A DNA stretch of 64,000 nucleotides, taken from positions 1 to 64,000 of the IMG/VR virus record IMGVR_UViG_3300020020_000028; one strand, given 5' to 3'. Positions 1-64,000 of the stretch are shown one piece after another. Origin of the DNA: a virus. Position 1 is the stretch's first letter. Each line of letters opens with the position of its first letter. A program made the position numbers and the translations under genes. The notes beneath the pieces are model-generated. The model worked only from the letters and a program-made list of their open reading frames with translations. It was not told the origin of the DNA and ran no database searches.

Positions 1-672
1 ATGGAACTCATAGCAATGCCAGTTCCCGTCACCCTTATTCCCACTAAACAACGTGTTCCAGTCGTAGTCGGCCAGCGTGTTAGCGAAGTTGCCACCGTCC
101 ACCGTGACGCGGAGCCCGCCCGTAGGACTCTCGAACAGGAAGTAACAACTCCCGCCACCGGATTGGCAATTACTGCCGTTGAAGTAGTTCGGGCGATGAT
201 CAACCGTTAGTCCAATGCCTGCGTTCGTGCGGATGAAATAACGAATCCACACCTCTGTCTTGCGTGTGGTGAGATCGGTCCAGTCGTAGAGCAAGAATCC
301 GCTGGCGTTCACCGCACCGTCATCAATCCAATGTCGCTGCCCACGTCCTCCAGCACCACCGCTATAATTCGCGGCAGACACTACTTCTTCGCAGTGGCCC
401 TCTATTGCGGCCTCATCGTTTTCTTGTTTGATGCCAGTTTGCACACCGTCGAGTCCAGCACCTCCACAACCAAAGTCGTGAACACGATCCGTCGTCCAAC
501 CTTGCGCACTAGTAAATGACGTTTCAAATATGCACGTCACGCCAAGTTGAGCACAAGTGATACCACTGGTCGTTAGCGGTGCCGCAACAGATGGCTTTCC
601 CGGTGCCGGAGGTTGCCATCCGGTTAGTAGATAGAGAAAGGAAAGAACCGCTACCGATTTAAGTAGAGTCAT
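1..672 (-). CDS. Partial (runs off window) protein with N-terminal signal-like peptide; probable beta-sandwich/lectin-like virion or secreted protein
   Basis: Hand translation from ATG 672 (MTLLKSVAVLSFLYLLTGWQ...VWIRYFIR...DGNWHCYEFH) is open to position 1. It abuts the stop of the upstream gene at 674 and is not in the ORF track. Confidence 0.6.
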   Translation of the reverse strand, partial: MTLLKSVAVLSFLYLLTGWQPPAPGKPSVAAPLTTSGITCAQLGVTCIFETSFTSAQGWTTDRVHDFGCGGAGLDGVQTGIKQENDEAAIEGHCEEVVSAANYSGGAGGRGQRHWIDDGAVNASGFLLYDWTDLTTRKTEVWIRYFIRTNAGIGLTVDHRPNYFNGSNCQSGGGSCYFLFESPTGGLRVTVDGGNFANTLADYDWNTLFSGNKGDGNWHCYEFH

Positions 673-673
673 C

Positions 674-1552
674 TTAGTAGATCACTCCCGTTACACGATC
701 CACGTGTCCAAATCGCAACGCCGTATCGATGATGTAGGGATACTTCTTCTTCGCGTACTGCGGCCAGCCCGCTTTTGCCAGCATCCCACGCTTGATGTTC
801 TCTGCGCTCCACCACAAATCAGTCGTGCCACCCGACGAACACGTTACGCCGGACGGATCGGTCCAAACCTTTGATGGATTTTGGAAAATACGACGGACCT
901 TATGAGGATAGCCGGGAACGTCGAACGTCTCGATGTCCGGTTCGCGAGCCCATGCTTCGAATAGCGACCGATGAACGAGTAGCGCGCCTGTCGGAACACC
1001 TCGAACCCAAATCACATCGCCCGGTTTCCAATCACGATAGGCACGAGTACCTCCGTCGCGATAGGCAAGTGGCTCCGGTCCCATCAGTTCGATACCACCT
1101 GTTTTGCCGTGACGAATTTCGGCTGAGCCCTTGATATGGTACAGACCAGAAACAACTGGAGGTGCGAGCTTCCTCTCCATCTTCCAGAACCAACGGTCGA
1201 ACTCAATCAGCGCTTGTGGCGGCGGACAAGTGTCATCCTCGATGAAGAGTAGAGCCTTGAATGATTCGCGCAACAGCGCGTCCACAAGAATGTTCTGAGC
1301 CGTCGCCACATCGAATCCCGTCGGTGTTGAGCGAACCGCAGCCCAATTCGGTGGGACAACCATGCCTTGCATGGCGTTGTACCAGTGGATGTGGACCATA
1401 CCAAGCGTTGGCGTGCCAATGAGAATCCCTGTCTGCGTGATGCCGGGAGACGGATTAATCGGAGAAAGTGCGAGAGCTTCGACCTCCGCAGTCTGTTCAG
1501 GCGTCAGCAAACCGATGGAAGATGGAAGCCCATTGAGTAGTGTCTGATTCAT
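674..1552 (-). CDS. GT-A fold (GT2-like) glycosyltransferase
   Basis: ILIGTP N-terminal strand, LLFIEDD (DxD-like), TGALLVHRS, TDLWW and GHV motifs typical of phage GT2-like proteins. Confidence 0.7.
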   Translation of the reverse strand: MNQTLLNGLPSSIGLLTPEQTAEVEALALSPINPSPGITQTGILIGTPTLGMVHIHWYNAMQGMVVPPNWAAVRSTPTGFDVATAQNILVDALLRESFKALLFIEDDTCPPPQALIEFDRWFWKMERKLAPPVVSGLYHIKGSAEIRHGKTGGIELMGPEPLAYRDGGTRAYRDWKPGDVIWVRGVPTGALLVHRSLFEAWAREPDIETFDVPGYPHKVRRIFQNPSKVWTDPSGVTCSSGGTTDLWWSAENIKRGMLAKAGWPQYAKKKYPYIIDTALRFGHVDRVTGVIY

Positions 1553-1878
1553 CGCTGTTCCTCCACCTGAATATCAGTACGAATCAGTCTACCGTTATCT
1601 TCCACTCTGAAGTACCTCACCTTGAATTCCTGTTGATGATGTTCCACTGGAGGGGCAAACTGAAAAACCATCTCTTGTGGTAATGTCTTTAGCACCGCTG
1701 GCAAAGACTCTGCGAACAGAACGTTATTACGGAACAACAAAGCTGTGTAACAACCTCCGATCACACCTGTTGTGAAGTTCTGTGAAAGAGATGCAAAGGG
1801 CTTCTCACTCTCAATCTTCATCCGATAGCCGTCTGATTCATAGACCACCCCAGACTCGCGACTGACATCGTAGGTCAT
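1549..1878 (-). CDS. Hypothetical protein
   Basis: ATG 1878 overlaps the upstream stop (ATGA) and has a GGAG RBS; overlaps the next gene by 4 nt. Confidence 0.55.
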   Translation of the reverse strand: MTYDVSRESGVVYESDGYRMKIESEKPFASLSQNFTTGVIGGCYTALLFRNNVLFAESLPAVLKTLPQEMVFQFAPPVEHHQQEFKVRYFRVEDNGRLIRTDIQVEEQR

Positions 1879-2624
1879 GAGTGCACCTTCACTCTCTCCA
1901 GCCACCCTCCAGGGTGCATGGTCAAGAGCCAACGCTCAGAAACGATATCGTGACGCCACTCGTTGGGGTGCTCCGCGAGGTAAGACTCCAACGCGCCTCG
2001 CGCACCTCGATCATGAGGCCATGCCACATTCGTATCCTCGACAACCAACCGATCACCTACACGACAAGCCGGTGCGTACAATTCGAGTTCCGCCCGAACA
2101 TGCGCTTCTGAATGGTCAGAATCAAGTACCACCAGTAAAGGCGCACTTGTATCACGAGCATCAATTAATGACTTCGCTAACTGTGGATCGACCGAACTCG
2201 CTGTAACAAACGCGATACGCGGATGTTTCGCGTTCGGTTGACGATGTGTCGGATCGATATCTACGCTGTAGACCCTACCATCGATCCCTAACATATCCAT
2301 CAAGAACGCGAACCACATAGCCGATCCACCAGCAAAGGTACCCATCTCTAACACAGTCTTAGGCCGCACGCGAACCATGATGTCGTGGTACGCCCACAGA
2401 TCATTCGGACACTTCAACATCCCGATCCCAAGAAAATTCGTAAAACCCCACGTATGCGTGACAGCGTTATACCAAACTTCATGATATTTCTGGAGTAACG
2501 CCGCGTTCGTCTGCATCGTTTCGGTGATCTGTGCTGTGATAATCTCAAGCGACGTCGGAGACGTATTGACCTTGGTTAGAGGCTCGGGAGTAGGCATCTT
2601 AACGACGTTTGATTTCTTCGTCAT
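1875..2624 (-). CDS. CmcI / rhamnosyl O-methyltransferase-like SAM-dependent methyltransferase
   Basis: KCPNDLWAY, RPKTVLEMGTFAGGSA, LDSDHS..HV..EL, LVVEDT motifs. Start reassigned to ATG 2624 (GGAGG RBS, ATGA overlap). Confidence 0.85.
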   Translation of the reverse strand: MTKKSNVVKMPTPEPLTKVNTSPTSLEIITAQITETMQTNAALLQKYHEVWYNAVTHTWGFTNFLGIGMLKCPNDLWAYHDIMVRVRPKTVLEMGTFAGGSAMWFAFLMDMLGIDGRVYSVDIDPTHRQPNAKHPRIAFVTASSVDPQLAKSLIDARDTSAPLLVVLDSDHSEAHVRAELELYAPACRVGDRLVVEDTNVAWPHDRGARGALESYLAEHPNEWRHDIVSERWLLTMHPGGWLERVKVHS

Positions 2625-3145
2625 GACTTCCTCCCATTCACCGGCTGAGCCTGCATCACTGCGTTGTACCCAAAGGTTCCATGCGTTCCAGGTACGCGAT
2701 GCACCTGAAGCGTGTGCCACGGCTTCGGGATTGGCCTGCCTAACGTCGGGGCCTGCTCATAGAAGGGAAGACGGGGGTCAAGCCACGCAAACGACTGTTC
2801 AACCACTCTCGTTTTGTGTGTCGGATCCGAGAGCCAACCATGCGATCCATCACCACCATAAGGACCACTCACATATGCGGTACCTTTTAACCGAAGGATA
2901 CGATGGATCTCATCCCAAAACCGAAAGAAGTCTGTCGGCTCTAGATATTCCAGTACGTGAGTGATAATTGCGGTGTGAACACACCCATCTGGCAGTGGAA
3001 ATGGAAGTTGCAGAGGGTTGTGTCCCAAATCTGCCATTGTGACCGCACCGTCCTGAGGTACGCCACCGAGTGAGATATCGAGAACAACACCCTGTTTTCT
3101 TGCTAAGAGTTTTTGAATCTTCTGTTTCTGAAATTTTAGCCCCAC
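2621..3145 (-). CDS. Class I SAM-dependent methyltransferase (type 11-like)
   Basis: PLPDGCV...HVLEYL...DEIHRILR..G...PY...DPTH pattern. Confidence 0.75.
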   Translation of the reverse strand: MGLKFQKQKIQKLLARKQGVVLDISLGGVPQDGAVTMADLGHNPLQLPFPLPDGCVHTAIITHVLEYLEPTDFFRFWDEIHRILRLKGTAYVSGPYGGDGSHGWLSDPTHKTRVVEQSFAWLDPRLPFYEQAPTLGRPIPKPWHTLQVHRVPGTHGTFGYNAVMQAQPVNGRKS

Positions 3146-3226
3146 GCTAAACCTCTTTTCTGTCCCACTGTCTTACTGGTGCAGCACCGCCGAGTAGTGC
3201 TGCACCAGCCTTCGAGAACCATCGAC

Positions 3227-3841
3227 CTACGTACCGAACGACCAGTTGTAGGTGATATTGAGCGCCTGTGAGTTGGACTTCGATGACGACGCAAACGTCG
3301 CCAACGAGATCGCCGTGCCCGAACCGATGGATTGATGAGCGTACTGCGCAAGGCAGTTGATCACCACGTTGTTGGAAATGTGAGAAGAAGCGTACTGCCA
3401 GGACTGGCTGAGCGTCCATGCACCGGCAAGAGCTTGCGAAGCCGCAACGTTGGCTCGCGAGGCGCCTGCCTGATTGACGGTGGAGTTGGATTGTGTTCCA
3501 TACTCCGACGACATGACCGTCTGAGACGAAAAATTCGACGACTGCGCCTCTGTGTGCTGGCCAAGACCCCAGTACGACGCATGTGACGAATTGGCCAGTC
3601 CTACGAAATTACGGACGATCTGTCCGTGTCCGTAACTGGTGATGATATTCTCGTGCCAGTCCCCTGCCTTCTCCTCACCTGTTTTGAGATCGACCAGTGC
3701 CCCGCGAATGAACCCTCTCACTGTTGCGCCTTCGCGGAGGCCCTGACGACGACGCTTTCCTGCCCTTGGAGGCAGGCCATCCTGTTCCATCACGTGGAGT
3801 GATCCATCGTGAAGGTGAATGCGTTCGCCCTTTTTGAACAT
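3227..3841 (-). CDS. Putative virion structural protein
   Basis: NIIT..G / YWGLG / C-terminal K.....LNITY pattern resembling small tail or baseplate proteins; Ser/Asn-rich; located downstream of the capsid gene. Confidence 0.5.
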   Translation of the reverse strand: MFKKGERIHLHDGSLHVMEQDGLPPRAGKRRRQGLREGATVRGFIRGALVDLKTGEEKAGDWHENIITSYGHGQIVRNFVGLANSSHASYWGLGQHTEAQSSNFSSQTVMSSEYGTQSNSTVNQAGASRANVAASQALAGAWTLSQSWQYASSHISNNVVINCLAQYAHQSIGSGTAISLATFASSSKSNSQALNITYNWSFGT

Positions 3842-3850
3842 CGTTCGCTC

Positions 3851-4114
3851 CTATGCCTGAGTCATTCGGCGCAGCTTTGCTCGTGCTTTGCGCGCAACTT
3901 TACCATTCACTTTGGGATTCGCACGTCGGATCGATCCGTCTACCAAACGACAGTAAACATCATTGTCCGTTGTCCGAAAAACCAAAGTTCCCTTCGATGT
4001 CCTCGTTTCACGAGGTACGAATACCTGACGCGGATTGTAAACTCGCCGGGATGAATCAACAGGATGCCGTTGATCGTCGTCTGTGCGAACGTCGTCTTTA
4101 GGTTGAGTATCCAT
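3851..4114 (-). CDS. Small basic hypothetical protein
   Basis: ORF collinear with the operon, with an Arg/Lys-rich C-terminus. Confidence 0.55.
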   Translation of the reverse strand: MDTQPKDDVRTDDDQRHPVDSSRRVYNPRQVFVPRETRTSKGTLVFRTTDNDVYCRLVDGSIRRANPKVNGKVARKARAKLRRMTQA

Positions 4115-4191
4115 CTCTATTCATCCCGGCGAAGAAAAAGATAATCCGACCGCTGTGAGTGCTCCTCTCCAACGGTCAGATAATCCGATGT

Positions 4192-5277
4192 TTACGTGAG
4201 TGTGCCGATGCAGATACCGCTATCGCCGTTGTAGTCCGAACGGACGCGCGGAATCATGATCGCCATGACCAGATTGTGGATGGTGAACCCATCCAGCGAG
4301 GTCCACGGAATGACCGTCGGAGGCTGTCCGACAACCATATCGATGACATCCGACGTCATCTGCACGAGTGCCACCTTGGTCGCTGGCAGCAAGTCTGCGA
4401 CGCGAACCGCCTGAAGACTCTCGATCTGAAGCAGACGCTGACGGATCGTGAGGCCCTGCGCGTTGTTTGTCGCGTTGTAATCGCTGTCGAGCGCATTGCC
4501 AACAACAGTCGGCACGTACAGACGGTACGGACCGAACTTCTTGTTGTTCTGCAAATCAGCGATCATCGCCTGTGTCTGCGAGAACACCGTTGCACCCACA
4601 GGAACCGTGGACCACGCCGCCGCAGTCAGCGTCTCTGCTTCGGCTCCGGGAGCGTTCAGAAGTCCCGGTGCGGAGTAACCCGCAACCTTGAGTTCCTGAC
4701 CGTCCAGAGTCGTCGCACCGTTGATCGCTGCGTCTTCGATAGCCTCGTTGACTGCACGAACACACTGCTTGACCATGCTCACATCGAGCGGAGTTCCGAC
4801 ACGCTGAGACGTCTTCAGCGTTCGAATATCGATCTCGAACCCGTCCGTCGTGAGATAAATGGGCAAACGGTTCGGCGTGACAATCGGCAGCTTGTTCTCA
4901 CCGCGAGCCGAGGGGCTCATGGTGCGCTGTGCAGCGCCGATCTTGTTGCTCGAATTCCACTCAAGCTGTGCGATGCTGAGTGGATCCGTGAGGTTGTACG
5001 TCAACCCCGCGGCCATGATGTCAGCAGCGAACGTCAGCCTCTGAAGACCAACTTCCACCACCGCACGATCAATCGCGACCTGTGCCTTGTCCTGCATCGG
5101 AGCAAGCGCACGGAACTCGTTTTCGACCGCTGCCATCATGCGATAGCCGGGACGCCGCATCGCGGGTACCGACCATCCACCAACCTCCTGAAGTGCTCGC
5201 ATGACCACGTTGGTCAACGGGCTATTACCCTGCCAGTTCGAATCCGAACCGGCCATGAATCTCATTTCCTTTGACAT
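4192..5277 (-). CDS. Major capsid protein (HK97 fold, linocin/encapsulin-like subtype)
   Basis: 361 aa with strong RBS and codon bias; LPI...F.IDIRTL, GLLNAP, FGPYRLYV and IPRVRSD motifs; follows protease and decoration genes. Confidence 0.85.
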   Translation of the reverse strand: MSKEMRFMAGSDSNWQGNSPLTNVVMRALQEVGGWSVPAMRRPGYRMMAAVENEFRALAPMQDKAQVAIDRAVVEVGLQRLTFAADIMAAGLTYNLTDPLSIAQLEWNSSNKIGAAQRTMSPSARGENKLPIVTPNRLPIYLTTDGFEIDIRTLKTSQRVGTPLDVSMVKQCVRAVNEAIEDAAINGATTLDGQELKVAGYSAPGLLNAPGAEAETLTAAAWSTVPVGATVFSQTQAMIADLQNNKKFGPYRLYVPTVVGNALDSDYNATNNAQGLTIRQRLLQIESLQAVRVADLLPATKVALVQMTSDVIDMVVGQPPTVIPWTSLDGFTIHNLVMAIMIPRVRSDYNGDSGICIGTLT

Positions 5278-5331
5278 CGCATATCTCCTTGTCTGAGCCC
5301 TAAATCGGCCTTCGAATCTAAGCCAGATGGC

Positions 5332-5769
5332 TTAGAGGGCCTCGACGCGGATGCGCGTCAATGCGGCCGTTGCCGTCTTGTTTTCGAGTGCGCTGAAGAG
5401 AGCCACGGTGGCGCTCAGCTTCAACTGTCCGAGCGTTCCCAGCGAACCAAGCAGATCGCCTGCTTCAACCGCCGATCCCGATGCGATGAACATCCATGCG
5501 TGTGCGCCTTTGTGAAGGATCGAAACCTCCATCAAGTCACCCGCCGCATAGACATCACCGACACCTTTGTTGAGCATCGCCTGATCCGTCGCGACTGCCG
5601 GAGGACCGGCAATGTCAGCGGCAGCGAGCTTCCAGCGGATGATTCCGCCGACGTTATCACGCGCAACGAGCGCGCCGGGGTAGATCTCTGCCGCAGCAGC
5701 GAGATCCCCGATCTGGGTGCGTGAGCCACCCAAGTACACCGTGTTCGGGTTGTTTCTGGTGATCGACAT
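5332..5769 (-). CDS. Capsid decoration/cement protein
   Basis: 145-aa Ala/Gly-rich protein (AAAEIYPGALV...Y.AGD...AGDLL) between the scaffold and major capsid genes. Confidence 0.7.
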   Translation of the reverse strand: MSITRNNPNTVYLGGSRTQIGDLAAAAEIYPGALVARDNVGGIIRWKLAAADIAGPPAVATDQAMLNKGVGDVYAAGDLMEVSILHKGAHAWMFIASGSAVEAGDLLGSLGTLGQLKLSATVALFSALENKTATAALTRIRVEAL

Positions 5770-5859
5770 TTTCCATTCTCCTCAATTGACCGGCCAACTT
5801 CTAACTGTAATGATGTCCCACGACCACCTACAATTAGCAGAAGCCTGTCGGCTCTGACC

Positions 5860-7320
5860 TTAGTTGACCGTCTTCGACTGGAGTGCCTTCAGAGGCTCTG
5901 CGTACGGATTCGGAGGCGTGAAATCATCCTGCTTCACAGATGCGTGGCGTTCCTGAGGAATGCCACGTCCGCTGAAATCAGGAATCTCGACACGAGCGTA
6001 CGCCGCCAACTGCTTCAGTGCAGGCGTATTCATCGCCTTCAGTTCCTCTTCGGTATTCGCTCCGAGATCCTTCAACTGCGAAATGAGCGAACCGCGAAGA
6101 GCATCCTCTTCCGCCTTGTGGTGTTCGAGCAGCGTCTTGAAGAACGGTGGCGCCTTCGCCAACCAGTCCTCTTCGGACGGTGCCTGCTCTGCGGTCTTGA
6201 GACGCTCCTCAGCGACCTTTAGACGCGCATTGGTGTTCGTCAATTCGGTTTCGAGCTTGCTCGTGTTACGCTCGGCCGACTTACGCGCGTCCGACGCCGC
6301 TCGAAACTCTTCGAGTCGTGAGTCGCCGCAGGCTTCGAGCATTCCCTCGTCGCCGTCCTTGAACCCGCTGTACCGGTCAGTGACCAGTTCAGCGATCAAC
6401 TCTGCTCTCGTGCTCTTTTCCATTTTCCTGTCTCCTTGTTTGCAGCCGCAACCAGCGGCTTTCAGTTGCGGCTTAGCTGCCGCTGTCCTGCCCGAACCCG
6501 GTATCGTAGAACTATGACACCCGCACTCGGACGGCGCGGATATAGACGCCATCCGGATCTTCCCATTCCCATTACACGCTTCGCAGGGATTGCCTTTCAG
6601 ATTCCCCGACCCCTTGCACATCGGACAATCTTTCTTTTTCTTCACTCCACTTCCAACCTGTGCGCCGGGAACCATCGGAGCGAGAGTTCGAAGAAGATCA
6701 TGGACGTCATCGACGCACTCTAATTCCATTCGATCCGATAACATCCTCATCGATGCTGCGCGATGCGATCCACATCCCATCTCAATGGAACACGCACCTC
6801 GACCACCCGGAAGAAACGCCAGATGATCACCAACGACTTCCTTCCATGATGCTGTGTACTTCTTACCGTTGAATTCTCCAGGTTTATCATCCGTGACCAC
6901 GAACGCGCCTACAGACACTTCTTCCGATTCTCCTGAGAGCAATCGCTCGTACATCTCAGGGTGCAATTCCTTTGCACGCCTAGAATCGATCCACGCCTCG
7001 CAGAGCAACTTCTTCCCCTGCACACGAGGATTGAACACGAGTCCGATGCCGCTCTCCGCAAGAATGTCGGGACTATTCGCTGAACACTGCCGTCCATTCT
7101 TCTTCGGATGATAAAGTGTTGCGGGCTTCCTATCCCATGTCCTCGCATACTTCTCCAATGTGGACAGAGGCACAAATTCTGGTGTCTCGGCATTCACCGC
7201 ATGAATGACGCCTTCCATCAGTGCGACTACAGGTACCACGAGGTACGGTCGCCCGTCGTATGTGTCCATACGCACGGATCCTGTCGCGCCTCGAAGATGT
7301 AACGTTCTGATAGAAGACAT
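5860..7320 (-). CDS. Prohead protease (DUF2213-like) fused to scaffold, with CxxCxGxG zinc finger
   Basis: P.TLYHP, EVSVG and DHLAFLPGGRGACS motifs; CPMCKGSG/CEACNGNG; coiled-coil C-terminus. Confidence 0.8.
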   Translation of the reverse strand: MSSIRTLHLRGATGSVRMDTYDGRPYLVVPVVALMEGVIHAVNAETPEFVPLSTLEKYARTWDRKPATLYHPKKNGRQCSANSPDILAESGIGLVFNPRVQGKKLLCEAWIDSRRAKELHPEMYERLLSGESEEVSVGAFVVTDDKPGEFNGKKYTASWKEVVGDHLAFLPGGRGACSIEMGCGSHRAASMRMLSDRMELECVDDVHDLLRTLAPMVPGAQVGSGVKKKKDCPMCKGSGNLKGNPCEACNGNGKIRMASISAPSECGCHSSTIPGSGRTAAAKPQLKAAGCGCKQGDRKMEKSTRAELIAELVTDRYSGFKDGDEGMLEACGDSRLEEFRAASDARKSAERNTSKLETELTNTNARLKVAEERLKTAEQAPSEEDWLAKAPPFFKTLLEHHKAEEDALRGSLISQLKDLGANTEEELKAMNTPALKQLAAYARVEIPDFSGRGIPQERHASVKQDDFTPPNPYAEPLKALQSKTVN

Positions 7321-7413
7321 AAGAATCCTGTAACGAAAATCTTCGTTTTAGAACCAGCTAAATTGTATGAAAAAGAGAAAAAGCAGAGCGGTGTTACCCG
7401 CCCTGCCAAACAA

Positions 7414-7797
7414 TCAAACCTTCAAGTACCCGACGCGCTTCGTATCTTTGTCAATCTGCACGACGACTTCACCAGACTTCACATTCGCGTTCAGCTTCCC
7501 ACGAATGTACTGCGCACCCCACTCGTAGGTTTCCTGCGCGACACCACCGATGAGCACCGATCCGCCCGAAGAGAATCCATCCCCTCGGATCTCGAACTTC
7601 CCACCGGGCGTCCCGGTGACGATCACATCCGGGTACGTCTTCCCAGCAGCCGCACGCGCACTGCTAACAGCATCATTTGCAACCTTCGTGACGGCATCCG
7701 CGACAGCCTGAGCACCGACAACAGCAGCCGTTTTCTCAGCCTGCGCCTTTTCGTCTGCTTTGAACTTTTCTTCAACTGTCTGAGTCGTTGTTGACAT
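7414..7797 (-). CDS. Small protein with IPT/TIG Ig-like C-terminal domain (possible head accessory)
   Basis: FEIRGDGF..GSVLIGG...W....I...SGEVVV pattern; strong AAGGAG RBS. Confidence 0.55.
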   Translation of the reverse strand: MSTTTQTVEEKFKADEKAQAEKTAAVVGAQAVADAVTKVANDAVSSARAAAGKTYPDVIVTGTPGGKFEIRGDGFSSGGSVLIGGVAQETYEWGAQYIRGKLNANVKSGEVVVQIDKDTKRVGYLKV

Positions 7798-7814
7798 GTT
7801 AGATCTCCTTTGAG

Positions 7815-8168
7815 TTACTTATGGTTTTTCAGTCTATCGACAATTGAGTCGATCTGTTTACGTGTTGTTACATTTTCGTTCTCGTTGACTAACTCTGTCT
7901 CTACCATTTTCTGCGTCTCTTCAACGCCATTCGCGACTCCGGCAATCCTGACATGAGTTTCGTCAGCCTCAAGCCGAGTTATCTCTGCTAATTCGGCTGC
8001 AATTCGTGCTGTATCTTCTCTTAGTGCATCAACCTGAATTTTTCGTTCGGTTGCCCATCGACGCAGCGTAATTCGCCAACACCAATGCAAATACACCAAA
8101 TAGCAAAGAACCATTATGGTTCCAGCACCAATTAATAGCTGACCCCACATCCAATCCGGCACGTTCAA
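7815..8168 (-). CDS. Membrane-anchored coiled-coil protein
   Basis: N-terminal hydrophobic helix followed by a heptad-rich region. Confidence 0.5.
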   Translation of the reverse strand: MNVPDWMWGQLLIGAGTIMVLCYLVYLHWCWRITLRRWATERKIQVDALREDTARIAAELAEITRLEADETHVRIAGVANGVEETQKMVETELVNENENVTTRKQIDSIVDRLKNHK

Positions 8169-8359
8169 TCGCTCCTCCGTCTTCTTTTATTCCGACGGTC
8201 GATCAGGACTTTTAATTCGCGATCAACGCTATTCAAGCGTTCTCGCACTTCAATGAGAGCTTTGCGTTCTGCTTCATTAATTGCAATCTCTTCATCAAAA
8301 CGAAGAAGTTGCTTCTCTTTCATCAACGAATCACCTGTCAGCCATCTCAATACGTTCAT
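8165..8359 (-). CDS. Small coiled-coil hypothetical protein
   Basis: Collinear ORF overlapping the next gene by 4 nt. Confidence 0.45.
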   Translation of the reverse strand: MNVLRWLTGDSLMKEKQLLRFDEEIAINEAERKALIEVRERLNSVDRELKVLIDRRNKRRRRSD

Positions 8360-8377
8360 CGCCCCTGTCTTCGCCGT

Positions 8378-8857
8378 TTATGACGGCTTATTCATTTCGT
8401 CGAATGAATTAACAAGTTTCCGGCGGCGATAACTCCGCCATGACCCATACGCGGTCATGATAATCGGAAAAAAGAATGAAAGCCTTACCAACGCACGCAA
8501 CGCAGTCAACTTAGGCGATAATTGATCAGGAATAGCTGCTGGTAAATAGAAAGCCGCAATGCCAGCAAATAAAAACCATCCTGGAATCGTGAGACGAATA
8601 ATCTCTGCCTCGACATTTCCATCAGCAAGACATAGATTCGCGAGTCCAACAGCGGCTTCTTCCTCGTCTAACCGATCTTGTTCGATACTAACATCGTCTT
8701 TTCTGTTACAACGCATCGCTAACTGTTTAGCAAGCGTGGTACGAACAACCGCTCGGTCCTGAATAGCTTGCCATAATATCCATGACTTGCCGCAAAACGC
8801 CACAAGTGCAAGCAAGAAAAATGAGATCTCCCAACCAGATGCGTTATGTGGAAACAT
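8378..8857 (-). CDS. Multi-pass membrane protein
   Basis: Three hydrophobic segments. Confidence 0.55.
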   Translation of the reverse strand: MFPHNASGWEISFFLLALVAFCGKSWILWQAIQDRAVVRTTLAKQLAMRCNRKDDVSIEQDRLDEEEAAVGLANLCLADGNVEAEIIRLTIPGWFLFAGIAAFYLPAAIPDQLSPKLTALRALVRLSFFFPIIMTAYGSWRSYRRRKLVNSFDEMNKPS

Positions 8858-9045
8858 TTACGTGGGCTCTCTACGCAATACGTCGAGCTCGCGTGCGATA
8901 CGGTGGAGCCGTCGATCAATTTCTTGTCGCTCCTGATAGTCGCATAGCTCTTGTTCTATCGAACGTTTACCGATATGCCCACGTCGTTCTAACAATCGGC
9001 GGTCAACTTCTGGATACTTCCCGCGACGAAACCATTCAAACAGGC

Positions 9046-9294
9046 TCACGGTCTGCGCTCCTTCGCAAGATCCAGCCCTTTCTCGGCTTGATCCGTGGCT
9101 CTTGTGGCCATCGCTTTCCATTCTGCCTCTCTTTTCTCGGCAGCGGCAACGTCGCGTACAGATCGTGCTTCACATTCAACAAGCTGATATCCCCAGACCC
9201 AGCGCTTCGTTGCCCCAAGCCACAACACGAGGATCAATAGGGCTGCAAGACTAACTCCGCTAAGTTTTTCTGCAACCGCAAGAATCTCAGTCAC
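9046..9294 (-). CDS. Holin-like membrane protein
   Basis: One TM helix (LAALLILVLWLGA) and a charged tail with a W(K/R)..A motif seen in small phage membrane proteins. Confidence 0.55.
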   Translation of the reverse strand: MTEILAVAEKLSGVSLAALLILVLWLGATKRWVWGYQLVECEARSVRDVAAAEKREAEWKAMATRATDQAEKGLDLAKERRP

Positions 9295-9298
9295 GATC

Positions 9299-9445
9299 TT
9301 ATCGGACTAACCCGATTGCCGCTACGAGAGCGGCCAATCCGATAGCAATAAGACGATTCCATGTCGGTGAGGTATGCTGCCATGCAGCAACGACCAAAAC
9401 GACAAATGAAAAAACGAAAAGTATGTTCGGCATCATGTTAGGCAT
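9299..9445 (-). CDS. 48-aa two-TM protein (holin-like)
   Basis: Hand translation: MPNMMPNILFVFSFVVLVVAAWQHTSPTWNRLIAIGLAALVAAIGLVR. The start overlaps the MuF stop. Confidence 0.6.
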   Translation of the reverse strand: MPNMMPNILFVFSFVVLVVAAWQHTSPTWNRLIAIGLAALVAAIGLVR

Positions 9446-10482
9446 CAAACGATCCCTTCTGAACATCGACAAGATACATGGGCTGGCGGACCTTCAAAGG
9501 CTTCGCCCTCATCGCTGATGTAAGCCTGACCTAATTTCGCCCGCTTACCTTCGAGGCCCTCACAGATCGGACAGACTTTTTCATCCCCAACGACGATCCA
9601 CTCTCGCTTTTCGTCGCCGTTTAAAAGTCCTGCCTCGACTGCCTGTTCCCACGCCTCGCGCTGTCCTTCATGAACAGCGATCATCGGTTCGTTCCTAGCA
9701 ATCAATTTCGCTCGATCACTATCTCCGACCGCTTCAAGAATTTCATCGAGGTGTTCGTCCCAATCACCTGTCTCAAGAAATTCTGCCGTCGCGTTACTGA
9801 TGCGTTCACGGCTCGTCTCTGTGATATTCGTGATGAGTTCGGCTGCGTGCTGGTCAGCCCAGTCAATCGCAGCCTGTCGTTTCACGTCGAAATCGAAGTA
9901 GATCTTCGGTTGATCTGATCCCTTCTTTGCCGTTCGAAATTCTTCAGCAGATCGCAGTTGCTGTTGCAACATCTTCGCAGCGACCTTCCCACCTTCGAGA
10001 TAGATCGTCTTCAATACTTGAGGCAACGAGTCTTGAAGTTCTTCTCTCAAGACTTCTAGCGATTTATCGATTGACTGACGATCACCGGAGACAAGGACGC
10101 GACGTGCAGCCGAGAACGCATACCGAAGAACGATTTCGAGCTTCGGTGCAAACTTGTCAGCCGTTTCGTGAATGGCTGTTTCTTTGCGACGTGAGGCTGT
10201 GCGTGGTTCTTCTTCATCCGACATCCCATCCGTGATGATTAAGATGTCTTCAGCCTTCTTCAACGCCTCAACAAGTACCTCGTACTGCTCTCTCACCAGT
10301 GCTGTAGGCTGCACGCTCGCTAATTCAGCACGCAAATTATCAAGATCCTCGGTAACACCGATGGAGACGAACCGGCGAATCGTTGGGGTCTGATTCAGCG
10401 CCCAAGACGAAAAATCTCGCATGCCTCCAATAGAGGCAAACTCCTCTAGCACGCCAGTGGTATCCGCCAGCGAGTAACTCAC
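9445..10482 (-). CDS. Phage head morphogenesis / minor capsid protein (MuF, SPP1 gp7 family)
   Basis: RAKLIARNE, KREWIVVGDEKVCPICEGLEG and PPAHVSCRC motifs. Confidence 0.9.
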   Translation of the reverse strand: MSYSLADTTGVLEEFASIGGMRDFSSWALNQTPTIRRFVSIGVTEDLDNLRAELASVQPTALVREQYEVLVEALKKAEDILIITDGMSDEEEPRTASRRKETAIHETADKFAPKLEIVLRYAFSAARRVLVSGDRQSIDKSLEVLREELQDSLPQVLKTIYLEGGKVAAKMLQQQLRSAEEFRTAKKGSDQPKIYFDFDVKRQAAIDWADQHAAELITNITETSRERISNATAEFLETGDWDEHLDEILEAVGDSDRAKLIARNEPMIAVHEGQREAWEQAVEAGLLNGDEKREWIVVGDEKVCPICEGLEGKRAKLGQAYISDEGEAFEGPPAHVSCRCSEGIV

Positions 10483-11516
10483 TGTGCGAGCAACTCCTTC
10501 AAGTGCGTCGAGTCCTTCACTGGTGTCATAGCCCCTAACCGAAACGATCCGGCGCCCTTCGCAAAGTACACCTTGTGTCCGGAAAAGCCTTTGCTCTTGA
10601 ACACATCCCGATCATCGAGGACCACGGTATGCACAGCGGCTTTATTCAGCCGCGCCCACTTTTCTTTCTTCTCTCGCGCGGCGGTTCGCACCCAAATCTT
10701 GTCGTTGGTGTTATTCACCATCGTCTTGACTTCGATGCCGACCTTTTTGCCATCGATCTCCGTGATCACATCGACTGGCGCATTGCCCTCCGTGCCCATT
10801 CCACCCACCATCTGAAGGACCTTGGCCTCGTTCCGTTCCGCGTGCCTCTGGACACGGGCTCCGGCTGGCTTGAAGGCCCTCAGGGCACGGGCAGACTGCT
10901 CAGACCGGCCAACCCCTTGGCTGCTGCCTCCGGGGTTCCCACGGCCACCCACACCCCCGGCATGGCCGAAGTTCCCTGAGCCGGGACCTCCGAGAGTCTT
11001 CAATTTTCTCTTCATCCCCTCGATCAACTTGCGACCACCTGATGTCCACTCTTGCTGCTCGAAGTTGATGTCGTAACGCTTGTCCGCCTCTTTCAAAAGT
11101 TTTGTCCCGAGCCCCTGTCGTTGTGCGTCAGGTGAGACAAAGACGTTGACGTTACCTTTTTTCTCGAACGGATGAATGTCTTGCGGATAGTGATAGAGAA
11201 TCGCTTGAAGTTTTCCATCCTCGCCACGATGCGTCAGGATATCCACCTTCTTTGCAGGTTCTGTGACCGATCTACCACTCGCCAACATGACTTTTCTTGC
11301 CGGTTCAACTTCTTCTGTCTGCGCCGTCAGTCCCGGCTTGCCTTTCACCGGAAACTGACTGGCTTGTGACGCGTAATCAAAATTCGCCGGGGCATCACGC
11401 TTCGGATCTGTCTTAACCTTCGAGATTTTGGAGGCAAACCCCGCCTCTGTCCATCGACCACGCTCGTCGCGCGGCTGATTGGAGTCGAATCCTAACTCTC
11501 GAAGTACTTGACTCAC
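10479..11516 (-). CDS. Tagged polyprotein: GNAT acetyltransferase + PD-(D/E)xK nuclease-like domain
   Basis: VFVSPDAQRQGLGTKLL (acetyl-CoA motif A); PVDVI...GIEVK. Likely start is GTG 11516, overlapping the upstream TGA. Confidence 0.7.
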   Translation of the reverse strand: MSQVLRELGFDSNQPRDERGRWTEAGFASKISKVKTDPKRDAPANFDYASQASQFPVKGKPGLTAQTEEVEPARKVMLASGRSVTEPAKKVDILTHRGEDGKLQAILYHYPQDIHPFEKKGNVNVFVSPDAQRQGLGTKLLKEADKRYDINFEQQEWTSGGRKLIEGMKRKLKTLGGPGSGNFGHAGGVGGRGNPGGSSQGVGRSEQSARALRAFKPAGARVQRHAERNEAKVLQMVGGMGTEGNAPVDVITEIDGKKVGIEVKTMVNNTNDKIWVRTAAREKKEKWARLNKAAVHTVVLDDRDVFKSKGFSGHKVYFAKGAGSFRLGAMTPVKDSTHLKELLAQ

Positions 11517-13492
11517 GACTTCTGCAACCCCGTCTTCGCGCCCTGCTTCTTCACACCCGCATTCTGCGCGATCCCAAATCGCTGTGACCACGTGTTCGCG
11601 ATGTGCAACACCTCAGAGATCGGCGCATTGACACGAACCACGTTCATCGTCGATGTTCCCAACCGATTGTCCTGTGAATCAATTCCAACAACCGCGGCCC
11701 AACGGTGATGCCCATCCACCACATAGTTATCTTTGGAAATGAAAATCGGATTCTTCGCGGGATCAAATTCTTTCGCTTCGTAATCCAACATCATCTTGCC
11801 GACAGTCACACCCTTCATCTCCCGCTGCGAGGCGCGAAGTCCAGACGCTGGCACCACTTCATCGGTTGTCTTCATACCGATGCCTTGCAAATACGTCTTA
11901 AACGCTGCCGCGCCGTCTACTTCCGTCGGATCCCACGGCGTGCGTGGAAGTTTATCGGCTTCTGATCCAGGAACTGGCTTGCCTCCAAGTTGCGGCATGA
12001 AGAGTCGTGGAATACCCTCTGGATATTCCGCTGTGCGAAGGCTCTCTGCGCAAAACAAGTTCGTACCCTTCACGGTCACGTTACAGAGATCAAAATCCTT
12101 CGCTGCTTCGCCAGCACTTTTCGCAGCAATCGCATCAGCCGCCAACTGGTGGATCAAGGTATAGGCTTGTTCAGTCGTCTCGACCTCGACGACCTTACCT
12201 TGCAACACCAGTGAGCAACCCTCTTCGACCGTTTTTACTTTGATCGGGATCGGGCGACCAGTCTTTGGATTGGTTTCCTGCTTCCACGTGATGCCCGTAT
12301 GTTCCCATCCTCCGGGAGATTTCCACCCATCAGTAGATGATCCACCGACCTGACCGGGGCGCCCTCCGTGTCCGAAGTTCCCTGAGCCGGGACCACCGAG
12401 TGTTTTCGGTTCCGCGACCAGTCCTTTTCGGATCTTCGCCTTCGCAACCGCTAACCGTATGGCACTCAGTGCGCGAGGTTTCTTCAAGGCATCAACAACA
12501 TACTCGCCATATTTCTGTGGCCAATCCGCTCCGGTATGAACCGCCGCCGCTTCCGAAATAAGGGTCGTCATCTGCTCTGGCGTGGTATCTGCGAGCTTGT
12601 CACTCACAAACTTTCCATACCATCCAGCCCAATCCTTGTCCGGGACGCCTGTTTCTTTCTCGAACGCTGTGTGCGCGACCTTCGCTTCTGCCATCAGCGC
12701 ACCAACAGTTTGTGACGCGGCTTTCGCATCGGACAAATCTAGCGCGACTTTCGATTCCTCACTAGAAGATCCGCCGACCTGACCGGGACGGCCCTCGTGA
12801 CCGTGATTGCCGCTGCCGGGACCACCAAGCGCCTTGAACTTCGCATCAACCTGTTCTTTAAAGATTTCCCAGTTGCCCGTCTTGAGTGCAGCCTCAAGCA
12901 TTGCTTCTACGACCTGTCCTAGTTCGGGATCAGAGAGAAGCGCCGCTATCTTATTGATGGCATCTTGTAGTTTCTCGTCTTTTTCCGCTCCAGCCACAAA
13001 CCTCACCGGAGGAGGCAACGCTCGTCCTCCATACATTTTCTTGTCTTGTCTGGTAGGACCATCGGTACGCATCGCTTCTAGTTCTGCCTTCAACCCCTTC
13101 GGAGTTATGCTGCTCAACGTGTTCCACAGTTCCTGACCGATCTCCGGATCACTCAAAGCCTTATCAAGAGATTCATAAATCTCAAACAGCTTCCGCCGTT
13201 GTTCTGGAGTGCCTTCCGTGCGCTTCGATGACCACGTGATGTAAGTGGGGTCAAACTCTAATTTGCTATGTTCAAGTGGAAAGCCCGCTTCATCACGACC
13301 AGGAATAATGTATCGAGCACCGATTTTTCCTAAGCCTCCTGAAGACGCAGGACCACCATCCGTCCATTGACCATCCTTGTCGCGAGGTTGGTCTGGATTA
13401 AACTTCAGTTCACGCGGCTCTTTGTAGATAACCGTGCCGTCTTTCAGCGTGATCACGAGTGTAGGAAGACTCAATGTGCTATCCATCCCCAC
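11513..13492 (-). CDS. Tagged polyprotein with C-terminal ParB/Srx-like domain
   Basis: LRASQRE...PIFISKDNYVVDGHHRWAA; three internal tag motifs. Confidence 0.7.
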   Translation of the reverse strand: MGMDSTLSLPTLVITLKDGTVIYKEPRELKFNPDQPRDKDGQWTDGGPASSGGLGKIGARYIIPGRDEAGFPLEHSKLEFDPTYITWSSKRTEGTPEQRRKLFEIYESLDKALSDPEIGQELWNTLSSITPKGLKAELEAMRTDGPTRQDKKMYGGRALPPPVRFVAGAEKDEKLQDAINKIAALLSDPELGQVVEAMLEAALKTGNWEIFKEQVDAKFKALGGPGSGNHGHEGRPGQVGGSSSEESKVALDLSDAKAASQTVGALMAEAKVAHTAFEKETGVPDKDWAGWYGKFVSDKLADTTPEQMTTLISEAAAVHTGADWPQKYGEYVVDALKKPRALSAIRLAVAKAKIRKGLVAEPKTLGGPGSGNFGHGGRPGQVGGSSTDGWKSPGGWEHTGITWKQETNPKTGRPIPIKVKTVEEGCSLVLQGKVVEVETTEQAYTLIHQLAADAIAAKSAGEAAKDFDLCNVTVKGTNLFCAESLRTAEYPEGIPRLFMPQLGGKPVPGSEADKLPRTPWDPTEVDGAAAFKTYLQGIGMKTTDEVVPASGLRASQREMKGVTVGKMMLDYEAKEFDPAKNPIFISKDNYVVDGHHRWAAVVGIDSQDNRLGTSTMNVVRVNAPISEVLHIANTWSQRFGIAQNAGVKKQGAKTGLQKS

Positions 13493-14181
13493 TGCTTAAA
13501 CACGTCATGCACAAAATCTGTCTCCAGAAGACGTGAGATCGGATTACTGAGCTTCGCGACTTCCATGACCGGCTTGCTGTTAAACAATTCCGTAAACGCG
13601 TCCGTGAAAAGTTGTTCTGGCTTCAACGGCGAGGATCGCAGAATCGTATCGTTCAGACCCTTACTCGCCTTTTGCCACTCCGGGCTCTCAATTCTCGCTG
13701 TTAGCGTGCGTGCGAACTGGCTGTATACCCCGTCTTCAGTCGTGAACACCTTGTTATGTTCGCGATCTACGAGACTCGTAGCCGCGCCGTCCATATCAAA
13801 CCCGTAATGCTTCAACAGAAAATCATCAATCTTCTTTGAAGACACACCCTGAGGGCTGACATCGAACGTCGCTTTCGATTCTTTACGAATCTTCGCGGGA
13901 ATGCTGTTCAGCAGTTTCGCCGCAGCTTCTTTGCTCTCCCCTTCGACCTTCGGACCACCGTCTCGATTACCGTGGGTCTTCTGATCGTGCTCGCCGTGTA
14001 ACGCCACGAAGCCCAATGTGCGCAACGTGTCTTGGCACTCTCCGCACAGCGTTTCCAGCGATTCTGTTTTTTCTAGGCGCGCGACCAGTTCAACCCGAGC
14101 CTTTTTCATCAGGCCACCGGGGTCTGGTCTATTGGGATCGCCTTTCAGCAACCACGCTTTGGTTGTTGGTGAGAGATTCAT
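13471..14181 (-). CDS. Tagged head-associated protein, function unknown
   Basis: HGEHDQKTHGNRDG tag shared with the 15188-18217 gene. Confidence 0.6.
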   Translation of the reverse strand: MNLSPTTKAWLLKGDPNRPDPGGLMKKARVELVARLEKTESLETLCGECQDTLRTLGFVALHGEHDQKTHGNRDGGPKVEGESKEAAAKLLNSIPAKIRKESKATFDVSPQGVSSKKIDDFLLKHYGFDMDGAATSLVDREHNKVFTTEDGVYSQFARTLTARIESPEWQKASKGLNDTILRSSPLKPEQLFTDAFTELFNSKPVMEVAKLSNPISRLLETDFVHDVFKQWGWIAH

Positions 14182-15191
14182 GGCGCCATATCTCTCTTCA
14201 ATAAGTTCTTGATCTCGTCACGCACTTCATGTAGTTCCTTTGGCAATTCGTGATCCATCACCACCGCAGTGAAAATCTCGGCTGTCGCTTCTTGAGGTCC
14301 ACCAGTCGCTGCATAGCCGCTGATTTTCTGATCTACAAAATCATCGAGCTTATCGTCAGGGACGTTTTTTAGAACAGCACCGATGACCGCCCGAGTTAAT
14401 CCATCACCAGTCATCGCATCGGCAAGATGTCCCGCTTCATGGATTACAATGCCGCGATAGACTTCACGTTCGAACTCTTCCTTCGAGGTTGCGATTTCCG
14501 ACGCACGTCGAGACGCAATCGTGAAATTATCATCAGAAGGGTTACCAGTCGTGTTCCGCGCCTCATCAGAGCCGTTGATGAACATCATTCCCTTAACCGT
14601 GTTGCTATACGGATCCCTCGCGAATGATGCGGACGCGACTTGTGGGTCATACTGCGCATACACCAGAGGCACATTCTTCTGCAAAAACTCATGTAGCGCA
14701 GGTGCCTCTTTTTTCAAATCGTCAAGCCCCAACGCAATCCCTTCCATCGCTTCTTTCGACAAAGGATTCGTTGCCGTTTTCAATTTCATATAATCACGAA
14801 ACAACTCCGGCGTCTGATACACAGGAATCGTGTTGTAACCCTTGTCAGCGAATGCCTTCTGAAAGGCTTCAGACGGTCCAATGTGTTCAGTAGAGGGTGT
14901 CGCTACTGCCGCAGGCTCCTTATTGAAATCTATCTTAAAATTATGAACCGAGCCTTTCGGCGTCGATCCTCCGGGGTTATCCTTGCCTCCGACGCCGCCT
15001 TGATGACCGAAGTTACCGGAGCCGGGACCGCCGAGTGCACGTTGTTTACTAACAGTATAAAACGCCGTACTCCCATCAGCGAATAGCACACGCGCGAGCG
15101 TCGCGTTCTCTGGTTCGACAGGCTTCCACGATGCGTTGATGTACAACACAACCCCGCTACGACCGTCGATGGTGATCGGTTGCGGGATCAT
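14178..15191 (-). CDS. Tagged protein with zincin metallopeptidase domain
   Basis: IHEAGH...ISGYAAT...EATAEIF. Confidence 0.75.
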   Translation of the reverse strand: MIPQPITIDGRSGVVLYINASWKPVEPENATLARVLFADGSTAFYTVSKQRALGGPGSGNFGHQGGVGGKDNPGGSTPKGSVHNFKIDFNKEPAAVATPSTEHIGPSEAFQKAFADKGYNTIPVYQTPELFRDYMKLKTATNPLSKEAMEGIALGLDDLKKEAPALHEFLQKNVPLVYAQYDPQVASASFARDPYSNTVKGMMFINGSDEARNTTGNPSDDNFTIASRRASEIATSKEEFEREVYRGIVIHEAGHLADAMTGDGLTRAVIGAVLKNVPDDKLDDFVDQKISGYAATGGPQEATAEIFTAVVMDHELPKELHEVRDEIKNLLKRDMAP

Positions 15192-18100
15192 GCGTTCGGC
15201 TTCCTTCCGATGCGTGCTTTTACCTTGTTAAGATTAGCAATCTCTCTCAGGTCATCAGCAAACAACCGCCATGACATCTTCGCACTATCACCAGCACGTA
15301 CCGATAATGGAGTCACCCTCAGTCGCGTCATCTCCGCAAGTGTTTCATTGATCGCTCGTTCAAACCCATTAGGCTGATTGACGATATCAGACTGCCAATA
15401 CGCTTTAGAGTAATCGGAGATACCGTCGTCCTTCTGCAAGACGTTCATCTTCTGAACATAACGAGACTGACCGGGCTGCTGATCGTTCTCCGTTTCCATG
15501 TACGTGTCACCAACATGTCGATAGAACATTGCCGACACTGGCCAACGTTTATGAACCTCTTCCTGCATCTCGGGCCGAACATAGCCACTCACACGGAAGA
15601 GACGCTTGTGTTCCTCTGGGGGCAGATTATCAATCTCTTTATGTTCCGCGAGTTGCGCCTCACGCGCGGCGTCAAATATCGCATGTGAGATCTCATGCGT
15701 CACGATCCCATTCGTGACGGCCATACGCTCATCGTATGAGTTACGAGCGTTGATCTCGATCACACCAGTGCGTGGATTAAAGTGGCCTGCTTCTCGAAAT
15801 TCAAGATCACCAACTTTGAATGCAGTCGGTTCTTTATCCACGACGTTGATAATTGCCGGAGGAATCCCCATTTCCTCAGCGAGTGTTTCCGCGCGTCGTG
15901 CAACGATGTCTTTATAGCGAACAGGAAAACCCGGTGGCAACGTTTCTACAGATGCGCCTGAAGGAGCACTGCCCCCGACTTCACCGGGTCTACCAGCGTG
16001 ACCGAAGTTCCCTGAACCTTCGCCTCCGAGCGCCTTGAGATCTTCGACCATCGCAAACGCGACAAACACGCGATGAAACTGCCCAAGCACCTTGAGCCAC
16101 GGCTTTTCCTCAACCCACGAGAAGGGCTGATCGCGCATCCACGCGGCCTTGATCCACTCAGGCTTGATGTCACCTGCGAACTGAAACGCGTCTTTCGGAT
16201 TCGTGATGTAGGAATCGGGGCGCAGTGTCGCCCAGATCTCTTCGGGGATTTCTACTTGCAGAACGACGGGCTTGACTGCGAAGTCCGAACCGGCACTCCC
16301 GTGGTTCTCAGCCGCACTCTTGGCGTAGTCTTTCGCCTGCTGAAGATCCGTCGCGACATAGACGTTGCCTGCGACACTACCGGGATGCGCCTTGCCCGCG
16401 AATTTCGCTCGAATGCCATCCTTGAGGATGGAGTTCAGCGCACCGGATTCGGTGCCGTGGAAGGCTGTCCACTGGCCACGTTCATCGCGTGGCTGGCTCG
16501 GATCGAAAGCTAACGTCCTTACCCTCTTCAACTGCGAGGGAGACTTAATCAGGACAGTCGCTGGAATCTCACTCTGATTAAGTTCATCCAACGATTGAAT
16601 CGCATCGTACCCGTGTCGAGCTAACACCTCACGGACAGCCGGAATGTACGCTACGTCTAACGGGTTACTACCCCCGTACGGAGAAAAGTCTGAGACGCTA
16701 GGTACCTCTAGCCACCATCCCGGCCCATCCTGTCCTGAGGGCGTGAATGTGTACTTGACCCCCGCTTCATCGAGGAGTGGCAACATCCGTTTGATGTCTT
16801 CTTCGTTATGAAGACTAAACGGCTTCGAGACAGAGATCGCAATCTCTTGAAGGCTCCCTTCTCTTCCACTTCTCTCGTTCTCTTCTTTATACCAACGCGC
16901 CGCTTCGGGGTCTGGAGTAGTGAAAATCGGCAGTCGTAGCGTCTCAGGGATCGCTCCACCAATATAATGAGGTTTCGTCGTATCGAACCGTGTGTCGCCA
17001 CCTCCGGTCCATCGACCATTCTCATCCCGAGGTTGACTCGGATCGAAACCTAGCCAGCGAGGATCTTCTTCGCGGCTTCGATCTCCATCGCTGTAGGTTC
17101 TCTGCCAGTCAATTTCCGCGCGAGCGCGATGAGTTGATCGAGTGTGGGAGCCTGTGTTTCGGATCCCGTAACGATAAGCTCCGGCTGCTTTGACATGAGG
17201 GTACTCAATGGTAACAGACTTGCCGTTCTTCAAATCGAAATACGCCAACTGCTTGGCTGCACGCCCAAGCCTCTCGGCTTCCGCTGCGTCTTGCACAATC
17301 GTGCTGACATCCAGATAGGCCATGCCATCTTCGGGGTTATGCCAACCCCCGAGATAGTTGCCTGACTGACTCAGAAGATCGATGTTCTTGACCGTGTACT
17401 CCGCAAGTGCCACGACGGAGACATCCTTCGCCGGAAGAATTTTCTCGCGATCCTTGTGGAGACTCAGCGCAAAGCCCGTCTTCGGTTGTTCACCCGTCGC
17501 AGTGTGGTACGTGAATCCGCCGTCGGCTTGATGAATCGCTTCGAGGATGCCGCTTGGTGCGGGGAGAGAACCGCCCACCATGCCGGGGCGTCCAGCGTGG
17601 CCGAAGTTTCCTGAGCCTGCGCCACCGAGTGTGCTTAACGTCTTGTTCACCAACACGACGCTGTACAACACACGAGTGTTCTGCGCAAGTGCCCGCCAAT
17701 CAATGCGATGAAAAAATTCTTTAGAAGGAGTACCGACACCAGTAATCCACTCAGGTGGAATGGTGCCCTTTACCGCGAACGCATCGCCTTGATCCTCAGA
17801 TCGTACGTTCGTAGCCCACCAGTCCCGAGGGATCTCAATTCTTAAAATGACGGGTTCTGTGTCATCGTTGACCTCTGCGGCATACTTCGCGTACGTATTC
17901 GCACTTGTTAGACTCTCCGTGAAGTACACAGACGCTGGGCGACCACCCATGTCCGCGCCTTGCTGACGTGCGTATTCATCGGCTCCTGTGCCGTGGCCTT
18001 TGAAGGGAGAGAGTCCGAATTGTTTGATCGAGGCTAGTGCCTCTGATTGCGTGCCGTGAAAAACAAGGTGTGGCCCACGGTATCCAACAGTTACACCATC

Positions 18101-18217
18101 ACGATTACCATGAGTCTTCTGATCGTGCTCACCATGCAACGTACGCACGCGCGCCATCTGACTCGCGATAGTCAGTAGCCGTGCCGCACGCGCGGGAGCC
18201 AGAGGGAAGCTAAGCAT
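15188..18217 (-). CDS. Five-module tagged polyprotein: ART/Tpt1-like, possible SAM-lyase-like, ART-PolyVal-like, ART/Tpt1-like, zincin peptidase
   Basis: Two FHGT...SI...G...VY...A..YA...(I/V)L.(I/V)EIP...I.PEWI domains; GGFT...LGGW...YLDVS...Q.A.FDL; FTT...A..Y...GYDAI...SPSQLK; HEISH...ISDYS...NETLAE. Confidence 0.7.
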   Translation of the reverse strand: MLSFPLAPARAARLLTIASQMARVRTLHGEHDQKTHGNRDGVTVGYRGPHLVFHGTQSEALASIKQFGLSPFKGHGTGADEYARQQGADMGGRPASVYFTESLTSANTYAKYAAEVNDDTEPVILRIEIPRDWWATNVRSEDQGDAFAVKGTIPPEWITGVGTPSKEFFHRIDWRALAQNTRVLYSVVLVNKTLSTLGGAGSGNFGHAGRPGMVGGSLPAPSGILEAIHQADGGFTYHTATGEQPKTGFALSLHKDREKILPAKDVSVVALAEYTVKNIDLLSQSGNYLGGWHNPEDGMAYLDVSTIVQDAAEAERLGRAAKQLAYFDLKNGKSVTIEYPHVKAAGAYRYGIRNTGSHTRSTHRARAEIDWQRTYSDGDRSREEDPRWLGFDPSQPRDENGRWTGGGDTRFDTTKPHYIGGAIPETLRLPIFTTPDPEAARWYKEENERSGREGSLQEIAISVSKPFSLHNEEDIKRMLPLLDEAGVKYTFTPSGQDGPGWWLEVPSVSDFSPYGGSNPLDVAYIPAVREVLARHGYDAIQSLDELNQSEIPATVLIKSPSQLKRVRTLAFDPSQPRDERGQWTAFHGTESGALNSILKDGIRAKFAGKAHPGSVAGNVYVATDLQQAKDYAKSAAENHGSAGSDFAVKPVVLQVEIPEEIWATLRPDSYITNPKDAFQFAGDIKPEWIKAAWMRDQPFSWVEEKPWLKVLGQFHRVFVAFAMVEDLKALGGEGSGNFGHAGRPGEVGGSAPSGASVETLPPGFPVRYKDIVARRAETLAEEMGIPPAIINVVDKEPTAFKVGDLEFREAGHFNPRTGVIEINARNSYDERMAVTNGIVTHEISHAIFDAAREAQLAEHKEIDNLPPEEHKRLFRVSGYVRPEMQEEVHKRWPVSAMFYRHVGDTYMETENDQQPGQSRYVQKMNVLQKDDGISDYSKAYWQSDIVNQPNGFERAINETLAEMTRLRVTPLSVRAGDSAKMSWRLFADDLREIANLNKVKARIGRKPNA

Positions 18218-21200
18218 TACCTTTCTTCGCTTCTTCTATCAGCCACTTTTCTGCTTCTTCTTGTGTCGTATGTCCAAACCCTGTGTCATAAGGTCCACGC
18301 TTCGCATGCCACATAAAGTTATAGCCGCGAGGTCCGCCGATCTGTGGATCCTGCTGACGACGACGTTCGATACGACCAACAGACTTCCCGTCTACCTTTA
18401 ACTGATAGTTAGCTTTCTTACCTTCCGAAGTTCCTACCCGCTCTACTCCCCCATGATGATTCCCGTGGCTCTTCTGATCATGCTCGGCGTGTAGCCCGAC
18501 AATCTTATGCACGACATCCGTCGCCCCGACCTCGATAGCCGTGGTCAACACGCGAAGCAATTCGATATCTTCAGCGGCTTCTAACCCGCGAGGATCCACT
18601 ATCGCAAACTTTCCAGTGTCTTCTCGTCCAGTGATGCGCAGATCCACGTCCTCACCCTCAGCAGGCGAGAAGCGAATCGTGCCAACCGATGCCGTCATAC
18701 CCTCAAGCGCACTCGATCCCACGTAGCGAACACCGTGACCCTGCTTCAAGTAGGCGACGGTCGCATGCGGCGTGTAGTTCGGATGCGTGGTGGTGACTTC
18801 GAGGTTGTTCGTCAGACGCTCATTCAGATCGACGAGATCCTGTGAGATAACCTCGACATACAACACGTCGTAGCCGTCACCTTCGAAGATACCCGTCTTA
18901 CCGAGGGTGAACCGAATCGGACCCACATACGTGGCAAGCACCTTCCTGACGCTGGAGACATCATTCGTGTGCAAACCATACTTGACAGTGATATGTGCGT
19001 CGTCTTCGAGCCCACCCTCTTCTACGCAGAGATCGAACGCGGGAATCGAGCGTCCGAACGCCAACAATGCCTCTGCGATTACTGGTGGAAGTTGAATCTG
19101 TGTTGAGGAGAGCTTGTAGGTCTTTCCGGCCATCGCTGCGCGATTCTTGGCAATCTTCTTGTACGCGTCCAGTGTAGCGCCATAGAAGAAAGTCTTCAGT
19201 CTCGGATCGCCCTCTTCGGCCTTACCATACAGATCGAGTTGCTCTTCAAGAAAGTCGATCTTCGAGCCCTTGAATCCATCACGCTTGGCCTTCGTGTACC
19301 CCTCGTCAAGCGCGGCGCGTTCATCGTCCTTCATCCCCTCGATAATGCTATCAAGAGGATCTTTCTCTTCCTTGGGCTTCGCTTCTTTCTTCTTCGAACC
19401 CGAGGGCTTCTTCTTCGACGCGGGAACAGACTTCGGCTTTGCTTCTTTCTTCGGCTCGTCCTTCGCTTCCTTTTTCGGTGCCTCGTCGTACTTCCCGGTC
19501 ACGATAGGATGATTCGCAGGCACCCACTGCCCAGTCTTCTCGTTCTTGAACCCATCAATCGTGCCGCTCTTTTCGGGCTTCCATTCGGGACCGAGTTTCG
19601 GCTTACTCTCATTCACGACAGCCTTGCGTAGCGCCTGATAACTGGCAACCGTCTTCTTATCGAACTTGACGACAGGATCGCCGCCCTTCGCAATGCTCAA
19701 TGCGAGTTGCTGACGGAGGAATTCGAGTTGACTGCCATTGAATCCGGCCTTGACCGCACGCGCATGGCCTTCTTCAACAGCCTTCGTCTCCTTCTCGTTC
19801 AACTTGAGACGCAAGTTGACCAGTCCGGCCTTAAACGAACGCTGTGTCGCACGCTTCGCGGTCCCCGCAGGCTTGTCTGCCGATCCACTTCCACTTCCAA
19901 ACTTCCCGTCATCAGCACGAGGATGTTCGTGTTCCTCGAACTTGGAGAGCGCCGTGCGCAATTCGTCAATCGTGTCTTCGGCTGCTCGCAACTCCTCATC
20001 ATCGATATCGAAGTCGAGGTCCGCGTCTTCAGCAGGAACATCGGCAGGCTGCATTTCGGCCATTGCTTCCTGCGCTTGCTTGGCTTTGGCCTCAGCCCGC
20101 TCATCGATTTCCGCACGCTGTTCTTCTGACAACGGCGCGAAGCCCAACGACCGATCTCTGATCTCTGCATCCGTGAACACCACGTCACCATACGTGGAGT
20201 TGACCGTCGCCATCCCAGTCGCGGTCTGAATCTTTTCCTGCTCCGTAAGCACCTGAATGTGGGGCCAGAGCACGTCATACTCGTCTGGTCCCTTGGACGG
20301 CTCCGGCAGATACCCGTACTTGATCAATCGATCTGCGAGTTGCCTGACAATGTAGGGACCAGCGTACTGAAGCTGTCTACCAACAATCTGGTCACGGAAA
20401 TTCTCCCGATCCTGGCTGCTTGCCAGTTCGCCCATCTCGGAGCCCGTGAGGATGCGCTTCGGGATCGCCTTCGCACCAGCAATCTGCGTGATGATCGTGT
20501 CCGCTGGCCCATCGAAATTCGCGACATCCGAACCAAGGGGCGTGACCTTGACACCACGTGTGCGAATCCATCTCGTGATCTGATGTTTGTAATCTTCGGC
20601 CTGTGCCTTCAACGACTCGACAGCCGCAGCGTTCTCTGTGGGAGGCAACGTCAGATCTTTATCGATGTCGATGTGCATGCCCTGATTCGCACGCAGCCAA
20701 AAGGCTTCAGCGCCACCACCTGTCACCTTGCGCAAATCGATCAACAGATTCCAGACACGCTGCAACGCAGGCTGACCGAACACATCATCATCCAATAAAC
20801 CTTCAGCGACATGGATGATACGTGAGTAATGCACCGGACGTGTGAAGTTCGGAGTCGCGAGATCCGTGCGTCGAATCGTGTACGTCTTGGGTAGACCAAA
20901 ACGTTCTGACTTCGGATCCTCGTCATACTCGAAGATCGAACAATCAGAGCCATAATCTGAGGTGCGATAATTCTCTCGCGTTGAGCCACCCGGCCCACCA
21001 CCACCGAGAAACGGCATCAAATAGAGAAGTTTATCTGGATTCGTAGTCTTGCGTAGTTCGGTGGACAAGTCTTGACCGTCACCGAGTAAGAGCACACCAA
21101 AGGTCGAGAGTCGTGAGAGTTTATCTACGCGAAGAAGTTTGGCCCCGATCTGGTGTTTCTTATCCAGCTTGTTCCATGCGTTCTCGAACGGGGTTTCGAC

Positions 21201-21542
21201 TTCCGGATCTTCGTCCTCAATCAACTCGAAGGCAGGCTGACCTCTCCACGTAGCGTCCGGCATCACGTCTACGACGCGGCCTGCGATGCCTCCGCGCATG
21301 TACTCATCACGATATTCCTGAATCGTGATCGTCGCAGGATAGCCGAGGATAATGTACTCGTCGCGATTACCGTTGAACGTGATGCCGGATTGCTGTGCGA
21401 ATCGCGCGCGTGCGAGAAGCACACTGTTCTCCAGTACGCGAATCTCAGAGGCCAACGTACGTAGCTGTGGAGGCACTGCCTCTGGTGGAGGGAAGCGAGA
21501 CGTATCGGGCGCTGCGCCGTTACCGTTCGTTTCTTCGCTCAT
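18210..21542 (-). CDS. Portal protein (DUF1073-like) with long C-terminal extension containing a 2H phosphoesterase (Acb1-like) domain
   Basis: GIAGRVVD..PDATWR, VHYSRIIH, IAGAKAIPKRILTG.E.GELAS.QD portal motifs; HITV and HATV 2H motifs in the tail. Confidence 0.85.
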   Translation of the reverse strand: MSEETNGNGAAPDTSRFPPPEAVPPQLRTLASEIRVLENSVLLARARFAQQSGITFNGNRDEYIILGYPATITIQEYRDEYMRGGIAGRVVDVMPDATWRGQPAFELIEDEDPEVETPFENAWNKLDKKHQIGAKLLRVDKLSRLSTFGVLLLGDGQDLSTELRKTTNPDKLLYLMPFLGGGGPGGSTRENYRTSDYGSDCSIFEYDEDPKSERFGLPKTYTIRRTDLATPNFTRPVHYSRIIHVAEGLLDDDVFGQPALQRVWNLLIDLRKVTGGGAEAFWLRANQGMHIDIDKDLTLPPTENAAAVESLKAQAEDYKHQITRWIRTRGVKVTPLGSDVANFDGPADTIITQIAGAKAIPKRILTGSEMGELASSQDRENFRDQIVGRQLQYAGPYIVRQLADRLIKYGYLPEPSKGPDEYDVLWPHIQVLTEQEKIQTATGMATVNSTYGDVVFTDAEIRDRSLGFAPLSEEQRAEIDERAEAKAKQAQEAMAEMQPADVPAEDADLDFDIDDEELRAAEDTIDELRTALSKFEEHEHPRADDGKFGSGSGSADKPAGTAKRATQRSFKAGLVNLRLKLNEKETKAVEEGHARAVKAGFNGSQLEFLRQQLALSIAKGGDPVVKFDKKTVASYQALRKAVVNESKPKLGPEWKPEKSGTIDGFKNEKTGQWVPANHPIVTGKYDEAPKKEAKDEPKKEAKPKSVPASKKKPSGSKKKEAKPKEEKDPLDSIIEGMKDDERAALDEGYTKAKRDGFKGSKIDFLEEQLDLYGKAEEGDPRLKTFFYGATLDAYKKIAKNRAAMAGKTYKLSSTQIQLPPVIAEALLAFGRSIPAFDLCVEEGGLEDDAHITVKYGLHTNDVSSVRKVLATYVGPIRFTLGKTGIFEGDGYDVLYVEVISQDLVDLNERLTNNLEVTTTHPNYTPHATVAYLKQGHGVRYVGSSALEGMTASVGTIRFSPAEGEDVDLRITGREDTGKFAIVDPRGLEAAEDIELLRVLTTAIEVGATDVVHKIVGLHAEHDQKSHGNHHGGVERVGTSEGKKANYQLKVDGKSVGRIERRRQQDPQIGGPRGYNFMWHAKRGPYDTGFGHTTQEEAEKWLIEEAKKGNA

Positions 21543-21757
21543 TGTAGTTCAAGTCTTGACACGTAGAAGGCGAGCACCGCAGAACGCCACCATCCGTAAA
21601 ACCATCGCTTGTTGCGATAGACACGCACAAACGTTCCAAGGTCCGCGCGATACCACGGACGCAACGCGATGTGCGCTTCGAGATTCTCGCCGGGACGATT
21701 CGCTCTTACGACTTGCATTTTTCCAAACAAAAGTGCGGGTAGACTTTTGCGTCGCAC
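21539..21757 (-). CDS. Possible small hypothetical protein
   Basis: ORF overlapping the portal start by 4 nt; no recognisable motif. Confidence 0.3.
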   Translation of the reverse strand: MRRKSLPALLFGKMQVVRANRPGENLEAHIALRPWYRADLGTFVRVYRNKRWFYGWWRSAVLAFYVSRLELQ

Positions 21758-21768
21758 TGTGATACAAT
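21740..21768 (+). promoter_or_regulatory. Sigma70-like promoter for the antisense-oriented gene at 21814
   Basis: TAGACT-N17-TACAAT with extended TG. Confidence 0.6.
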
Positions 21769-21813
21769 GTATGTATCGATAATTATGTCGATGCTCTTTG
21801 ACAACGAGGGATT

Positions 21814-22050
21814 ATGGCAAAACGTGTGAAGAAATCCGCTCTTCCAGTTCCGGTGAAGACGGACTCTCGAATCTGTTTCGCAATCCAGTACTTCACGACC
21901 GAAGCTGACGCAGACAGGTTCGCAGAAAACGTTCGTGAAAAAAATATCACCTACAATGGTGGCTTTTTTCACGGCATGGCGTGCGGCAGAGACAAAGGGT
22001 GGGATTACGTTGATCCAGTTCTTGGTCAACTGTACGCAGTAACAAATTAA
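21814..22050 (+). CDS. Moron-like small hypothetical gene inserted opposite the packaging operon
   Basis: GAGG RBS, own promoter and own terminator. Confidence 0.7.
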   Translation: MAKRVKKSALPVPVKTDSRICFAIQYFTTEADADRFAENVREKNITYNGGFFHGMACGRDKGWDYVDPVLGQLYAVTN

Positions 22051-22058
22051 AGTGGATA

Positions 22059-22087
22059 GGGCGGGGATGAACCCCCGCCCTTTTTTT
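22059..22087 (+). terminator. Rho-independent terminator
   Basis: GGGCGGGG-atgaac-CCCCGCCC followed by T7. Confidence 0.8.
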
Positions 22088-22088
22088 G

Positions 22089-22238
22089 TTAGTTCGGTGT
22101 CCCCGGATGATCCGGATCGGGCTGCGGTTCCTTCGGCACGGGCATCTTCGAGGTGTCCGGCTGAAGCGGTTCTTTCCTGTCCGATGGATCGTGGTCCGGG
22201 CGTGGTGAACGTTCCGGCTCGGTCTGCGGATCTCCCAT
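22089..22238 (-). CDS. 49-aa Pro/acidic disordered peptide
   Basis: Hand translation MGDPQTEPERSPRPDHDP...GTPN with AAGGAGG RBS. Confidence 0.55.
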   Translation of the reverse strand: MGDPQTEPERSPRPDHDPSDRKEPLQPDTSKMPVPKEPQPDPDHPGTPN

Positions 22239-22247
22239 TGACCCTCC

Positions 22248-22379
22248 TTAACGACTTGGTGGCTTCGACGGTGTTGAAGGAGCCGACGGTGTTGACTTCG
22301 GCAGTGGATTCGATGATGGCGCAGGCGTCGATGATGGCGCAGGCGTCGGCACTGACGGTGTTGATCCCGGTCCCGGCAT
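22248..22379 (-). CDS. 43-aa Pro/Ser/Thr-rich disordered peptide
   Basis: Hand translation MPGPGSTPSVPTPAPSSTPAPSS...KPPSR with GAGGAGG RBS. Confidence 0.55.
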   Translation of the reverse strand: MPGPGSTPSVPTPAPSSTPAPSSNPLPKSTPSAPSTPSKPPSR

Positions 22380-22397
22380 GTGACCTCCTCACAGATC

Positions 22398-24044
22398 TCA
22401 CCATGTCACCGCACTCGTAAGTCCAGCCTGTATCGGATTGAAGCGCTCCAACGCAGGTGCCGGAGCGAATGCGATCATAAGTGAGTCCGCCCTGTTTGGT
22501 GACGGAGTTTCATCGTTATAACGAACGACAGTCTGACCCTTACTATTCGGTTCCCATCGCAGCGTCAAGAGTTCATCAGCGAGTTGTTCATCGAGAGGAT
22601 CGAGATCAATCTCTCCCCGCTCAAACATCCCACGAACGGCCCACCAGAGTTGCGACAACAGATTCGCGAAGACCGTCCAGACCTGATCGCTCCCACATTT
22701 CTCGCAACGCACGATGTGAGAGACTTGCCGCTTACGAGGCAACAGGTCCTGATCCCATTCATGCTTACAGAGACGACAGGAATAGACCGTACTCGCTTCA
22801 CCTACAGAGATTGGATAGACGGGCAACTGTTGCTCACGAGCACGATCAACAACGCCACGGCCAACACCAATATAGTCAACCTTTGCCAGTTGTGCGCCAT
22901 ACTCGCGATTCGCTAAAGCCTGCAACAAGCGGCCTGTCGTCTTCATCGTGTCCGGCTGACGTTCTTCGTACAACACACGAAACACAGGTCCGTGCCGATG
23001 ACCGAGACACGACGGATCTCCGAACTCTGATGCGCCAACGTCGAGGCCCAATTCATTTGGTCCAATAGCCGGAAGTTCACGTTGCTGCGCTTGTCGAATC
23101 CACGTCAACGGAATCAGCGAACCAACACTCGACTGGACGGGGAACTGTCCCAGTACCTTCGACTGCCAGAACGGATGCGTGTCTTCCATCTTCCCATCAG
23201 GAGGAGGCACGCATCGTCTACCATCCGCGGTCCACGTCCACCGTGGTGCCCACTTCAAACGTCGTTCCTCGACGTATCGTTTCCCGATCAAGTTACGCTT
23301 GATGTCTTCCGGCATGAACTCACCAGTAAAGTTCGGTGAATCGAACGCCGAAATATGCACCACAGAGAAACCAGAATTCGGGAGGCACGCTTCGTAGAAT
23401 TCACCAGTTGGATCGTCAGGGTTCCCGATGATAAGCATCTTGCCTTCATCGTTCGCCATCAGTGAGTCCATCGAATTCCACAACCCGCCTCGCACACCAT
23501 TCGCTTCGTCTACAATGACCAGTACGAATGGTGCGTGAATGCCCTGAAACGCAGTCGGTGAATAGTCGCTGGGTTTCCGGCCGAGTCCTACTGTCTCTTC
23601 TCGCGCAATACCCGTCTTCGGATCGATAACCGTGAGCTTCCAACTGGTCTGCGTGAGACGACCTGCAAGATTACCCCGCGCATGTGCGCGCCCAATTTCT
23701 TTCCAGAGAATCACCTCGACCTGAGGTTGCGTGGGTGCCGTTGTGATGACGAACGCTTCACCCGGCTTATGAGTATCAATCCACCATGCCGCGAGAATTC
23801 CGGCGTCGTAACTCTTGCCGATTTCGTGGCACGTCGTAGCCGCCGTCTTACGATGATCGCGAACCGAGTCCAGGATTCTGATTTGCCCGGACCACAACGT
23901 GTCCCCGAGCTTTTCGCGCGCCCACGCTGCGGGATCGAGTGCCCATCGACGGCGCTTGTTCTCCTCATGCGCGAGGGCCAGCGCAAGCATCCGCTCTTTT
24001 TTATTCTTCGGCGCGTCGAGAAGCTGGACGCCTGTCTCGACCAT
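22398..24044 (-). CDS. terL: Terminase large subunit
   Basis: WSGQ adenine-binding motif, HEIGKS Walker A, LVIVDEA Walker B, IGNP coupling motif, LGLDVG nuclease motif, SPNRADSL. Confidence 0.92.
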   Translation of the reverse strand: MVETGVQLLDAPKNKKERMLALALAHEENKRRRWALDPAAWAREKLGDTLWSGQIRILDSVRDHRKTAATTCHEIGKSYDAGILAAWWIDTHKPGEAFVITTAPTQPQVEVILWKEIGRAHARGNLAGRLTQTSWKLTVIDPKTGIAREETVGLGRKPSDYSPTAFQGIHAPFVLVIVDEANGVRGGLWNSMDSLMANDEGKMLIIGNPDDPTGEFYEACLPNSGFSVVHISAFDSPNFTGEFMPEDIKRNLIGKRYVEERRLKWAPRWTWTADGRRCVPPPDGKMEDTHPFWQSKVLGQFPVQSSVGSLIPLTWIRQAQQRELPAIGPNELGLDVGASEFGDPSCLGHRHGPVFRVLYEERQPDTMKTTGRLLQALANREYGAQLAKVDYIGVGRGVVDRAREQQLPVYPISVGEASTVYSCRLCKHEWDQDLLPRKRQVSHIVRCEKCGSDQVWTVFANLLSQLWWAVRGMFERGEIDLDPLDEQLADELLTLRWEPNSKGQTVVRYNDETPSPNRADSLMIAFAPAPALERFNPIQAGLTSAVTW

Positions 24045-24727
24045 CAGATAACCTCCTCAACGGAGACGGCCTCGATGGTCAATTGCTCGGTTTTCTTGCG
24101 AAGATCTTCAGGAGAGAGTTCCGAGAGTCGCTGTGCAGCAATCTCAATCGGTCCGCCACCAGCCCCGGTTAGCTCAAGACGATCTGCGAAAGCCTTGATA
24201 CCCACGTGACGACCCATGAGTTTCAGTGCGCCGGGTTTGTCCCAGAGCTTAAACTCAACCTCGTACGTGATGGTGATGGCCCCGCTCGGATCTTCTTTCA
24301 CGATCTTGCGGCGTTTCACAGACTGAATTGCGCGCATCGCGTTTGGAGGCGCACCTTCTGCGAGAATCAAGTTGCCGTCATCGTCTACTTTGTAGTGCTC
24401 AACACTCGCATTCGCGAGTGTGGCGACTTCTTCGAGTACCGAATCCGCTGTCATATTGACGCGGATGGCTCGCATTTCTTTGGCTTGTTCTACAGCCGCC
24501 GCAATCCTAGAGTCTCCTAGAAGCCTAACAGCCGTGACGCTCGCGCCGACTTTTGGATAACCAGCACGAATCGCCGCACGTGTGCCGTTAAAGTCAACAA
24601 TATACTCACGAATGAACGCGAGTTGACGGGTGTTGAGCTTCGAAAGATCGACGACTTCTAGAGGGTTTTCTGGAGGGAATGGCGCGATGCCTGACGAATC
24701 TGCTTGATTCTGGTCTAGGCTGTCCAT
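24044..24727 (-). CDS. terS: Terminase small subunit
   Basis: LNTRQLAFIREYIVDFNGTRAAIRAGY HTH; KLWDK..ALK..GRH.G; ELTGAGGGPI. Confidence 0.92.
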   Translation of the reverse strand: MDSLDQNQADSSGIAPFPPENPLEVVDLSKLNTRQLAFIREYIVDFNGTRAAIRAGYPKVGASVTAVRLLGDSRIAAAVEQAKEMRAIRVNMTADSVLEEVATLANASVEHYKVDDDGNLILAEGAPPNAMRAIQSVKRRKIVKEDPSGAITITYEVEFKLWDKPGALKLMGRHVGIKAFADRLELTGAGGGPIEIAAQRLSELSPEDLRKKTEQLTIEAVSVEEVI

Positions 24728-24836
24728 AGTCAGAGGTCTGGACCAGAGTAGCTTACTACGAAATCCGTGTCTACTATAATTTTTATTTTGAATACATACT
24801 ACCCGTGAGTAGGTGTTTGTTTTGAAAACGTGCTAT

Positions 24837-25102
24837 GACATCAGAGACATCAGAGACATCAGAATCCACTCCCTACGCGTAGGAAAAAAACCAACTACGA
24901 TACGTAGTATGTATATGCCCTGGGGGCCGTAGCGTGAAAAATGATGTCTGTGATGTGCCTGATGTCATAACACATCTTCAAAAGAAGAACATACCCACCA
25001 CGAACCCTGCACCTCAGCAGGCGGACCACGGCCCTCGAACTGTATCGATCCTATACAATGGCAGTTATTGCAAAAGCGGCAATAACCTGATGTCTCTGAT
25101 GT
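24837..25102. repeat. 9-bp GACATCAGA iteron-like direct and inverted repeats (candidate origin or packaging site)
   Basis: Three exact tandem copies at 24837-24863, three inverted degenerate copies at 24942-24967, two inverted copies at 25087-25102. Confidence 0.65.
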
Positions 25103-25133
25103 TGTTACCGAGGAAAAACAGGCGGAATGGAGG

Positions 25134-26730
25134 CTAAAATGACCGTTTGAGTGGGTTTAGGACCCCAAAATCGCGTCCAACACGGCTTTCATAGTTCCCA
25201 TCCATCACGTACGCGAGTCCCGGATGGACGTAAGGAGAACCTTTCACATCGCAATATAAATTAGCGAACAAGACAGGATTCTTTTTGAGTGCCTCTTTCA
25301 AATCTTCATCGTTCAAGATGATCAGCTTCTTTTCGATGGGCTTACACGCAGCCATCACGATTTTGAGTTTGTCGAGCGTGAGTTCTTCGCTCATGATACC
25401 CTCATCATTTCAATCTGATTCTTACGTGCTGGTGTGAAATATAATCGGAAGGCCCCGATATAATTTTCGATAGAAAGAAATCTACAGCGTCCGGCGAACG
25501 TCGTGTTATCAAGCCTCATGTCGAAAGGCACGTCGAAATGTGTTCTCACACTCTCGTAGAAGTCACGCACGAGTTGTTGTGGGATTTCACCTGCGAATGT
25601 CCCGATGATCGTCGGGAGACTCCTGAGTGGTGAAACCCACAAGTCATCTTCATATCTTGTAGAGTTACTGATTTCCACAATCTGTCCTATTAACGACAGA
25701 TCTTTGAGGTAGATGCGAAGTTTGTTGATCATCGGGCCGGTAGGGATATCTTGATTAGCCATGTTTCTTCTTCCCAAACGGTGTGATAAACAGATTCACG
25801 TAGAGCGTCTGAAGTTCCGTGAGTTTCTCACGATTCTCTTTGTAACGTGCTTCAAGGTCCTCGATCCAGAGTTCTCGAAATCGATAGACGGGATCGATGT
25901 GAAGAATCTTGAGAAGTTCGCTGCGTTCTTTGAGGATCTGTCTTCGGAGGTTCAATCCACGTCGTTCAACAATGCGAATGGTCCAGCGAGCGAACCACTT
26001 GAAGAACCTATTGCGCCACCGTTTCGTTCTAGGTCCGGTACGCCTTGTGACTTCAGCCGTTTGAACTGGGACTTGGACGGGCTCGAATCACAGTTTGGAT
26101 GGAAGACGATTTGATATTGATTATGGATTATTTGTCCACAGTTGGAACATGGTCTGCAAGTCGTGAGTGGGTTGGTGGTCGTCGTTTGGCCGCATTGACA
26201 AGGACGCATACCGTGTTTTGCCATACCTTAATGTAGCACAGTTTTAAACTGATTGCAAGGATAGATTGCGTCAAAAGGTGAGTCAAGAAGACTTCAGCTC
26301 CCTAGTGGTAGTGGTAGTTTCCCCTACTATAGGTTTATTGTAGAGGATGAGGCCTCTATAGACTCTCATGTTCCACACCGTCAATCACCGCACTAATACC
26401 ATCATCAGTAAATCTTGCCTCACGAACAGTGCCACGATACACGTCTTTCCCGAAAGTGATCTGAATGAGATTCCCGATAGGTATTGGAGGCTCATTGAAG
26501 TTCATTTTGAACACCACTGGCCCTATACGTCGAATGCCTTTGATGTAGTAATCGTAGTCGTCTATAGACAGATAATCAACAGGTGGAATGAGTGCCGTGC
26601 CGATGATACCCGCACCGAACAGGAAGCAGAAAGACCGACGTGTGAGAGTCTTCGAGGCACGCTGACAGAGTCTGTCCGCAGGATGAGTGTCGCCGCACCA
26701 TTGGCAAGTATTCATTTCTTCAGCCACCAC
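25134..26730 (-). other. Cluster of small hypothetical genes (25134-25394, 25391-25777, 25755-25955, 25952-26224, 26356-26730)
   Basis: Collinear, mostly overlapping ORFs. TTGCAA-N17-TACATT promoter sits 5 nt before ATG 26224. Confidence 0.55.
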
Positions 26731-26954
26731 CTCTCCGGCCGCGCGATGTGACGCTCAGAGGGTTTCCTCACCTTGGCTACTTTAGGCTTCATTTTTATCT
26801 TTCGTACCAAACGACATCCACTTCCAGCCCTCATGTGTCTCACAGTAGATCTCTATGGTGTTTGGTTTCTTACCAAGGTCGTGTGGCATTCAATAAGATC
26901 GGTTTAGATTCATCACCAGCAAACGAAGCGATCCGATGCAGAATGTATTACTCT

Positions 26955-29489
26955 TCATAGATCTAATCCATCATCCGATCCCGGCTCACGAGGCTCGTAA
27001 TGAGTCGGTTCAAATTCATCAGGGTCGCCGCTTGATTGAACGACACTCCGCAACTGCCAGTGCCATCTCTGCGCACGCTTCGAGATATAAACTTCAGTAC
27101 CATCGGCCAGTTGATGCCGTCGATCACGATTGCGACGCAACCAACTACCGAGTAACCGTCCATTCCAGAGTTGACCATCACGAGAGGGGAGTCCTGGTAG
27201 TTGCAGTAATGCAGGGAGAGTAATCACTTGATCACGTGCAGCAGCCGCCCATGCTTCGAGGAACTCTTCCATCTCGTCTTCATCTTCAGCGTCCGCATCT
27301 TGTTCGACATCTATCTTGTTCGCGAGAAACGCATGGAGTCCCGCGTTATACAGGATACCACCGATGGTATGGGACCACGGTTCGAACCCATTGAGTACTC
27401 GCGTCTCTTTGTGAGGAGGCCGACCCACCGCAATCCACGCTTTGACAAGTGTATAGAGTGCAGCGAGTAACTCGAATCGATGTGCAGGTACCCACGACAT
27501 GAGATCCTTGGTCCACCCTTGTGTACGATCACTCGGGCGAGCCATCGCAGAATCTAATCGTATCCTGCACATTCTCCCAGCCATGTCCTTCGGAAACGTC
27601 GGGTTGTTGCCTGTGGCCACGAAGGTCGAGAAATTCTGTGGGTTCGTGATCTCTGTGCTACCAAGAATTCTACCTAACCTCGCACCTTTCCCGGTCAAGA
27701 TCTTATTGAGGTCCGGGCTCTTGAGGTCCTTGACTTCATCGAGGAAGACAATCGGCGCACCGGTAATGAGAACCGCTGTGAGGAACTTACGACGCTCACT
27801 CTCATTACTATCCCACTCCGCTTCCGAGGGCCATGCACCCGTCAGGATATAGCACCAACACTGGACCATCAATGAGGCGCCAGTTCTCGTCGTTGGTTTA
27901 TCTACCAGAAAGAGCGGCACGGCATTGAACAGACTCCGCGTGAGGATCGTGAGCGGGAAGGCCATCATGTTCGCGTAGCTGGCTGTCTCACGCCAGTCGC
28001 ACCCTTGCTGGACGTCAAGAAATGGATGATGACCGGATCGCCCTTTGAATGGGAATTGCCACACCATCTCATCAAGCACGTTAATCGCTTTCGCGACATC
28101 TTGTTTCGATGGGCGATCTGGAATCGGAGGGAGATCGAAATCACGTGAGGGCTGATAGAACATGCCGCTACTGCGATGGAACCCCGGCGTCGTGATCAGG
28201 TACCCTTCATTGGTGAAGAAGGGAATAGGACTGAAGCCCATTGGTTCCGGAAGGGGTACCGCTGCGGACTTCAACATCATATTCGCGAAGTCACGCCCCG
28301 GATAGACGTTCGGTGTTGTGTTGCGTGGACGCACCTCGACGCAGGGAATCATGCGGCCCACGATCTCTCGGAACGAATCGGTTTCAATAGATCGAAAGCC
28401 TGAGACAGAGCGGAGGGCTGAGGGTTCTTCGAGCTTCAACTGTTCTTCATACAAGGTTGTGAGGCACGTATTGTTCGTGTCCCTGAGGATCACGATGTCA
28501 TCGCCACGTTTGAAGATCCCAGGAGGTTCGTTCGCGGCTACGACTCTCGTCCATGCCCGATCCACCATCGGCCACGTGAGGCTCAGTGTGTTGATCGTAG
28601 TTCCATCATCAGCGACGGCCCCCACACGCACAATGCTGTTGATCGCATTGAGTGTCGTGGTCCCGAGATTCTGCCCAAGCACATCAATGAGCGTACTACT
28701 CCCAGCAGTGGCTTGTCCTCGCTTGATTGCATCAGCCGTGGTATCGACAGCACCACTCACATCCTCAACATTAGAATCGGTCGCGGCCATGACCGTCTCT
28801 AGGATGTCAATGACGCGAGGTTTGTTGATCCCAAGCTCCAGTAAGATCTTGGCGAACGCTAATCTGAGATTGTGTCTGTTTTTCTCCGGCCAGATCGACG
28901 CGATGATGACACCAATGGCGCCGTGCTGAACCGCTTCTTCGAGATCTGACGGGGTATCGATGCGACCGATGGGAGTGATAGGAGAAACGAATCGGATGGG
29001 CTCACCTGTGCTGTGCGTGCTGCCCGGAGCCACAGAGAGTGTATGGGTTTTCTTCTGTGTCGTACCCCGCAACTCTACGATGACCTTGCCATCGACCCCC
29101 ACGTACTTACGAGTCCGGAGTACGCCACGCGCAAGATAGTTGGCGTGCGATCTGGGTTTGGAGGGTCTGCCGTACCACCATCCGGTTGGAGGGATTAGGT
29201 TCTCAATGATCTTACGAAAGACAGGATCAACGACATCGATATCCACGTCGTAGAAATACCAACCATCTCCGACGATGGTACCGTTGAGGACACCAACGTT
29301 ATCACCCGGACGGAATTCGGCTGGCGTCACGCGGTGCGTGTTCGCGCTCCATCCAGACAATCGCCCTTTCTTTTCTGCTTGCCGTACAGGGGTACAGAAA
29401 AGATTGCGTGTGGTGTAGAAGGTCAGGGCCTCATGTTGAGTTCCGGGCCCGACGAGATCGAGGGGATCTTGTGGAGTCTCTGACATCAC
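26955..29489 (-). CDS. Bifunctional primase-polymerase (Prim-Pol/AEP) fused to P-loop helicase-like domain
   Basis: NVGVLNG...DVDID...SH..Y...ELRG...VAPGSTH N-terminal motifs; RTGAS (Walker A-like), VFLDEV, ATGNN, GRMCRIRL. Confidence 0.8.
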   Translation of the reverse strand: MMSETPQDPLDLVGPGTQHEALTFYTTRNLFCTPVRQAEKKGRLSGWSANTHRVTPAEFRPGDNVGVLNGTIVGDGWYFYDVDIDVVDPVFRKIIENLIPPTGWWYGRPSKPRSHANYLARGVLRTRKYVGVDGKVIVELRGTTQKKTHTLSVAPGSTHSTGEPIRFVSPITPIGRIDTPSDLEEAVQHGAIGVIIASIWPEKNRHNLRLAFAKILLELGINKPRVIDILETVMAATDSNVEDVSGAVDTTADAIKRGQATAGSSTLIDVLGQNLGTTTLNAINSIVRVGAVADDGTTINTLSLTWPMVDRAWTRVVAANEPPGIFKRGDDIVILRDTNNTCLTTLYEEQLKLEEPSALRSVSGFRSIETDSFREIVGRMIPCVEVRPRNTTPNVYPGRDFANMMLKSAAVPLPEPMGFSPIPFFTNEGYLITTPGFHRSSGMFYQPSRDFDLPPIPDRPSKQDVAKAINVLDEMVWQFPFKGRSGHHPFLDVQQGCDWRETASYANMMAFPLTILTRSLFNAVPLFLVDKPTTRTGASLMVQCWCYILTGAWPSEAEWDSNESERRKFLTAVLITGAPIVFLDEVKDLKSPDLNKILTGKGARLGRILGSTEITNPQNFSTFVATGNNPTFPKDMAGRMCRIRLDSAMARPSDRTQGWTKDLMSWVPAHRFELLAALYTLVKAWIAVGRPPHKETRVLNGFEPWSHTIGGILYNAGLHAFLANKIDVEQDADAEDEDEMEEFLEAWAAAARDQVITLPALLQLPGLPSRDGQLWNGRLLGSWLRRNRDRRHQLADGTEVYISKRAQRWHWQLRSVVQSSGDPDEFEPTHYEPREPGSDDGLDL

Positions 29490-29754
29490 AACGCCAGAGC
29501 GGGAGACAGATTCATGTTAGCTCGCTCCATGAGGAAAGAGGCGAGTCTCCTGTGAATCTCTGAGCGAGCAGAGATCACACAGAAGCAAACGTCGGCCAGA
29601 CGTGCCTCGCCACCGCGGAGGTCCGGCAGGATTCCGAGCGGTGGCCTACTCTAACTTAAAAACCTTGTGATGTCCAATACTATCGTTTTTCCTAAGAATT
29701 TTGCGATATTGACGAGTTAGCATAAAATGAGAGGCTTGTCAAGGGCTTTGTGGG

Positions 29755-29783
29755 TAGACATTCTTTTGAAGAAGTGCTATGAT
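29755..29783 (+). promoter_or_regulatory. Sigma70-like promoter at the strand switch
   Basis: TAGACA-N17-TATGAT with extended TG; nearly identical to the promoter at 45510. Confidence 0.7.
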
Positions 29784-32188
29784 GTGGAAGCTCAATGACT
29801 GACACACAGAAGCTCGCGGCATGGTTCGACAAGGCACAGCCGAAGCCGGTTGCGCCGGTCTGCTGGAAACAGGTGGTCAAGGAGATGAAGCGATGAAGCA
29901 CTGGTCGGAGGCCCAACTGTGGAAAGCTCGTGGTAGTGGTGAGATCCTCACTGCGGGCGAACTGAAAACTCGGTACCGCGTGGAGTTGACTGGTGTGTCT
30001 CTGATTGACGCGACTTTCGACGTGCGTGCCGGTGGGGATGTGTGGGTACGTGTGAAGGAGATGAATCGATGACTGAACAGGTCTGTCAGAATCACCTGAC
30101 GAACGAACAGGTAGACGCGAAGAACCTTGAGATTTGGGCGGCGAAACCGTCGCGGTTCGGGGCCTACTACACGCTCGCATCTGATGGTGTGGCTACTGGC
30201 AACACACCGTTTCGCACGCACGGCAAGGTCACGACGTGGATGGGCGCGGAGATCGGCACAGTCACGTCGGCTCGTGTGTATCGTCACAACTTCGGTGGAC
30301 GGTTCGTGAGTCTGCGAGTGAAAGCGAACAACGGTGAGGAGTACTACGGACGCGCGAGCTACGACGGTGGGAGCTTCGTGATGCTGAATAAGGTGAAGCG
30401 ATGAACGGTCTAGTCTGGAGGATGGAGAACAGCAACGGCACGAGCAGACGTGACTGGCTCGACGAGAAGGACACGAACGACGCCATCAACAAGCTCGAAG
30501 CTGCGGCGGGTTGGCGCGGGGAGTGGGAGACGAATGACTTCGGGGGACAAGACTGGTGGGGAGTCACTGGCACGTTCAACGGAGCCGTGTTCACGCTCTA
30601 CACGCACAAGTCCGGCACCATCAAGATCGGAGGCTTCGAGGATCTGGACGTGGTTGGATTGAAGGCGGCGTTACAAGAGGTGATTCGATGACCGATTACG
30701 TCAGAGGCTGGATGGAGGCGGACGAAGCCATTCAGCACAAACTTCCGGGGTATCGAGACTTTTCTCAGGGGGATACCGATTGGGATCGTGGTTGGAATGC
30801 GAGAATCGAACAGGAGAGTAAGCGATGACAGACAGCCCATTCAACACCCCCATGACGGTGGCGCAACTCGAAGCACGATGCAAGCGAGACAACGTCGATA
30901 TTCATTGGGAGGTACCACGGCCAGCGAGTACTACGGTAGTGACGGTGGACGATGAGAAGCACGGGATCTGGAATGGCGAGCAGTTTCTCGGAAAATGCAT
31001 CGTGTGGGGAGGGTGAGATGACATGGTTGGATGCAGTGCTCGGACGTAAACCGAAGCACGAACATCGCTTCGGAGATTGGTTTTTGGTCGAAAGACAAGA
31101 GGTATTGAGGGGGCCGTTTGGGCGCACCGAATCCACGGTCTGGTGGAATACGCGCGTGTGCCCGTGCGGGTTCACGGAGATGAAAAAAGCAGAGGTAAAA
31201 TGATGACCTTTATTCGAGCCATCTTCGCAAGCATCCTTGCGATTGCCGCTGCTACGCTTGCTTTTTTGTGGATGATCTTGATCGTTGGTATCGTGGTTGG
31301 TCTGGTTGGTGTGTTTCTCATCGCAGTGATTAAGGTCGCATTATGGACCGTGGATATTTTTCTATGAGCAACTTCAGCAAGGCCGACGCGAAGGGCATCG
31401 TCGATGTTTTCTACATCGTGGCGTGGAGGATACCAAATCGTCCGGTATCTTATCATGCGATCAGTGGACGAGAAACGTTTGCGACCAATGCATGGTCGCG
31501 AGCGTTTCGTTTCGGTGTGTATGCTGATGCGAAAAGTATCGCAGATGTAACCAAAGGTGCGTGGGTGGAGAAGGTAGTGAGGGAGAGATTGTGATGATTG
31601 ATGTAGAGAAGTGCAGATGGCATCTGCACATAGCGTATAGAGAGTGGGTAGTCTGGGGGTACGGCCGCTCCTTGGAAGACTCAATTGGCCATGTCTCGCA
31701 GGCGTATTACGAAGGCCAGTCGCCTTTGCCTTGGTCGATTCCGTTTACACTACCTGAACACAATCCGAAGTCTGGACTCCGACCACCTCAGGAGATTCGA
31801 CGAGTAAAGTCGTGGGGTTGGCGTTTTCGAACCAACGACGGCATCAATGACACGAACTGGCATCTGGCAGAGTCGAGATCACAGTGCCTGACGGACGCAA
31901 AGGTATTTCTCGAACGTAGCGAACGACCTAATTCATCGCTAAACTGCGCCATTAAAGACGTGCGTGAGTATCTCAGCGGATTATGGTGAAAGGTAGTGAG
32001 GGAGAGATTGTGAAACTTATCACAAATACGCGTGCCTATCAATTTTACCGACAAGAGTGCGGCGATGATTTTATTGGCGAGATCCGAGATACGAGGCGCA
32101 CATACAACTGCACGTTTCGTCAAGCGGTAGGGAAACTCGCGAAACTGTATCGAGCCTGCTGGAGAGCGTGTAGAGAGTCCGCAGATTC

Positions 32189-32218
32189 TTGACAACGGAT
32201 CGGATTGTACGGTAGAAT
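32189..32218 (+). promoter_or_regulatory. Strong promoter, leaderless start at ATG 32225
   Basis: TTGACA-N18-TAGAAT-N6-ATG. Confidence 0.75.
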
Positions 32219-32626
32219 CTAAACATGTTCATCACCATCCACGACCGCAAGAACAGAAAGGCGTACCGGGCGTACGTCACACGAGAGTGGGCATTGCGAC
32301 ATGACAATGGTGCACTCATTTCTTGTGGACTGACCATCGACGAACCGTCCGCATGGAGTGGCAAGGTGTGGCTTAAGAGACGTGCATTCAATGACTTACG
32401 GAAGACCGGGCGCGTGACGGAGATCTCCGTCGAACAGGCGAATCACTCGGGATGCCAGTCACGGTGCAAGTTGCGGGGAGACAACATCTGTCAGTGGTAG
32501 GAGGTAAAAATGAATGATAGACCTGCAAAACCCTCGGAACAATTGGCATGGCCGTTTTACTGGCATTGGGATCCATTCCAGTTGAAGTGGCGCAAGGCGC
32601 GCGTTTACTTCTGACGTCGATACTTC

Positions 32627-32655
32627 TTGACACCGAATCGAAAAGAGGGTAGAAT
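32627..32655 (+). promoter_or_regulatory. Strong promoter, leaderless start at ATG 32662
   Basis: TTGACA-N17-TAGAAT-N6-ATG. Confidence 0.8.
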
Positions 32656-33139
32656 TTAAGCATGGAAAAACGGTACTACTTAGTTGAAGCGAACGGCAAA
32701 ACGTCGGGCCTCCTGACGAACCGTAAGCTGGCCGACGGTGTGGCGAAGAAGTACCACGGAGTCGTGTGGGCGGCGAATCAGCGCACGTTCGACGGTGGGA
32801 CGCAGTGGGGCGTAGACGTGCCCACGTTCAAGGCGCAGGCCGAAATGGTGGCTGATTTCACGGTCGGAGATGGATGGGTGAAGCGATGAATGTTCAAGGC
32901 TGGAGAGTATTGGATCCCAAGTTTCTCAAGATTCTCAAGAATCCCGGCGCGGTCTACGTGAGACTGCCTCTCGAACTGCAACGACCGACTGGTGGATGTA
33001 GTTGCGATTACTGCAAGCAGGCGAAGGTGGGCAACCCGGAGTACGTGCCGATGTGGGACACGCTTGGCGTACCTCTTGAACCGGGCAAAAGAACGTGGAC
33101 GTTACATGCACCGGAATGGAAGTAAAACGTCGAACTTTC

Positions 33140-33168
33140 TTGACACCGGATCAGAAAGGAGGTAGAAT
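33140..33168 (+). promoter_or_regulatory. Strong promoter, leaderless start at ATG 33175
   Basis: TTGACA-N17-TAGAAT-N6-ATG. Confidence 0.8.
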
Positions 33169-33391
33169 TAACTCATGACGAAAAAGCACTTCATCGCATT
33201 CGCGGCTCGGATGAAAGAGGATCTGGACAACGCCAAGCTCCGGTTCGACGAGGCGGAGTACAAACGCACGAAGGATGCTGTTACCTACGCGGCGTACGCG
33301 TTCGCAGACGTCGCGACGAGGGACAACAACCGGTTCGACCGGGACAGGTTCTTCACAGCATGCGGCCTCCGGTAGTACGGCCCCGTCAGAG

Positions 33392-33503
33392 GATGACGGG
33401 TAGAGCACACAAGGGTTAGGGTTCAACTCCCTACGTAGTAGCGAAGACTCCCGGTCTTCGAGCCGCTCCGGGCTGAGACTCCTTGTGTGCTCTATCGGTC
33501 ATC
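33392..33503 (+). ncRNA. Unclassified structured RNA with T-arm
   Basis: Perfect 14-bp stem TAGAGCACACAAGG/CCTTGTGTGCTCTA enclosing TAGGG-TTCAACT-CCCTA and two more hairpins. Confidence 0.6.
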
Positions 33504-33522
33504 TTCGAAACGCCGCAACTTC

Positions 33523-33551
33523 TTGACACTGAATCGAAACGGCGGTAGAAT
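33523..33551 (+). promoter_or_regulatory. Strong promoter, leaderless start at ATG 33558
   Basis: TTGACA-N17-TAGAAT-N6-ATG. Confidence 0.8.
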
Positions 33552-35253
33552 TTAAACATGACAAAGGTTCTAGCTCGATGGCAATCGCGCAAGGGTAAGC
33601 ACTGGGTCGAGGCCCTGCAACACGACGACGGCACGTTCGGGTTCCGTGCGGACGGTGCCGGAGGCTGCGGGTACAAGACGGCAGAAGACGCGCTCAAGCG
33701 TGCGGAACTCGAAGCGTCGTTCTACTCCGTGAAGATGGTGAGACAATGAAGATCACGTGGGTGCCCTACTGGATGGTCCGGACTGGCGAGAAGTTTCGGT
33801 TTGTCTACAATCCGTACTTCAATCCACGAGTCGGAGAGAAAGTGTTCGTCAAGGGGAAGAGTGGGTGGTTCTCGGACGAAGAGGGCCGCAAGTTTCGAAC
33901 GGGCAAGACTACGGCAGTCACGATCAATAAGGAGCATCAATGACTCTTCGGAACTTCATCCGAGACAATCGTTCGACCATCGACGCGCAGATCAACAGTG
34001 TTCGGTTTCGCCACGATGGACGCGGAGGTCGAGGAGTTATTCCCGAACCTGCACCGAAGTACAACGACAACGAACGGCGCGAGTGGGTACTCAACGATGA
34101 ACCGTTGTATCGGTTCGCGCAGGCTGAAGGAGTGAGGATATGAACAGAATGACTGCGGGACAGTTACTCGACATCGTTAGCCGTGCGCAGTCCGTCATCG
34201 AAGAGAGTGATGGTGCGGACGAACATCAGGAACTCATCGACGAACTACGGGAGGTCACGCAACTTTTCCGCGACGAGATCGGTGCCAGTCACATGAGTAC
34301 AGGGGCCGACGTGGTTCTGGTGGAGAGAGGGGACGCATGAGAACCTTCGAGAGGAGATCGCAGAGGCGCAAGGCTGGGATGTCAACAGTCAGTTGGATCT
34401 CCTGAGACTGAGCGCAGCCTCATCGTCTTGATTCGCAACGTACTGTGCATTCGCTGAAGATGCAGCGGCGATAGAGAATCAGAACGCAGAAGCCGAAGCC
34501 ATGATAGAGGAGGGGTGACGCGTGAGATTAGAAAGAATTTTGTTCGATGTCTACGCTGGTCTGATTCGGATCGGCTATACTAGAACAGGCGCAATCGATG
34601 CATTGCAAGTGCTTGGTATAGCTGAAGACGAAGCGATTCGTGTGGCGACAACTTACGAAGGAGGGACTGACGCATGAGAATCACCGCAAAAGCACGACCG
34701 TTCATACTGACATTCTTAGCTACCGGTACGTCGTACCCTCTCACGTCTGAAGAGGCGCAACGATTGCTCGATGAATATCCGGCAGTGACGGCGACGCGCA
34801 ACAAGGTTGTCTTTCAAGGACACAATACCTCGAAGGCATCGGAGCGTACCGTGTTACAACCGGCAACGCGTGGAGGAGGACCGGCGTTTGATGTGGATCG
34901 CTATTGGGAGGCGAAATGAGCTACGGACCTTGTATGTGCGGTGATACGCATTGCTCGTCGTGTGGTCCCGCGCAAGGCAATTGGCAGTGTCCGATCTGCC
35001 GTGCGTGGGCTGATGATGGCTGCGAACACTTCGAGAGTTACTGCGCGACGTGCGGCACGACCGACGTCGATGACTCCGAGAACGGAAACGAAACCTGCGC
35101 AGCCCACGGCCACGACATCACAATTCGCTTACGACCGGAGTTCACCGAACAGGTCGCGAAGATCGAGGCCGATCAACGTGAGGCTGACAACCGTTACGCG
35201 GCAGACATGATCGAAGAGGAGAGACTCGCGGAGGAGTACTGGAGAAATCAAAA

Positions 35254-35697
35254 ATGAAATTCATCTACGACGATGGAGGCCGCAAGGCGGCTGGCTATCT
35301 CGGGAGCACAGGTGATTGCGTCACACGTGCGGTTGCGATTGCTACACAGCAATATTACGCCGACGTGTACGCTACACTGGCAGCAGGCACGGCCACCGAA
35401 CGCCGCACGAAGCACAGTGGAAAAATCAGCGGCAAGCATACTGCCTCACATGGGATCCATACGACTCGCAAGTGGTTCAAAGACTACATGGCGGCACTCG
35501 GATGGTACTGGACACCGACGATGCAGATCGGCAGTGGTTGTACCGTGCATCTCCGGCAAGGCGAACTTCCGATGGGCCGTTTGATCGTCGCCGTCAGCAA
35601 ACACTTCACAACCGTGATCGATGGAGTCATCCACGATACGCATGATCCGTCGAGAGATGGGACTCGCTGTGTGTATGGGTACTGGAGGAAGAAGTGA
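35254..35697 (+). CDS. Conserved phage protein with papain-like Cys-His-Asp pattern
   Basis: GDCVTRAVAIA...KHFTTVIDGVIHDTHD. Confidence 0.55.
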   Translation: MKFIYDDGGRKAAGYLGSTGDCVTRAVAIATQQYYADVYATLAAGTATERRTKHSGKISGKHTASHGIHTTRKWFKDYMAALGWYWTPTMQIGSGCTVHLRQGELPMGRLIVAVSKHFTTVIDGVIHDTHDPSRDGTRCVYGYWRKK

Positions 35698-36082
35698 CAG
35701 AACGTGATCCTCGTGTGTACCATCCTCATCGGAAGGACGGGCTCGACAAGAATCTCACGCGTATCAACCAGAATGATTTTCTTGCCGGAAGTCGATGCAC
35801 GTGTGACGATTGTGTCTTACGCTACGAGGACTCCCGTCAGCATCTCCAATTCATCATCCTGTGCATGGGAGGTAGGAAATGAACTTCGATCATCAACTCC
35901 ACGCCTTCCGTACGTCCTATGGTCTGCCTCCAGACACGGACACACCTCCGGCCTGCGGCAAGGTCATCACACGTGCGTACGGGGTTCATTCGCCAAAGCC
36001 CACTGAGAAGTGCCCGGAGTGTGATGCACTGGTGTCTGCCCACCGATCCTCTGCCTCTCCCAATCCGGCCCGAAAAAAGGTC

Positions 36083-36111
36083 TAGACAACCTTTTTAAGA
36101 AGTGCTACACT
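36083..36111 (+). promoter_or_regulatory. Sigma70-like promoter
   Basis: TAGACA-N17-TACACT with extended TG. Confidence 0.65.
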
Positions 36112-36176
36112 TCTCTTGTTCGCTCCACGGCCACCCGATATCCGGGCAGCGGTAGGAAGGACAAAGGAAGTCAGCA

Positions 36177-37331
36177 ATGAATCTCTTCAAGGCGTCCAAC
36201 CAATGGTCGAATCGTCCGGTTGACGAACGGTTCGCCACCCTTCAGGAACTCCACGATGCTGTCTCCACCTACCGTCAGAGTGCGGTGGAAAAGACGGTGC
36301 CCTTCAACACGCTGCGAGCGGAAGCCAAAGATGGCGAAGTGCTCCTCGTGGGCAAGGGCAACATCCCCGCGCGTCTCACGCACTGGTCCTTCGGTCAGCT
36401 TGCGCAATCGGTGAATGCCCCGGCAAGCTACCTGCGGGCGCTCCCTGCGAGTCTCGCGGTGCAGAACCTAAACCACGGTCTGGTGAAGGTTGCTGACCGC
36501 TCGGATCGCGAGTTGCTCTTTCACGCCAACGGTGACTTGCTCGCACGCGCTATCACCTCCGAGAAGTACACGCGTATCTGGAACAGCGACATCACGTCGA
36601 GACTCCTGAGACTGCCGGATCTTGGATGGCAGGTACCTCCGGCGCGTCCGGCGTATCCGGACCAGCCCGGTACGCGCAAGGCGACCATCGAGGACGTACT
36701 TCACGGCGCGAGGTTCGGGCTGAGTGTGAACGTCGGAGACGAGATTGCACCGGCTGGCCTTTACGCGAGTGACCACGACATGTTCGTGTTCATGGTGAAC
36801 GATGCGAAGCGTATCAGCGAACCGGGGAATCCCGATGGACTGGCGCGAGGCTTCTTCATCTCGAACAGCGAGGTCGGATCTGCGGCTTTCACGGTGACTC
36901 GCTTCTTGTATCGGCACGTGTGCGGCAACCACATCGTGTGGGGAGCCAAGCAAGTAAGCGAGCTTCGCATCAAGCATATCGGCAACGCGGACGACCGGGC
37001 GTTCGGGGAAATCACCGGACAGTTGCGGGAGTACGCCGAGGATAGCGCGAGCGACGACGAAGCCCGCATCAAGCGAGCCGTAAGTTGTGTGCTGGGCAAG
37101 GACAAGGACGAGGTTCTCGACCGACTCTTCGGGATCAAGAATCTCGGAGTGACGCGCAAGTCTCTGGACTTGGCCTACGACTTGTGCGAGGTGCGCGAGC
37201 CGGATCTCAATCCGAACAGCGCATGGGGCATGGCGCAGGGGCTCACGAGGCTCTCGCAGGAGACGCCGTACGCGGACGAACGAGTGGATGCGGACCGTGC
37301 GGCCGGAAAGGTGCTGGCGGTAGCGTTCTGA
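36177..37331 (+). CDS. DUF932/DUF945-family phage/plasmid protein
   Basis: RAITSEKY, GFFISNSEVG, RHVCGNH and IKHIG motifs; has its own promoter and terminator. Confidence 0.75.
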   Translation: MNLFKASNQWSNRPVDERFATLQELHDAVSTYRQSAVEKTVPFNTLRAEAKDGEVLLVGKGNIPARLTHWSFGQLAQSVNAPASYLRALPASLAVQNLNHGLVKVADRSDRELLFHANGDLLARAITSEKYTRIWNSDITSRLLRLPDLGWQVPPARPAYPDQPGTRKATIEDVLHGARFGLSVNVGDEIAPAGLYASDHDMFVFMVNDAKRISEPGNPDGLARGFFISNSEVGSAAFTVTRFLYRHVCGNHIVWGAKQVSELRIKHIGNADDRAFGEITGQLREYAEDSASDDEARIKRAVSCVLGKDKDEVLDRLFGIKNLGVTRKSLDLAYDLCEVREPDLNPNSAWGMAQGLTRLSQETPYADERVDADRAAGKVLAVAF

Positions 37332-37337
37332 CGGAAT

Positions 37338-37368
37338 GGGAGAGGCCTTCGGGCTCCTCCCGTTTTTT
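37338..37368 (+). terminator. Rho-independent terminator
   Basis: GGGAG-a-GGCC-TTCG-GGCT-c-CTCCC followed by GTTTTTT. Confidence 0.75.
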
Positions 37369-38955
37369 CATACTGTCCGATGTCCGGAGGCGAAAGCCTG
37401 TGAAGGCTCGGCGGTGACGGTCTGAGCCTGTGAACCGTTGGGTACGTGGGGAAAGTTCAGATACCTGCGTACATGGAGTGGAATTATGAAGTTCGACATC
37501 TTACAACGCATCGAACGTCTCACTGGCTTCTTACGCATCTTGAGTAAGCCCGATGGTGATGTCTACCCACGGAACGCGAGGGAGTACAACGAGGCTCTCA
37601 AGGCGCTGAAGACGCTTGTCAATGATGTGAAGTATGTGGAGGAATAATGGTAAGTGAACTTGTAGACGCACAAGACAAGTTGATCAAGGCATATGAAGCC
37701 GCTATCGAGACAAAGGATCGACTGATTCAGGCGCAGGCTGATGTAATCGAGAGTCTGAAGAAAATCGTCGGCCTCCACGAACAGTTGAAGGTGCTTCTCA
37801 ACTACAAGAGGAGTCTCGAACAATGATGATCCCAACGGTTCACACGAACGGCACGGGCAAGAAAGATCTGCTCGAAGAACTGGAGACGGCGGTGAGGGCC
37901 GTGCGCGAGGCACGTAAGGCGGTACTCGACATCACCGTCCACGGGCGTGACTACTACGTGCAAGGATCGAATGCGTATGCGCAAGCACGAACGGAAATGG
38001 ATGTTCGACTTGCGGCGTTGAATCAAGTTCGAGACGATCTTCAGGTGATGTATGCAGAGATCCAGAAGCAGGGACGATGACGCAACAGGACATAGATCGG
38101 CTACTAGCAGAGTTGCGATACGTGCGGAGCAACAACGGGCTGGGTGGTGTGTACTACACACCTCCGGATTCGTGCGAGAATAAGTCGTACATGCAGATCG
38201 TCTGCGATGCATTGACCGAGATCTTAGAAGAGATGAAAAAGGAGAAGTCATGACATGGCTCGACGCTATTCTAGGACGTAAACCGAAGCACGAACATCGT
38301 TTCGGAGACTGGTTTTTAGTCGAGAGACAAGAGGCATGCGGGTTCACGGAGATGATGACACACACGTGTATTCCACCAGATGGTAGATTCAGTGCGACCC
38401 ATTAGGCCGAGCAGAGGTAAAGTAATGCACCTCTGCCCTGAGTGCGGCGAAGACCTTGGCAGCATGATCTACGACGTGGTTCGAAAGACGGACTACGCAC
38501 ATTTTCAGTGTCCGGAGTGCGGTGCAGATCTCGTGGCTGATGTGAAGCGAACGATCACGATAGAGGTGGATGAAGATGTATAGAGTCGTGCTGCAAGTAA
38601 TCGACGATAGCGTCTTTGCCTCTGGTATCGATGACCCACGGATCGTCAAGTCCGTCGAGGTCGGCGGCGTCTATCGAAAGCTGGCTCTGGCAGAGAAACT
38701 CGCTGTGCGTGCGGCGGAGATTATCAACGTGAACGAACCGAAGATCACAGGGAAGCGAGATGTTTAAACACCTACTCTCCGCCTTCGGGATCCACATACA
38801 CACGTGGGTGTATCACGAGGAAGAACCATACGAAGGTGCGCTAGTGGGCAGAGACTTTCGTGAGTGTGAGTGTGGAGCCCTCGAAGAATACATCACCGTG
38901 GGTATGCCGGGAGTAGGCATCGAATCCTCGTGGCTGAGAGTAAGGGAGTCTGACG

Positions 38956-39387
38956 ATGTTTAGATCATCAAGCGAGTACAAGACGCACCTAGTATCTCTC
39001 GCGATCACACATCAGATTCGCGTGATGGAGGTTACAGATCTCCCTCCACACGAAGGCACAGCGACGCCAGACTTACGTTTGTTGATGCTACCTCAAATCA
39101 AGGATGAATGTTCCTTCGTAACGGCGCTGCATGAGTTCGGGCATCTTATCGCGCCTTATGGTAGTGGGATCTCTCTCGGTACGTTAGGCGACCATTGGGA
39201 TCCCGTACACATGCGTCAGTGTCTGGTCGAGGAGTATGCCGCGTGGGAGTGGGCCGAAGCTGAAACGAAACGTGCGGGCTTCGAGTGGACGCTGACGATG
39301 GAGCACGTGAAGATTCTTTCGTTGAAGTCTTACCAGGATCAGTTGAAGAGGGCGATCCTGATGCAACAGATGTCGGAGGTTGCGTGA
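38956..39387 (+). CDS. Small zincin (HExxH) metallopeptidase-like protein
   Basis: ALHEFGH...EEYAAWEWA. Confidence 0.6.
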   Translation: MFRSSSEYKTHLVSLAITHQIRVMEVTDLPPHEGTATPDLRLLMLPQIKDECSFVTALHEFGHLIAPYGSGISLGTLGDHWDPVHMRQCLVEEYAAWEWAEAETKRAGFEWTLTMEHVKILSLKSYQDQLKRAILMQQMSEVA

Positions 39388-40316
39388 AAACCTATATCGG
39401 TGATGGTGTGTACGTCGAGGTCAAAGACAATCGTTTGATCTTGACTACAGAGGATGGTGTTACAGTCACGAACACGATCTTTCTTGAGGTCGATGTCTGG
39501 TTGCAATTACGTCAGGTACTTGCACGACACAACGAGAGGCAGTGGGGGAGAGAATGATTATCCGTATGCGCTACGAGATCATCGGAGGCCACGTGCATTG
39601 CCGTCTCTTTACAGCGAAGGCAAAGAACATGACGTTCGTCAAGTGCGGCGACCTGACGTTTTCGCTTGATGAGTGGGAGTCCGTTCGTGATCAGTTAGAG
39701 ACGGCGATTGAGATCATACCGGAGGACCAGTGACATGAGATCACAATTTATCGTCAGCGCGGGACACGTCTGGGAAGTCGCGTACGCTACAGAGTTCGTG
39801 CGCCTGATACACATCGGATCGTTTGAAAATGCGCAGGAGTATGCGAAAAAAGTCGCTGATAAGGCGGTACGTGGGTTGAGTACTACGCTCGAAGACGCGA
39901 TGTTCGAGAGGGTCGTGACGTTGTGAAGAAACGCTGTGCGGTTATTCGCTTACTTCACGACGGATATCTGACTCGAAGTGGTAGTCCATCTAATCTCTAT
40001 GCCGCACCTCGTCTAGTCTTCCGGTACGAGGATGCGCAGACACTTCTCTCGCAGATGTGTTCGACGCGCGGACGCGATTATGGGAATCCTTGGTTCGGGG
40101 CCTCTATAGAAGTGCTCCCGAAACGCAAACGACACACTCCGCTTACAGAAGAGGAGTTCAAACAATTCCTTGCCGATCTCCGCACGCATCGTGCGCTCGG
40201 AGAGGCAGCGAAGTATGAGAGGATGGCAGAGGCAAAGATATCTGAAGCATCGTATGCCATGAAACAGGCAGCGGAATATCGTGCGAGAGCGAAACAGATA
40301 CAAGAGGAGTTGAAAC

Positions 40317-40949
40317 ATGGGACGTGAGATCCGACGGGTACCGCCAGGATGGGAACATCCGAGACAGAAGTGCGAGCACTCTCCGTGGATGGGGGGATGC
40401 GACGAAGCACGCGAGAGTGGAGGATACTGCTTCAAGCCCCTGCATAACAAGACGTGGGAAGAAGCGATGCGCGTCTACGAGGCGGAGAAAGCGAAGTGGG
40501 AGGCAGGAGACTTCCCGAGTTATACGAGTGAAGAGAGCCGTAAACTCTCGTACGAAGCGTACGATGGTCCTCCCCCGGATCCTGAATACTATCGTCCCGC
40601 GTACACTAGCGAACCCACGCACTATCAAGTGTACGAGACTGTGAGCGAGGGCACACCAGTCACACCTGTGTTCGCAACGGAAGAAGAGTTGATTACCTAT
40701 CTTGCAGAGAAAGGCACGTTCTGGGATCAGATACCGAGCACGTTCAGTGGGAAGCCAGCACGAGGAGGGTGGGGACGTGAGAACGCTGAGGCGTTTGTGC
40801 GAAGCAAGTGGATGCCGTCGATGGTGATGCAGGGTGGGAAGATTCTTGAGCCGAAAGATTATCTAAAGAAGGAGCTATCGAAGGAAGATCTCGATGCCCT
40901 ATCAGATTCGGTGATCGATTCGTTACCGGAACAATACGGAGGTGAGTAA
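40317..40949 (+). CDS. Conserved phage hypothetical protein
   Basis: MGREIRRVP..W.HP and YQVYETVSEGTP.TPVF motifs; GAGGAG RBS. Confidence 0.7.
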   Translation: MGREIRRVPPGWEHPRQKCEHSPWMGGCDEARESGGYCFKPLHNKTWEEAMRVYEAEKAKWEAGDFPSYTSEESRKLSYEAYDGPPPDPEYYRPAYTSEPTHYQVYETVSEGTPVTPVFATEEELITYLAEKGTFWDQIPSTFSGKPARGGWGRENAEAFVRSKWMPSMVMQGGKILEPKDYLKKELSKEDLDALSDSVIDSLPEQYGGE

Positions 40950-41975
40950 CAGTGAGAATCATGAAGCGTGCACGTAACCGCAAGCAGTTGACCTTCGGGT
41001 CATTGGCCGCGATACGACAGAAGATCGAGAGGCTGGCGCGAGAGCATGACTGCTCGATGTCATTCGTGGAGAACACACTGCTGGCGAGGCAACTCGGGAT
41101 CGACATCGGTGAGGCGTTTGACGATCACAATCTCCTTGGGAGGAAGAAATAATGGACAGTAAACCAGAGACAGCGGCCGAAGCACTTACACGATGGGACG
41201 CCGGAGAGATCGTGTGGACGGCAGAGATGGGCGGACTCGGGCCTGGATATGAACAGGTCATTCACATCATCGCATTTGAAGCGATTCGCGTACTGCTCAC
41301 GCTTGAGATCGCGTGGGAGGTGGAGCCCGAAGAGTGGAAGACGTTCTATAGAAATGTTCAGGACGAGGTTACGCCGAAGATTCAAAATCTTGGGTGTTCC
41401 GGGGCTCAATTTGGCGCGGCGATGAACCTCGCGTTTCGGGTAGTCAAGATCGGGTGGGCAAAAGCGCTTGACGAACTCCCGAAAGATCGTCTGATTCAAG
41501 TGTCGAAAAACTGGCCGCAAATGAAGGAGACGACGTGAGTCTGACTGCTCTCGAAGAAGTTCAACTAAAAATGATGCTCAAAGATAGAGAAGGATGCTTC
41601 GGTGGTCTATTCCTCATGTTGACAATCTTTGCGCTCATGTCACTTGTCGTCATAGGATTCATCAGATCGATACCACTCGAACGACGTGATGCGTCGGGGC
41701 AAACATATCTCTGTTGGGTGGTATCCGCAGAGTGGCCGTGGCAAGATCAACATCGAGAACTCGTCTGTGTTCCGGAACATCATCGGATCATTTTGAAAGA
41801 AGGAGACAAATGAAGGTGAAACTCTGTGAGGCGTGTAAGGATACTCACGAGTACGGACTCATCTTTTGTACAAGACAGCTAGGACATTCTGGAGTTCATC
41901 GAGCGACGATAGGTCCTGACTCTCCGGGTGTCGTCGTACTGTCTGTCTGGTCTTCCTCAGATAAGGATTCAGTCA

Positions 41976-42305
41976 ATGACCATAGCACATCTACTCGAAA
42001 GACTAGAACGTAAGCGAGACGCCATAGAGATGGCGATCACGGAGATCCGTGCCGAGATGTCCGGGAAGAAAACGCGAGCGAAGGCAGCGGCGATCATCGA
42101 GTCAGTGAAGCGAGGGCCGAAGAAGAAGAAACACTGGACGCAGACAGCCAAGGGTCGGCGCGTGAATGCCCTGCTGCGATCTGGTCCTCGTGAGAAATTG
42201 CACTGGACGCAGACTGAAGCCGGGAAGAAGAAGATGGCTATCGCGCAGAGACGCGCGTGGCGTGCGCGAAAGAAGGCGAACAGAGAGGCAAGTGTGATCA
42301 TATGA
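41976..42305 (+). CDS. Highly basic nucleic-acid-binding-like protein with duplicated HWTQT motif
   Basis: N-terminal coiled coil; KKHWTQTAKG and KLHWTQTEAG repeats. Confidence 0.55.
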   Translation: MTIAHLLERLERKRDAIEMAITEIRAEMSGKKTRAKAAAIIESVKRGPKKKKHWTQTAKGRRVNALLRSGPREKLHWTQTEAGKKKMAIAQRRAWRARKKANREASVII

Positions 42306-43032
42306 AGAAGATTGTACTCGTGCTACTCGTGAGTCTTGCAGGGTGTAGTCGCGAGTTGAAGGATGGTGAAAATGCCGGATCCGATTATCGCGAGCGGCTG
42401 CTCCTTGAACAAATTGCATTAGAGAAACAGACTGTCGCAAAATGTGAAGCGATGGGCGGATTGGTTATCTACGGAGATAGACGCACAGAGCATTTTACGA
42501 GATGGGAACCTGCGAAAAGTACTGATGTTACGTGGATACCGTTTCGAGCCTGTCAATTTCCACAAGGTAATGTGGTGATCACTCCGAAGGACATTGAAAA
42601 ATGACACGACAAATGAAAGACTACATCGCGTACGTGATCTTCTTTCTGGCGTTGATTGCCGGGTGGGTTCTCTACGCGCAGATGAATGGGAAGGCGCAGG
42701 TAGAGCGGCCTCCACTCCCACGGCAGTGGTCAGCAGCACGCATATCTGGCACAGATGATGATGCGTGGTTGAATGCTGTGCAAGTTGATGTCGTCGAGAC
42801 ATCAGGCGCGTGTATCTACGTCATACGCGCGAGGCAGCGAGAAGGCGATGCCGGTGTCTCCAGTCATTTTATCAACAAGAAGGATCTCGCGGCAGGGAAG
42901 GGTTGCTAAAATGGACCAGACACTGAAGACGATCATCGATGTTTTGATGACATGTCTCCTCGCGGCAATGGTCGCCTTTGCGTGGATGGGTGTCATCTCC
43001 ATAGGAGTGATGCTTTGGAGAAAGAGGAAGTC

Positions 43033-43287
43033 ATGAAACGCGTTTTCAAGTATGAGTTCGAAATCACGGATAACTTGGTTATCCCGATGCCCATCGGGGC
43101 ACAGATTTTACATGCGGATATCCAAGCGGGACATCCGTGCGTATGGGCACTCGTGGATCCGGAGCACGCACGCGAAGATCGAAGGTTTGCCGTCCACGGT
43201 ACCGGACACCCGGTGTTCGAGAACGAAGTTCACATCGCGACGTTTCAGCAGGGGCCGTTCGTGTGGCATCTCTTTGAGAGGAAGTGA
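43033..43287 (+). CDS. Conserved small phage protein
   Basis: RVFKY...MP.GA.IL...WALVD...GTGH...VWHLFE pattern. Confidence 0.7.
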   Translation: MKRVFKYEFEITDNLVIPMPIGAQILHADIQAGHPCVWALVDPEHAREDRRFAVHGTGHPVFENEVHIATFQQGPFVWHLFERK

Positions 43288-43623
43288 TGGCAAAAACATT
43301 CTGGCTTAGCTTCGTCGGAGACAAGGGTAATCTCGGATGTGCGATCATCGACGTAACCGATGAGGAAGCCTCTGCTGAGAAGATGTCGCTCGACAGTTTA
43401 TTTCCACAACATATGGAAGGCGCCGAGTGGATCGCGGCGGCACTTACGAAGGCACATCTGCTCGGATGTAATCCTGGCGGTGAAGTCGCGAGTTGGGACA
43501 TCACCGATGGACCATCGGATCGGATTGCTCGCTACGAAAAGAATCGATTGTATTCGAAAAGAGAGATCGAGATGATCGAACGAGAACCAGAAGGTACAGT
43601 GATAAAAGAGTTGAGGGAGTGGG

Positions 43624-44523
43624 ATGCCAAAGATCCGTTACATTGATAAAAAGATCGGCGGCAAACGACTCGCCACGATTCTCAAAGCGAACCAGATCAT
43701 TGCGGAGTACAACGCGCAGGGATTCCAACTGACGCTCCGGCAGTTATTCTACCAGTTTGTAAGCCGGGATATTATTCCGAACACGCAACGAGAATATACG
43801 CTGCTCGGTGCCACGATCAATGACGGTAGACTGTGTGGGCTCATCGATTGGAATGCGATTGTGGATCGTACGCGTGGTATTCGAAGTGTGGCGCACTGGA
43901 CGGATCCGACAGAGATCGTGGCAGACGTGGCCAATCAGTTTCGGATCGACAAGTGGGCGACGCAGAAGTTTCGTCCCGAAGTCTGGATTGAAAAAGATGC
44001 CGTGGCCGGAGTTGTGGAAGGCGTCTGCGAAGAACTCGATGTCCCGTATTTCTCATGTCGTGGCTACACGAGCCAGTCTGAGATGTGGGTAGGAGCACAG
44101 CGACTGAAGCGATACATGTCGGAACAGACGCCGCTCATTCTCCATTTTGGCGATCATGATCCGAGTGGCAAAGACATGTCTCGCGATATCTATGATCGCA
44201 TGGAATTGTTCATGGGCGGAGTGGAGTTCAATCGGCTGGCCTTGAACTGGGATCAGATCGAACGCTTCAATCCACCACCGAACCCGGCCAAGCTCACAGA
44301 CTCGCGTGCAAAGGCGTACATCGCGGAATTTGGGGATGATAGTTGGGAACTTGATGCCCTGGAGCCGTCGGTGATCGTGGAATTGATTCGCAGCACGATC
44401 CTCAGTGTGCGTGATGAAGATGCGTGGAGCGAGAAGGTTGAGGAAGAAGATCGGCATCGCGATCTGTTGCAGAAAACATCTGACCGGTGGGATGATGTGG
44501 TGGAACTCCTCGAAGCGGAATAA
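43624..44523 (+). CDS. Toprim-domain protein (Topo VI-A/Spo11/JetD-like nuclease)
   Basis: LTLRQLFYQ winged-helix with Tyr, VWIEKDA, FGDHDPSG (DxD), WELDAL. Confidence 0.8.
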   Translation: MPKIRYIDKKIGGKRLATILKANQIIAEYNAQGFQLTLRQLFYQFVSRDIIPNTQREYTLLGATINDGRLCGLIDWNAIVDRTRGIRSVAHWTDPTEIVADVANQFRIDKWATQKFRPEVWIEKDAVAGVVEGVCEELDVPYFSCRGYTSQSEMWVGAQRLKRYMSEQTPLILHFGDHDPSGKDMSRDIYDRMELFMGGVEFNRLALNWDQIERFNPPPNPAKLTDSRAKAYIAEFGDDSWELDALEPSVIVELIRSTILSVRDEDAWSEKVEEEDRHRDLLQKTSDRWDDVVELLEAE

Positions 44524-44589
44524 CGTGTCGCTTCTGCTATACACTATAGAAAAGTAGCTATTCTTAAAAAATCATGCTACACTGTCTGT

Positions 44590-45100
44590 GGTTGAGGGCA
44601 GCGGCGAAGAGAAGCCTCCAACAGTCGGATGCGCCCGGTGACGGTGGCCAATGCCGGGGTACAGAGCAGAGCCACGGTCAACGGCCCCTTGACTTGAATA
44701 TGGGGCCACTTCGTTGGGCAGACGGGGCTTTCGCTGGCAGTAACGCGGGTAGATAATCAGTCCGAGAACCGGGACGGGAAGTTGCCCGGTAAACGGTAGG
44801 TCCCGACACCCGCGGCCAGCATTTTTACAGGAGAGCGGAACGATGGGGAGCGCAAAAGGAAACGGAGCCGAAAGGCCGGGGAGTTGTACCACGCTGGATC
44901 ACGTGTATCCGAGAAGCAAGTTCGGTACCCGTTGCTACTGCGGTCAGAGGGTGTGGGGATCCAAGAAACCAGCCACGGGGCTCGTTTCGCCGGAAGCGTT
45001 CTTGGCAGGTAACGGGACCGAGACGCAGAAAACGGTAGACACGGCGACCGAACCTGCGGTAGACTTACCTCAGTCGAGTGGGACAACGGACATCAACATT
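44590..45100 (+). ncRNA. Candidate long structured non-coding RNA(s) or leader
   Basis: About 500 nt between a TG-C-TACACT -10 box (about 44575-44583) and the RBS at 45105; several long-range stems. Confidence 0.45.
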
Positions 45101-45121
45101 TCATCAGGAGCACAGACACAC

Positions 45122-45421
45122 ATGGCAATCACACTGAAGCTGAAGGGTCTTTCGAAGAGTGGCAAGTACGCGCTGTATTCGGGACTTCGCACCGTCGCAC
45201 GGCTCTCCGTCACGGACTTTCCGGACTCGAAGCCGGTGGACACCTTCACCGTCGAAGGGGACTTCGCTGGTCCTCGGGTACCGAAGGCGAAGCTGAGCAA
45301 GGAAGAGCGGGCGGAACTGCGCAAGAACGCGCCGAAGCCCACGCTGGCCGAGAAGGCTGCGAAGCTCGAAGCGAAGCTCGCCAAGCTGCGTGAGCAGGTT
45401 GCGGCCGAAGCGAACGCCTAA
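45122..45421 (+). CDS. Lys/Ala-rich small basic protein
   Basis: CAGGAG RBS before ATG 45122; strong codon bias; terminator follows. Confidence 0.75.
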   Translation: MAITLKLKGLSKSGKYALYSGLRTVARLSVTDFPDSKPVDTFTVEGDFAGPRVPKAKLSKEERAELRKNAPKPTLAEKAAKLEAKLAKLREQVAAEANA

Positions 45422-45460
45422 GACCTCTGGCCGGGTATACCGGCAGATGTTCTGAAGTAC

Positions 45461-45499
45461 GAGGCCCCAAGGAGTTATGACCCTTGGGGCCTTTTTTTT
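45461..45499 (+). terminator. Rho-independent terminator
   Basis: AGGCCCCAAGG/CCTTGGGGCCT stem followed by a T-run. Confidence 0.85.
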
Positions 45500-45509
45500 G
45501 TGCGGAGAG

Positions 45510-45538
45510 TAGACATTCTTTTGAAGGTGTGCTACACT
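45510..45538 (+). promoter_or_regulatory. Promoter, leaderless start at ATG 45545
   Basis: TAGACA-N17-TACACT-N6-ATG. Confidence 0.75.
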
Positions 45539-48500
45539 TGTCTCATGATTAACGGATACCCCAAAGGCACCATCGTTCGCGTCCGCATCACGGCATCAGG
45601 TCTACGTCGAAGCTACCCCGCCGCGAATTGGCTGACTGGTGAACGCTCCGTCACGCTGCTCGAAGATGCCCCCGGAGAAGGGACTCTCGATGTTCTCGAC
45701 GTGTCCACGGTCATCAACGGCGAGCGGGTTACCGAGAGCATCTACGATTTCAACATCATCGGGCGGGATCCTCTGTTCACTGGTCCTCACGCCTGAAGGA
45801 GCCTCACAATGAAACGCGAACTTTACGTCATCGGGACCAAGGCCACGGAAGGCGACATCGAACGCCTGTACTACGCTGAAGGCTTCGGTGTGGCTCCTCA
45901 GTGGACGTACCGGGGTTCAGCCAATCAGTACACGAACAAGCGTGAGGCCATCAAAGAGGCGAAGACGCTCGCATCTCCCGGTCGCCCGGTGTTCGTCGAG
46001 AAGTATCACAATCCTTTCGGCCAGGATCTGACGGTTTGGTCATCGGAGGGCAAGTGAGCCATCAACAGATTGCCAAACTCGAACGTCAGCTTGCGAAGCT
46101 GACGTCACTTCCGAAGAAGACAGTGAAGGCTGCGGCGAAGCCAGTCGCCAAACCGTCGAGCACGGTGGATCTCGCGCAGATCGAACGGTTGAAGGTCATC
46201 CGAGATCGCAATCGTGCAGCGATGGAAGTCGAACGGGCTGCGGCGGAAAAAGCGAGACAAGAGAGGGCCGGGGCAAAACTTCATGCACTGGTTGTCGAGA
46301 TTAATGATCTAGAACGAGAACTGATAGACGTTCAAGAGAGGATGAAACAGTGACAGCCACGGACACGCGGAAACTCCAGATCGGTGATAAAGTGTACTGC
46401 ACGGTGTTCGCTGTCCGTGGGTGGTACAGTGTCACTGCCATCCGTGAGCGAGACGGCTACATCAAGATCGACGGATTCAACACGTGGAATCCGCCGCACA
46501 ACTTCAATCTGACGGGAGATCAACGTGTTTGATCCACAAGATACAGCCGTTCGGTATAGCTGGTCGCAGCCGATCTGCGGGTTGTGCTATCGGAAAGCAG
46601 AACCGGGTCGCGAACCGTTCGCGATGAAAAATAGTTCGCCAGAAAAGTGCTGTGCCTGTGGTATAATCACGAGTGAAGGGATTTACTACCGCATCAATCC
46701 AGCATCGGTAGCGTTTCCGACGAGGCTGAAAACATGACACTCAAGCAGATGTATCCTGCGGGTAAGCTCCCGGCGAAGTTCTCACGCTGCGTGCAACCTT
46801 CTCTGCCGGGTATCTGTCCGGACTGCGGCGGCGAAACATTCATCGACACCGATTGCGAGGTCATCGTCCAAGGCAACGATGAGCGAGAACTCGAACGTCG
46901 GTCTGCGAAAGTTGTCTTCTGCTCTGGCTGTGAGTACGCGAAGGAGATCGAATGAACAAGCGACGACGGTTCAAGGCCAAGCGTGCGAGGTACATTGCGA
47001 AGATCTACCGGATCATCGCAGAAGCTGACACTTACGAGCGATGGATCATCAACAGAGGCACGTGGAAACCGAAGTTGCGACGGATGGGACTGACGTTATG
47101 AGGATCGTGACAACGATGGGGTACGTCTATCGGCTCAGCGAACGCCGGTACCGACAGTTGCTACGCGCAATCATGAATGAGGAAGAGTTTGATCTCGACG
47201 TGCTTGGCACGAGGTTGGCCGATCAGTATAATAACATCACCGATGTCACGGCAGAAGAGGCCGCTGACGAGTTGAAAGATCTGCGCGACGAAAACCGCGA
47301 GGCAAGAAGGCACAAAATATGATTGGTAAACGCGTGGCGATCAAACCACACAGCGATAGCGATCCGGTTCGTTACGGGCTGTTCGTCGGGTTGCTCTCGA
47401 ATTACACTGGCTGTGATCGATGCGACAGCGATGGTTATTCCGTTGTTGTGCAACTCGATGGTCATGGTATGATACTCAAGACGTTTCATCCATCGTACGT
47501 CACGCTCATCGACGAAAGGGACCGATGACACTCGCAGAACGCTACGCCATCGGCACGAAGATCGGCGCGGACGAAGGGCTCGTGCTAGGTATCTACTTCG
47601 GAGGATGCCAATCGTGTAAACAATCATCGTGGTTCACGACGCGTGCGGTGGCTGATGGCACGCACGATGCGGAGATTGAAGTGTGCAACACGTGTCTGAC
47701 GGTGAAGAAGTATGCGGGGTTGAACTGATGCCTATCGGGAGTTATAGACCCCCGTGGTGTAAGTTCGGACACGGTTACTGCGCACATGTAGCGTGTATCG
47801 GACCATTACTACCTCATGAAATGGAGATAGACGAGATGAGTGTCACGTGTCTGAAGAACGGTGGACAATGCACACACGTCACGTGCACGGCGTATCATAT
47901 GAATGATGCGACGATGTTGAAAGGTTGGTCCGTGTGTGCAACGTGCGGACACGGAGAAGAAGTTCACGAGATGGGTGAGTATCGTGGTGATAAACCGAGA
48001 TCGTGCATGGCTATGGCGCAAGGCACAGATACACTTGATAATATCAAGTGCAAGTGCAAAAAGTTCGTCAAACAGGAGCAGCGAGTGAATCTACATCTGA
48101 ACGTCTACAAGGCGACCTTCGAGTACGTGAAACGCGAAGCCGGTTCCGATACCTATCGACTCGCGGATGTCGATCCTGAAGAGACGTTAATCGCCGCGCC
48201 CGACTTCGGCGCCGCGTGTTCGCTGGCCGAAGAAGTTGCGAAAGAAACCCTCAAGAATAGACGCTTCACGCACCTCACAGAGATTCGTGTGCGAGATATC
48301 GTGCTCCTTCATGCGGGAGTGAGACTCTACTCCGAGAAGCGAATCGATGCCACGGATCACAAGGGCATAGGGACATTGCCTCGTTCTGGTGACTGAAGGA
48401 GAACAGATGGATTGCTACGTATGCGGCGATAGTGAAGCGGCTGAAATGACGACCGGGCGTGAGACACTCGCTCTGTGCGATAGGTGTCGGCCTCCAGTAG

Positions 48501-48749
48501 TCACATTCTTTCACGTATACGGGAGCTTGAAAATCGCTGCCGATGAAATCCGGAAAGCGAAACTCGGGGGCTTAAAGTGAACTGGTATGATGTGACGCTG
48601 ACGCGAGGAGGGCAGATTATCAACCGTGGTTGGCAACTGGCCATGACCGAGAAAGATCTCATCGAGCAAGCTCGCAAGAACGGGTTCAATATCGACATTC
48701 GTCTCATTGGGAGCGCACTCCCGCAATTTCAGACGCAAGAGATCCTTCA

Positions 48750-49370
48750 ATGACGTGGTTTACCTCTGATACCCACTTCGGACACGCGGCGATTCTAACG
48801 CATGGTCGCTACATCTTTGACAGTGTCGAAAATATGGATGCTGTGTTGATCAAGAATTGGAATGACCGCGTCGGCCTCCGCGATGATATCTATCATCTCG
48901 GGGACTTCAACTTCCGTTCGACGCGCACGACAGCGGAGTATCTTGGTGAATTGCGCGGACGGATTCATCTTATCGAAGGCAATCATGATCCGAAGTACGC
49001 ACTAAGATACCGTCAACTCTTTGCGAGCGTACAGCCAGTCAAGTATCTGAAGCTCGATGGAAAGCGCATCACGCTCTATCACTACGCACAACGTGTGTGG
49101 AGGGGTTCCAATCTCGGATCCTGGCACCTCTATGGACATAGCCACGGAGGGATCCCGGATCTCGGACGTTCGATGGACGTGGGTGTCGATGCACAGAGCT
49201 TTGCGCCCATCGAGTTCGCACAGGTGCGAGAGGCATTGAAGGACAGGCCGTTTACGTATCATCATCCGGACATGGAAATCGAGTGCGTGTGTGATGGTGG
49301 TCCGCAAGGTGAGGGCCTTGTGTCGATCCCTCATGCAGTGCATTGTCCGATGAGTAAGGAAGAGAGATAA
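48750..49370 (+). CDS. Calcineurin-like metallophosphoesterase
   Basis: SDTHFGH, LGDF, GNHD, HY and YGHSH motifs; start reassigned to ATG 48750. Confidence 0.9.
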   Translation: MTWFTSDTHFGHAAILTHGRYIFDSVENMDAVLIKNWNDRVGLRDDIYHLGDFNFRSTRTTAEYLGELRGRIHLIEGNHDPKYALRYRQLFASVQPVKYLKLDGKRITLYHYAQRVWRGSNLGSWHLYGHSHGGIPDLGRSMDVGVDAQSFAPIEFAQVREALKDRPFTYHHPDMEIECVCDGGPQGEGLVSIPHAVHCPMSKEER

Positions 49371-50531
49371 TGTTCGCCGTCCAAGATAAGCAGTGCGCCA
49401 CATGCATCTATCGAAAGAATTCACCTCTCGATCTGAAGGTGTTAGAGGCGCAAATTGCTGATCCGAAGATGGAAGGCTTTTTCATCGGCTATCGGATCTG
49501 CCATCATTCGAAAACCGCATGTTGCCGGGGATTCTGGAATCGACATAAAGATAAGTTCACGATGGGTCAGATCGCGCAGCGACTGGGGCTCGTGAAATTC
49601 GTGAAGGACGACGTTCATGCCAAAATCTGATAAGTGCGCCTGTGGGATTCGTATCAAGGCACATGCGCGGAAATCTCGTCGGAGGCAACTGCCGCACACT
49701 GGCCTCAAGACGGATCGGTTGGGCTATCCCCGGCCTCGGGCTGGAGCCCGGATCCGAAAGGAGGCTCTTCGGTTATTGAAGTTAGCTGAGGAAATATTTA
49801 AGGAATCAAAAGACTAGACAAGGCTTTTAACTTCTGTTAGAGTCTGGTGTCCATGAGCACTGAGCACCTTCGGATTGCCCTTGGACTGAAGCCACAGACG
49901 CCTTCGGGATGGGCTTTTTGGTTATTTTACTGGTCGCCATTTGCAAGGATGTGGAGACGTGCGACGGAGATCTGTAGACGATGGCCGTTCGCTGTTCGAC
50001 GGAGTAGACGATGAATCCGATAGTGGCAGTAGCAGCGATAGTCCTGATATCAGCCGTCGGGGCCTATCTGTTGGGACGGCGCTAAACTGGCACGAGGTTC
50101 CGCAAGCTCTCTACCTCTCATGGTCCCCGGCACGGCAATACGCATACTGCGCTGAGCGGGATCTGAGGGCCTCGATAGAGTTCGCGACATCTCCTGAGGA
50201 AGAAAAGTGGTTCTACGACCGAGCCGTCAGTTACAAGAGGATGATGGGAGCATCGATTGTAAACGTTGTAACAACTCCGGCTTCGTAGCCTACTGGGATG
50301 GTAGCGCATTGGCTGGAGAAGGATGTCCGGACTGTACAGGTAATGCGATGACGACGTACGAGGAACTGGAACAAGAGGCATTGAACGATCCTATCCTCCA
50401 TAGGTTTCTCACGCACTATCGTCGTGGTGATTGCTCGAAGGAAGAGGCGCTGATTGCAGCCTGTATCTGGCTCTCACGCGCAAGACGAAAGTTACTCAAA
50501 GAAGAAGCCGATAGAATTGCGAGACAGCCAC

Positions 50532-51050
50532 ATGGTTGAAAACACTGTAGAAGAATACGACAAGCAATCGTGGGGTCGAGGTTTGTGGGATCACGAACCA
50601 GATCGTGTCGAAGGTGAACATGCGGGATTCCCGACACTCGCTCGTCGTGGTCCGATGGGTTCGTGGTGCGGCTACGTGGCTGTGCCTCCGGGGCACTACG
50701 ATCACGGGATCTACTACGGAGAGGTCGATGGCGATCTCGATGTCCACGGGGGTCTGACGTATTCAGGCTTGTGTCATGGTGCGATCTGCCATGTCCCGAA
50801 GCCCGGTGAACCCGATAACGTCTGGTGGTTTGGGTTTGACTGCGGGCACTATCGTGACATCACGCCGGGGATGATGAAGTATCATTTCGGATCTGACGAG
50901 TATTCCACGTACAAGGATCTATCGTACGTGCAGGAAGAGATCAAGAAGCTCGCAGAGCAACTCGCAGAGCGAGCGAAGTGGGTGCGCGTCGATGTACATG
51001 CGCTCGCTCAGCGGTTGAAGGAAAAATGGACACGGGTCGCTGTCGAGTAG
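50532..51050 (+). CDS. Conserved phage hypothetical protein
   Basis: WCGYV.VP.GH, VHGGLTYS and WWFGFDCGH motifs; 3' end overlaps the first Y-like unit. Confidence 0.75.
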   Translation: MVENTVEEYDKQSWGRGLWDHEPDRVEGEHAGFPTLARRGPMGSWCGYVAVPPGHYDHGIYYGEVDGDLDVHGGLTYSGLCHGAICHVPKPGEPDNVWWFGFDCGHYRDITPGMMKYHFGSDEYSTYKDLSYVQEEIKKLAEQLAERAKWVRVDVHALAQRLKEKWTRVAVE

Positions 51051-51163
51051 GTTATCATTGCCAATGAGGAGGTCGCGGGTTCGAATCCCGTCACATGCCG
51101 TAACAGGATGTGTAGCTCAGTGGTAGAGCGCTTAAACACCTACTTACGCTCTTTATCCGTGTT
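51029..51163 (+). ncRNA. Y-RNA-like unit 1: YrlA-type permuted tRNA body plus Gly(GCC) anticodon hairpin
   Basis: Outer stem GACACGG/CCGTGTT; TCA-TTGCCAA-TGA; T-arm, closed acceptor CACAT/ATGTG, then D-arm. Confidence 0.8.
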
Positions 51164-51331
51164 ATGTTCGAAACTCTGTGTTGCCGTTGCTGCGTGAGCA
51201 TGTAAGAGACACGGATAGGGACCGCGTCACGGGCGGTTCCGATTTTATGACGTTGCAAGCCGTGATTACCCTGAGTCGCGCAAATCGTGAGGTTTGCTGG
51301 GTCTGTGGCCTATCGGCTTGGCGTCTCCAGT

Positions 51332-51473
51332 AAGACGTGGGTCGCTGTATTACGGTTCTCCTATGGGTCGCGGGTTCAAATCCCGTCATCGCGACGCCTA
51401 ACAAGCTATGCGATGTAGCTCAGTTGGTTAGAGCAATAGATAAAAGTCCGTAAGCACCTCTTATCCGCGTCTT
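51332..51473 (+). ncRNA. Y-RNA-like unit 2: YrlA-type permuted tRNA body
   Basis: Outer stem AAGACGTGG/CCGCGTCTT; T-arm (GTTCAAATC), closed acceptor CATCGC/GCGATG, then D-arm TAGCTCAGTTGGTTAGAGC. Confidence 0.8.
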
Positions 51474-51495
51474 TGTTCTTTGACAACTTAAATCA

Positions 51496-51555
51496 GTCGG
51501 AGGCGCATAGTGCGTGATGATCACACGCAGTAGGGAAACCTACCCTCCGGCACCA
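51496..51555 (+). ncRNA. D-armless mini tRNA-like RNA ending in ACCA
   Basis: GTCGGAGG/CCTCCGGC stem + ACCA; TGCGTG-ATGATCA-CACGCA; GTAGG-GAAA-CCTAC. Confidence 0.55.
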
Positions 51556-51560
51556 CTTAA

Positions 51561-51696
51561 TCCTCGGGTCGCATTGACATCGTTATCTCTTACCATACTC
51601 AAGAGGGTAGCTCAGTGGTAGAGCGTCCGATTTGTAATCGGAAGGTCGTGGGTTCGAATCCCACTCTAACGCGGTGTTGAATCACTTATCCGGGGA
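51561..51696 (+). ncRNA. Y-RNA-like unit 3: non-permuted tRNA-Thr(UGU)-like body lacking an acceptor end
   Basis: Outer stem TCCTCGG/CCGGGGA; D-arm, TCCGA-TTTGTAA-TCGGA, T-arm; acceptor stem only about 3 bp and no CCA. Confidence 0.8.
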
Positions 51697-51709
51697 GTTT
51701 TACAATTTC

Positions 51710-51779
51710 CGATTCGGGTCGATCAGATAGCGTTATCCTTAAGAGATAAAAATGCTGTCTACGTCACTTATCCGAATCG
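51710..51779 (+). ncRNA. Y-RNA-like unit 4: minimal, Leu(UAA) anticodon-loop cargo
   Basis: CGATTCGG/CCGAATCG; TTATC-CTTAAGA-GATAA. Confidence 0.75.
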
Positions 51780-51996
51780 ATTTTTCCGGGGCGGTTGATA
51801 TCAGAGTGCGAAAGCAACGCATAACGGCAGAAATGTCGGAGGACCCCGTCGCTAACTCGGGCGGGAACCCGGAAATGTGAGGTAACACAAAACCACTCGG
51901 TGCGCTCCCAACTATCGCTCTCTGGTGGAAAGTAGTGTTCGTAAGCCACGTGGGAATTAGTTCAGGCTAGGTTGCACGTGGGCCTCTTTTTGATCT

Positions 51997-52071
51997 GGGG
52001 CTATGCACCTCGCGAGAGGGGGCTGAATAAGGCGAAAGCCGGAGCGGGTGAAAATCCCGTAGGCTCCACCA
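51997..52071 (+). ncRNA. Non-canonical 75-nt tRNA-like RNA with alanine-type acceptor (G3.U70, ACCA) and no anticodon loop
   Basis: GGGGCT/GGCTCC-ACCA; GCGGG-TGAAAAT-CCCGT; two GNRA-capped hairpins. Confidence 0.55.
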
Positions 52072-52075
52072 GTCA

Positions 52076-52165
52076 GGAAGGCTGACCGAGCGGCATGGTG
52101 CCAGCTTGCTAAGCTGTGGCTTCGCAGAGATGCGATCAGGGGTTCGAGTCCCTTGCCTTCCGCCA
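52076..52165 (+). tRNA. tRNA-Ser(GCU)
   Basis: GGAAGGC/GCCTTCC-GCCA; loop TT-GCT-AA; long variable arm; GGTTCGAGTCC. Confidence 0.9.
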
Positions 52166-52170
52166 AAGTT

Positions 52171-52242
52171 TTCGACGGGTCGCTCGTGACAGGGTTATCA
52201 CTCCTAATGATTACCCCCTGCACAATTCACTTATCCGTCGAA
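52171..52242 (+). ncRNA. Y-RNA-like unit 5: minimal, Arg(CCU) anticodon-loop cargo
   Basis: TTCGACGG/CCGTCGAA; ATCA-CTCCTAA-TGAT. Confidence 0.75.
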
Positions 52243-52287
52243 CTCTCGGGGCTCTGCTCAAGGAGGTAGCATCCCCAATGATTTTGA

Positions 52288-52437
52288 ATCTCGGGTCGCA
52301 GTCGTAGAGTTATCCCAGGAACGAGTGCCCTTCGGGGCATGCGTGGTTCGAATCCCGCTCCTCTCGAATCAGTGAGAGGATGGCGAAACTGGCAGACGCG
52401 CTCGTATTTAGTTCTGCGGCGAATACTTATCCGAGAT
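52288..52437 (+). ncRNA. Y-RNA-like unit 6: permuted class II tRNA-Leu-like body
   Basis: ATCTCGG/CCGAGAT; ACGAG/CTCGT stem, variable arm TGCCC-TTCG-GGGCA, T-arm, closed acceptor TCCTCTC/GAGAGGA, Leu-type D-arm TGGCGAAACTGGCAGACGC. Confidence 0.8.
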
Positions 52438-52445
52438 GTGTTTCT

Positions 52446-52560
52446 CCACGGGTCGCGGCTGTATGGTTATCATTGGTTGAAACTCTGGCCTAAGCCGAAA
52501 GGCGTCAAGCCGGAGGGAGGTTCGAATCCTCAATATCCCATACGCACACTTTATCCGTGG
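52446..52560 (+). ncRNA. Y-RNA-like unit 7: long hairpin plus T-arm cargo
   Basis: CCACGG/CCGTGG; CTCTGGC/GCCGGAG; GAGG-TTCGAAT-CCTC. Confidence 0.75.
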
Positions 52561-52655
52561 GTTTGTAGGCAGATGAGCGCGATCTGCCGTCAGCCGGGAG
52601 AGACTACTCGTTGCGCTGGTTGCAACCATCAACGACGTTTCTCCCTTGCTGTTTC

Positions 52656-52748
52656 TCCGTGGGTCGCTGTTTGGAAGGTTATCTTTTTGCCAAAAAAAGG
52701 GAGTTGGGTGAAACCCCTGACACCCTTCTGACGATCTTTATCCACGGA
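52656..52748 (+). ncRNA. Y-RNA-like unit 8: Gly(GCC) anticodon hairpin plus T-loop-like hairpin
   Basis: TCCGTGG/CCACGGA; TTT-TTGCCAA-AAA; GGG-TGAAAC-CCC. Confidence 0.75.
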
Positions 52749-52753
52749 ACTTC

Positions 52754-52887
52754 TCAGCGGGTCGCCGGTGACGATTATCTTCTGTCGTAGGTTCGACTCC
52801 TACTCTGCTAGGCAACTAGTAGATAGCTCAGTTGGTAGAGCAAAGACGGTATCCACTCCGTTTCGTCGCTGACTCTTTATCCGCTGA
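52754..52887 (+). ncRNA. Y-RNA-like unit 9: YrlA-type permuted tRNA body plus extra hairpin
   Basis: TCAGCGG/CCGCTGA; GTAGG-TTCGACT-CCTAC, closed acceptor TCTGCTAG-GCAA-CTAGTAGA, D-arm. Confidence 0.8.
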
Positions 52888-52897
52888 ATTTTTTTCA

Positions 52898-52971
52898 ACT
52901 CAAGGCGTGGTGTTCTCTGAAAAGAGGCGCAGCTTCCGGAAGCTAGATCTGAAGTGACAGATCTCTTGAGT
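52898..52971 (+). ncRNA. Unclassified 74-nt four-way-junction RNA
   Basis: ACTCAAG/CTTGAGT closing three hairpins. Confidence 0.5.
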
Positions 52972-52977
52972 ATTTCT

Positions 52978-53045
52978 TTGACGGGTCGATGATTGAGGAT
53001 TATCTTATAACGATAAAAATCCTTAGTCGATCACTTATCCGTCAA
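52978..53045 (+). ncRNA. Y-RNA-like unit 10: minimal
   Basis: TTGACGG/CCGTCAA; TTATC-TTATAAC-GATAA, containing CT-TAT-AA (Ile(UAU)-like). Confidence 0.75.
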
Positions 53046-53055
53046 TTTCCGATTC

Positions 53056-53118
53056 TTGACGGGTCGAATGTGTAGGGTTATCTAGTTAATGATCCCTGCC
53101 GATTCACTTATCCGTCAA
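53056..53118 (+). ncRNA. Y-RNA-like unit 11: minimal
   Basis: TTGACGG/CCGTCAA; GTCGAATG box; ATC-TAGTTAAT-GAT. Confidence 0.75.
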
Positions 53119-53132
53119 CTCAAGATCGATAC

Positions 53133-53203
53133 GTCCGGGTCGATAGGGTAGGGTTACCATGATCACCAATCATCCACAGCCCTGCTTGACAACTTATCCG
53201 GAC
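53133..53203 (+). ncRNA. Y-RNA-like unit 12: minimal
   Basis: GTCCGG/CCGGAC; ATGA-TCACCAA-TCAT. Confidence 0.75.
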
Positions 53204-53210
53204 ACTGTTA

Positions 53211-53324
53211 GTAGAGGGTCGCGGTTTTATCGGTTATCAAGGTTCGACTCCTTCCTCACCCAACTCTGTGGGTGGGGAAGCCTGAAATGGTCAGGCACTC
53301 CGATGAACAATCTTTATCCTCTAC
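53211..53324 (+). ncRNA. Y-RNA-like unit 13: YrlA-type permuted tRNA body
   Basis: GTAGAGG/CCTCTAC; AAGG-TTCGACT-CCTT, closed acceptor CCTCACCCA/TGGGTGGGG, D-arm GCCT..TGG..AGGC. Confidence 0.8.
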
Positions 53325-53343
53325 GTTTTGAAAGGTGTGGGAC

Positions 53344-55071
53344 ATGACAGTTAACTACGCGAAGCACTACAACAAGAAGCAGACGCCGCAGAGCGAGAAG
53401 ATTCCGGGCGAGAAGCAGGTGGCGAACAACGCTGGAGGCTACGTCTACGAGGTAGACAAGTGGCAGCGTCTCGCACGGTTCTTGATCCTCGGCACGGACG
53501 GCGGCACGTACTACGTCAGCGAGCGAAAGCTCACGCGTGAGAATGCACAGGTTGTCGAAGCCTGTCTCGCGACGGACGGCGGACGTACGATTGCGGAGAT
53601 CATCGAGATCTCTCAGACTGGTCGTGCGCCGAAGAACGATCAGGCGGTCTTTGCACTGGCGCTTGCAGCCTCCGTGCAGGTTCCGGACGCTAGTGGTGTG
53701 TCCGCAGAGTCGATCCGTAGCATGGCGCTCGATGCACTGCCGAAGGTCTGCCGGATCCCGACGCATCTCTTTCAGTTCATGACGGCGATCAAGGCGATGC
53801 GTGGTAGCTCGCGTATGCTCCGTCGTGCACTCGGAGAGTGGTACTCGCAGTGGGACGCAAATAAGCTCGCCTACGAACTGGTGAAGTACCAGTCGCGCGA
53901 GGGATGGGCGAATCGTGACGTGCTGCGTCTCGCGCACCCGAAGATGTCCGCAGAACATCAGGCGGTGGTGCGATGGGCTGTCTGCGGCCATGAAGCTGCG
54001 GCATCTCCTGGCCCTCGTGAGGTGAAGCGCGCGAAGGAAGATACGCGCACGTCGCGCATCTATCAGCCGGTTGCTGATGTGCCGAACATCATCGCGGCCT
54101 TCGAGTTGGCCAAGACGAAGCCGCCGGTTGAATTGCTTGTGCGTTTGATCCGCGAGCATGGTCTGACGCGAGAGATGCTGCCGACGGAGTGTCTGAACGA
54201 GGTCGCGGTATGGGAGGCATTGCTCGAAAAGATGCCGCTCACGGCGATGATCCGCAATCTCGGCAAGATGTCTTCGTTGGGGATCTTCGAGCCGTTGAAG
54301 TCCAGCGCATGGTCCAAGCACGTGGTCGAGAGGATCACCTCTCAGGAGAACTTGCGGAAGTCTCGCGTGCATCCGCTGTTCATCTTGAATGCGATGAAGA
54401 CCTATGCGCAGGGCCACGGTGACAAGGGGTCGTTGAAGTGGACCCCGGCTGCGAAGATCGTGGACGCGCTCGATGCGGCGTTCTACGAAGCCTTCGGCAA
54501 CGTGGAGCCCACCGGCAAAAACGTGATGCTGGCGCTCGACGTGAGTGGATCGATGGGTTCGCTCATCGGTGGCACGAGTCTGTCCTGCCGTGAGGCGTGT
54601 GCGGCACTTGCACTCGTCACGCAGGCTGTCGAAGACAACGTGCAGATCGTTGGGTTCACCAACGGCGGGTCTGTGGCTCGACGTTCGCAGTGGGGTGGAT
54701 ACCTGAGCGGGATTTCTCCGCTCAAGATCTCGAAGCGTCAGCGTCTCGATGACGTAGTGAAGTACATCGCTGGACTGAACTTCGGAGGCACGGACTGCGC
54801 CCTGCCGATGATCTACGCGGAGAGCGAGAAGCTCGATGTCGATGGGTTCGTGGTCTACACGGACAACGAGACGTGGGCGGGAGATATCCACCCGTCGCAG
54901 GCGCTGCGAAGCTACCGAGCGAAGCAGAACAAGCCGGAGGCGGCACAGGTAGTCGTGGGCATGACGGCGAGTGGATTCACGATTGCTTCTCCTGATGATC
55001 CTAGAACACTTGATGTGGTAGGCTTCGATCTCGCCACTCCGACGGCGATTTCGGCGTTTATCAAAGGGTAA
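53344..55071 (+). CDS. rsr: Ro60/Rsr orthologue (TROVE domain + vWA domain)
   Basis: NNAGGY...RLARFLILGTDGGTYY, LVKYQSREGW..RDVLRLAHP, MPLTAMIRNLGKM, vWA MIDAS DVSGSM, GGTDCALPM, TDNETW, DVVGFD. ATG 53344 follows GAAAGG. Confidence 0.95.
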   Translation: MTVNYAKHYNKKQTPQSEKIPGEKQVANNAGGYVYEVDKWQRLARFLILGTDGGTYYVSERKLTRENAQVVEACLATDGGRTIAEIIEISQTGRAPKNDQAVFALALAASVQVPDASGVSAESIRSMALDALPKVCRIPTHLFQFMTAIKAMRGSSRMLRRALGEWYSQWDANKLAYELVKYQSREGWANRDVLRLAHPKMSAEHQAVVRWAVCGHEAAASPGPREVKRAKEDTRTSRIYQPVADVPNIIAAFELAKTKPPVELLVRLIREHGLTREMLPTECLNEVAVWEALLEKMPLTAMIRNLGKMSSLGIFEPLKSSAWSKHVVERITSQENLRKSRVHPLFILNAMKTYAQGHGDKGSLKWTPAAKIVDALDAAFYEAFGNVEPTGKNVMLALDVSGSMGSLIGGTSLSCREACAALALVTQAVEDNVQIVGFTNGGSVARRSQWGGYLSGISPLKISKRQRLDDVVKYIAGLNFGGTDCALPMIYAESEKLDVDGFVVYTDNETWAGDIHPSQALRSYRAKQNKPEAAQVVVGMTASGFTIASPDDPRTLDVVGFDLATPTAISAFIKG

Positions 55072-55097
55072 CTGCTACGGTGCTGAGCCGTGGTGGC

Positions 55098-55142
55098 GCG
55101 GGATTCGCTGAGGTGAGGAGCCTCGGCGGTCCCGCATCTTTT
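55098..55142 (+). terminator. Hairpin with short U-tract after Ro60 (terminator or processing site)
   Basis: GCGGGAT..CGCTGAGG/CCTCGGCG..GTCCCGC followed by ATCTTTT. Confidence 0.45.
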
Positions 55143-55217
55143 GGCCGGTAGCTCAGTTGGTAGAGCGCACGGCTGTTAACCGTGTGGTCGCAAGTTCGAA
55201 TCTTGCTCGGCCAGCCA
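55142..55217 (+). tRNA. tRNA-Asn(GUU)
   Basis: 76 nt; TGGCCGG/TCGGCCA-GCCA; CACGG-CTGTTAA-CCGTG; canonical D and T arms. Confidence 0.93.
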
Positions 55218-55325
55218 ATCTGGAGATGAAATGGAATCACGAAGCGATGATGCCAGTCTCATAACAGGTGTCTTCGTCGCGGGTATTGTGATCGGTTACG
55301 CACTAGCGTTGTTGACTATCTTATA

Positions 55326-55571
55326 ATGAACAAACACATAAACTGGTCACTCGTTCTAATCACTACGTGGTTGATTATCTTCACAGGTTTGATCGTCGCC
55401 GCACGCAATCAAGCCGTCGAGAAAACACCTTATCACCGAACCACAGAGTGGGAACTCCGCTGGAATCTCAAGGTCATTGATACCGCGGGTGTGTGTCTCT
55501 ACATCTACGAAGGTCAAGGTATCGCCGCTGTGCCGAAAACGCAGTTACCTCCGGGAGTCGGATGTCAATGA
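55326..55571 (+). CDS. Small membrane-anchored protein, paralog of 42601-42909
   Basis: N-terminal TM; VIDTAGVCLYI vs VVETSGACIYV; KTQLPPGVGC vs KKDLAAGKGC. Confidence 0.6.
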   Translation: MNKHINWSLVLITTWLIIFTGLIVAARNQAVEKTPYHRTTEWELRWNLKVIDTAGVCLYIYEGQGIAAVPKTQLPPGVGCQ

Positions 55572-55939
55572 ACTGTCCTGGCTGTGGCGAGGAACTGATA
55601 CAAGAGGATTCTATTCTAGAGTTCTCGTATCTCTGCGCGGCGTGCGGTGATCGATTCAATAAGAATTACGATTCGATGAAGGAGTCAGAAACGATGGCGA
55701 ACAGTGCAATGGTCAACAGACGTTCGGATCCGGATGGGAATCTCGAAACACGGTTCCGATGCGATGTTCGCGACGCGCTGGATATGGACATGTTCACGCG
55801 AGACGGACAGATCATCGACGAGATCAAGAAGCTGAAGCGCGAGATCAAGAGATTGGAACTCGCTGATCGTTTCCACACACATACAGCAACAAAAGAAGAT
55901 ATCGAAGCCCACCTCAAGAGTCTGATCGCTAAAGGTTGA
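55568..55939 (+). CDS. Zinc-ribbon hypothetical protein
   Basis: CPGC...CAAC; ATGA overlap with the upstream gene. Confidence 0.55.
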   Translation: MNCPGCGEELIQEDSILEFSYLCAACGDRFNKNYDSMKESETMANSAMVNRRSDPDGNLETRFRCDVRDALDMDMFTRDGQIIDEIKKLKREIKRLELADRFHTHTATKEDIEAHLKSLIAKG

Positions 55940-55942
55940 TCG

Positions 55943-56734
55943 ATGCAACAAACCAAAGACATGGCGGAGCGGAACACGATTCTTCGCGTTCCTGCCGGTA
56001 GTACTCTCCACGGGTTGCATATCCCCGGCACAGACGATCAGGACGAGGTCGGTGTCTGTATCGAGGATATTCAATCCGCGATTGGATTCTCGGAGTTCGA
56101 GCAATTCATTTACCGCACGGCTGCTGAACGTGAAGGTAAGCACGATGCGCCGAGTCAGGCTGGCGATCTTGATCTGACCATCTTCAGTCTGCGAAAATTC
56201 TTGCGTCTTGCGATGCAGGGCAATCCCCAGATTCTGCAATGCTTGTTCGTGCCTCAATCTCTGTGCCTACAACGTGATTCACGTGGCGCGCAGTTACAGG
56301 AGATGGCGCCGTTGATCGTGAGTCGTCAAGCGGGTGCTCGGTATCTTGGGTACCTTGAGGCGCAACGGCAACGACTCCTCGGAGAACGGGGTCAGAAGAA
56401 AACGAATCGTCCGGAACTCGAAGCCAAACACGGCTTCGATACTAAGTACGCGATGCACATCTTGCGCCTGGGTTTTCAAGGTGTGGAATTGATGTCCACC
56501 GGTCGTCTCACGTTGCCGATGAACGAAGAGGATCGAAAGTTCACCTACGCTGTTCGTTGCGGTGAAATTCCGTTACAAGATGCACTGACCAAAGCCGGGG
56601 AACTGGAACGTCAGATCAAAGATCTACTCCACGACGCACCAATTCCCGCACAACCCGCGCGTGAAGAAATCGAAGCGTGGATGGTATCGATGTATCTGGA
56701 AAATTGGAAGGCGCGTGAAACGGTTCATGCCTGA
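55943..56734 (+). CDS. Pol-beta-superfamily nucleotidyltransferase (RlaP/YcgL-like)
   Basis: GSTLHGL....DDQDEVGV (GS + DxD), KFLRLAMQGNP..L..LF, FDTKYAMHILRL. Confidence 0.85.
   Translation: MQQTKDMAERNTILRVPAGSTLHGLHIPGTDDQDEVGVCIEDIQSAIGFSEFEQFIYRTAAEREGKHDAPSQAGDLDLTIFSLRKFLRLAMQGNPQILQCLFVPQSLCLQRDSRGAQLQEMAPLIVSRQAGARYLGYLEAQRQRLLGERGQKKTNRPELEAKHGFDTKYAMHILRLGFQGVELMSTGRLTLPMNEEDRKFTYAVRCGEIPLQDALTKAGELERQIKDLLHDAPIPAQPAREEIEAWMVSMYLENWKARETVHA

Positions 56735-64000: not shown

Follow-up and report, generated by a model that had tools for sequence, protein, structure and literature searches.

Short conserved peptides and lineage-specific upstream triplets at module junctions in the head-gene polyproteins of an uncultured phage

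In the head genes of an uncultured phage, unrelated enzyme modules follow one another within single polypeptides, and the same few short peptides recur where one module gives way to the next. What do these junctions consist of, and are the modules cut apart there?

Three tag families in the head module

The stretch of DNA analysed (the window) comprises positions 1-64,000 of IMG/VR record IMGVR_UViG_3300020020_000028. Its head genes run in the order small terminase, large terminase, portal fusion, five cargo genes, MuF, protease-scaffold, decoration protein and capsid protein. The cargo genes A-F overlap each other, are placed between portal and MuF, and encode about 15 enzyme modules in series. 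At the head of each module stands a short conserved peptide of one of three kinds, here called GG, FD and HG tags.

18210-21542, minus strand: gene A, portal (aa 1 to about 540) fused to cargo; then FD-like tag, repeat-containing module, 2H phosphoesterase, HG tag, 80-aa C-terminal module
15188-18217, minus strand: gene B; 27-aa leader, HG tag, ART-like module, GG tag, module B2, FD tag, module B3, FD tag, PARP-like ART, GG tag, zincin (HEISH)
14178-15191, minus strand: gene C; 52-aa N-terminal mini-module, GG tag, zincin-like module (HEAGH)
13471-14181, minus strand: gene D; 60-aa leader module, HG tag, module without assigned identity
11513-13492, minus strand: gene E; leader, FD tag, helical module, GG tag, helical module, GG tag, ParB-like module (DGHHR motif)
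10479-11591, minus strand: gene F; short leader, FD tag, GNAT, GG tag, module without assigned identity
9445-10482, minus strand: MuF-like head morphogenesis protein, stand-alone and without tag (Pfam Phage_Mu_F 5.5e-10)
5860-7320, minus strand: DUF2213-like prohead protease (aa 1 to about 195) fused to scaffold (Pfam DUF2213 9e-8)
4192-5277, minus strand: major capsid protein (Pfam DUF6260 2e-17)

Gene A matched Phage_portal_3 (1e-22) and 2_5_RNA_ligase2 (5e-9) in Pfam and the portal family phrog_146 (3e-49); correcting the original prediction, no tag is present at the junction between its repeat-containing module and the 2H phosphoesterase. Gene B matched Pfam PARP (4e-7), and its module B2 is similar to internal virion proteins of Syn5 and S-CBP42; structural searches gave this module no clear fold (best Foldseek E 0.16, VIA-align Z 5.0). 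The Pfam search with gene C was without match, and its zincin-like assignment comes from the translation. For the zincin modules of genes B and C the HExxH motifs are present in the translations, the Pfam match of gene B to Zn_peptidase_2 was weak (E 0.014), and none was obtained to MPTase-PolyVal. Gene E matched phrog_2859 (6e-18), and its last module shares 62% identity with one flanked by two GG tags in the related phage G019; its AlphaFold model, made without alignment, was too low in confidence for use (pLDDT 36). Gene F carries a GNAT domain (Pfam Acetyltransf_7 9e-6); judging from the sequence, its true start is likely the GTG at 11516, which would give an 8-aa leader and overlap the gene E stop as GTGA. 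The window MuF protein has 345 aa, with the MuF domain at its end (aa 227-341) and no C-terminal effector fusion. The protease-scaffold belongs to phrog_530 (head maturation protease) and is 53% identical to the G019 protease.

A six-frame regular-expression scan of the window agreed with the predicted 14 tags of three families in six consecutive genes, with the FD family resolved into four full copies and one degenerate copy. All tags lie on the minus strand within 10479-21542, solely in the coding frames of the six genes; the only other match in the window was a single bare QPRD in a stop-ridden frame. The GG tag (six copies) reads GG-x-GSGN-(F/H)-GH..GGS, the FD tag x-F-(D/N)-..-QPRD-..-G-x-W, and the HG tag (three copies) H(G/A)EHDQK(T/S)HGN. 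Between an FD tag and its preceding triplet stands one residue.

17567-17626, minus strand: GG tag 1, gene B, after STL
15968-16027, minus strand: GG tag 2, gene B, after KAL
14964-15032, minus strand: GG tag 3, gene C, long variant, after RAL
12767-12826, minus strand: GG tag 4, gene E, after KAL
12338-12397, minus strand: GG tag 5, gene E, after KTL
10923-10991, minus strand: GG tag 6, gene F, long variant, after KTL
17009-17050, minus strand: FD tag, gene B, after RWL
16469-16510, minus strand: FD tag, gene B, after RTL
13364-13405, minus strand: FD tag, gene E, after REL
11451-11492, minus strand: FD tag, gene F, after REL
19899-19940, minus strand: degenerate FD-like tag FEEHEHPRADDGKF (HPRADDGKF), gene A, behind the portal domain, after LRTAL
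18459-18491, minus strand: HG tag, gene A, after VGL
18104-18136, minus strand: HG tag, gene B, after RTL
13966-13998, minus strand: HG tag, gene D, after VAL

Our recount gave the same figure as before for tags behind (R/K)-x-L, 10 of the 14, and L precedes 13 of them.

Tags as selected peptides at module starts

The six GG copies are pairwise 91-96% identical at codon positions 1 and 2 and 45-49% identical at third positions. Because the third positions are scrambled, the tags are selected peptides rather than DNA repeats, and an origin as DNA repeats or by gene conversion is excluded. The N, H and glycines of the GG tag are invariant. Given this codon pattern and the presence of the same peptides in thousands of unrelated proteins, the recurrence of the tags is above chance.

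That each tag marks the start of a new module held up when we compared proteins, since similarity between them breaks at the tags. In an unmasked BLAST test, which replaced a partly circular masked version, 11,330 alignments spanning a tag covered the tag only, 4,594 extended downstream only, 1,973 upstream only and 883 to both sides. In the one AlphaFold model of gene B, the tag had a pLDDT of 31-36 compared with 80-95 in module B2 behind it, which suggests that the tag is not part of a fold and would form a disordered stretch at the module start. In homologues, the linker between tag and module is about 10 to 45 aa long. The same leaders and modules are found across phages paired variously with a GG, FD or HG tag: P0003 and one G011 protein have leaders homologous to that of gene C, and the gene D leader precedes a GG tag instead in P0055. 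By this comparison, the three tags are interchangeable.

The three headers are present in thousands of uncultured phages. The GG profile matches 5,610 protein clusters, and the HG and FD tags match 50 and more than 119 IMG/VR stretches, respectively. Among relatives of gene B, 105 of 109 are tagged; neighbouring tags are separated by 118 aa or more, with one exception, and the position of the first tag peaks at aa 22-35. Small stand-alone proteins carry a tag at aa 8-35, and proteins of G015 begin with M followed by the GG tag, so that a header can be a natural N-terminus. Of the 23 GG records, 17 contain MuF, as do all 5 HG records. When we clustered 14 genomes in search of a universal co-occurring gene, only the portal/MuF/polyvalent cluster was common to them, and a locus search for relatives with the window protease gave no match. 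The tags are undescribed in Pfam, NCBIfam and the papers searched, and a literature search with the literal motifs gave no relevant paper. Megablast and tblastn searches of cultured phages found no tag, although the low-complexity filter may hide them.

The upstream triplet and the prohead protease

The original prediction took (R/K)-x-L as the code of the junctions. As a lineage-specific element that tracks the protease family it stood, but the invariant element is the tag, and at least four upstream codes exist. Phages with the window-type DUF2213-like protease have (R/K)-x-(L/A), those with canonical DUF2213 have D, and G011, which has a Mu-type protease, has L without R/K before its tags; N or K stands there elsewhere. 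Within a protein, the residue at -1 agrees in 77% of pairs versus 25% after shuffling. Counted by record and ignoring shared ancestry, (R/K)-x-(L/A) precedes 55 tags in records with the window-type DUF2213 (plus 10 with another L/A), D precedes 13 of 13 tags in canonical DUF2213 records, and (R/K)-x-(L/A) precedes only 2 of 46 tags in near-complete DUF2213-negative records. The HG tags follow V-x-K in 50 of 50 cases elsewhere, whereas they follow L in 3 of 3 cases in the window; the upstream code thus belongs to the phage and not to the tag. As far as sequence comparison can tell, the junction has two layers, a tag that is near-invariant across unrelated phages and a preceding triplet that is fixed per lineage and differs between lineages. 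This two-layer junction is a new result of our analysis.

Comparing the pre-tag residues with the protease family had been proposed as a check, and the residues do track the family, but G040 is mixed, G058 has N despite a weak DUF2213 match, and a DUF2213-type protease occurs in only about one third of tag-bearing records. The Pfam models tried recognised no prohead protease in 9 of 13 complete tag-bearing records, and searches for ClpP, S49, S77 and S78 in tag-bearing records were mostly empty. The models may be of low sensitivity, or these phages may be without such a protease. In the N-class and K-class genomes, the PHROGs annotation of the head regions was too poor to name a protease, and a literature search on DUF2213 gave nothing on its specificity.

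As predicted, R-x-(L/A) occurs also in the capsid N-terminus, portal and scaffold of the window.

5095-5115, minus strand: candidate capsid maturation site FRAL/APM, with a second RAL at 5185-5202
21447-21464, minus strand: portal N-terminal LRTL/AS, at the same position in relatives
6673-6693, minus strand: protease-scaffold LRTL/APM, resembling the capsid FRALAPM
5938-5952, minus strand: protease-scaffold ERHA/S

The motif R-(A/T/S)-(L/A)-(A/G/S)-P, a candidate rather than a known maturation site, is kept in 120 homologous capsid proteins (R 100%, L/A 98%, A/G/S 99%, P 100%). The portal motif is present at the N-terminus in all four related phages (LRTL/TS in G017, LRAA/TS in G019, LRTL/ST in G021). 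Three related phages have R-x-(L/A) before a small residue near the scaffold C-terminus; the scaffold LRTLAPM is not kept in G017, G019 or G021. Where the G021 capsid protein has RAL, that of the cultured Brevundimonas phage StAshley has DAL. As a motif, R-x-L carries little information, and in the capsid proteins compared the whole N-terminus is conserved.

Predicted processing, alternatives and known systems

We infer cleavage, the responsible enzyme, the location in the virion and any role of a freed header from these patterns, and we give a probability of about 0.5 to the reading that the prohead protease cuts just before each tag. Genes A-F would then encode capsid-interior cargo made as polyproteins. 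The code (R/K)-x-(L/A) would be the recognition site of the phage's own DUF2213-like prohead protease, which would cut directly after it and probably cut the capsid protein, portal and scaffold likewise. The GG, FD or HG header, followed by its variable Gly/Ser linker, would become the new N-terminus of the freed module. The original prediction also had the cut-exposed tags route the enzymes for packaging. This part would fall away if the cut takes place inside the procapsid, as tags exposed there cannot load the polyproteins into it. More likely, loading works through the portal fusion of gene A or, in genes B-F, through the conserved N-terminal leaders, which would be lost at the first cut. 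Routing for ejection is pure conjecture.

A freed header could play a role in retention, in ejection or after entry, and the headers may flag capsid-carried, injected proteins. Processing by the prohead protease leaves the near-invariance of the headers across phages with unrelated head proteins unexplained, and their partner must be something common to very different phages. We tentatively consider it possible, though doubtful, that GG, FD and HG are universal N-terminal address headers, separate from the lineage-specific protease triplet. Their reader would be a component common to very different tailed phages, for instance the packaged DNA, the portal channel or MuF, and through it they would govern retention or ordered ejection.

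It is rather unlikely, but still deserves weight, that the tags are uncut docking peptides and that intact polyproteins are held via portal, MuF, scaffold or DNA by the header together with the upstream residues. The tags are disordered linear motifs with a GRPG core that we take to be similar to an AT-hook, they occur in the small stand-alone proteins described above, MuF co-occurs in most records, and the N4 virion RNA polymerase is packaged uncut (PMC5512222). However, a near-invariant header behind a lineage-specific triplet fits an enzyme site beside a separate signal better, capsid protein, portal and scaffold share the triplet, and some proteins start directly with the tag.

Cutting by the cargo's own zincin-like modules of genes B and C, with the prohead protease uninvolved, is improbable. 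Two HExxH modules do lie within the array, and autoprocessing by metallopeptidase domains has been proposed for polyvalent proteins (PMC5512222), but the upstream code goes with the family of the prohead protease. When both modules were used in iterated HMM searches, only 2 of the 13 complete tag-bearing genomes yielded relatives, by which a zincin is ruled out as the universal tag partner.

We see very little chance that the headers separate the modules by themselves, through Asn-dependent self-cleavage at N-F-G-H, comparable to the NPTH motif of FlhB/EscU, or through translational skipping. Near-invariance across unrelated head machinery would suit an autonomous element (or a universal partner), and N, H and glycines are invariant, but the same position is taken by three tags of unrelated sequence, a pre-tag residue fixed by lineage would be superfluous for an autonomous element, and the papers searched held no bacterial precedent. 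Equally implausible are mere recombination joints or flexible linkers for module shuffling with no processing or addressing role, since, despite the breaks in similarity at the tags and the exchange of modules among phages, it is not the DNA identity that is preserved, a linker does not need invariance over 20 residues, and tags head single-module proteins, sometimes at the very N-terminus.

Phage-type polyvalent proteins likewise combine ART, 2H, GNAT, ParB-like and zincin domains in one polypeptide; their genes lie beside portal and MuF and are sometimes fused to them, and packaging and injection have been predicted (Iyer, Burroughs, Anand, de Souza, Aravind 2017, PMC5512222). In the main text, neither 'linker' nor 'glycine' occurs, and no junction peptide is described. 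The window resembles these proteins in the portal and 2H domains of gene A, the PARP-like ART of gene B and the GNAT of gene F, in modules that match different partners elsewhere, and in cargo placed among the head genes of a phage with portal-terminase packaging. It differs in that its junctions bear conserved headers behind a protease-lineage code. MuF-fused polymorphic toxins are effectors delivered by way of their link to the MuF head protein (Jamet et al. 2017, mentioned in PMC5512222), whereas the window MuF stands alone and a MuF-effector fusion was seen only in G019.

The window head module encodes a prohead protease (DUF2213 9e-8; phrog_530), as in T4-type phages. In T4, the internal proteins IPI-III and Alt carry one N-terminal capsid-targeting leader each, which the prohead protease gp21 removes at the capsid/scaffold consensus L/I-x-E; to our knowledge, no conserved peptide stands on the C-terminal side of the cut. 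The window protease is of another family, and several modules share a polypeptide, each with a near-universal header. In phiKZ, gp175 cuts many head and inner-body proteins at S/A/G-x-E. One morphogenetic protease, a three-residue code and many head-interior proteins are common to both, predicted here from genes; the phiKZ code is different, and we know of no shared header after its cut. The polymorphic toxin junction motifs VENN, PT-TG and Rhs DPxGL are also short peptides at the start of a variable module, as a point of recombination or cleavage, but they belong to secreted bacterial toxins, occur at one junction per protein and are unrelated in sequence to the window tags. Herpesvirus assemblin (hydrophobic-x-A/S) and the adenovirus protease ((M/L/I)-x-G-G/x) serve capsid maturation and cut inside the particle by a short P3/P1 code before a small residue; these eukaryotic-virus enzymes are likened to the window by the cut code alone.

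Proteins injected by phages include anti-defence enzymes, toxins and host-takeover factors, and they are hard to spot from sequence. With a header right behind a protease code, such cargo would become recognisable in metagenomes, where the GG profile alone reaches thousands of protein clusters, and module boundaries would be set for functional study. The two-part junction would give a testable rule for the disassembly of polyvalent proteins, and the headers could serve for loading foreign proteins into capsids. The window is informative here in that three header families stand behind one upstream code, so that the cut site is separable from the header. If the headers are indeed addresses, cut code and header together could address any protein to the capsid, and the injected proteome of thousands of uncultured phages would be predictable from sequence alone.

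Head gene order and tag peptides of the window phage

The window is part of a linear IMG/VR virus record of 73,960 bp that is about 70% complete. A portal fusion gene (A) and five cargo genes (B to F) lie between its large terminase and MuF genes, and neighbouring genes from A to MuF overlap by a few bases throughout. The head genes are arranged as follows:

24044-24727, minus, small terminase
22398-24044, minus, large terminase
18210-21542, minus, gene A, 1110-aa portal fusion
15188-18217, minus, gene B
14178-15191, minus, gene C
13471-14181, minus, gene D
11513-13492, minus, gene E
10479-11591 (as annotated), minus, gene F
9445-10482, minus, MuF
5860-7320, minus, DUF2213-like protease fused to scaffold
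5332-5769, minus, decoration protein
4192-5277, minus, major capsid protein

The true start of gene F is most likely the GTG at 11516, which overlaps the stop codon of gene E as GTGA, rather than 11591. This start gives an 8-residue leader before the FD tag, and the leaders in virus record G004 are similar (8-11 residues). The 855-bp gap between portal and large terminase (21543-22397), in which no Rfam family was found, has an odd-looking 232-aa ORF (21706-22404) as its sole ORF. The portal extension of gene A (aa ~560-845, 19008-19865) carries two copies of a helical repeat of ~26 residues, ..G(H/Y)..A...GF.GS...FL..QL.L, set apart by a lysine-rich stretch, and this region has no Pfam match. 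Just downstream of the capsid gene (674-3145) are two methyltransferase-like genes, one of them of the CmcI/rhamnosyl O-methyltransferase type, and three tRNA genes were detected with Rfam on the plus strand (51606-55214).

In a six-frame regex scan, six GG, four FD and three HG tags were found, together with a degenerate FD-like copy (HPR type) behind the portal domain of gene A. All fall within the coding frames of genes A-F. As originally noted, (R/K)-x-L precedes 10 of the 14 tags; L precedes 13. The tags are not DNA repeats: in codons for identical residues, positions 1 and 2 are 91-96% identical between GG copies, whereas third positions are only 45-49% identical. Selection therefore maintains the peptide.

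The GG consensus, GG-x-GSGNFGH-A-GRPG-E-V-GGS, is near-invariant. When representatives of 50%-identity protein clusters were searched with a 33-column GG profile, 5,610 matched at E ≤1e-3, 910 at 1e-10 and 152 at 1e-30, and single proteins harbour up to 9-10 copies. DNA patterns identified GG in 108, HG in 50 and FD in >119 (at least) IMG/VR stretches. No GG tags were found in HG and FD loci, and the mixture of all three in the window is unusual. Protease-processed capsid cargo and polyvalent proteins are otherwise known; none of the papers or family libraries searched contains the header peptides. Pfam, NCBIfam and PHROGs contain no model for the tags, a literature search for the literal motifs found nothing, and the polyvalent-protein paper (PMC5512222) uses neither 'linker' nor 'glycine' in its main text, which describes no junction peptide.

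Tags at module boundaries

A search with gene B returned 109 metagenomic proteins of highly diverse domain content (ART, MuF, zeta toxin, ParB, portal, 2H, NUDIX, RelA/SpoT and topoisomerase), 105 of which are tagged. The matches are frequently 80-94% identical across just 2-4% of the query. Among these relatives successive tags are, in all but one case, separated by 118 residues or more, the last tag has 90 or more residues between it and the C-terminus, and the first is most frequent at residues 22-35. When 148 tag proteins were compared with one another by unmasked BLAST, counting extensions of at least 60 residues, 11,330 tag-covering alignments were restricted to the tag, 4,594 extended only downstream, 1,973 only upstream and 883 to both sides. 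The neighbours of tags are therefore shuffled at the tags, and the excess of downstream over upstream extension indicates that a tag travels more frequently with the module behind it. One module is internal in gene B, yet other phages encode it as a stand-alone protein of 189-235 aa that is tagged at its N-terminus.

In an AlphaFold model of gene B residues 192-352 with nine homologues, the module reached a pLDDT of 80-95, against 31-36 for the tag and its linker; the linker ranges from ~10 to 45 residues across homologues. The position of a tag at each module start, as originally noted, was thus supported by both the similarity breaks and the folded module behind a disordered tag, with the exception of one tagless junction in gene A, before its 2H domain. 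Module B2 (17054-17554) is ~32-33% identical to parts of proteins annotated as internal to the virion in the Synechococcus phages S-CBP42 and Syn5 (gp45), and its confident AlphaFold model had no clear PDB match.

The residues upstream of the tags

The residues preceding the tag are constant inside one phage and differ from phage to phage. In 152 multi-tag proteins, the residue adjoining the tag (-1) was identical in 77% of within-protein pairs, compared to 25% after shuffling (shuffled maximum 30%), and by this residue the proteins fall into classes L (48), K (43), N (20), D (8) and A (7). Position -3 is R/K in 198 of 249 L/A tags. In counts uncorrected for shared ancestry, records with a window-type, weak-scoring DUF2213 protease had (R/K)x(L/A) before 55 tags and other L/A before 10 more, canonical DUF2213 records (n=7, E <1e-35) had D before 13 of 13, and DUF2213-negative records (n=16, at least 79% complete) had K before 19, N before 15 and (R/K)x(L/A) before just 2 of 46. 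G011, which has L without R/K, carries a Mu-type protease gene directly behind its cargo genes. G040 and G058 are exceptions to the association, and the models and annotation tried recognised no protease in most N- and K-class genomes.

The clearest sign comes from HG. In 50 other loci it is always preceded by (V/I/L/M)-x-K, whereas the three HG tags of the window follow L, as its FD and GG tags do, so that the upstream code is a property of the phage and not of the tag. A phage-bound code of this kind would result from a lineage-specific enzyme acting in trans. Leaders are also exchangeable between tag types: P..AARLL leaders stand before GG in 10 proteins and before FD and HG in one each, and the gene D leader stands before a GG tag in another tag protein, P0055. 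The 50 other HG loci (L175-L224) are IMG/VR stretches from ~60-kb phages in which HG is the only header, always with (V/I/L/M)-x-K in front of it and with N-W-A-(T/S)-G after it; MuF was encoded in 5/5 tested records of such phages, and searches for their head protease recognised none.

Candidate maturation sites and proposed processing

R-x-(L/A) motifs had also been noted in head proteins, and those of capsid, portal and scaffold are candidate maturation sites. The capsid N-terminal motif of 120 homologues reads F-R(100%)-(A/T/S)-(L 80%/A 18%)-(A/G/S 99%)-P(100%), the four related portals share one N-terminal position at which LRTL or LRAA stands before S, T or A, and RHA/S (window), RVL/S (G017) and RAA/A (G019) occur near the scaffold C-terminus. 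LRTLAPM, just past the protease domain of the window protein, matches capsid FRALAPM (~0.02 such matches expected by chance, a rough estimate), but is not conserved in the relatives' counterparts. The post-protease linker also contains a DnaJ-type zinc-finger-like CxxCxGxG repeat (aa ~228-257, 6550-6640), unusual for a scaffold, with NCBIfam DnaJ and RtpA matches (E ~2e-4 to 6e-3). The closest cultured relative of the protease (40% identity) is that of Brevundimonas phage vB_BpoS-StAshley (ON529865.1). StAshley and cultured Brevundimonas relatives share with the window the order terminase-portal-protease/scaffold-decoration-capsid but have no cargo genes between portal and protease, a weak point of the processing reading below.

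The favoured reading, with about an even chance in our estimate (roughly 0.5), is cleavage by the prohead protease directly behind the upstream code; such a cut would free modules that begin with the header. Proteins of G015 start directly with M-GG-x-GSGNFGH, without a leader and with stop codons just upstream (L051, 6063-6161 and 8460-8558), which argues that an N-terminal header is a natural state with a role beyond a cut site. If the protease acts inside the procapsid, tags exposed by its cut cannot load the polyproteins, contrary to the original proposal that they route enzymes for packaging. Fusion to the portal, or the leaders that recur among these proteins, are better candidates for loading than exposed headers. 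Among 14 genomes examined, no gene family except the portal/MuF/polyvalent cluster was common to all, and MuF is frequent, not universal, among tag-bearing records. The original observation is confirmed, and the pattern of tags, modules and lineage-bound code partly supports the interpretation that the window encodes a variant of protease-processed capsid cargo and polyvalent proteins with header peptides, although not with header exposure as the loading signal.

What the first reader, a model, noticed from the sequence alone, without database searches (positions are those of the whole stretch)
51029..53324. Array of 13 Y-RNA-like cassettes with a constant scaffold and variable cargo, immediately upstream of a phage Ro60
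Seen: 13 units of about 63-150 nt share GG-GTCG(C/A)-N8-10-(G/A)TT(A/C)(T/C)C-[cargo]-(C/T)TTATCC. The outer stem differs between units (only units 10 and 11 share one) yet always re-pairs, e.g. GACACGG/CCGTGTT, TCAGCGG/CCGCTGA, GTAGAGG/CCTCTAC. A second inner stem also covaries. GGGTCG/TTATCC pairs with a bulged C. Spacers are often U-rich, and the last unit ends 19 nt before the Ro60 ATG. Established: Ro60/Rsr binds a bulged-C helix formed by the Y RNA 5' and 3' ends; bacterial Y RNAs (Yrn1, YrlA, YrlB) are encoded next to rsr, usually as one or a few genes. Inference: one Ro60 ring is loaded with a library of interchangeable RNA modules, a modular RNP repertoire. I know of no description of an array this large or diverse.
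Basis: partly seen in the sequence, partly recalled or inferred. Interest (0 to 1): 0.97.

Follow-up and report, generated by a model that had tools for sequence, protein, structure and literature searches.

The report
Thirteen-gene Y RNA array beside phage Ro60
A soil phage carries 13 different small-RNA genes in a row, all sharing the handle that Ro60 proteins grip but carrying different, often tRNA-shaped, bodies; this is the largest such set found here and suggests one protein ring is fitted with many RNA adaptors.

Summary
Window 51029-53324 (+) holds exactly 13 units of 63-150 nt. Each has a unit-specific 4-7 bp terminal stem, an invariant GGGUCG/UUAUCC helix with a bulged C, a covarying inner stem, a G/A-UU-A/C-U/C-C motif (GUUAUC in 8 of 13 units) and a variable body. 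The array ends 19 nt before a TROVE+vWA Ro60 gene.

A covariance model finds all 13 at 31.7-70.5 bits (noise is at most 10 bits), including five units it was not trained on. Within the array, 98.6% of pair cells are paired and 13 of 17 pairs show compensatory changes.

The same scaffold occurs on the Ro60 strand in about 60 of 72 phage loci and in many bacterial MAG loci. There were 228 and 140 hits, none on the opposite strand. Arrays of 2-9 units are common; 13 is the largest seen.

Bodies:
- Units 1, 2 and 9 have the YrlA order (T arm, closed acceptor, D arm); units 6 and 13 do so by inspection.
- Unit 6 is a permuted tRNA-Leu(CAG) body.
- Unit 3 is an unpermuted tRNA-Thr-like body.
- Unit 7 has a T arm only.
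- Six units are plain hairpins.

These are Y RNAs, a known kind with 1-4 per organism described so far. This is an unusually large and diverse variant. Ro60 binding, processing and function remain untested. The scan's first readers noted this same stretch before.

The parts
51029..51163 (+). Y RNA unit 1 (135 nt), canonical phage YrlA type: T arm, closed acceptor-like hairpin, D arm. It overlaps the last 22 nt of the upstream ORF.
   Evidence: R2 34.5 bits, not in the training set. Rfam YrlA 38 bits. T and D arms found. The body resembles the mycobacteriophage I3 and Sparky units.
51332..51473 (+). Y RNA unit 2 (142 nt), YrlA type.
   Evidence: R2 31.7 bits. Rfam YrlA 43.2 bits. T then D arm.
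51561..51696 (+). Y RNA unit 3 (136 nt). An unpermuted tRNA-like body (D arm, anticodon arm with loop UUUGUAA, T arm) with no full acceptor stem, closed by the Y scaffold.
   Evidence: R2 38.4 bits, not in training. Rfam tRNA 56.8 bits over model positions 6-65 only. ARAGORN does not call it. It is the only D-then-T unit among 131 distinct units.
51710..51779 (+). Y RNA unit 4 (70 nt), short hairpin type in which UUAUC pairs with GAUAA around a 7-nt loop.
   Evidence: R1 74.9 and R2 63.7 bits. Fold z-score -4.2.
51997..52071 (+). 75-nt cloverleaf-like RNA without a Ro site. It has a GGGGCU/AGGCUCC acceptor with G3.U70 and an encoded ACCA end, two tetraloop hairpins and a T-like arm, and lies 4 nt before tRNA-Ser.
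   Evidence: The minimum-free-energy fold is a cloverleaf. Rfam tmRNA ends score 8.7 bits, E=1. ARAGORN does not call it.
52076..52165 (+). Genuine tRNA-Ser(GCU) embedded in the array.
   Evidence: ARAGORN. Rfam tRNA 44.9 bits.
52171..52242 (+). Y RNA unit 5 (72 nt), short hairpin type.
   Evidence: R2 62 bits. Fold z-score -3.8.
52288..52437 (+). Y RNA unit 6 (150 nt). A whole class-II tRNA-Leu(CAG)-like body, circularly permuted: variable arm, T arm, 7-bp acceptor closed by a loop, Leu-type D arm. The anticodon loop is opened into the Y internal loop.
   Evidence: R2 34.6 bits, not in training. The re-joined body is called tRNA-Leu(CAG) by ARAGORN.
52445..52561 (+). Y RNA unit 7 (117 nt), with a T arm plus another branched hairpin and no D arm.
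   Evidence: R2 34.6 bits. T arm found. Weak tRNA-Sec match, 17.4 bits.
52656..52748 (+). Y RNA unit 8 (93 nt), with a non-tRNA hairpin body.
   Evidence: R2 46.4 bits.
52754..52887 (+). Y RNA unit 9 (134 nt), YrlA type with 8-bp closed acceptor hairpin (GCAA loop) and a further hairpin after the D arm. It is followed directly by U7.
   Evidence: R2 33.9 bits, not in training. Rfam YrlA 45.6 bits. Fold z-score -4.2. The re-permuted body is called a tRNA.
52978..53045 (+). Y RNA unit 10 (68 nt), short hairpin type, with the same outer stem as unit 11.
   Evidence: R2 70.5 bits. Rfam sbRNA family RF01656 20.1 bits.
53056..53118 (+). Y RNA unit 11 (63 nt), short hairpin type.
   Evidence: R2 54.3 bits. 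RF01656 25.3 bits.
53133..53203 (+). Y RNA unit 12 (71 nt), short hairpin type with GUUACC in place of GUUAUC.
   Evidence: R2 41.4 bits.
53211..53324 (+). Y RNA unit 13 (114 nt): T arm, 8-9-bp closed hairpin, class-II-like D hairpin.
   Evidence: R2 35 bits, not in training. Fold z-score -4.7. T arm found.
53344..55071 (+). Phage Ro60 gene (575 aa) with TROVE and Ro60 vWA domains.
   Evidence: Pfam PF05731 7.9e-50 and PF25045 4.1e-55. PDB matches: 9nen 3.9e-111, 1yvp 4.3e-108, 2nvo 1.4e-101.
55142..55217 (+). tRNA-Asn(GUU) just after Ro60.
   Evidence: ARAGORN and Rfam. Gordonia phage Forza has the same arrangement.
55943..56734 (+). RlaP-family nucleotidyltransferase (RNA-repair-associated Pol-beta family).
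   Evidence: Pfam PF10127 8.3e-26. phrog_388 3.2e-58.
51164..51331 (+). Structured spacer without a Ro site: a hairpin, a terminator-like hairpin (51218-51240 plus a U run), then a closing stem with three hairpins (51248-51331).
   Evidence: z-score -2.5.
52562..52655 (+). Structured spacer of two strong hairpins without a Ro site.
   Evidence: -41.1 kcal/mol, z-score -4.6.

Best explanation
The 2.3-kb non-coding stretch is a tandem array of 13 distinct Y RNA genes serving the phage's own Ro60.

Shown:
- Each unit folds so that its 5' and 3' ends pair in a unit-specific stem.
- That stem continues into an invariant 4-bp helix (GGGU/AUCC), a bulged C and a G.U pair. This is the same architecture as the metazoan Ro60 site GGUC-C-GA/UUGACC.
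- A covarying inner stem follows, ending in the UUAUC motif shared with nematode sbRNAs and vertebrate Y RNAs.
- Then comes a variable body.

Inferred:
- The array is transcribed rightward with the neighbouring genes, in one or a few precursors that also carry tRNA-Ser.
- Host tRNA and RNA processing enzymes cut the precursor at the short spacers.
- Each unit is bound and stabilised by the Ro60 ring through the constant handle, giving up to 13 different Ro60 RNPs.
- The bodies act as adaptors or gates. The tRNA-shaped ones (units 1, 2, 3, 6, 7, 9, 13) would recruit or occupy proteins that recognise tRNA elbows, such as PNPase as in RYPER, tRNA-modifying enzymes, RNase P or the CCA-adding enzyme. 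The hairpin ones would work like YrlB or Yrn2.
- The different outer stems most simply ensure that each unit folds on itself in a polycistronic precursor, and they limit recombination between repeats.
For: Scaffold:
- All 13 units are found by model R2 at 31.7-70.5 bits, and the next best hit is 10.1 bits. Units 1, 3, 6, 9 and 13 were not in the training set.
- Within the array, 98.6% of pair cells are paired, against 66% when shuffled and about 40% when slid. 13 of 17 pairs have compensatory changes.
- Across 131 distinct units from other loci, 93.7% are paired against 60%, and 15 of 17 pairs are compensatory. This includes the core helix, which switches between GGGU/AUCC, GGGC/GCCC and GAGC/GCUC.

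Linkage to Ro60:
- 228 hits in 73 sources, all on the Ro60 strand, mostly within 1.7 kb upstream or just downstream of the gene.
- 140 hits in 80 bacterial MAG loci, all on the + strand.
- 2-5 hits in five of six cultured actinophages, the sixth (prophiGD43A-5) giving three weak ones.
- In the motif-first scan, 9 of 9 CM-confirmed loci carry a TROVE gene.

Y RNA identity:
- Rfam YrlA aligns units 9, 2 and 1 end to end (E 2e-8 to 4e-6), and the sbRNA family aligns units 11 and 10.
- T and D arms are in the YrlA order.
- The Ro60 gene is intact and close to solved Ro60 structures.

Precedents:
- M. smegmatis YrlA and YrlB lie upstream of rsr and are processed from one precursor; YrlA is cut by RNase P (PMC4201824).
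- Thermus phage phiLo Ro60 binds two upstream Yrl RNAs and host PNPase (PMC12135203).

Co-processing with tRNAs:
- tRNA-Ser lies inside the array.
- In L057, Y units and tRNAs alternate with gaps of 0-10 nt.
Against: - There is no expression, end-mapping or binding data. Only soil DNA runs hold the sequence.
- No unit reaches Rfam's gathering score for YrlA (best 45.6 against 69), and the metazoan Y_RNA family gives no match.
- Five spacers of 87-391 nt are themselves strongly structured, and one holds a terminator-like hairpin. A single precursor is therefore uncertain, and other RNAs of unknown role share the locus.
- The pairing of G after the bulged C varies on one side only, and the next position does not pair consistently.
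- Nothing here shows that different bodies bind different partners.
Confidence: 0.72

Rival explanations
1. The units are Ro60-bound Y RNAs, but their main job is to act as a panel of tRNA decoys or sensors in the conflict over tRNAs. They would display tRNA bodies (Leu-CAG, Thr-UGU and others) to host tRNA-cleaving defence nucleases, or to an RNA-repair set (Ro60, RlaP, phosphoesterase), rather than tethering exoribonucleases.
For: - Unit 6 is a complete tRNA-Leu(CAG) body whose anticodon loop is opened between positions 33 and 34.
- Unit 3 shows an intact anticodon arm.
- An RlaP nucleotidyltransferase and a metallophosphoesterase flank the locus.
- Ro60 loci usually sit in phage tRNA clusters.
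- Ro60 with a tRNA-like partner has been proposed as an RNA-repair platform in phages (PMC7824862).
Against: - No RtcB or RNA ligase was found in the 74 kb held, though the record is about 70% complete.
- Six of the 13 units have no tRNA-like part.
- The anticodon assignment for unit 6 depends on the junction chosen: 230 of 750 junctions give some tRNA call.
- No nuclease target is known for an unknown host.
Confidence: 0.12
2. The multiplicity is mainly about dosage and robustness. Many copies of one functional RNA (the Ro60 handle) are needed in quantity, their stems have drifted to avoid recombination and misfolding, and the body differences are largely neutral leftovers of captured tRNA pieces.
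For: - The handle is identical in all 13 units while the stems differ.
- Bodies show little conservation between phages beyond T and D arm motifs.
- Units 4, 10 and 11 look like recent paralogues.
Against: - The bodies keep well-formed, thermodynamically stable folds with z-scores down to -4.7.
- The canonical YrlA-type body of unit 1 is conserved from this phage to mycobacteriophages.
- The mix of YrlA-type and hairpin-type units recurs in many arrays.
Confidence: 0.1
3. The units are unrelated to Ro60. They would be a degenerate tRNA gene cluster, or a set of repeat-bounded regulatory or terminator elements that merely lies upstream of the gene.
For: - A real tRNA and tRNA-like pieces lie in the region.
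- Several units are followed by U runs.
Against: - Only one unit region is called a tRNA.
- The constant handle matches the known Ro60 site architecture.
- Hits are strictly on the Ro60 strand in about 130 independent loci, and no CM-confirmed unit was found away from a TROVE gene.
Confidence: 0.04

Closest known systems
Bacterial and mycobacteriophage YrlA/YrlB (Chen et al. 2014, PMC4201824; Rfam RF02553)
   Same: - They are encoded next to rsr/Ro60 on the same strand.
- The 5' motif G-N-C-G-A is shared.
- The tRNA-like module has the order T arm, closed acceptor, D arm.
- A second, hairpin-type RNA is present.
- The M. smegmatis pair is processed from one precursor.
- Unit 1 is clearly the counterpart of the mycobacteriophage YrlA.
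   Different: - There are 13 units rather than 1-2 (355 YrlAs were reported in 276 genomes).
- Both strands of the Ro site are conserved and covary, whereas only the 5' strand was recognisable in Salmonella and M. smegmatis.
- A UUAUC motif is present.
- Additional body types occur: a class-II tRNA body, an unpermuted tRNA body and a T-arm-only body.
- All units score below Rfam's gathering score.
Metazoan Y RNAs and nematode stem-bulge RNAs (Rfam RF00019, RF01656; Kowalski and Krude 2015, PMC4726728)
   Same: - The lower stem is formed by the RNA ends, with a 4-bp helix, a bulged C and a G.U pair.
- An upper stem ends in G-G-UUAUC at the loop.
- The loop is variable, and small families of paralogues exist (4 in humans, 18 sbRNAs in C. 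elegans).
- The phage Ro60 is as close to vertebrate Ro60 as to D. radiodurans Rsr.
   Different: - There is no match to RF00019, and only 16-25 bits to RF01656 against a gathering score of 38.
- The units lie in a tandem array next to the protein gene, rather than being dispersed Pol III genes.
- Many bodies are tRNA-like.
Thermus phage phiLo Ro60 with Yrl1/Yrl2 (PMC12135203)
   Same: A phage Ro60 with Y-like RNAs immediately upstream. Binding to the phage Ro60 and formation of a complex with host PNPase were shown in vitro.
   Different: That phage has two RNAs, identified through a CGAA motif. No array and no tRNA-body diversity were reported.
D. radiodurans Yrn1/Yrn2 and the RYPER complex
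   Same: Both strands of the Ro-binding helix are retained, a tRNA-like module tethers PNPase, and several small RNAs are encoded upstream of rsr.
   Different: There are two Y RNAs, with a different arm order. It is a cellular stress-response locus, not a phage one.

Membership tests
Y RNA (Ro60-associated ncRNA class) | The 5' and 3' ends pair into a stem carrying a conserved Ro60-binding helix with a bulged C. | tested here: met
   All 13 units have GGGU-C-G/UUAUCC closed by a further 4-7 bp. The core helix covaries between loci.
Y RNA (Ro60-associated ncRNA class) | In prokaryotes, encoded close to a Ro60/Rsr gene and on the same strand. | tested here: met
   The array ends 19 nt before the TROVE+vWA gene. 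All 228 + 140 family hits are on the Ro60 strand.
Y RNA (Ro60-associated ncRNA class) | Physically bound and stabilised by Ro60. | not testable with these tools
   No RNA or RIP data are available; no RNA runs hold the locus.
Y RNA (Ro60-associated ncRNA class) | About 60-150 nt and modular: a stem plus a variable loop or effector module. | tested here: met
   Units are 63-150 nt with a constant scaffold and variable body.
Rfam YrlA (RF02553) | Score at or above the curated gathering score (69 bits). | tested here: not met
   The best scores are 45.6, 43.2 and 38 bits for units 9, 2 and 1. The other units give no match.
Rfam YrlA (RF02553) | A tRNA-like domain in the order T arm, closed acceptor-like stem, D arm. 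| tested here: met
   Met for units 1, 2 and 9 by model alignment and arm scan, and for units 6 and 13 by inspection and ARAGORN on the re-permuted body. Not met by units 3, 4, 5, 7, 8, 10, 11 and 12.
Metazoan Y_RNA (RF00019) | A match to the family model. | tested here: not met
   No match at E up to 10 in 50900-53400.
Nematode sbRNA (RF01656) | Score at or above gathering (38 bits); conserved UUAUC at the start of the loop. | tested here: inconclusive
   Units 11, 10 and 12 score 25.3, 20.1 and 16.5 bits, below gathering. UUAUC occupies the same position: T, T, A, T, C are present in 100, 100, 95, 89 and 97% of 150 family hits. The model itself favours the motif.
tRNA (RF00005) | A full cloverleaf with a 7-bp acceptor stem and free ends. 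| tested here: not met
   Unit 3 matches only model positions 6-65 (56.8 bits) and ARAGORN does not call it. Only 52076-52165 and 55142-55217 are true tRNAs.
Ro60/TROVE protein | A TROVE (HEAT-repeat ring) domain plus a vWA domain above the Pfam cut-offs. | tested here: met
   PF05731 170.7 bits and PF25045 186.6 bits. Near full-length matches (about 95% of the query or more) to solved Ro60 structures.

The most novel reading that the evidence does not exclude
This reading has two parts.

First, phage and bacterial Ro60 loci carry a large, so far undescribed family of Y RNAs that shares both hallmarks of metazoan Y/sbRNAs: the two-stranded bulged-C helix and the UUAUC motif. That would imply that the Ro60-Y RNA pair has a common origin across domains, or moved by horizontal transfer. 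It would also imply that UUAUC belongs to the Ro60 RNP rather than being a feature specific to eukaryotic DNA replication.

Second, in this phage the family has been expanded into a 13-member display panel. Whole tRNA bodies are grafted onto the Ro60 handle in different topologies: through the anticodon loop (unit 6), through the acceptor end (unit 3), and possibly through the variable region (unit 9). The panel would serve as decoys, sensors or repair templates in the conflict with host immunity that targets tRNAs.
Probability: 0.25. Interest if true: 0.9.

Novelty: new variant of a known kind. Interest (0 to 1): 0.72.

Why it matters
Y RNAs are the obligate partners of Ro60, a major human autoantigen, and what their variable modules do is still largely open. 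Described organisms have one to four of them.

A natural locus with 13 different bodies on one identical handle, next to its own Ro60, is a ready-made experiment on how the body specifies partner and function. Smaller arrays in cultured mycobacteriophages, Gordonia phages and Streptomyces phages make it testable at the bench.

The survey also shows three wider points:
- Arrays are the rule beside this clade of Ro60 genes.
- Some units are annotated as hypothetical proteins in reference phage genomes.
- The prokaryotic scaffold shares the UUAUC motif and the two-stranded bulged-C helix with animal Y RNAs. This bears on the origin of the Ro60 RNP and on what UUAUC is for.

Tried and rejected
- **Rfam gathering search:** it found only tRNAs, so the permissive search was needed.
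- **First MAFFT alignment of short units:** two members were misaligned and were dropped. RNAalifold on that alignment recovered only the outer stem.
- **Model R1 (8 sequences):** it found only 8 of the 13 units. It was replaced by R2, built from 85 hits.
- **A loose rule-based detector:** 57 minus-strand hits, so it was discarded. The strict version misses real units in other loci (for example all of L070) and was used only for this genome.
- **ARAGORN on all circular permutations of whole bodies:** nothing useful came out. Only explicit re-joining worked.
- **Body-to-body comparison across phages:** little shared beyond T and D arm motifs.
- **Promoter and terminator scans:** no more sites than in shuffles.
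- **RNA evidence:** no RNA holder is listed. Only soil DNA runs hold the stretch.
- **Laying contigs:** this showed the same phage at low depth in other soil samples and a diverged relative, but nothing about transcripts.
- **RtcB and RNA ligase families:** not found in the 74 kb held, in a record that is about 70% complete.
- **Nearest isolates:** none is close. A large minus-strand ORF of the structural region (5860-7320, not identified) matches Brevundimonas phages weakly, so the host is unknown.
- **Pairing of the position after the G.U pair:** not supported.
- **Chen et al. 2014 supplementary tables and the 2020 Annual Review:** not held, so per-phage YrlA counts could not be read.

Full report
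**What is there**

The window is the first 64 kb of a 73,960-bp IMG/VR phage record from soil. CheckV puts it at about 70% complete, and GC content is 53%. Structural genes lie on the minus strand. Replication and early genes lie on the plus strand from about 36 kb.

Between a phrog_2164 ORF (50454-51050) and a Ro60 gene (53344-55071) there is a 2.3-kb stretch with no credible ORF. The Ro60 gene has Pfam TROVE 7.9e-50 and vWA_Ro60 4.1e-55.

GGGTCG and TTATCC are strongly concentrated in this stretch: 14 of 22 and 15 of 23 plus-strand occurrences in the window.

**Is it more than chance?**

- The 5 nt outside GGGTCG and TTATCC pair at 64 of 65 positions. When partners are exchanged between units the mean is 2.37 of 5, and 0 of 100,000 permutations reach the observed value. 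There are 12 different outer helices among the 13 units.
- A strict rule-based detector finds exactly these 13 in the whole genome and none on the other strand.
- Every unit's minimum-free-energy fold closes with the terminal stem. Fold z-scores run from -1.2 to -4.7.
- I built a covariance model from eight short units (R1), then rebuilt it from its 85 hits in 72 loci (R2). With filters off, R2 scores all 13 units at 31.7-70.5 bits, and the next best hit in 6 kb is 10.1 bits. Units 1, 3, 6, 9 and 13 were not among the training sequences.
- On the model-fitted alignment of the 13 units, 98.6% of pair cells are standard pairs, against 66% after shuffling and about 40% with partners slid by 1-3 columns. 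13 of 17 pairs show changes on both sides, and the four invariant pairs are GGGU/AUCC. The fitting favours the structure, but the anchor-based count does not depend on it.

**Anatomy of the scaffold**

From 5' to 3' each unit has:
- a variable outer stem of 4-7 bp;
- G-G-G-U, a bulged C, then G;
- 8-10 nt that form the 5' strand of a variable inner stem of 6-9 bp;
- G/A-UU-A/C-U/C-C (GUUAUC in 8 of the 13 units);
- the body;
- the 3' strand of the inner stem;
- 4-8 unpaired nt;
- (C/U)UUAUCC;
- the outer stem.

In other loci the four core pairs switch together: GGGU/AUCC, GGGC/GCCC, GAGC/GCUC, GAGU/AUUC. The G after the bulged C faces U (94 units) or C (26 units). The next position does not pair consistently.

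This is the architecture of the metazoan Ro60 site GGUC-C-GA/UUGACC. Rfam's nematode stem-bulge family RF01656, whose members are Y RNA homologues, aligns units 11, 10 and 12 through the same blocks, including GGGUUAUC, though below threshold. UUAUC is a known conserved motif at the start of the loop in sbRNAs and vertebrate Y RNAs (PMC4726728).

**Link to Ro60**

I fetched 71 IMG/VR loci encoding relatives of this Ro60 at 35-51% identity. R2 gave 228 hits at E up to 0.1 in these loci plus the window and one isolate. Every hit was on the Ro60 strand, and nearly all lay within about 1.7 kb upstream or directly downstream of the gene.

Copy numbers per locus:

| Locus | Units |
|---|---|
| window | 13 |
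| L039 | 9 |
| L043, L040 | 8 each |
| L070 | 7 |
| L057 | 6 (five upstream, one further downstream) |
| L051, L047, L036, L017 | 5 each |
| many others | 2-4 |
| 11 loci | none |

Other collections gave the same picture:
- In 80 loci from bacterial and archaeal species genomes (mostly Gemmatimonadota, Myxococcota, Armatimonadota and Chloroflexota MAGs) there were 140 hits, again all on the Ro60 strand. The largest counts were 9 (L153) and 6 (L135).
- Cultured phages carry 2-5 units: Mycobacterium phage I3 has 3, Streptomyces phage Birchlyn 2, Mycobacterium phage Sparky 2, Gordonia phage Cashline 2, and Gordonia phage Forza 4-5 scattered among tRNAs and a tmRNA. A sixth record, Mycobacterium prophage prophiGD43A-5, gave only three weak hits (18.9-19.7 bits).
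- I ran the reverse test by scanning IMG/VR for CGGGTCG-N8-12-GGTTATC regardless of context. Among the 80 loci held, all 9 with CM-confirmed units carry a TROVE gene on the same contig and strand. Seven matches that happened to close into a helix but lack a TROVE gene have no CM hit, and that number is about what chance predicts.

Core sequences are more alike within a locus (0.81-0.89 identity) than between loci (0.67), while the variable stems are not (0.46 against 0.41). This fits a locus-specific reader of the core, although shared descent is not excluded.

**The bodies**

- **Units 1, 2 and 9** align end to end with Rfam YrlA (38-45.6 bits against a gathering score of 69) and have T and D arms in the YrlA order. 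Unit 1's body is recognisably the same as the YrlA-type units of mycobacteriophages I3 and Sparky.
- **Unit 6** carries a long variable arm, a T arm, a 7-bp acceptor stem closed by an 8-nt loop and a Leu-type D arm. I re-joined the two ends of the body at ...CUCGU-AU | CAGGA-ACGAG... and opened the acceptor loop, adding ACCA myself. ARAGORN then calls a regular class-II tRNA-Leu(CAG). Many other junctions also give some tRNA call (230 of 750), so the body is firmly tRNA-like but the anticodon reading is less firm.
- **Unit 9**, re-permuted, is also called a tRNA, with the hairpin after the D arm serving as a weak anticodon arm. The YrlA model offers a different pairing there, so its topology is uncertain.
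- **Unit 13** has a T arm, a long closed hairpin and a class-II-like D hairpin.
- **Unit 3** is the reverse case. It has D arm, anticodon arm (UGU) and T arm in normal order, with the Y scaffold taking the place of most of the acceptor stem. Rfam tRNA scores 56.8 bits over positions 6-65, and ARAGORN makes no call. It is the only D-then-T unit among 131 distinct units.
- **Unit 7** has a T arm only.
- **Units 4, 5, 8, 10, 11 and 12** are hairpins. In units 4 and 10, UUAUC pairs with a downstream GAUAA around a 7-nt loop.

Across other loci, among the best 131 distinct units:

| Body type | Units |
|---|---|
| no tRNA arm | 92 |
| T arm only | 22 |
| YrlA order (T then D) | 14 |
| D arm only | 2 |
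| tRNA order (D then T; window unit 3) | 1 |

That sample is biased toward short units.

**What else is in the stretch**

- A genuine tRNA-Ser(GCU) at 52076-52165.
- Directly before it, a 75-nt cloverleaf-like RNA with a G3.U70 acceptor stem and an encoded ACCA end.
- Five spacers of 87-391 nt that fold strongly (z-scores down to -4.6), two of them as a closing stem with three hairpins. None has a Ro site.
- A terminator-like hairpin at 51218-51240.
- Downstream of Ro60: tRNA-Asn and an RlaP nucleotidyltransferase. Upstream: a metallophosphoesterase.
- No RtcB or RNA ligase in the DNA held.

**How it most likely works**

The anatomy and the Ro60 linkage are shown. The following steps are inferred:
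- Transcription runs rightward, in one or a few precursors.
- Processing happens at the short spacers. Seven of the twelve junctions are 5-14 nt. A tRNA sits inside the array here, and tRNAs alternate with Y units in L057. In M. smegmatis, YrlA and YrlB come from one precursor and YrlA is cut by RNase P.
- The phage Ro60 binds each unit through the constant handle.
- The bodies act as adaptors or gates. The precedents are RYPER in D. radiodurans and the phiLo Ro60-Yrl-PNPase complex.

The distinct outer stems are most simply explained by the need for each unit to fold on itself and by avoidance of recombination between repeats. Whether the tRNA-shaped bodies recruit enzymes, soak up tRNA-targeting nucleases or serve RNA repair cannot be decided from sequence.

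**Comparison and novelty**

Y RNAs next to Ro60, including in phages, are known. Chen et al. reported 355 YrlAs in 254 bacteria and 22 phages, and each characterised species has about two. Vertebrates have up to four.

Full-text searches found no description of tandem arrays, of unpermuted or class-II tRNA bodies on a Y scaffold, or of UUAUC in prokaryotic Y RNAs. A review states that bacterial Y RNAs are not homologous with the vertebrate clades.

I therefore class this as a new variant of a known kind. It is the largest and most diverse member of an apparently undescribed but widespread pattern of Y RNA arrays. The first readers of this scan noted this same stretch several times. I tested their readings of unit 6 and unit 3, and those readings held.

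Noticed in passing
window 51997-52071 (+): A 75-nt cloverleaf-like RNA lies 4 nt before tRNA-Ser. It has a GGGGCU/AGGCUCC acceptor with G3.U70 and an encoded ACCA end (like tmRNA or tRNA-Ala), two tetraloop hairpins in place of the D and anticodon arms, and a T-like arm with loop UGAAAAU. ARAGORN does not call it, and the Rfam tmRNA model ends score only 8.7 bits.
   Followed up: partly
window 51164-51331, 51474-51560, 51780-51996, 52562-52655, 52888-52977 (+): The longer spacers between Y units are themselves strongly structured (for example -41 kcal/mol, z-score -4.6, for 52562-52655). Two of them (51248-51331 and 52888-52977) fold as a closing stem with three hairpins. None has a Ro site or an Rfam match. 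Their role is unknown.
   Followed up: partly
L073 2535-2949 (Mycobacterium phage I3, NC_067270.1 129525-129939): Three Y-scaffold hits (2577-2651, 2675-2820, 2853-2924) upstream of the Ro-like gene overlap two annotated hypothetical-protein CDS (genes 241 and 242). Those CDS are probably RNA genes that were called as proteins.
   Followed up: partly
A4 alignment columns 28-32; window units at the GUUAUC position: UUAUC, the motif known from nematode sbRNAs and vertebrate Y RNAs, is nearly invariant at the same position (the end of the upper stem) in 150 phage Y-scaffold hits. The search model itself favours the motif, so an unbiased count is still needed.
   Followed up: partly
L057 4733-5896; L061; L019; L016; L048; L077: In many phages the Ro60 gene and its Y units sit inside dense tRNA clusters. 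In L057, Y units and tRNAs alternate with gaps of 0-10 nt. Sparky has tRNA-Ser(GCU) upstream of Ro, and Forza has tRNA-Asn just downstream, as in this window.
   Followed up: partly
L070 5614-5689, L051 5526-5603, L046 5673-5747: ARAGORN calls tRNAs (Leu-AAG, Lys-UUU, Arg-UCG) that lie inside or overlap Y-scaffold units. Tool-called tRNAs within or overlapping Y-scaffold units may therefore occur in other arrays too; their arm order was not examined.
   Followed up: no
window 48630-49370 and 55943-56734 (+): A metallophosphoesterase (phrog_547; weak Pfam Metallophos match) and an RlaP nucleotidyltransferase flank the Ro60/Y locus. Neither RtcB nor an ATP-dependent RNA ligase is found in the 74 kb held.
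   Followed up: partly
window 52654-52891, 52315-52443, 53123-53254 (contigs of run X5): A soil metagenome from another study holds a diverged relative of units 6, 8-9 and 12-13, with substitutions and insertions between units 8 and 9. Exact fragments of this phage occur in two further soil samples.
   Followed up: no
window 60217-62415 (+): A 732-aa DNA methyltransferase with N6_N4_Mtase and other methylase matches. An earlier follow-up in this scan already covered it.
   Followed up: no

What the first reader, a model, noticed from the sequence alone, without database searches (positions are those of the whole stretch)
51052..53175. Y-like units display different anticodon stem-loops near a fixed position: candidate anticodon-nuclease decoy panel
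Seen: right after the conserved GTTATC box, several units form a hairpin with a 7-nt loop matching the anticodon-loop consensus Y-U-NNN-R-A. These are UU-GCC-AA (Gly; units 1 and 8), CU-UAA-GA (Leu; unit 4) and CU-CCU-AA (Arg; unit 5). Unit 3 carries UU-UGU-AA (Thr) further inside a tRNA body. Imperfect cases: CU-UAU-AA (Ile; unit 10, stem register shifted), GUU-AA (Asn-like; unit 11), UC-ACC-AA (unit 12), and TTGAAA (Ser/Phe-like; unit 7). Units 4, 5 and 10-12 consist only of scaffold plus this hairpin. Established: described YrlA RNAs lack an anticodon loop, and anti-phage nucleases such as PrrC, RloC, VapC toxins and PARIS AriB cut specific tRNAs in the anticodon stem-loop. Inference: Ro60-stabilised, non-chargeable anticodon baits titrate or trap tRNA-targeting defence nucleases, or act as sensors of them.
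Basis: partly seen in the sequence, partly recalled or inferred. Interest (0 to 1): 0.93.

Follow-up and report, generated by a model that had tools for sequence, protein, structure and literature searches.

The report
Anticodon-arm mimics on phage Y RNAs
A soil phage carries 13 small Y-RNA-like genes in front of its Ro60 gene, and about half of them display a hairpin built like a tRNA anticodon arm; related phages and bacteria share this feature, but its role is untested.

Summary
Window 51029-53324 (+) has 13 units with one scaffold (stem-GGGUCG-N10-11-GUUAUC ... CUUAUCC-stem), directly upstream of a TROVE+vWA Ro60 gene.

Units 4, 5 and 10 are minimal hairpins capped by a 4-5 bp stem and a 7-nt loop (CUUAAGA, CUCCUAA, UUAUAAC). 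Unit 3 holds a complete tRNA-Thr anticodon arm. Units 1 and 8 carry UUGCCAA on weak 3-bp stems. Units 7, 11 and 12 do not fit.

The pattern is not chance. In 185 distinct homologous tRNA-like units, 74 have a 7-nt-loop hairpin at this site (17 expected). Across 67 distinct hairpins, U33 is 88%, R37 88% and A38 79%, with 34 different middle triplets. The segment is mostly 20-21 nt, which matches tRNA positions 28-48. Real tRNAs align locally to this part of the model.

So the hairpin is the anticodon-arm equivalent of a permuted tRNA mimic. Chen et al. 2014 drew it as a "V" stem-loop. GUUAUC contains the UUAUC motif known from metazoan Y RNAs.

The nuclease-decoy function is untested. Hughes et al. 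2020 floated the same idea for YrlA. Unnatural A34 triplets and a dominant Asn-like loop argue against a strict cognate panel.

This scan noted similar "handle plus anticodon arm" arrays beside Ro60-like genes in other phages; I did not check those.

The parts
51029..51163 (+). Unit 1: Y scaffold plus permuted tRNA-like module (anticodon-arm-like hairpin, variable loop, T arm, closed acceptor hairpin, D arm)
   Evidence: Rfam YrlA 38 bits, below the gathering score. R1 110.7 bits. Aligns with a mycobacteriophage YrlA and five metagenomic homologs.
51055..51067 (+). U1 hairpin TCA-TTGCCAA-TGA (GCC triplet); 3-bp stem
   Evidence: Homologous hairpins show compensatory stem changes. Not recovered in the U1 minimum-free-energy fold.
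51334..51471 (+). Unit 2: YrlA-like, no anticodon-arm-like hairpin
   Evidence: Rfam YrlA 43.2 bits. R1 63 bits. The segment between box and T arm is only 11 nt.
51561..51696 (+). Unit 3: Y scaffold carrying a linear tRNA-Thr(UGU) body with a truncated acceptor stem; true anticodon arm at 51626-51642
   Evidence: Rfam tRNA 56.8 bits, model positions 6-65..
51711..51778 (+). Unit 4: minimal unit; UUAUC-CUUAAGA-GAUAA at 51733-51749
   Evidence: Minimum-free-energy fold. R1 32.1 bits.
52172..52241 (+). Unit 5: minimal unit; AUCA-CUCCUAA-UGAU at 52197-52211
52288..52437 (+). Unit 6: Y scaffold plus class-II-like permuted tRNA module (long variable arm, T arm, acceptor hairpin, Leu/Ser-type D arm); no closed anticodon loop
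   Evidence: Sequence reading. R1 44.4 bits.
52445..52561 (+). Unit 7: scaffold, small 5-nt-loop hairpin (52470-52480), long arm and T arm
52656..52748 (+). Unit 8: scaffold plus UUGCCAA in a U/A-rich stem (52682-52699) plus a degenerate T-like hairpin
   Evidence: The only unit not hit by R1 at E<=0.01.
52754..52887 (+). Unit 9: YrlA-like, no hairpin before the T arm
   Evidence: Rfam YrlA 45.6 bits. R1 55.6 bits.
52978..53045 (+). Unit 10: minimal unit; UUAUC-UUAUAAC-GAUAA at 53000-53016 (AUA, not a natural anticodon)
   Evidence: Weak Rfam hit to nematode sbRNA family RF01656.
53056..53118 (+). Unit 11: minimal unit, 8-nt loop UAGUUAAU
   Evidence: RF01656 E=0.053.
53132..53204 (+). Unit 12: minimal unit, GUUACC box, 5-nt loop CACCA
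53211..53324 (+). Unit 13: scaffold with the T arm directly after the box
53344..55071 (+). Ro60 (TROVE plus Ro60 vWA), presumed protein partner
   Evidence: Pfam PF05731 E=7.9e-50 and PF25045 E=4.1e-55.
52076..52165 (+). Genuine tRNA-Ser(GCU) inside the array
   Evidence: ARAGORN and Rfam.
55142..55217 (+). Genuine tRNA-Asn(GUU) just after Ro60. Its anticodon arm plus variable loop plus T arm aligns locally to the Y-unit model.
   Evidence: R1 local hit 55169-55206, model positions 26-63.

Best explanation
These are Y RNAs of the bacterial and phage YrlA/YrlB kind, presumed partners of the adjacent Ro60. The hairpin that starts in the conserved UUAUC motif is the anticodon-arm equivalent of a tRNA mimic.

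Shown here:
- The units share the Y scaffold.
- In tRNA-like units the order is scaffold 5' strand, then a 4-bp stem (plus an A27xG43 position) with a 7-nt loop, then a 5-nt AGGUC-type variable loop, T arm, closed acceptor hairpin, D arm, a linker, and the scaffold 3' strand. This is a tRNA permuted between positions 26 and 27.
- The loop keeps C/A32, U33, R37 and A/C38, while positions 34-36 vary.
- In minimal units only the scaffold and this arm remain.

Inferred, not shown:
- Ro60 holds the scaffold.
- The exposed arm (with or without the tRNA elbow) is read by proteins that recognise anticodon loops, such as host anticodon nucleases or tRNA-modifying or repair enzymes.
- The particle therefore acts as a competitive bait or a tether in the phage-host contest over tRNAs.

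My odds: identity as a Y RNA with an anticodon-arm mimic about 0.85. Bait or tether for anticodon-loop readers about 0.4. Specifically a nuclease decoy about 0.2.
For: - Ro60 lies directly downstream on the same strand.
- Thirteen units share GGGUCG, GUUAUC and UUAUCC boxes and covarying terminal stems.
- There are sub-threshold Rfam YrlA hits on U1, U2 and U9.
- Covariance model R1, built from 7 units, finds 124 + 54 + 158 hits, mostly beside or within a few kb of Ro60 genes in phage contigs and bacterial MAG contigs.
- The hairpin helix shows both-side changes at all 4 pairs.
- A 7-nt loop is the mode: 74 of 185 units, against 17 in shuffles.
- Loop profile over 67 distinct hairpins: C32 75%, U33 88%, A37 81% plus G37 7%, A38 79%, with 34 different triplets. 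Real tRNAs from the same loci look the same.
- The segment from box to T stem peaks at 20-21 nt, which equals tRNA positions 28-48.
- Real tRNAs hit model positions 26-63 locally.
- Many loops are identical to real anticodon loops found in the same loci.
- Published background: the YrlA tRNA-like domain is recognised by tRNA enzymes (PMC4201824). A phage Ro60 binds phage Y-like RNAs and host PNPase (PMC12135203). A competitive-inhibitor role was suggested in PMC7790460.
Against: - No expression, binding or cleavage data exist for this phage.
- About 60% of tRNA-like units and about 70% of minimal units in homologs have another structure, or none, at this site. In the window 6 or 7 of 13 units lack the hairpin.
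- U1 and U8 have 3-bp stems and could collapse to triloops.
- Some G37 loops in homologs are equally well cUNCGg tetraloops (CUUCGGA, CUACGGA).
- A34 triplets that natural bacterial tRNAs avoid occur (AUA, AUU, ACU, AUG).
- The published cloverleaf treats this hairpin as a variable arm, and no 3D structure decides between the two readings.
- The conserved loop flanks could instead contact Ro60 itself.
Confidence: 0.45

Rival explanations
1. Strict version of the first reader's idea. The array is a panel of cognate decoys: each unit mimics one tRNA species and titrates, traps or senses the anticodon nuclease that targets that species.
For: - Different triplets sit on one scaffold within one array: GCC, UGU, UAA, CCU and AUA in the window, and different triplets in 10 of 11 other arrays.
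- Many loops equal natural anticodon loops such as CUGUUAA, CUUUUAA, CUGCUAA, CUUCUAA and CUGAUAA.
- A phosphoesterase-like gene and an RlaP nucleotidyltransferase flank the array.
- The literature suggests YrlA may inhibit an anticodon nuclease (PMC7790460).
Against: - Within-array triplet diversity equals random expectation: 2 identical pairs of 26, against 1.1 expected.
- Unnatural A34 triplets are present.
- One loop (Asn-like) dominates across distant loci, which suggests one conserved specificity or simple ancestry rather than panels.
- Most units in most arrays lack the hairpin.
- RlaP co-occurs with Ro60 in only 4 of 71 phage loci by tblastn.
- No nuclease partner is identified.
Confidence: 0.15
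2. The hairpin is only a structural cap or a Ro60 contact. It closes the upper stem next to the UUAUC motif. Its conserved flanks serve folding or Ro60 binding, and the likeness to anticodon loops is inherited from a tRNA ancestor without present tRNA-related function.
For: - UUAUC is invariant even where it is not paired. It is a conserved motif of metazoan Y RNAs and sbRNAs (PMC4726728), which suggests protein recognition of this region.
- It lies one helical turn (10-11 nt) above the GGGUCG box.
- Middle triplets drift freely, including unnatural ones.
- Many units have other loop sizes.
Against: - Stems have diverged completely (UCGC/GCGA, UCUA/UAGA, UCAC/GUGA, UUAUC/GAUAA and others), yet U33, R37 and A38 stay near 80-90%. 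That implies selection on exactly the anticodon-loop positions.
- Exact tRNA spacing to the T arm is retained.
Confidence: 0.25
3. RYPER-like tether. The units recruit host PNPase or another RNA-decay or repair enzyme to Ro60, as shown for Deinococcus Yrn1 and the Thermus phage phiLo Yrl RNAs. The anticodon-like loop has no special role.
For: - Published complexes of Ro60, Y RNA and PNPase, including for a phage Ro60 (PMC12135203; PMC4201824).
- An A-rich single-stranded tract follows the hairpin in minimal units (GAUAAAAAU in U4 and U10).
Against: It does not explain the conservation of loop length and flanks, or the tRNA-exact spacing. No PNPase data exist for this family.
Confidence: 0.1
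4. The tRNA-like units are precursors of working two-piece tRNAs. RNase P cleavage in the acceptor hairpin and CCA addition (as seen for M. smegmatis YrlA) would yield a chargeable molecule that now also has an anticodon arm.
For: - Chen et al. [quoted passage not shown]
- The units here contain every tRNA arm.
Against: - The acceptor hairpins are short and mismatched.
- The scaffold insertion at positions 26/27 is large.
- Minimal units have no acceptor at all.
- Unnatural anticodons occur.
Confidence: 0.04

Closest known systems
YrlA (Rfam RF02553), the tRNA-mimicking Y RNA of bacteria and mycobacteriophages (Chen et al. 2014, PMC4201824; structure in Wang et al. 2018, bioRxiv 10.1101/312249)
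   Same: - Encoded next to Ro60 on the same strand.
- A Ro-binding stem with a GNCGA-like 5' motif.
- Permuted order: T arm, closed acceptor hairpin, D arm.
- A stem-loop upstream of the T arm ('V') that begins at a conserved YUAY.
- U1 is 78% identical over about 100 nt to the unit upstream of Ro in cluster C mycobacteriophages.
   Different: - The window units score 38-46 bits, below the Rfam gathering score of 69.
- The Rfam model has no hairpin at this site; U1's hairpin aligns as an insertion.
- Solved Salmonella YrlA has no anticodon loop, and its scaffold is the anticodon stem.
- Here the hairpin has anticodon-arm length, flanks and spacing.
- There are 13 units rather than 1-4.
YrlB / Yrn2-type Y RNAs (long hairpin with a small loop; PMC4201824)
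   Same: The minimal units (U4, U5, U10-12) are long bulged hairpins that carry only the Ro-binding scaffold.
   Different: The published ones are described as having small pyrimidine-rich loops. Here a subset has 7-nt C-U-NNN-A-A loops on a UUAUC/GAUAA stem. I did not compare sequences directly.
Deinococcus radiodurans Yrn1
   Same: It is drawn with D-like, 'anticodon' and T arms in native order and the scaffold on the acceptor side (PMC4201824). Window U3 has that topology.
   Different: Yrn1's 'anticodon loop' has 6 nt and its D arm is doubtful. U3 is a near-perfect tRNA-Thr(UGU) body.
Metazoan Y RNAs and nematode sbRNAs
   Same: - GGUCCGA-like 5' strand with a bulged helix.
- A conserved UUAUC motif at the start of the loop domain (PMC4726728).
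- U10 and U11 give weak Rfam hits to sbRNA family RF01656.
   Different: - They have no tRNA-like module.
- In metazoa the UUAUC motif is linked to DNA replication initiation, not to an anticodon-like hairpin.
- The Rfam hits are below threshold.
Thermus phage phiLo Ro60 with Yrl1/Yrl2 (PMC12135203)
   Same: A phage Ro60 with Y-like RNAs encoded upstream. Binding to Ro60 and host PNPase is shown.
   Different: Only two RNAs, with no reported tRNA or anticodon-like module. I did not compare the sequences.
Phage tRNA-based counter-defence (phage tRNAs that replace or resist cleavage by host anticodon nucleases; my own knowledge of T4/T5 work)
   Same: Phage-encoded tRNA-shaped RNAs placed among tRNA genes. 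Anticodon loops are the contested surface.
   Different: Those are functional, chargeable tRNAs. The units here have no free acceptor end and sit on a Ro60 handle.

Membership tests
Y RNA / YrlA (RF02553) | Encoded within about 4 kb of a Ro60/TROVE gene, on the same strand | tested here: met
   Units at 51029-53324 (+). Ro60 at 53344-55071 (+), with TROVE and Ro60-vWA domains.
Y RNA / YrlA (RF02553) | 5' Ro-binding motif (GNCGAAN0-1G in YrlA, GGUCCGA in metazoa) in a terminal bulged helix | tested here: met
   GGGUCG(A/C) is invariant and pairs with CUUAUCC plus covarying flanks. Actual Ro60 binding was not tested.
Y RNA / YrlA (RF02553) | tRNA-like T arm, closed acceptor hairpin and D arm in permuted order | tested here: met
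   Met for U1, U2 and U9, and for U6 in a class-II form. Not met for minimal units U4, U5 and U10-12.
Y RNA / YrlA (RF02553) | Score at or above the Rfam gathering threshold (69 bits) | tested here: not met
   Best scores are 45.6, 43.2 and 38.0 bits. The family here is a divergent relative.
Y RNA / YrlA (RF02553) | Bound and stabilised by Ro60 in vivo | not testable with these tools
   No RNA data set is listed for this sequence.
tRNA anticodon stem-loop (structural mimic) | 7-nt loop closed by a roughly 5-bp stem | tested here: met
   - U3, U4 and U10 have 5 bp; U5 has 4 bp; U1 and U8 have only 3 bp.
- In homologs 7 nt is the modal loop length, and the stem is 4 bp plus an A27xG43 position.
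tRNA anticodon stem-loop (structural mimic) | U33 and purine 37 conserved while positions 34-36 vary | tested here: met
   U33 88%, R37 88%, A38 79%, and 34 triplets among 67 distinct hairpins. Shuffles give 13% for U33 plus R37.
tRNA anticodon stem-loop (structural mimic) | Correct position relative to the variable loop and T arm | tested here: met
   The box-to-T-stem segment peaks at 20-21 nt, equal to positions 28-48, and is followed by an AGGUC-type loop. Real tRNAs align locally to model positions 26-63.
tRNA anticodon stem-loop (structural mimic) | U-turn fold and anticodon-loop modifications | not testable with these tools
   This needs structure probing or modification mapping.
Class II tRNA variable arm (the published 'V' reading) | Stem-loop with a 3-5 nt loop joined almost directly to the T stem | tested here: not met
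   The loop is 7 nt with anticodon-type flanks, and a full 5-nt variable loop still follows it. The definition of a class II variable arm is from my own knowledge.
Anticodon-nuclease decoy / inhibitor | Binds or competes for an anticodon nuclease and protects cognate tRNA | not testable with these tools
   No nuclease partner is identified. Only indirect sequence evidence exists.
Metazoan Y RNA / sbRNA | UUAUC motif at the stem-loop boundary | tested here: met
   (G)UUAUC/UUACC is invariant in the alignments. The motif is described in PMC4726728. Rfam sbRNA hits are below threshold, so this is a shared motif, not membership.

The most novel reading that the evidence does not exclude
Ro60 plus arrays of Y-type handles form a phage (and bacterial) system that displays interchangeable anticodon arms as baits. 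Each unit would engage a different anticodon-loop-reading enzyme, above all host tRNA-cleaving defence nucleases. The 13-unit array would then be a multi-specific counter-defence sponge or sensor. A corollary is that many YrlA RNAs are complete tRNA mimics whose 'V arm' is really an anticodon arm.
Probability: 0.2. Interest if true: 0.85.

Novelty: new variant of a known kind. Interest (0 to 1): 0.62.

Why it matters
The role of the tRNA-like domain of bacterial and phage Y RNAs has been open since 2014.

If the hairpin next to the UUAUC motif is an anticodon-arm mimic with free choice of triplet, the published speculation that Y RNAs interfere with anticodon nucleases becomes directly testable with defined units, loop swaps and known nucleases.

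It would also change the accepted cloverleaf of many YrlA RNAs, from variable arm to anticodon arm and from a break in the anticodon loop to a break at positions 26/27.

Finally, the invariant UUAUC motif links phage Y RNAs to metazoan Y RNAs and sbRNAs more closely than the Ro-binding helix alone does.

Tried and rejected
- Rfam at gathering thresholds found no Y RNA in the window, only tRNAs. YrlA appears only below threshold.
- The DNA pattern scan of IMG/VR: by my estimate about 200 chance matches are expected. I kept only matches with complementary flanks. L082 and L112 are tandem-repeat artefacts and were dropped.
- RNAalifold on 7 units did not call the hairpin, because of a 1-nt register shift in U1 and a gap in L137. 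I added it by hand and tested it separately.
- Alternative long-range pairing of the post-D linker CUUAA with the 3' half of the hairpin: it can be drawn for L086 and U1 but not for L019, so it was not pursued.
- G36-G37 co-occurrence as a tRNA hallmark: rejected as evidence, because several such loops are cUNCGg tetraloops (and inspection).
- Within-array triplet diversity: no different from random.
- Co-occurrence of the window's neighbour genes with Ro60: RlaP in 4 of 71 phage loci, the phosphoesterase in 3 Ro60-anchored and 1 pattern-derived phage locus. This is not a general linkage at this sensitivity.
- Promoter and terminator scan: no more sites than in shuffles.
- Sequencing runs: no RNA holder listed; only soil metagenome DNA runs hold the stretch.
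- The reviews PMC10870794 and PMC6047535 are not held. I therefore cannot exclude that the anticodon-like nature of the V loop is mentioned there.
- No structure or complex prediction was attempted, because no RNA 3D tool is available.

Full report
**What is there**

The window is part of a 73,960-bp IMG/VR phage record. Soil metagenome runs hold the stretch. On the + strand, 51029-53324, I count 13 units. Each has a 5-9 bp terminal stem, an invariant GGGUCG 5' box, a (G)UUAUC/UUACC box 10-11 nt later, variable cargo, and a CUUAUCC 3' box that pairs back to the 5' box.

The next gene, 53344-55071, is a Ro60 protein: TROVE at E=7.9e-50 and Ro60-vWA at E=4.1e-55. A real tRNA-Ser(GCU) lies inside the array, and a real tRNA-Asn(GUU) follows Ro60.

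Rfam gives only sub-threshold YrlA hits on U1, U2 and U9 (38-46 bits; gathering score 69). It gives weak hits of U10 and U11 to a nematode stem-bulge RNA family. These are therefore Y-RNA-like genes of a divergent subfamily.

**The observation**

- U4, U5 and U10 fold as long bulged hairpins. Each is capped by a 4-5 bp stem and a 7-nt loop: CUUAAGA, CUCCUAA and UUAUAAC.
- U3 contains a complete tRNA-Thr(UGU) body in native order with a canonical 5-bp/7-nt anticodon arm. Its acceptor stem is replaced by the scaffold.
- U1 and U8 carry UUGCCAA on 3-bp stems. They could also close to a GCC triloop, and the whole-unit folds do not recover these hairpins.
- U7, U11 and U12 have 5-, 8- and 5-nt loops and do not fit.
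- U2, U9 and U13 have no hairpin at this site, and U6 is opened in its anticodon loop.

**Homologs of the minimal units**

The Ro60 protein finds 71 phage loci in IMG/VR and 363 GenBank phages, mostly actinobacteriophages.

A loop-blind DNA pattern (5' box, UUAUC box, 3' box) found further units. Many of them lie beside Ro60 genes that were not part of the query.

- In 71 distinct units, a hairpin anchored in the UUAUC box with a stem of 4 bp or more and a 7-nt loop occurs in 21. Shuffles give 4.4. Other loop lengths are enriched only about two-fold.
- Of those 21, 14 have U at loop position 2 and a purine at position 6, against about 12% expected.
- A second, model-derived set of 58 minimal units gave 16 such hairpins (2.4 expected), and 13 of the 16 carry U33 plus R37.
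- About a quarter of minimal units therefore share the feature. The rest have other caps.

**Homologs of the tRNA-like units**

I built a covariance model from U1, a mycobacteriophage (Bread) unit and five metagenomic units. It recovered 124 + 54 hits in phage loci and 158 in 80 bacterial MAG loci, mostly beside or within a few kb of Ro60. It also recovered 12 of the 13 window units.

In the raw sequences, the box GGUUA is followed in most high-scoring units by the pattern (U/C)C-NN, 7 nt, NN-GA, G, AGGUC, T arm.

An independent hairpin finder ran on the 185 distinct units that have a T arm.

- It finds a 7-nt loop in 74 of them. The next most common loop length is 3 nt, in 19 units. Shuffles give 17.0 for 7 nt.
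- Over 67 distinct hairpins the profile is C32 75%, U33 88%, A37 81% plus G37 7%, and A38 79%.
- Positions 34-36 use all four bases and show 34 different triplets.
- Real tRNAs from the same loci show the same profile.
- All four stem pairs show changes on both sides (this alignment is model-fitted).
- The box-to-T-stem segment is 20-21 nt in 95 of 185 units, which equals tRNA positions 28-48.
- Real tRNAs, including the window's tRNA-Asn, align locally to exactly this part of the model, positions 26-63.

I conclude that the hairpin is homologous or analogous to the anticodon arm. These units are tRNA mimics permuted between positions 26 and 27, not in the anticodon loop.

**Relation to what is published**

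- Chen et al. [quoted passage not shown] They noted that a conserved YUAY begins it, and they equated it with the tRNA variable arm.
- The solved Salmonella YrlA lacks it and "lacks the anticodon loop" (bioRxiv 10.1101/312249).
- In the papers I could read, I found no statement that this hairpin has anticodon-loop features. Two reviews were not available.
- The GUUAUC box contains the UUAUC motif reported as conserved in vertebrate Y RNAs and nematode sbRNAs (PMC4726728, citing Kowalski 2015).
- The idea that YrlA might competitively inhibit an anticodon nuclease is in Hughes et al. 2020 (PMC7790460).
- A phage Ro60 that binds phage Y-like RNAs and host PNPase was described in 2025 (PMC12135203).

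**Function**

Nothing here tests function directly.

Points in favour of a tRNA-related role:
- Selection acts on exactly the anticodon-loop flanks, although the stems have diverged completely.
- Many loops are identical to real anticodon loops from the same loci: CUGUUAA, CUUUUAA, CUGCUAA, CUUCUAA, CUGAUAA and CUUCCAA.
- Ro60 loci are often set among tRNA genes. ARAGORN tRNAs per 10 kb in the bacterial MAG loci.
- A phosphoesterase-like gene and an RlaP nucleotidyltransferase flank the window's array.

Points against a strict panel of cognate decoys:
- Triplets that natural tRNAs avoid occur (AUA in U10; AUU, ACU and AUG elsewhere).
- The Asn-like loop dominates across distant loci (10 of 67).
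- Triplets within arrays are no more diverse than random draws.
- Most units lack the hairpin.
- RlaP is rarely linked to Ro60.

My preferred reading is a Ro60-held tRNA or anticodon-arm mimic that is read by anticodon-loop-binding proteins, as a bait or a tether. A nuclease decoy is one plausible case of this.

Rivals are:
- a purely structural or Ro60-contacting cap;
- a PNPase tether;
- at long odds, a precursor of a chargeable two-piece tRNA.

**Verdict**

The structural interpretation is supported, and it refines the published YrlA cloverleaf. The decoy function remains a hypothesis that is now easy to test.

Earlier notes of this scan describe similar "handle plus anticodon arm" arrays next to more distant Ro60-like genes in other phages. 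I did not check those.

Noticed in passing
window 51997-52071: A roughly 75-nt tRNA-sized element lies 4 nt before tRNA-Ser. It starts GGGGCU and ends GGCUCCACCA, which gives G1-C72, G2-C71, G3.U70, discriminator A and an encoded CCA. It has a T-like arm GCGGG-UGAAAAU-CCCGU. Rfam gives only an 8.7-bit tmRNA hit, and ARAGORN calls neither a tRNA nor a tmRNA. It may be an alanine-type minihelix or a tmRNA-like tRNA domain.
   Followed up: partly
window 51561-51696 (U3) and 52288-52437 (U6): Two units carry tRNA bodies joined to the scaffold in other ways. U3 is a linear tRNA-Thr(UGU) attached through its acceptor side. U6 is a class-II (long variable arm, Leu/Ser-type D arm) body opened in the anticodon loop. 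The same handle therefore accepts at least three different tRNA permutations.
   Followed up: partly
L072 3073-3923; L244 5100-6019; L226 1858-2590; L184 1958-2885: Multi-unit arrays are common next to Ro60: 7 units in phage locus L072, and 5-6 in several bacterial MAG loci. The 13 units in the window are the most in about 245 loci examined.
   Followed up: partly
loci L169-L248 (bacterial MAG contigs with Ro60): ARAGORN tRNAs outside Y units in 528 kb, or 9 per 10 kb, in 46 of 80 loci. These Ro60/Y loci therefore sit inside dense tRNA gene arrays. Some may be prophage or phage contigs binned into MAGs. The taxa named are mostly Gemmatimonadota, Myxococcota, Armatimonadota and Chloroflexota.
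   Followed up: no
window 55142-55217; L029 3425-3497; L068 2239-2312; L013 2331-2368: A genuine tRNA-Asn(GUU) gene recurs close to phage Ro60 genes. The commonest Y-unit loop is the Asn loop CUGUUAA. The D arm of the window's tRNA-Asn is almost the same as the D arm of the Y units. This hints that the tRNA-like module descends from a tRNA-Asn-like gene.
   Followed up: no
window 51750-51754 and 53017-53021; also L069 1160-1227 and L128: In minimal units the hairpin UUAUC-N7-GAUAA is followed by a run of A (GAUAAAAAU, GAUAAAAC). This leaves a 3-nt A bulge opposite the box. It is conserved in several unrelated phages, and its function is unknown.
   Followed up: no
window 51034-51056 and all units: The spacing and sequence of the 5' strand (GGGUCG, then 10-11 nt, then GUUAUC) parallel human Y RNAs as I recall them (GGUCCGA, then about 9 nt, then GUUAUC in hY1 and hY4). 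The likeness between phage and metazoan Y RNAs would then extend beyond the Ro-binding helix. The human sequences are from memory and were not checked here.
   Followed up: no
window 51164-51333, 52562-52655, 52888-52977: The longer spacers between units contain further stable hairpins. One is terminator-like, at 51218-51240. None carries the scaffold boxes. Their role, for example in processing or transcription units, is unknown.
   Followed up: no
L168 1340-1470 and 1640-1740 (Mycobacterium phage Bread): Beside the known YrlA-like unit, the mycobacteriophage has two further units with a variant scaffold (GGCCGA ... CGGUUACC/CGGUUAUC ... CAUGUCUGC). They lie under ORFs annotated as hypothetical proteins 226 and 227.
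   Followed up: no
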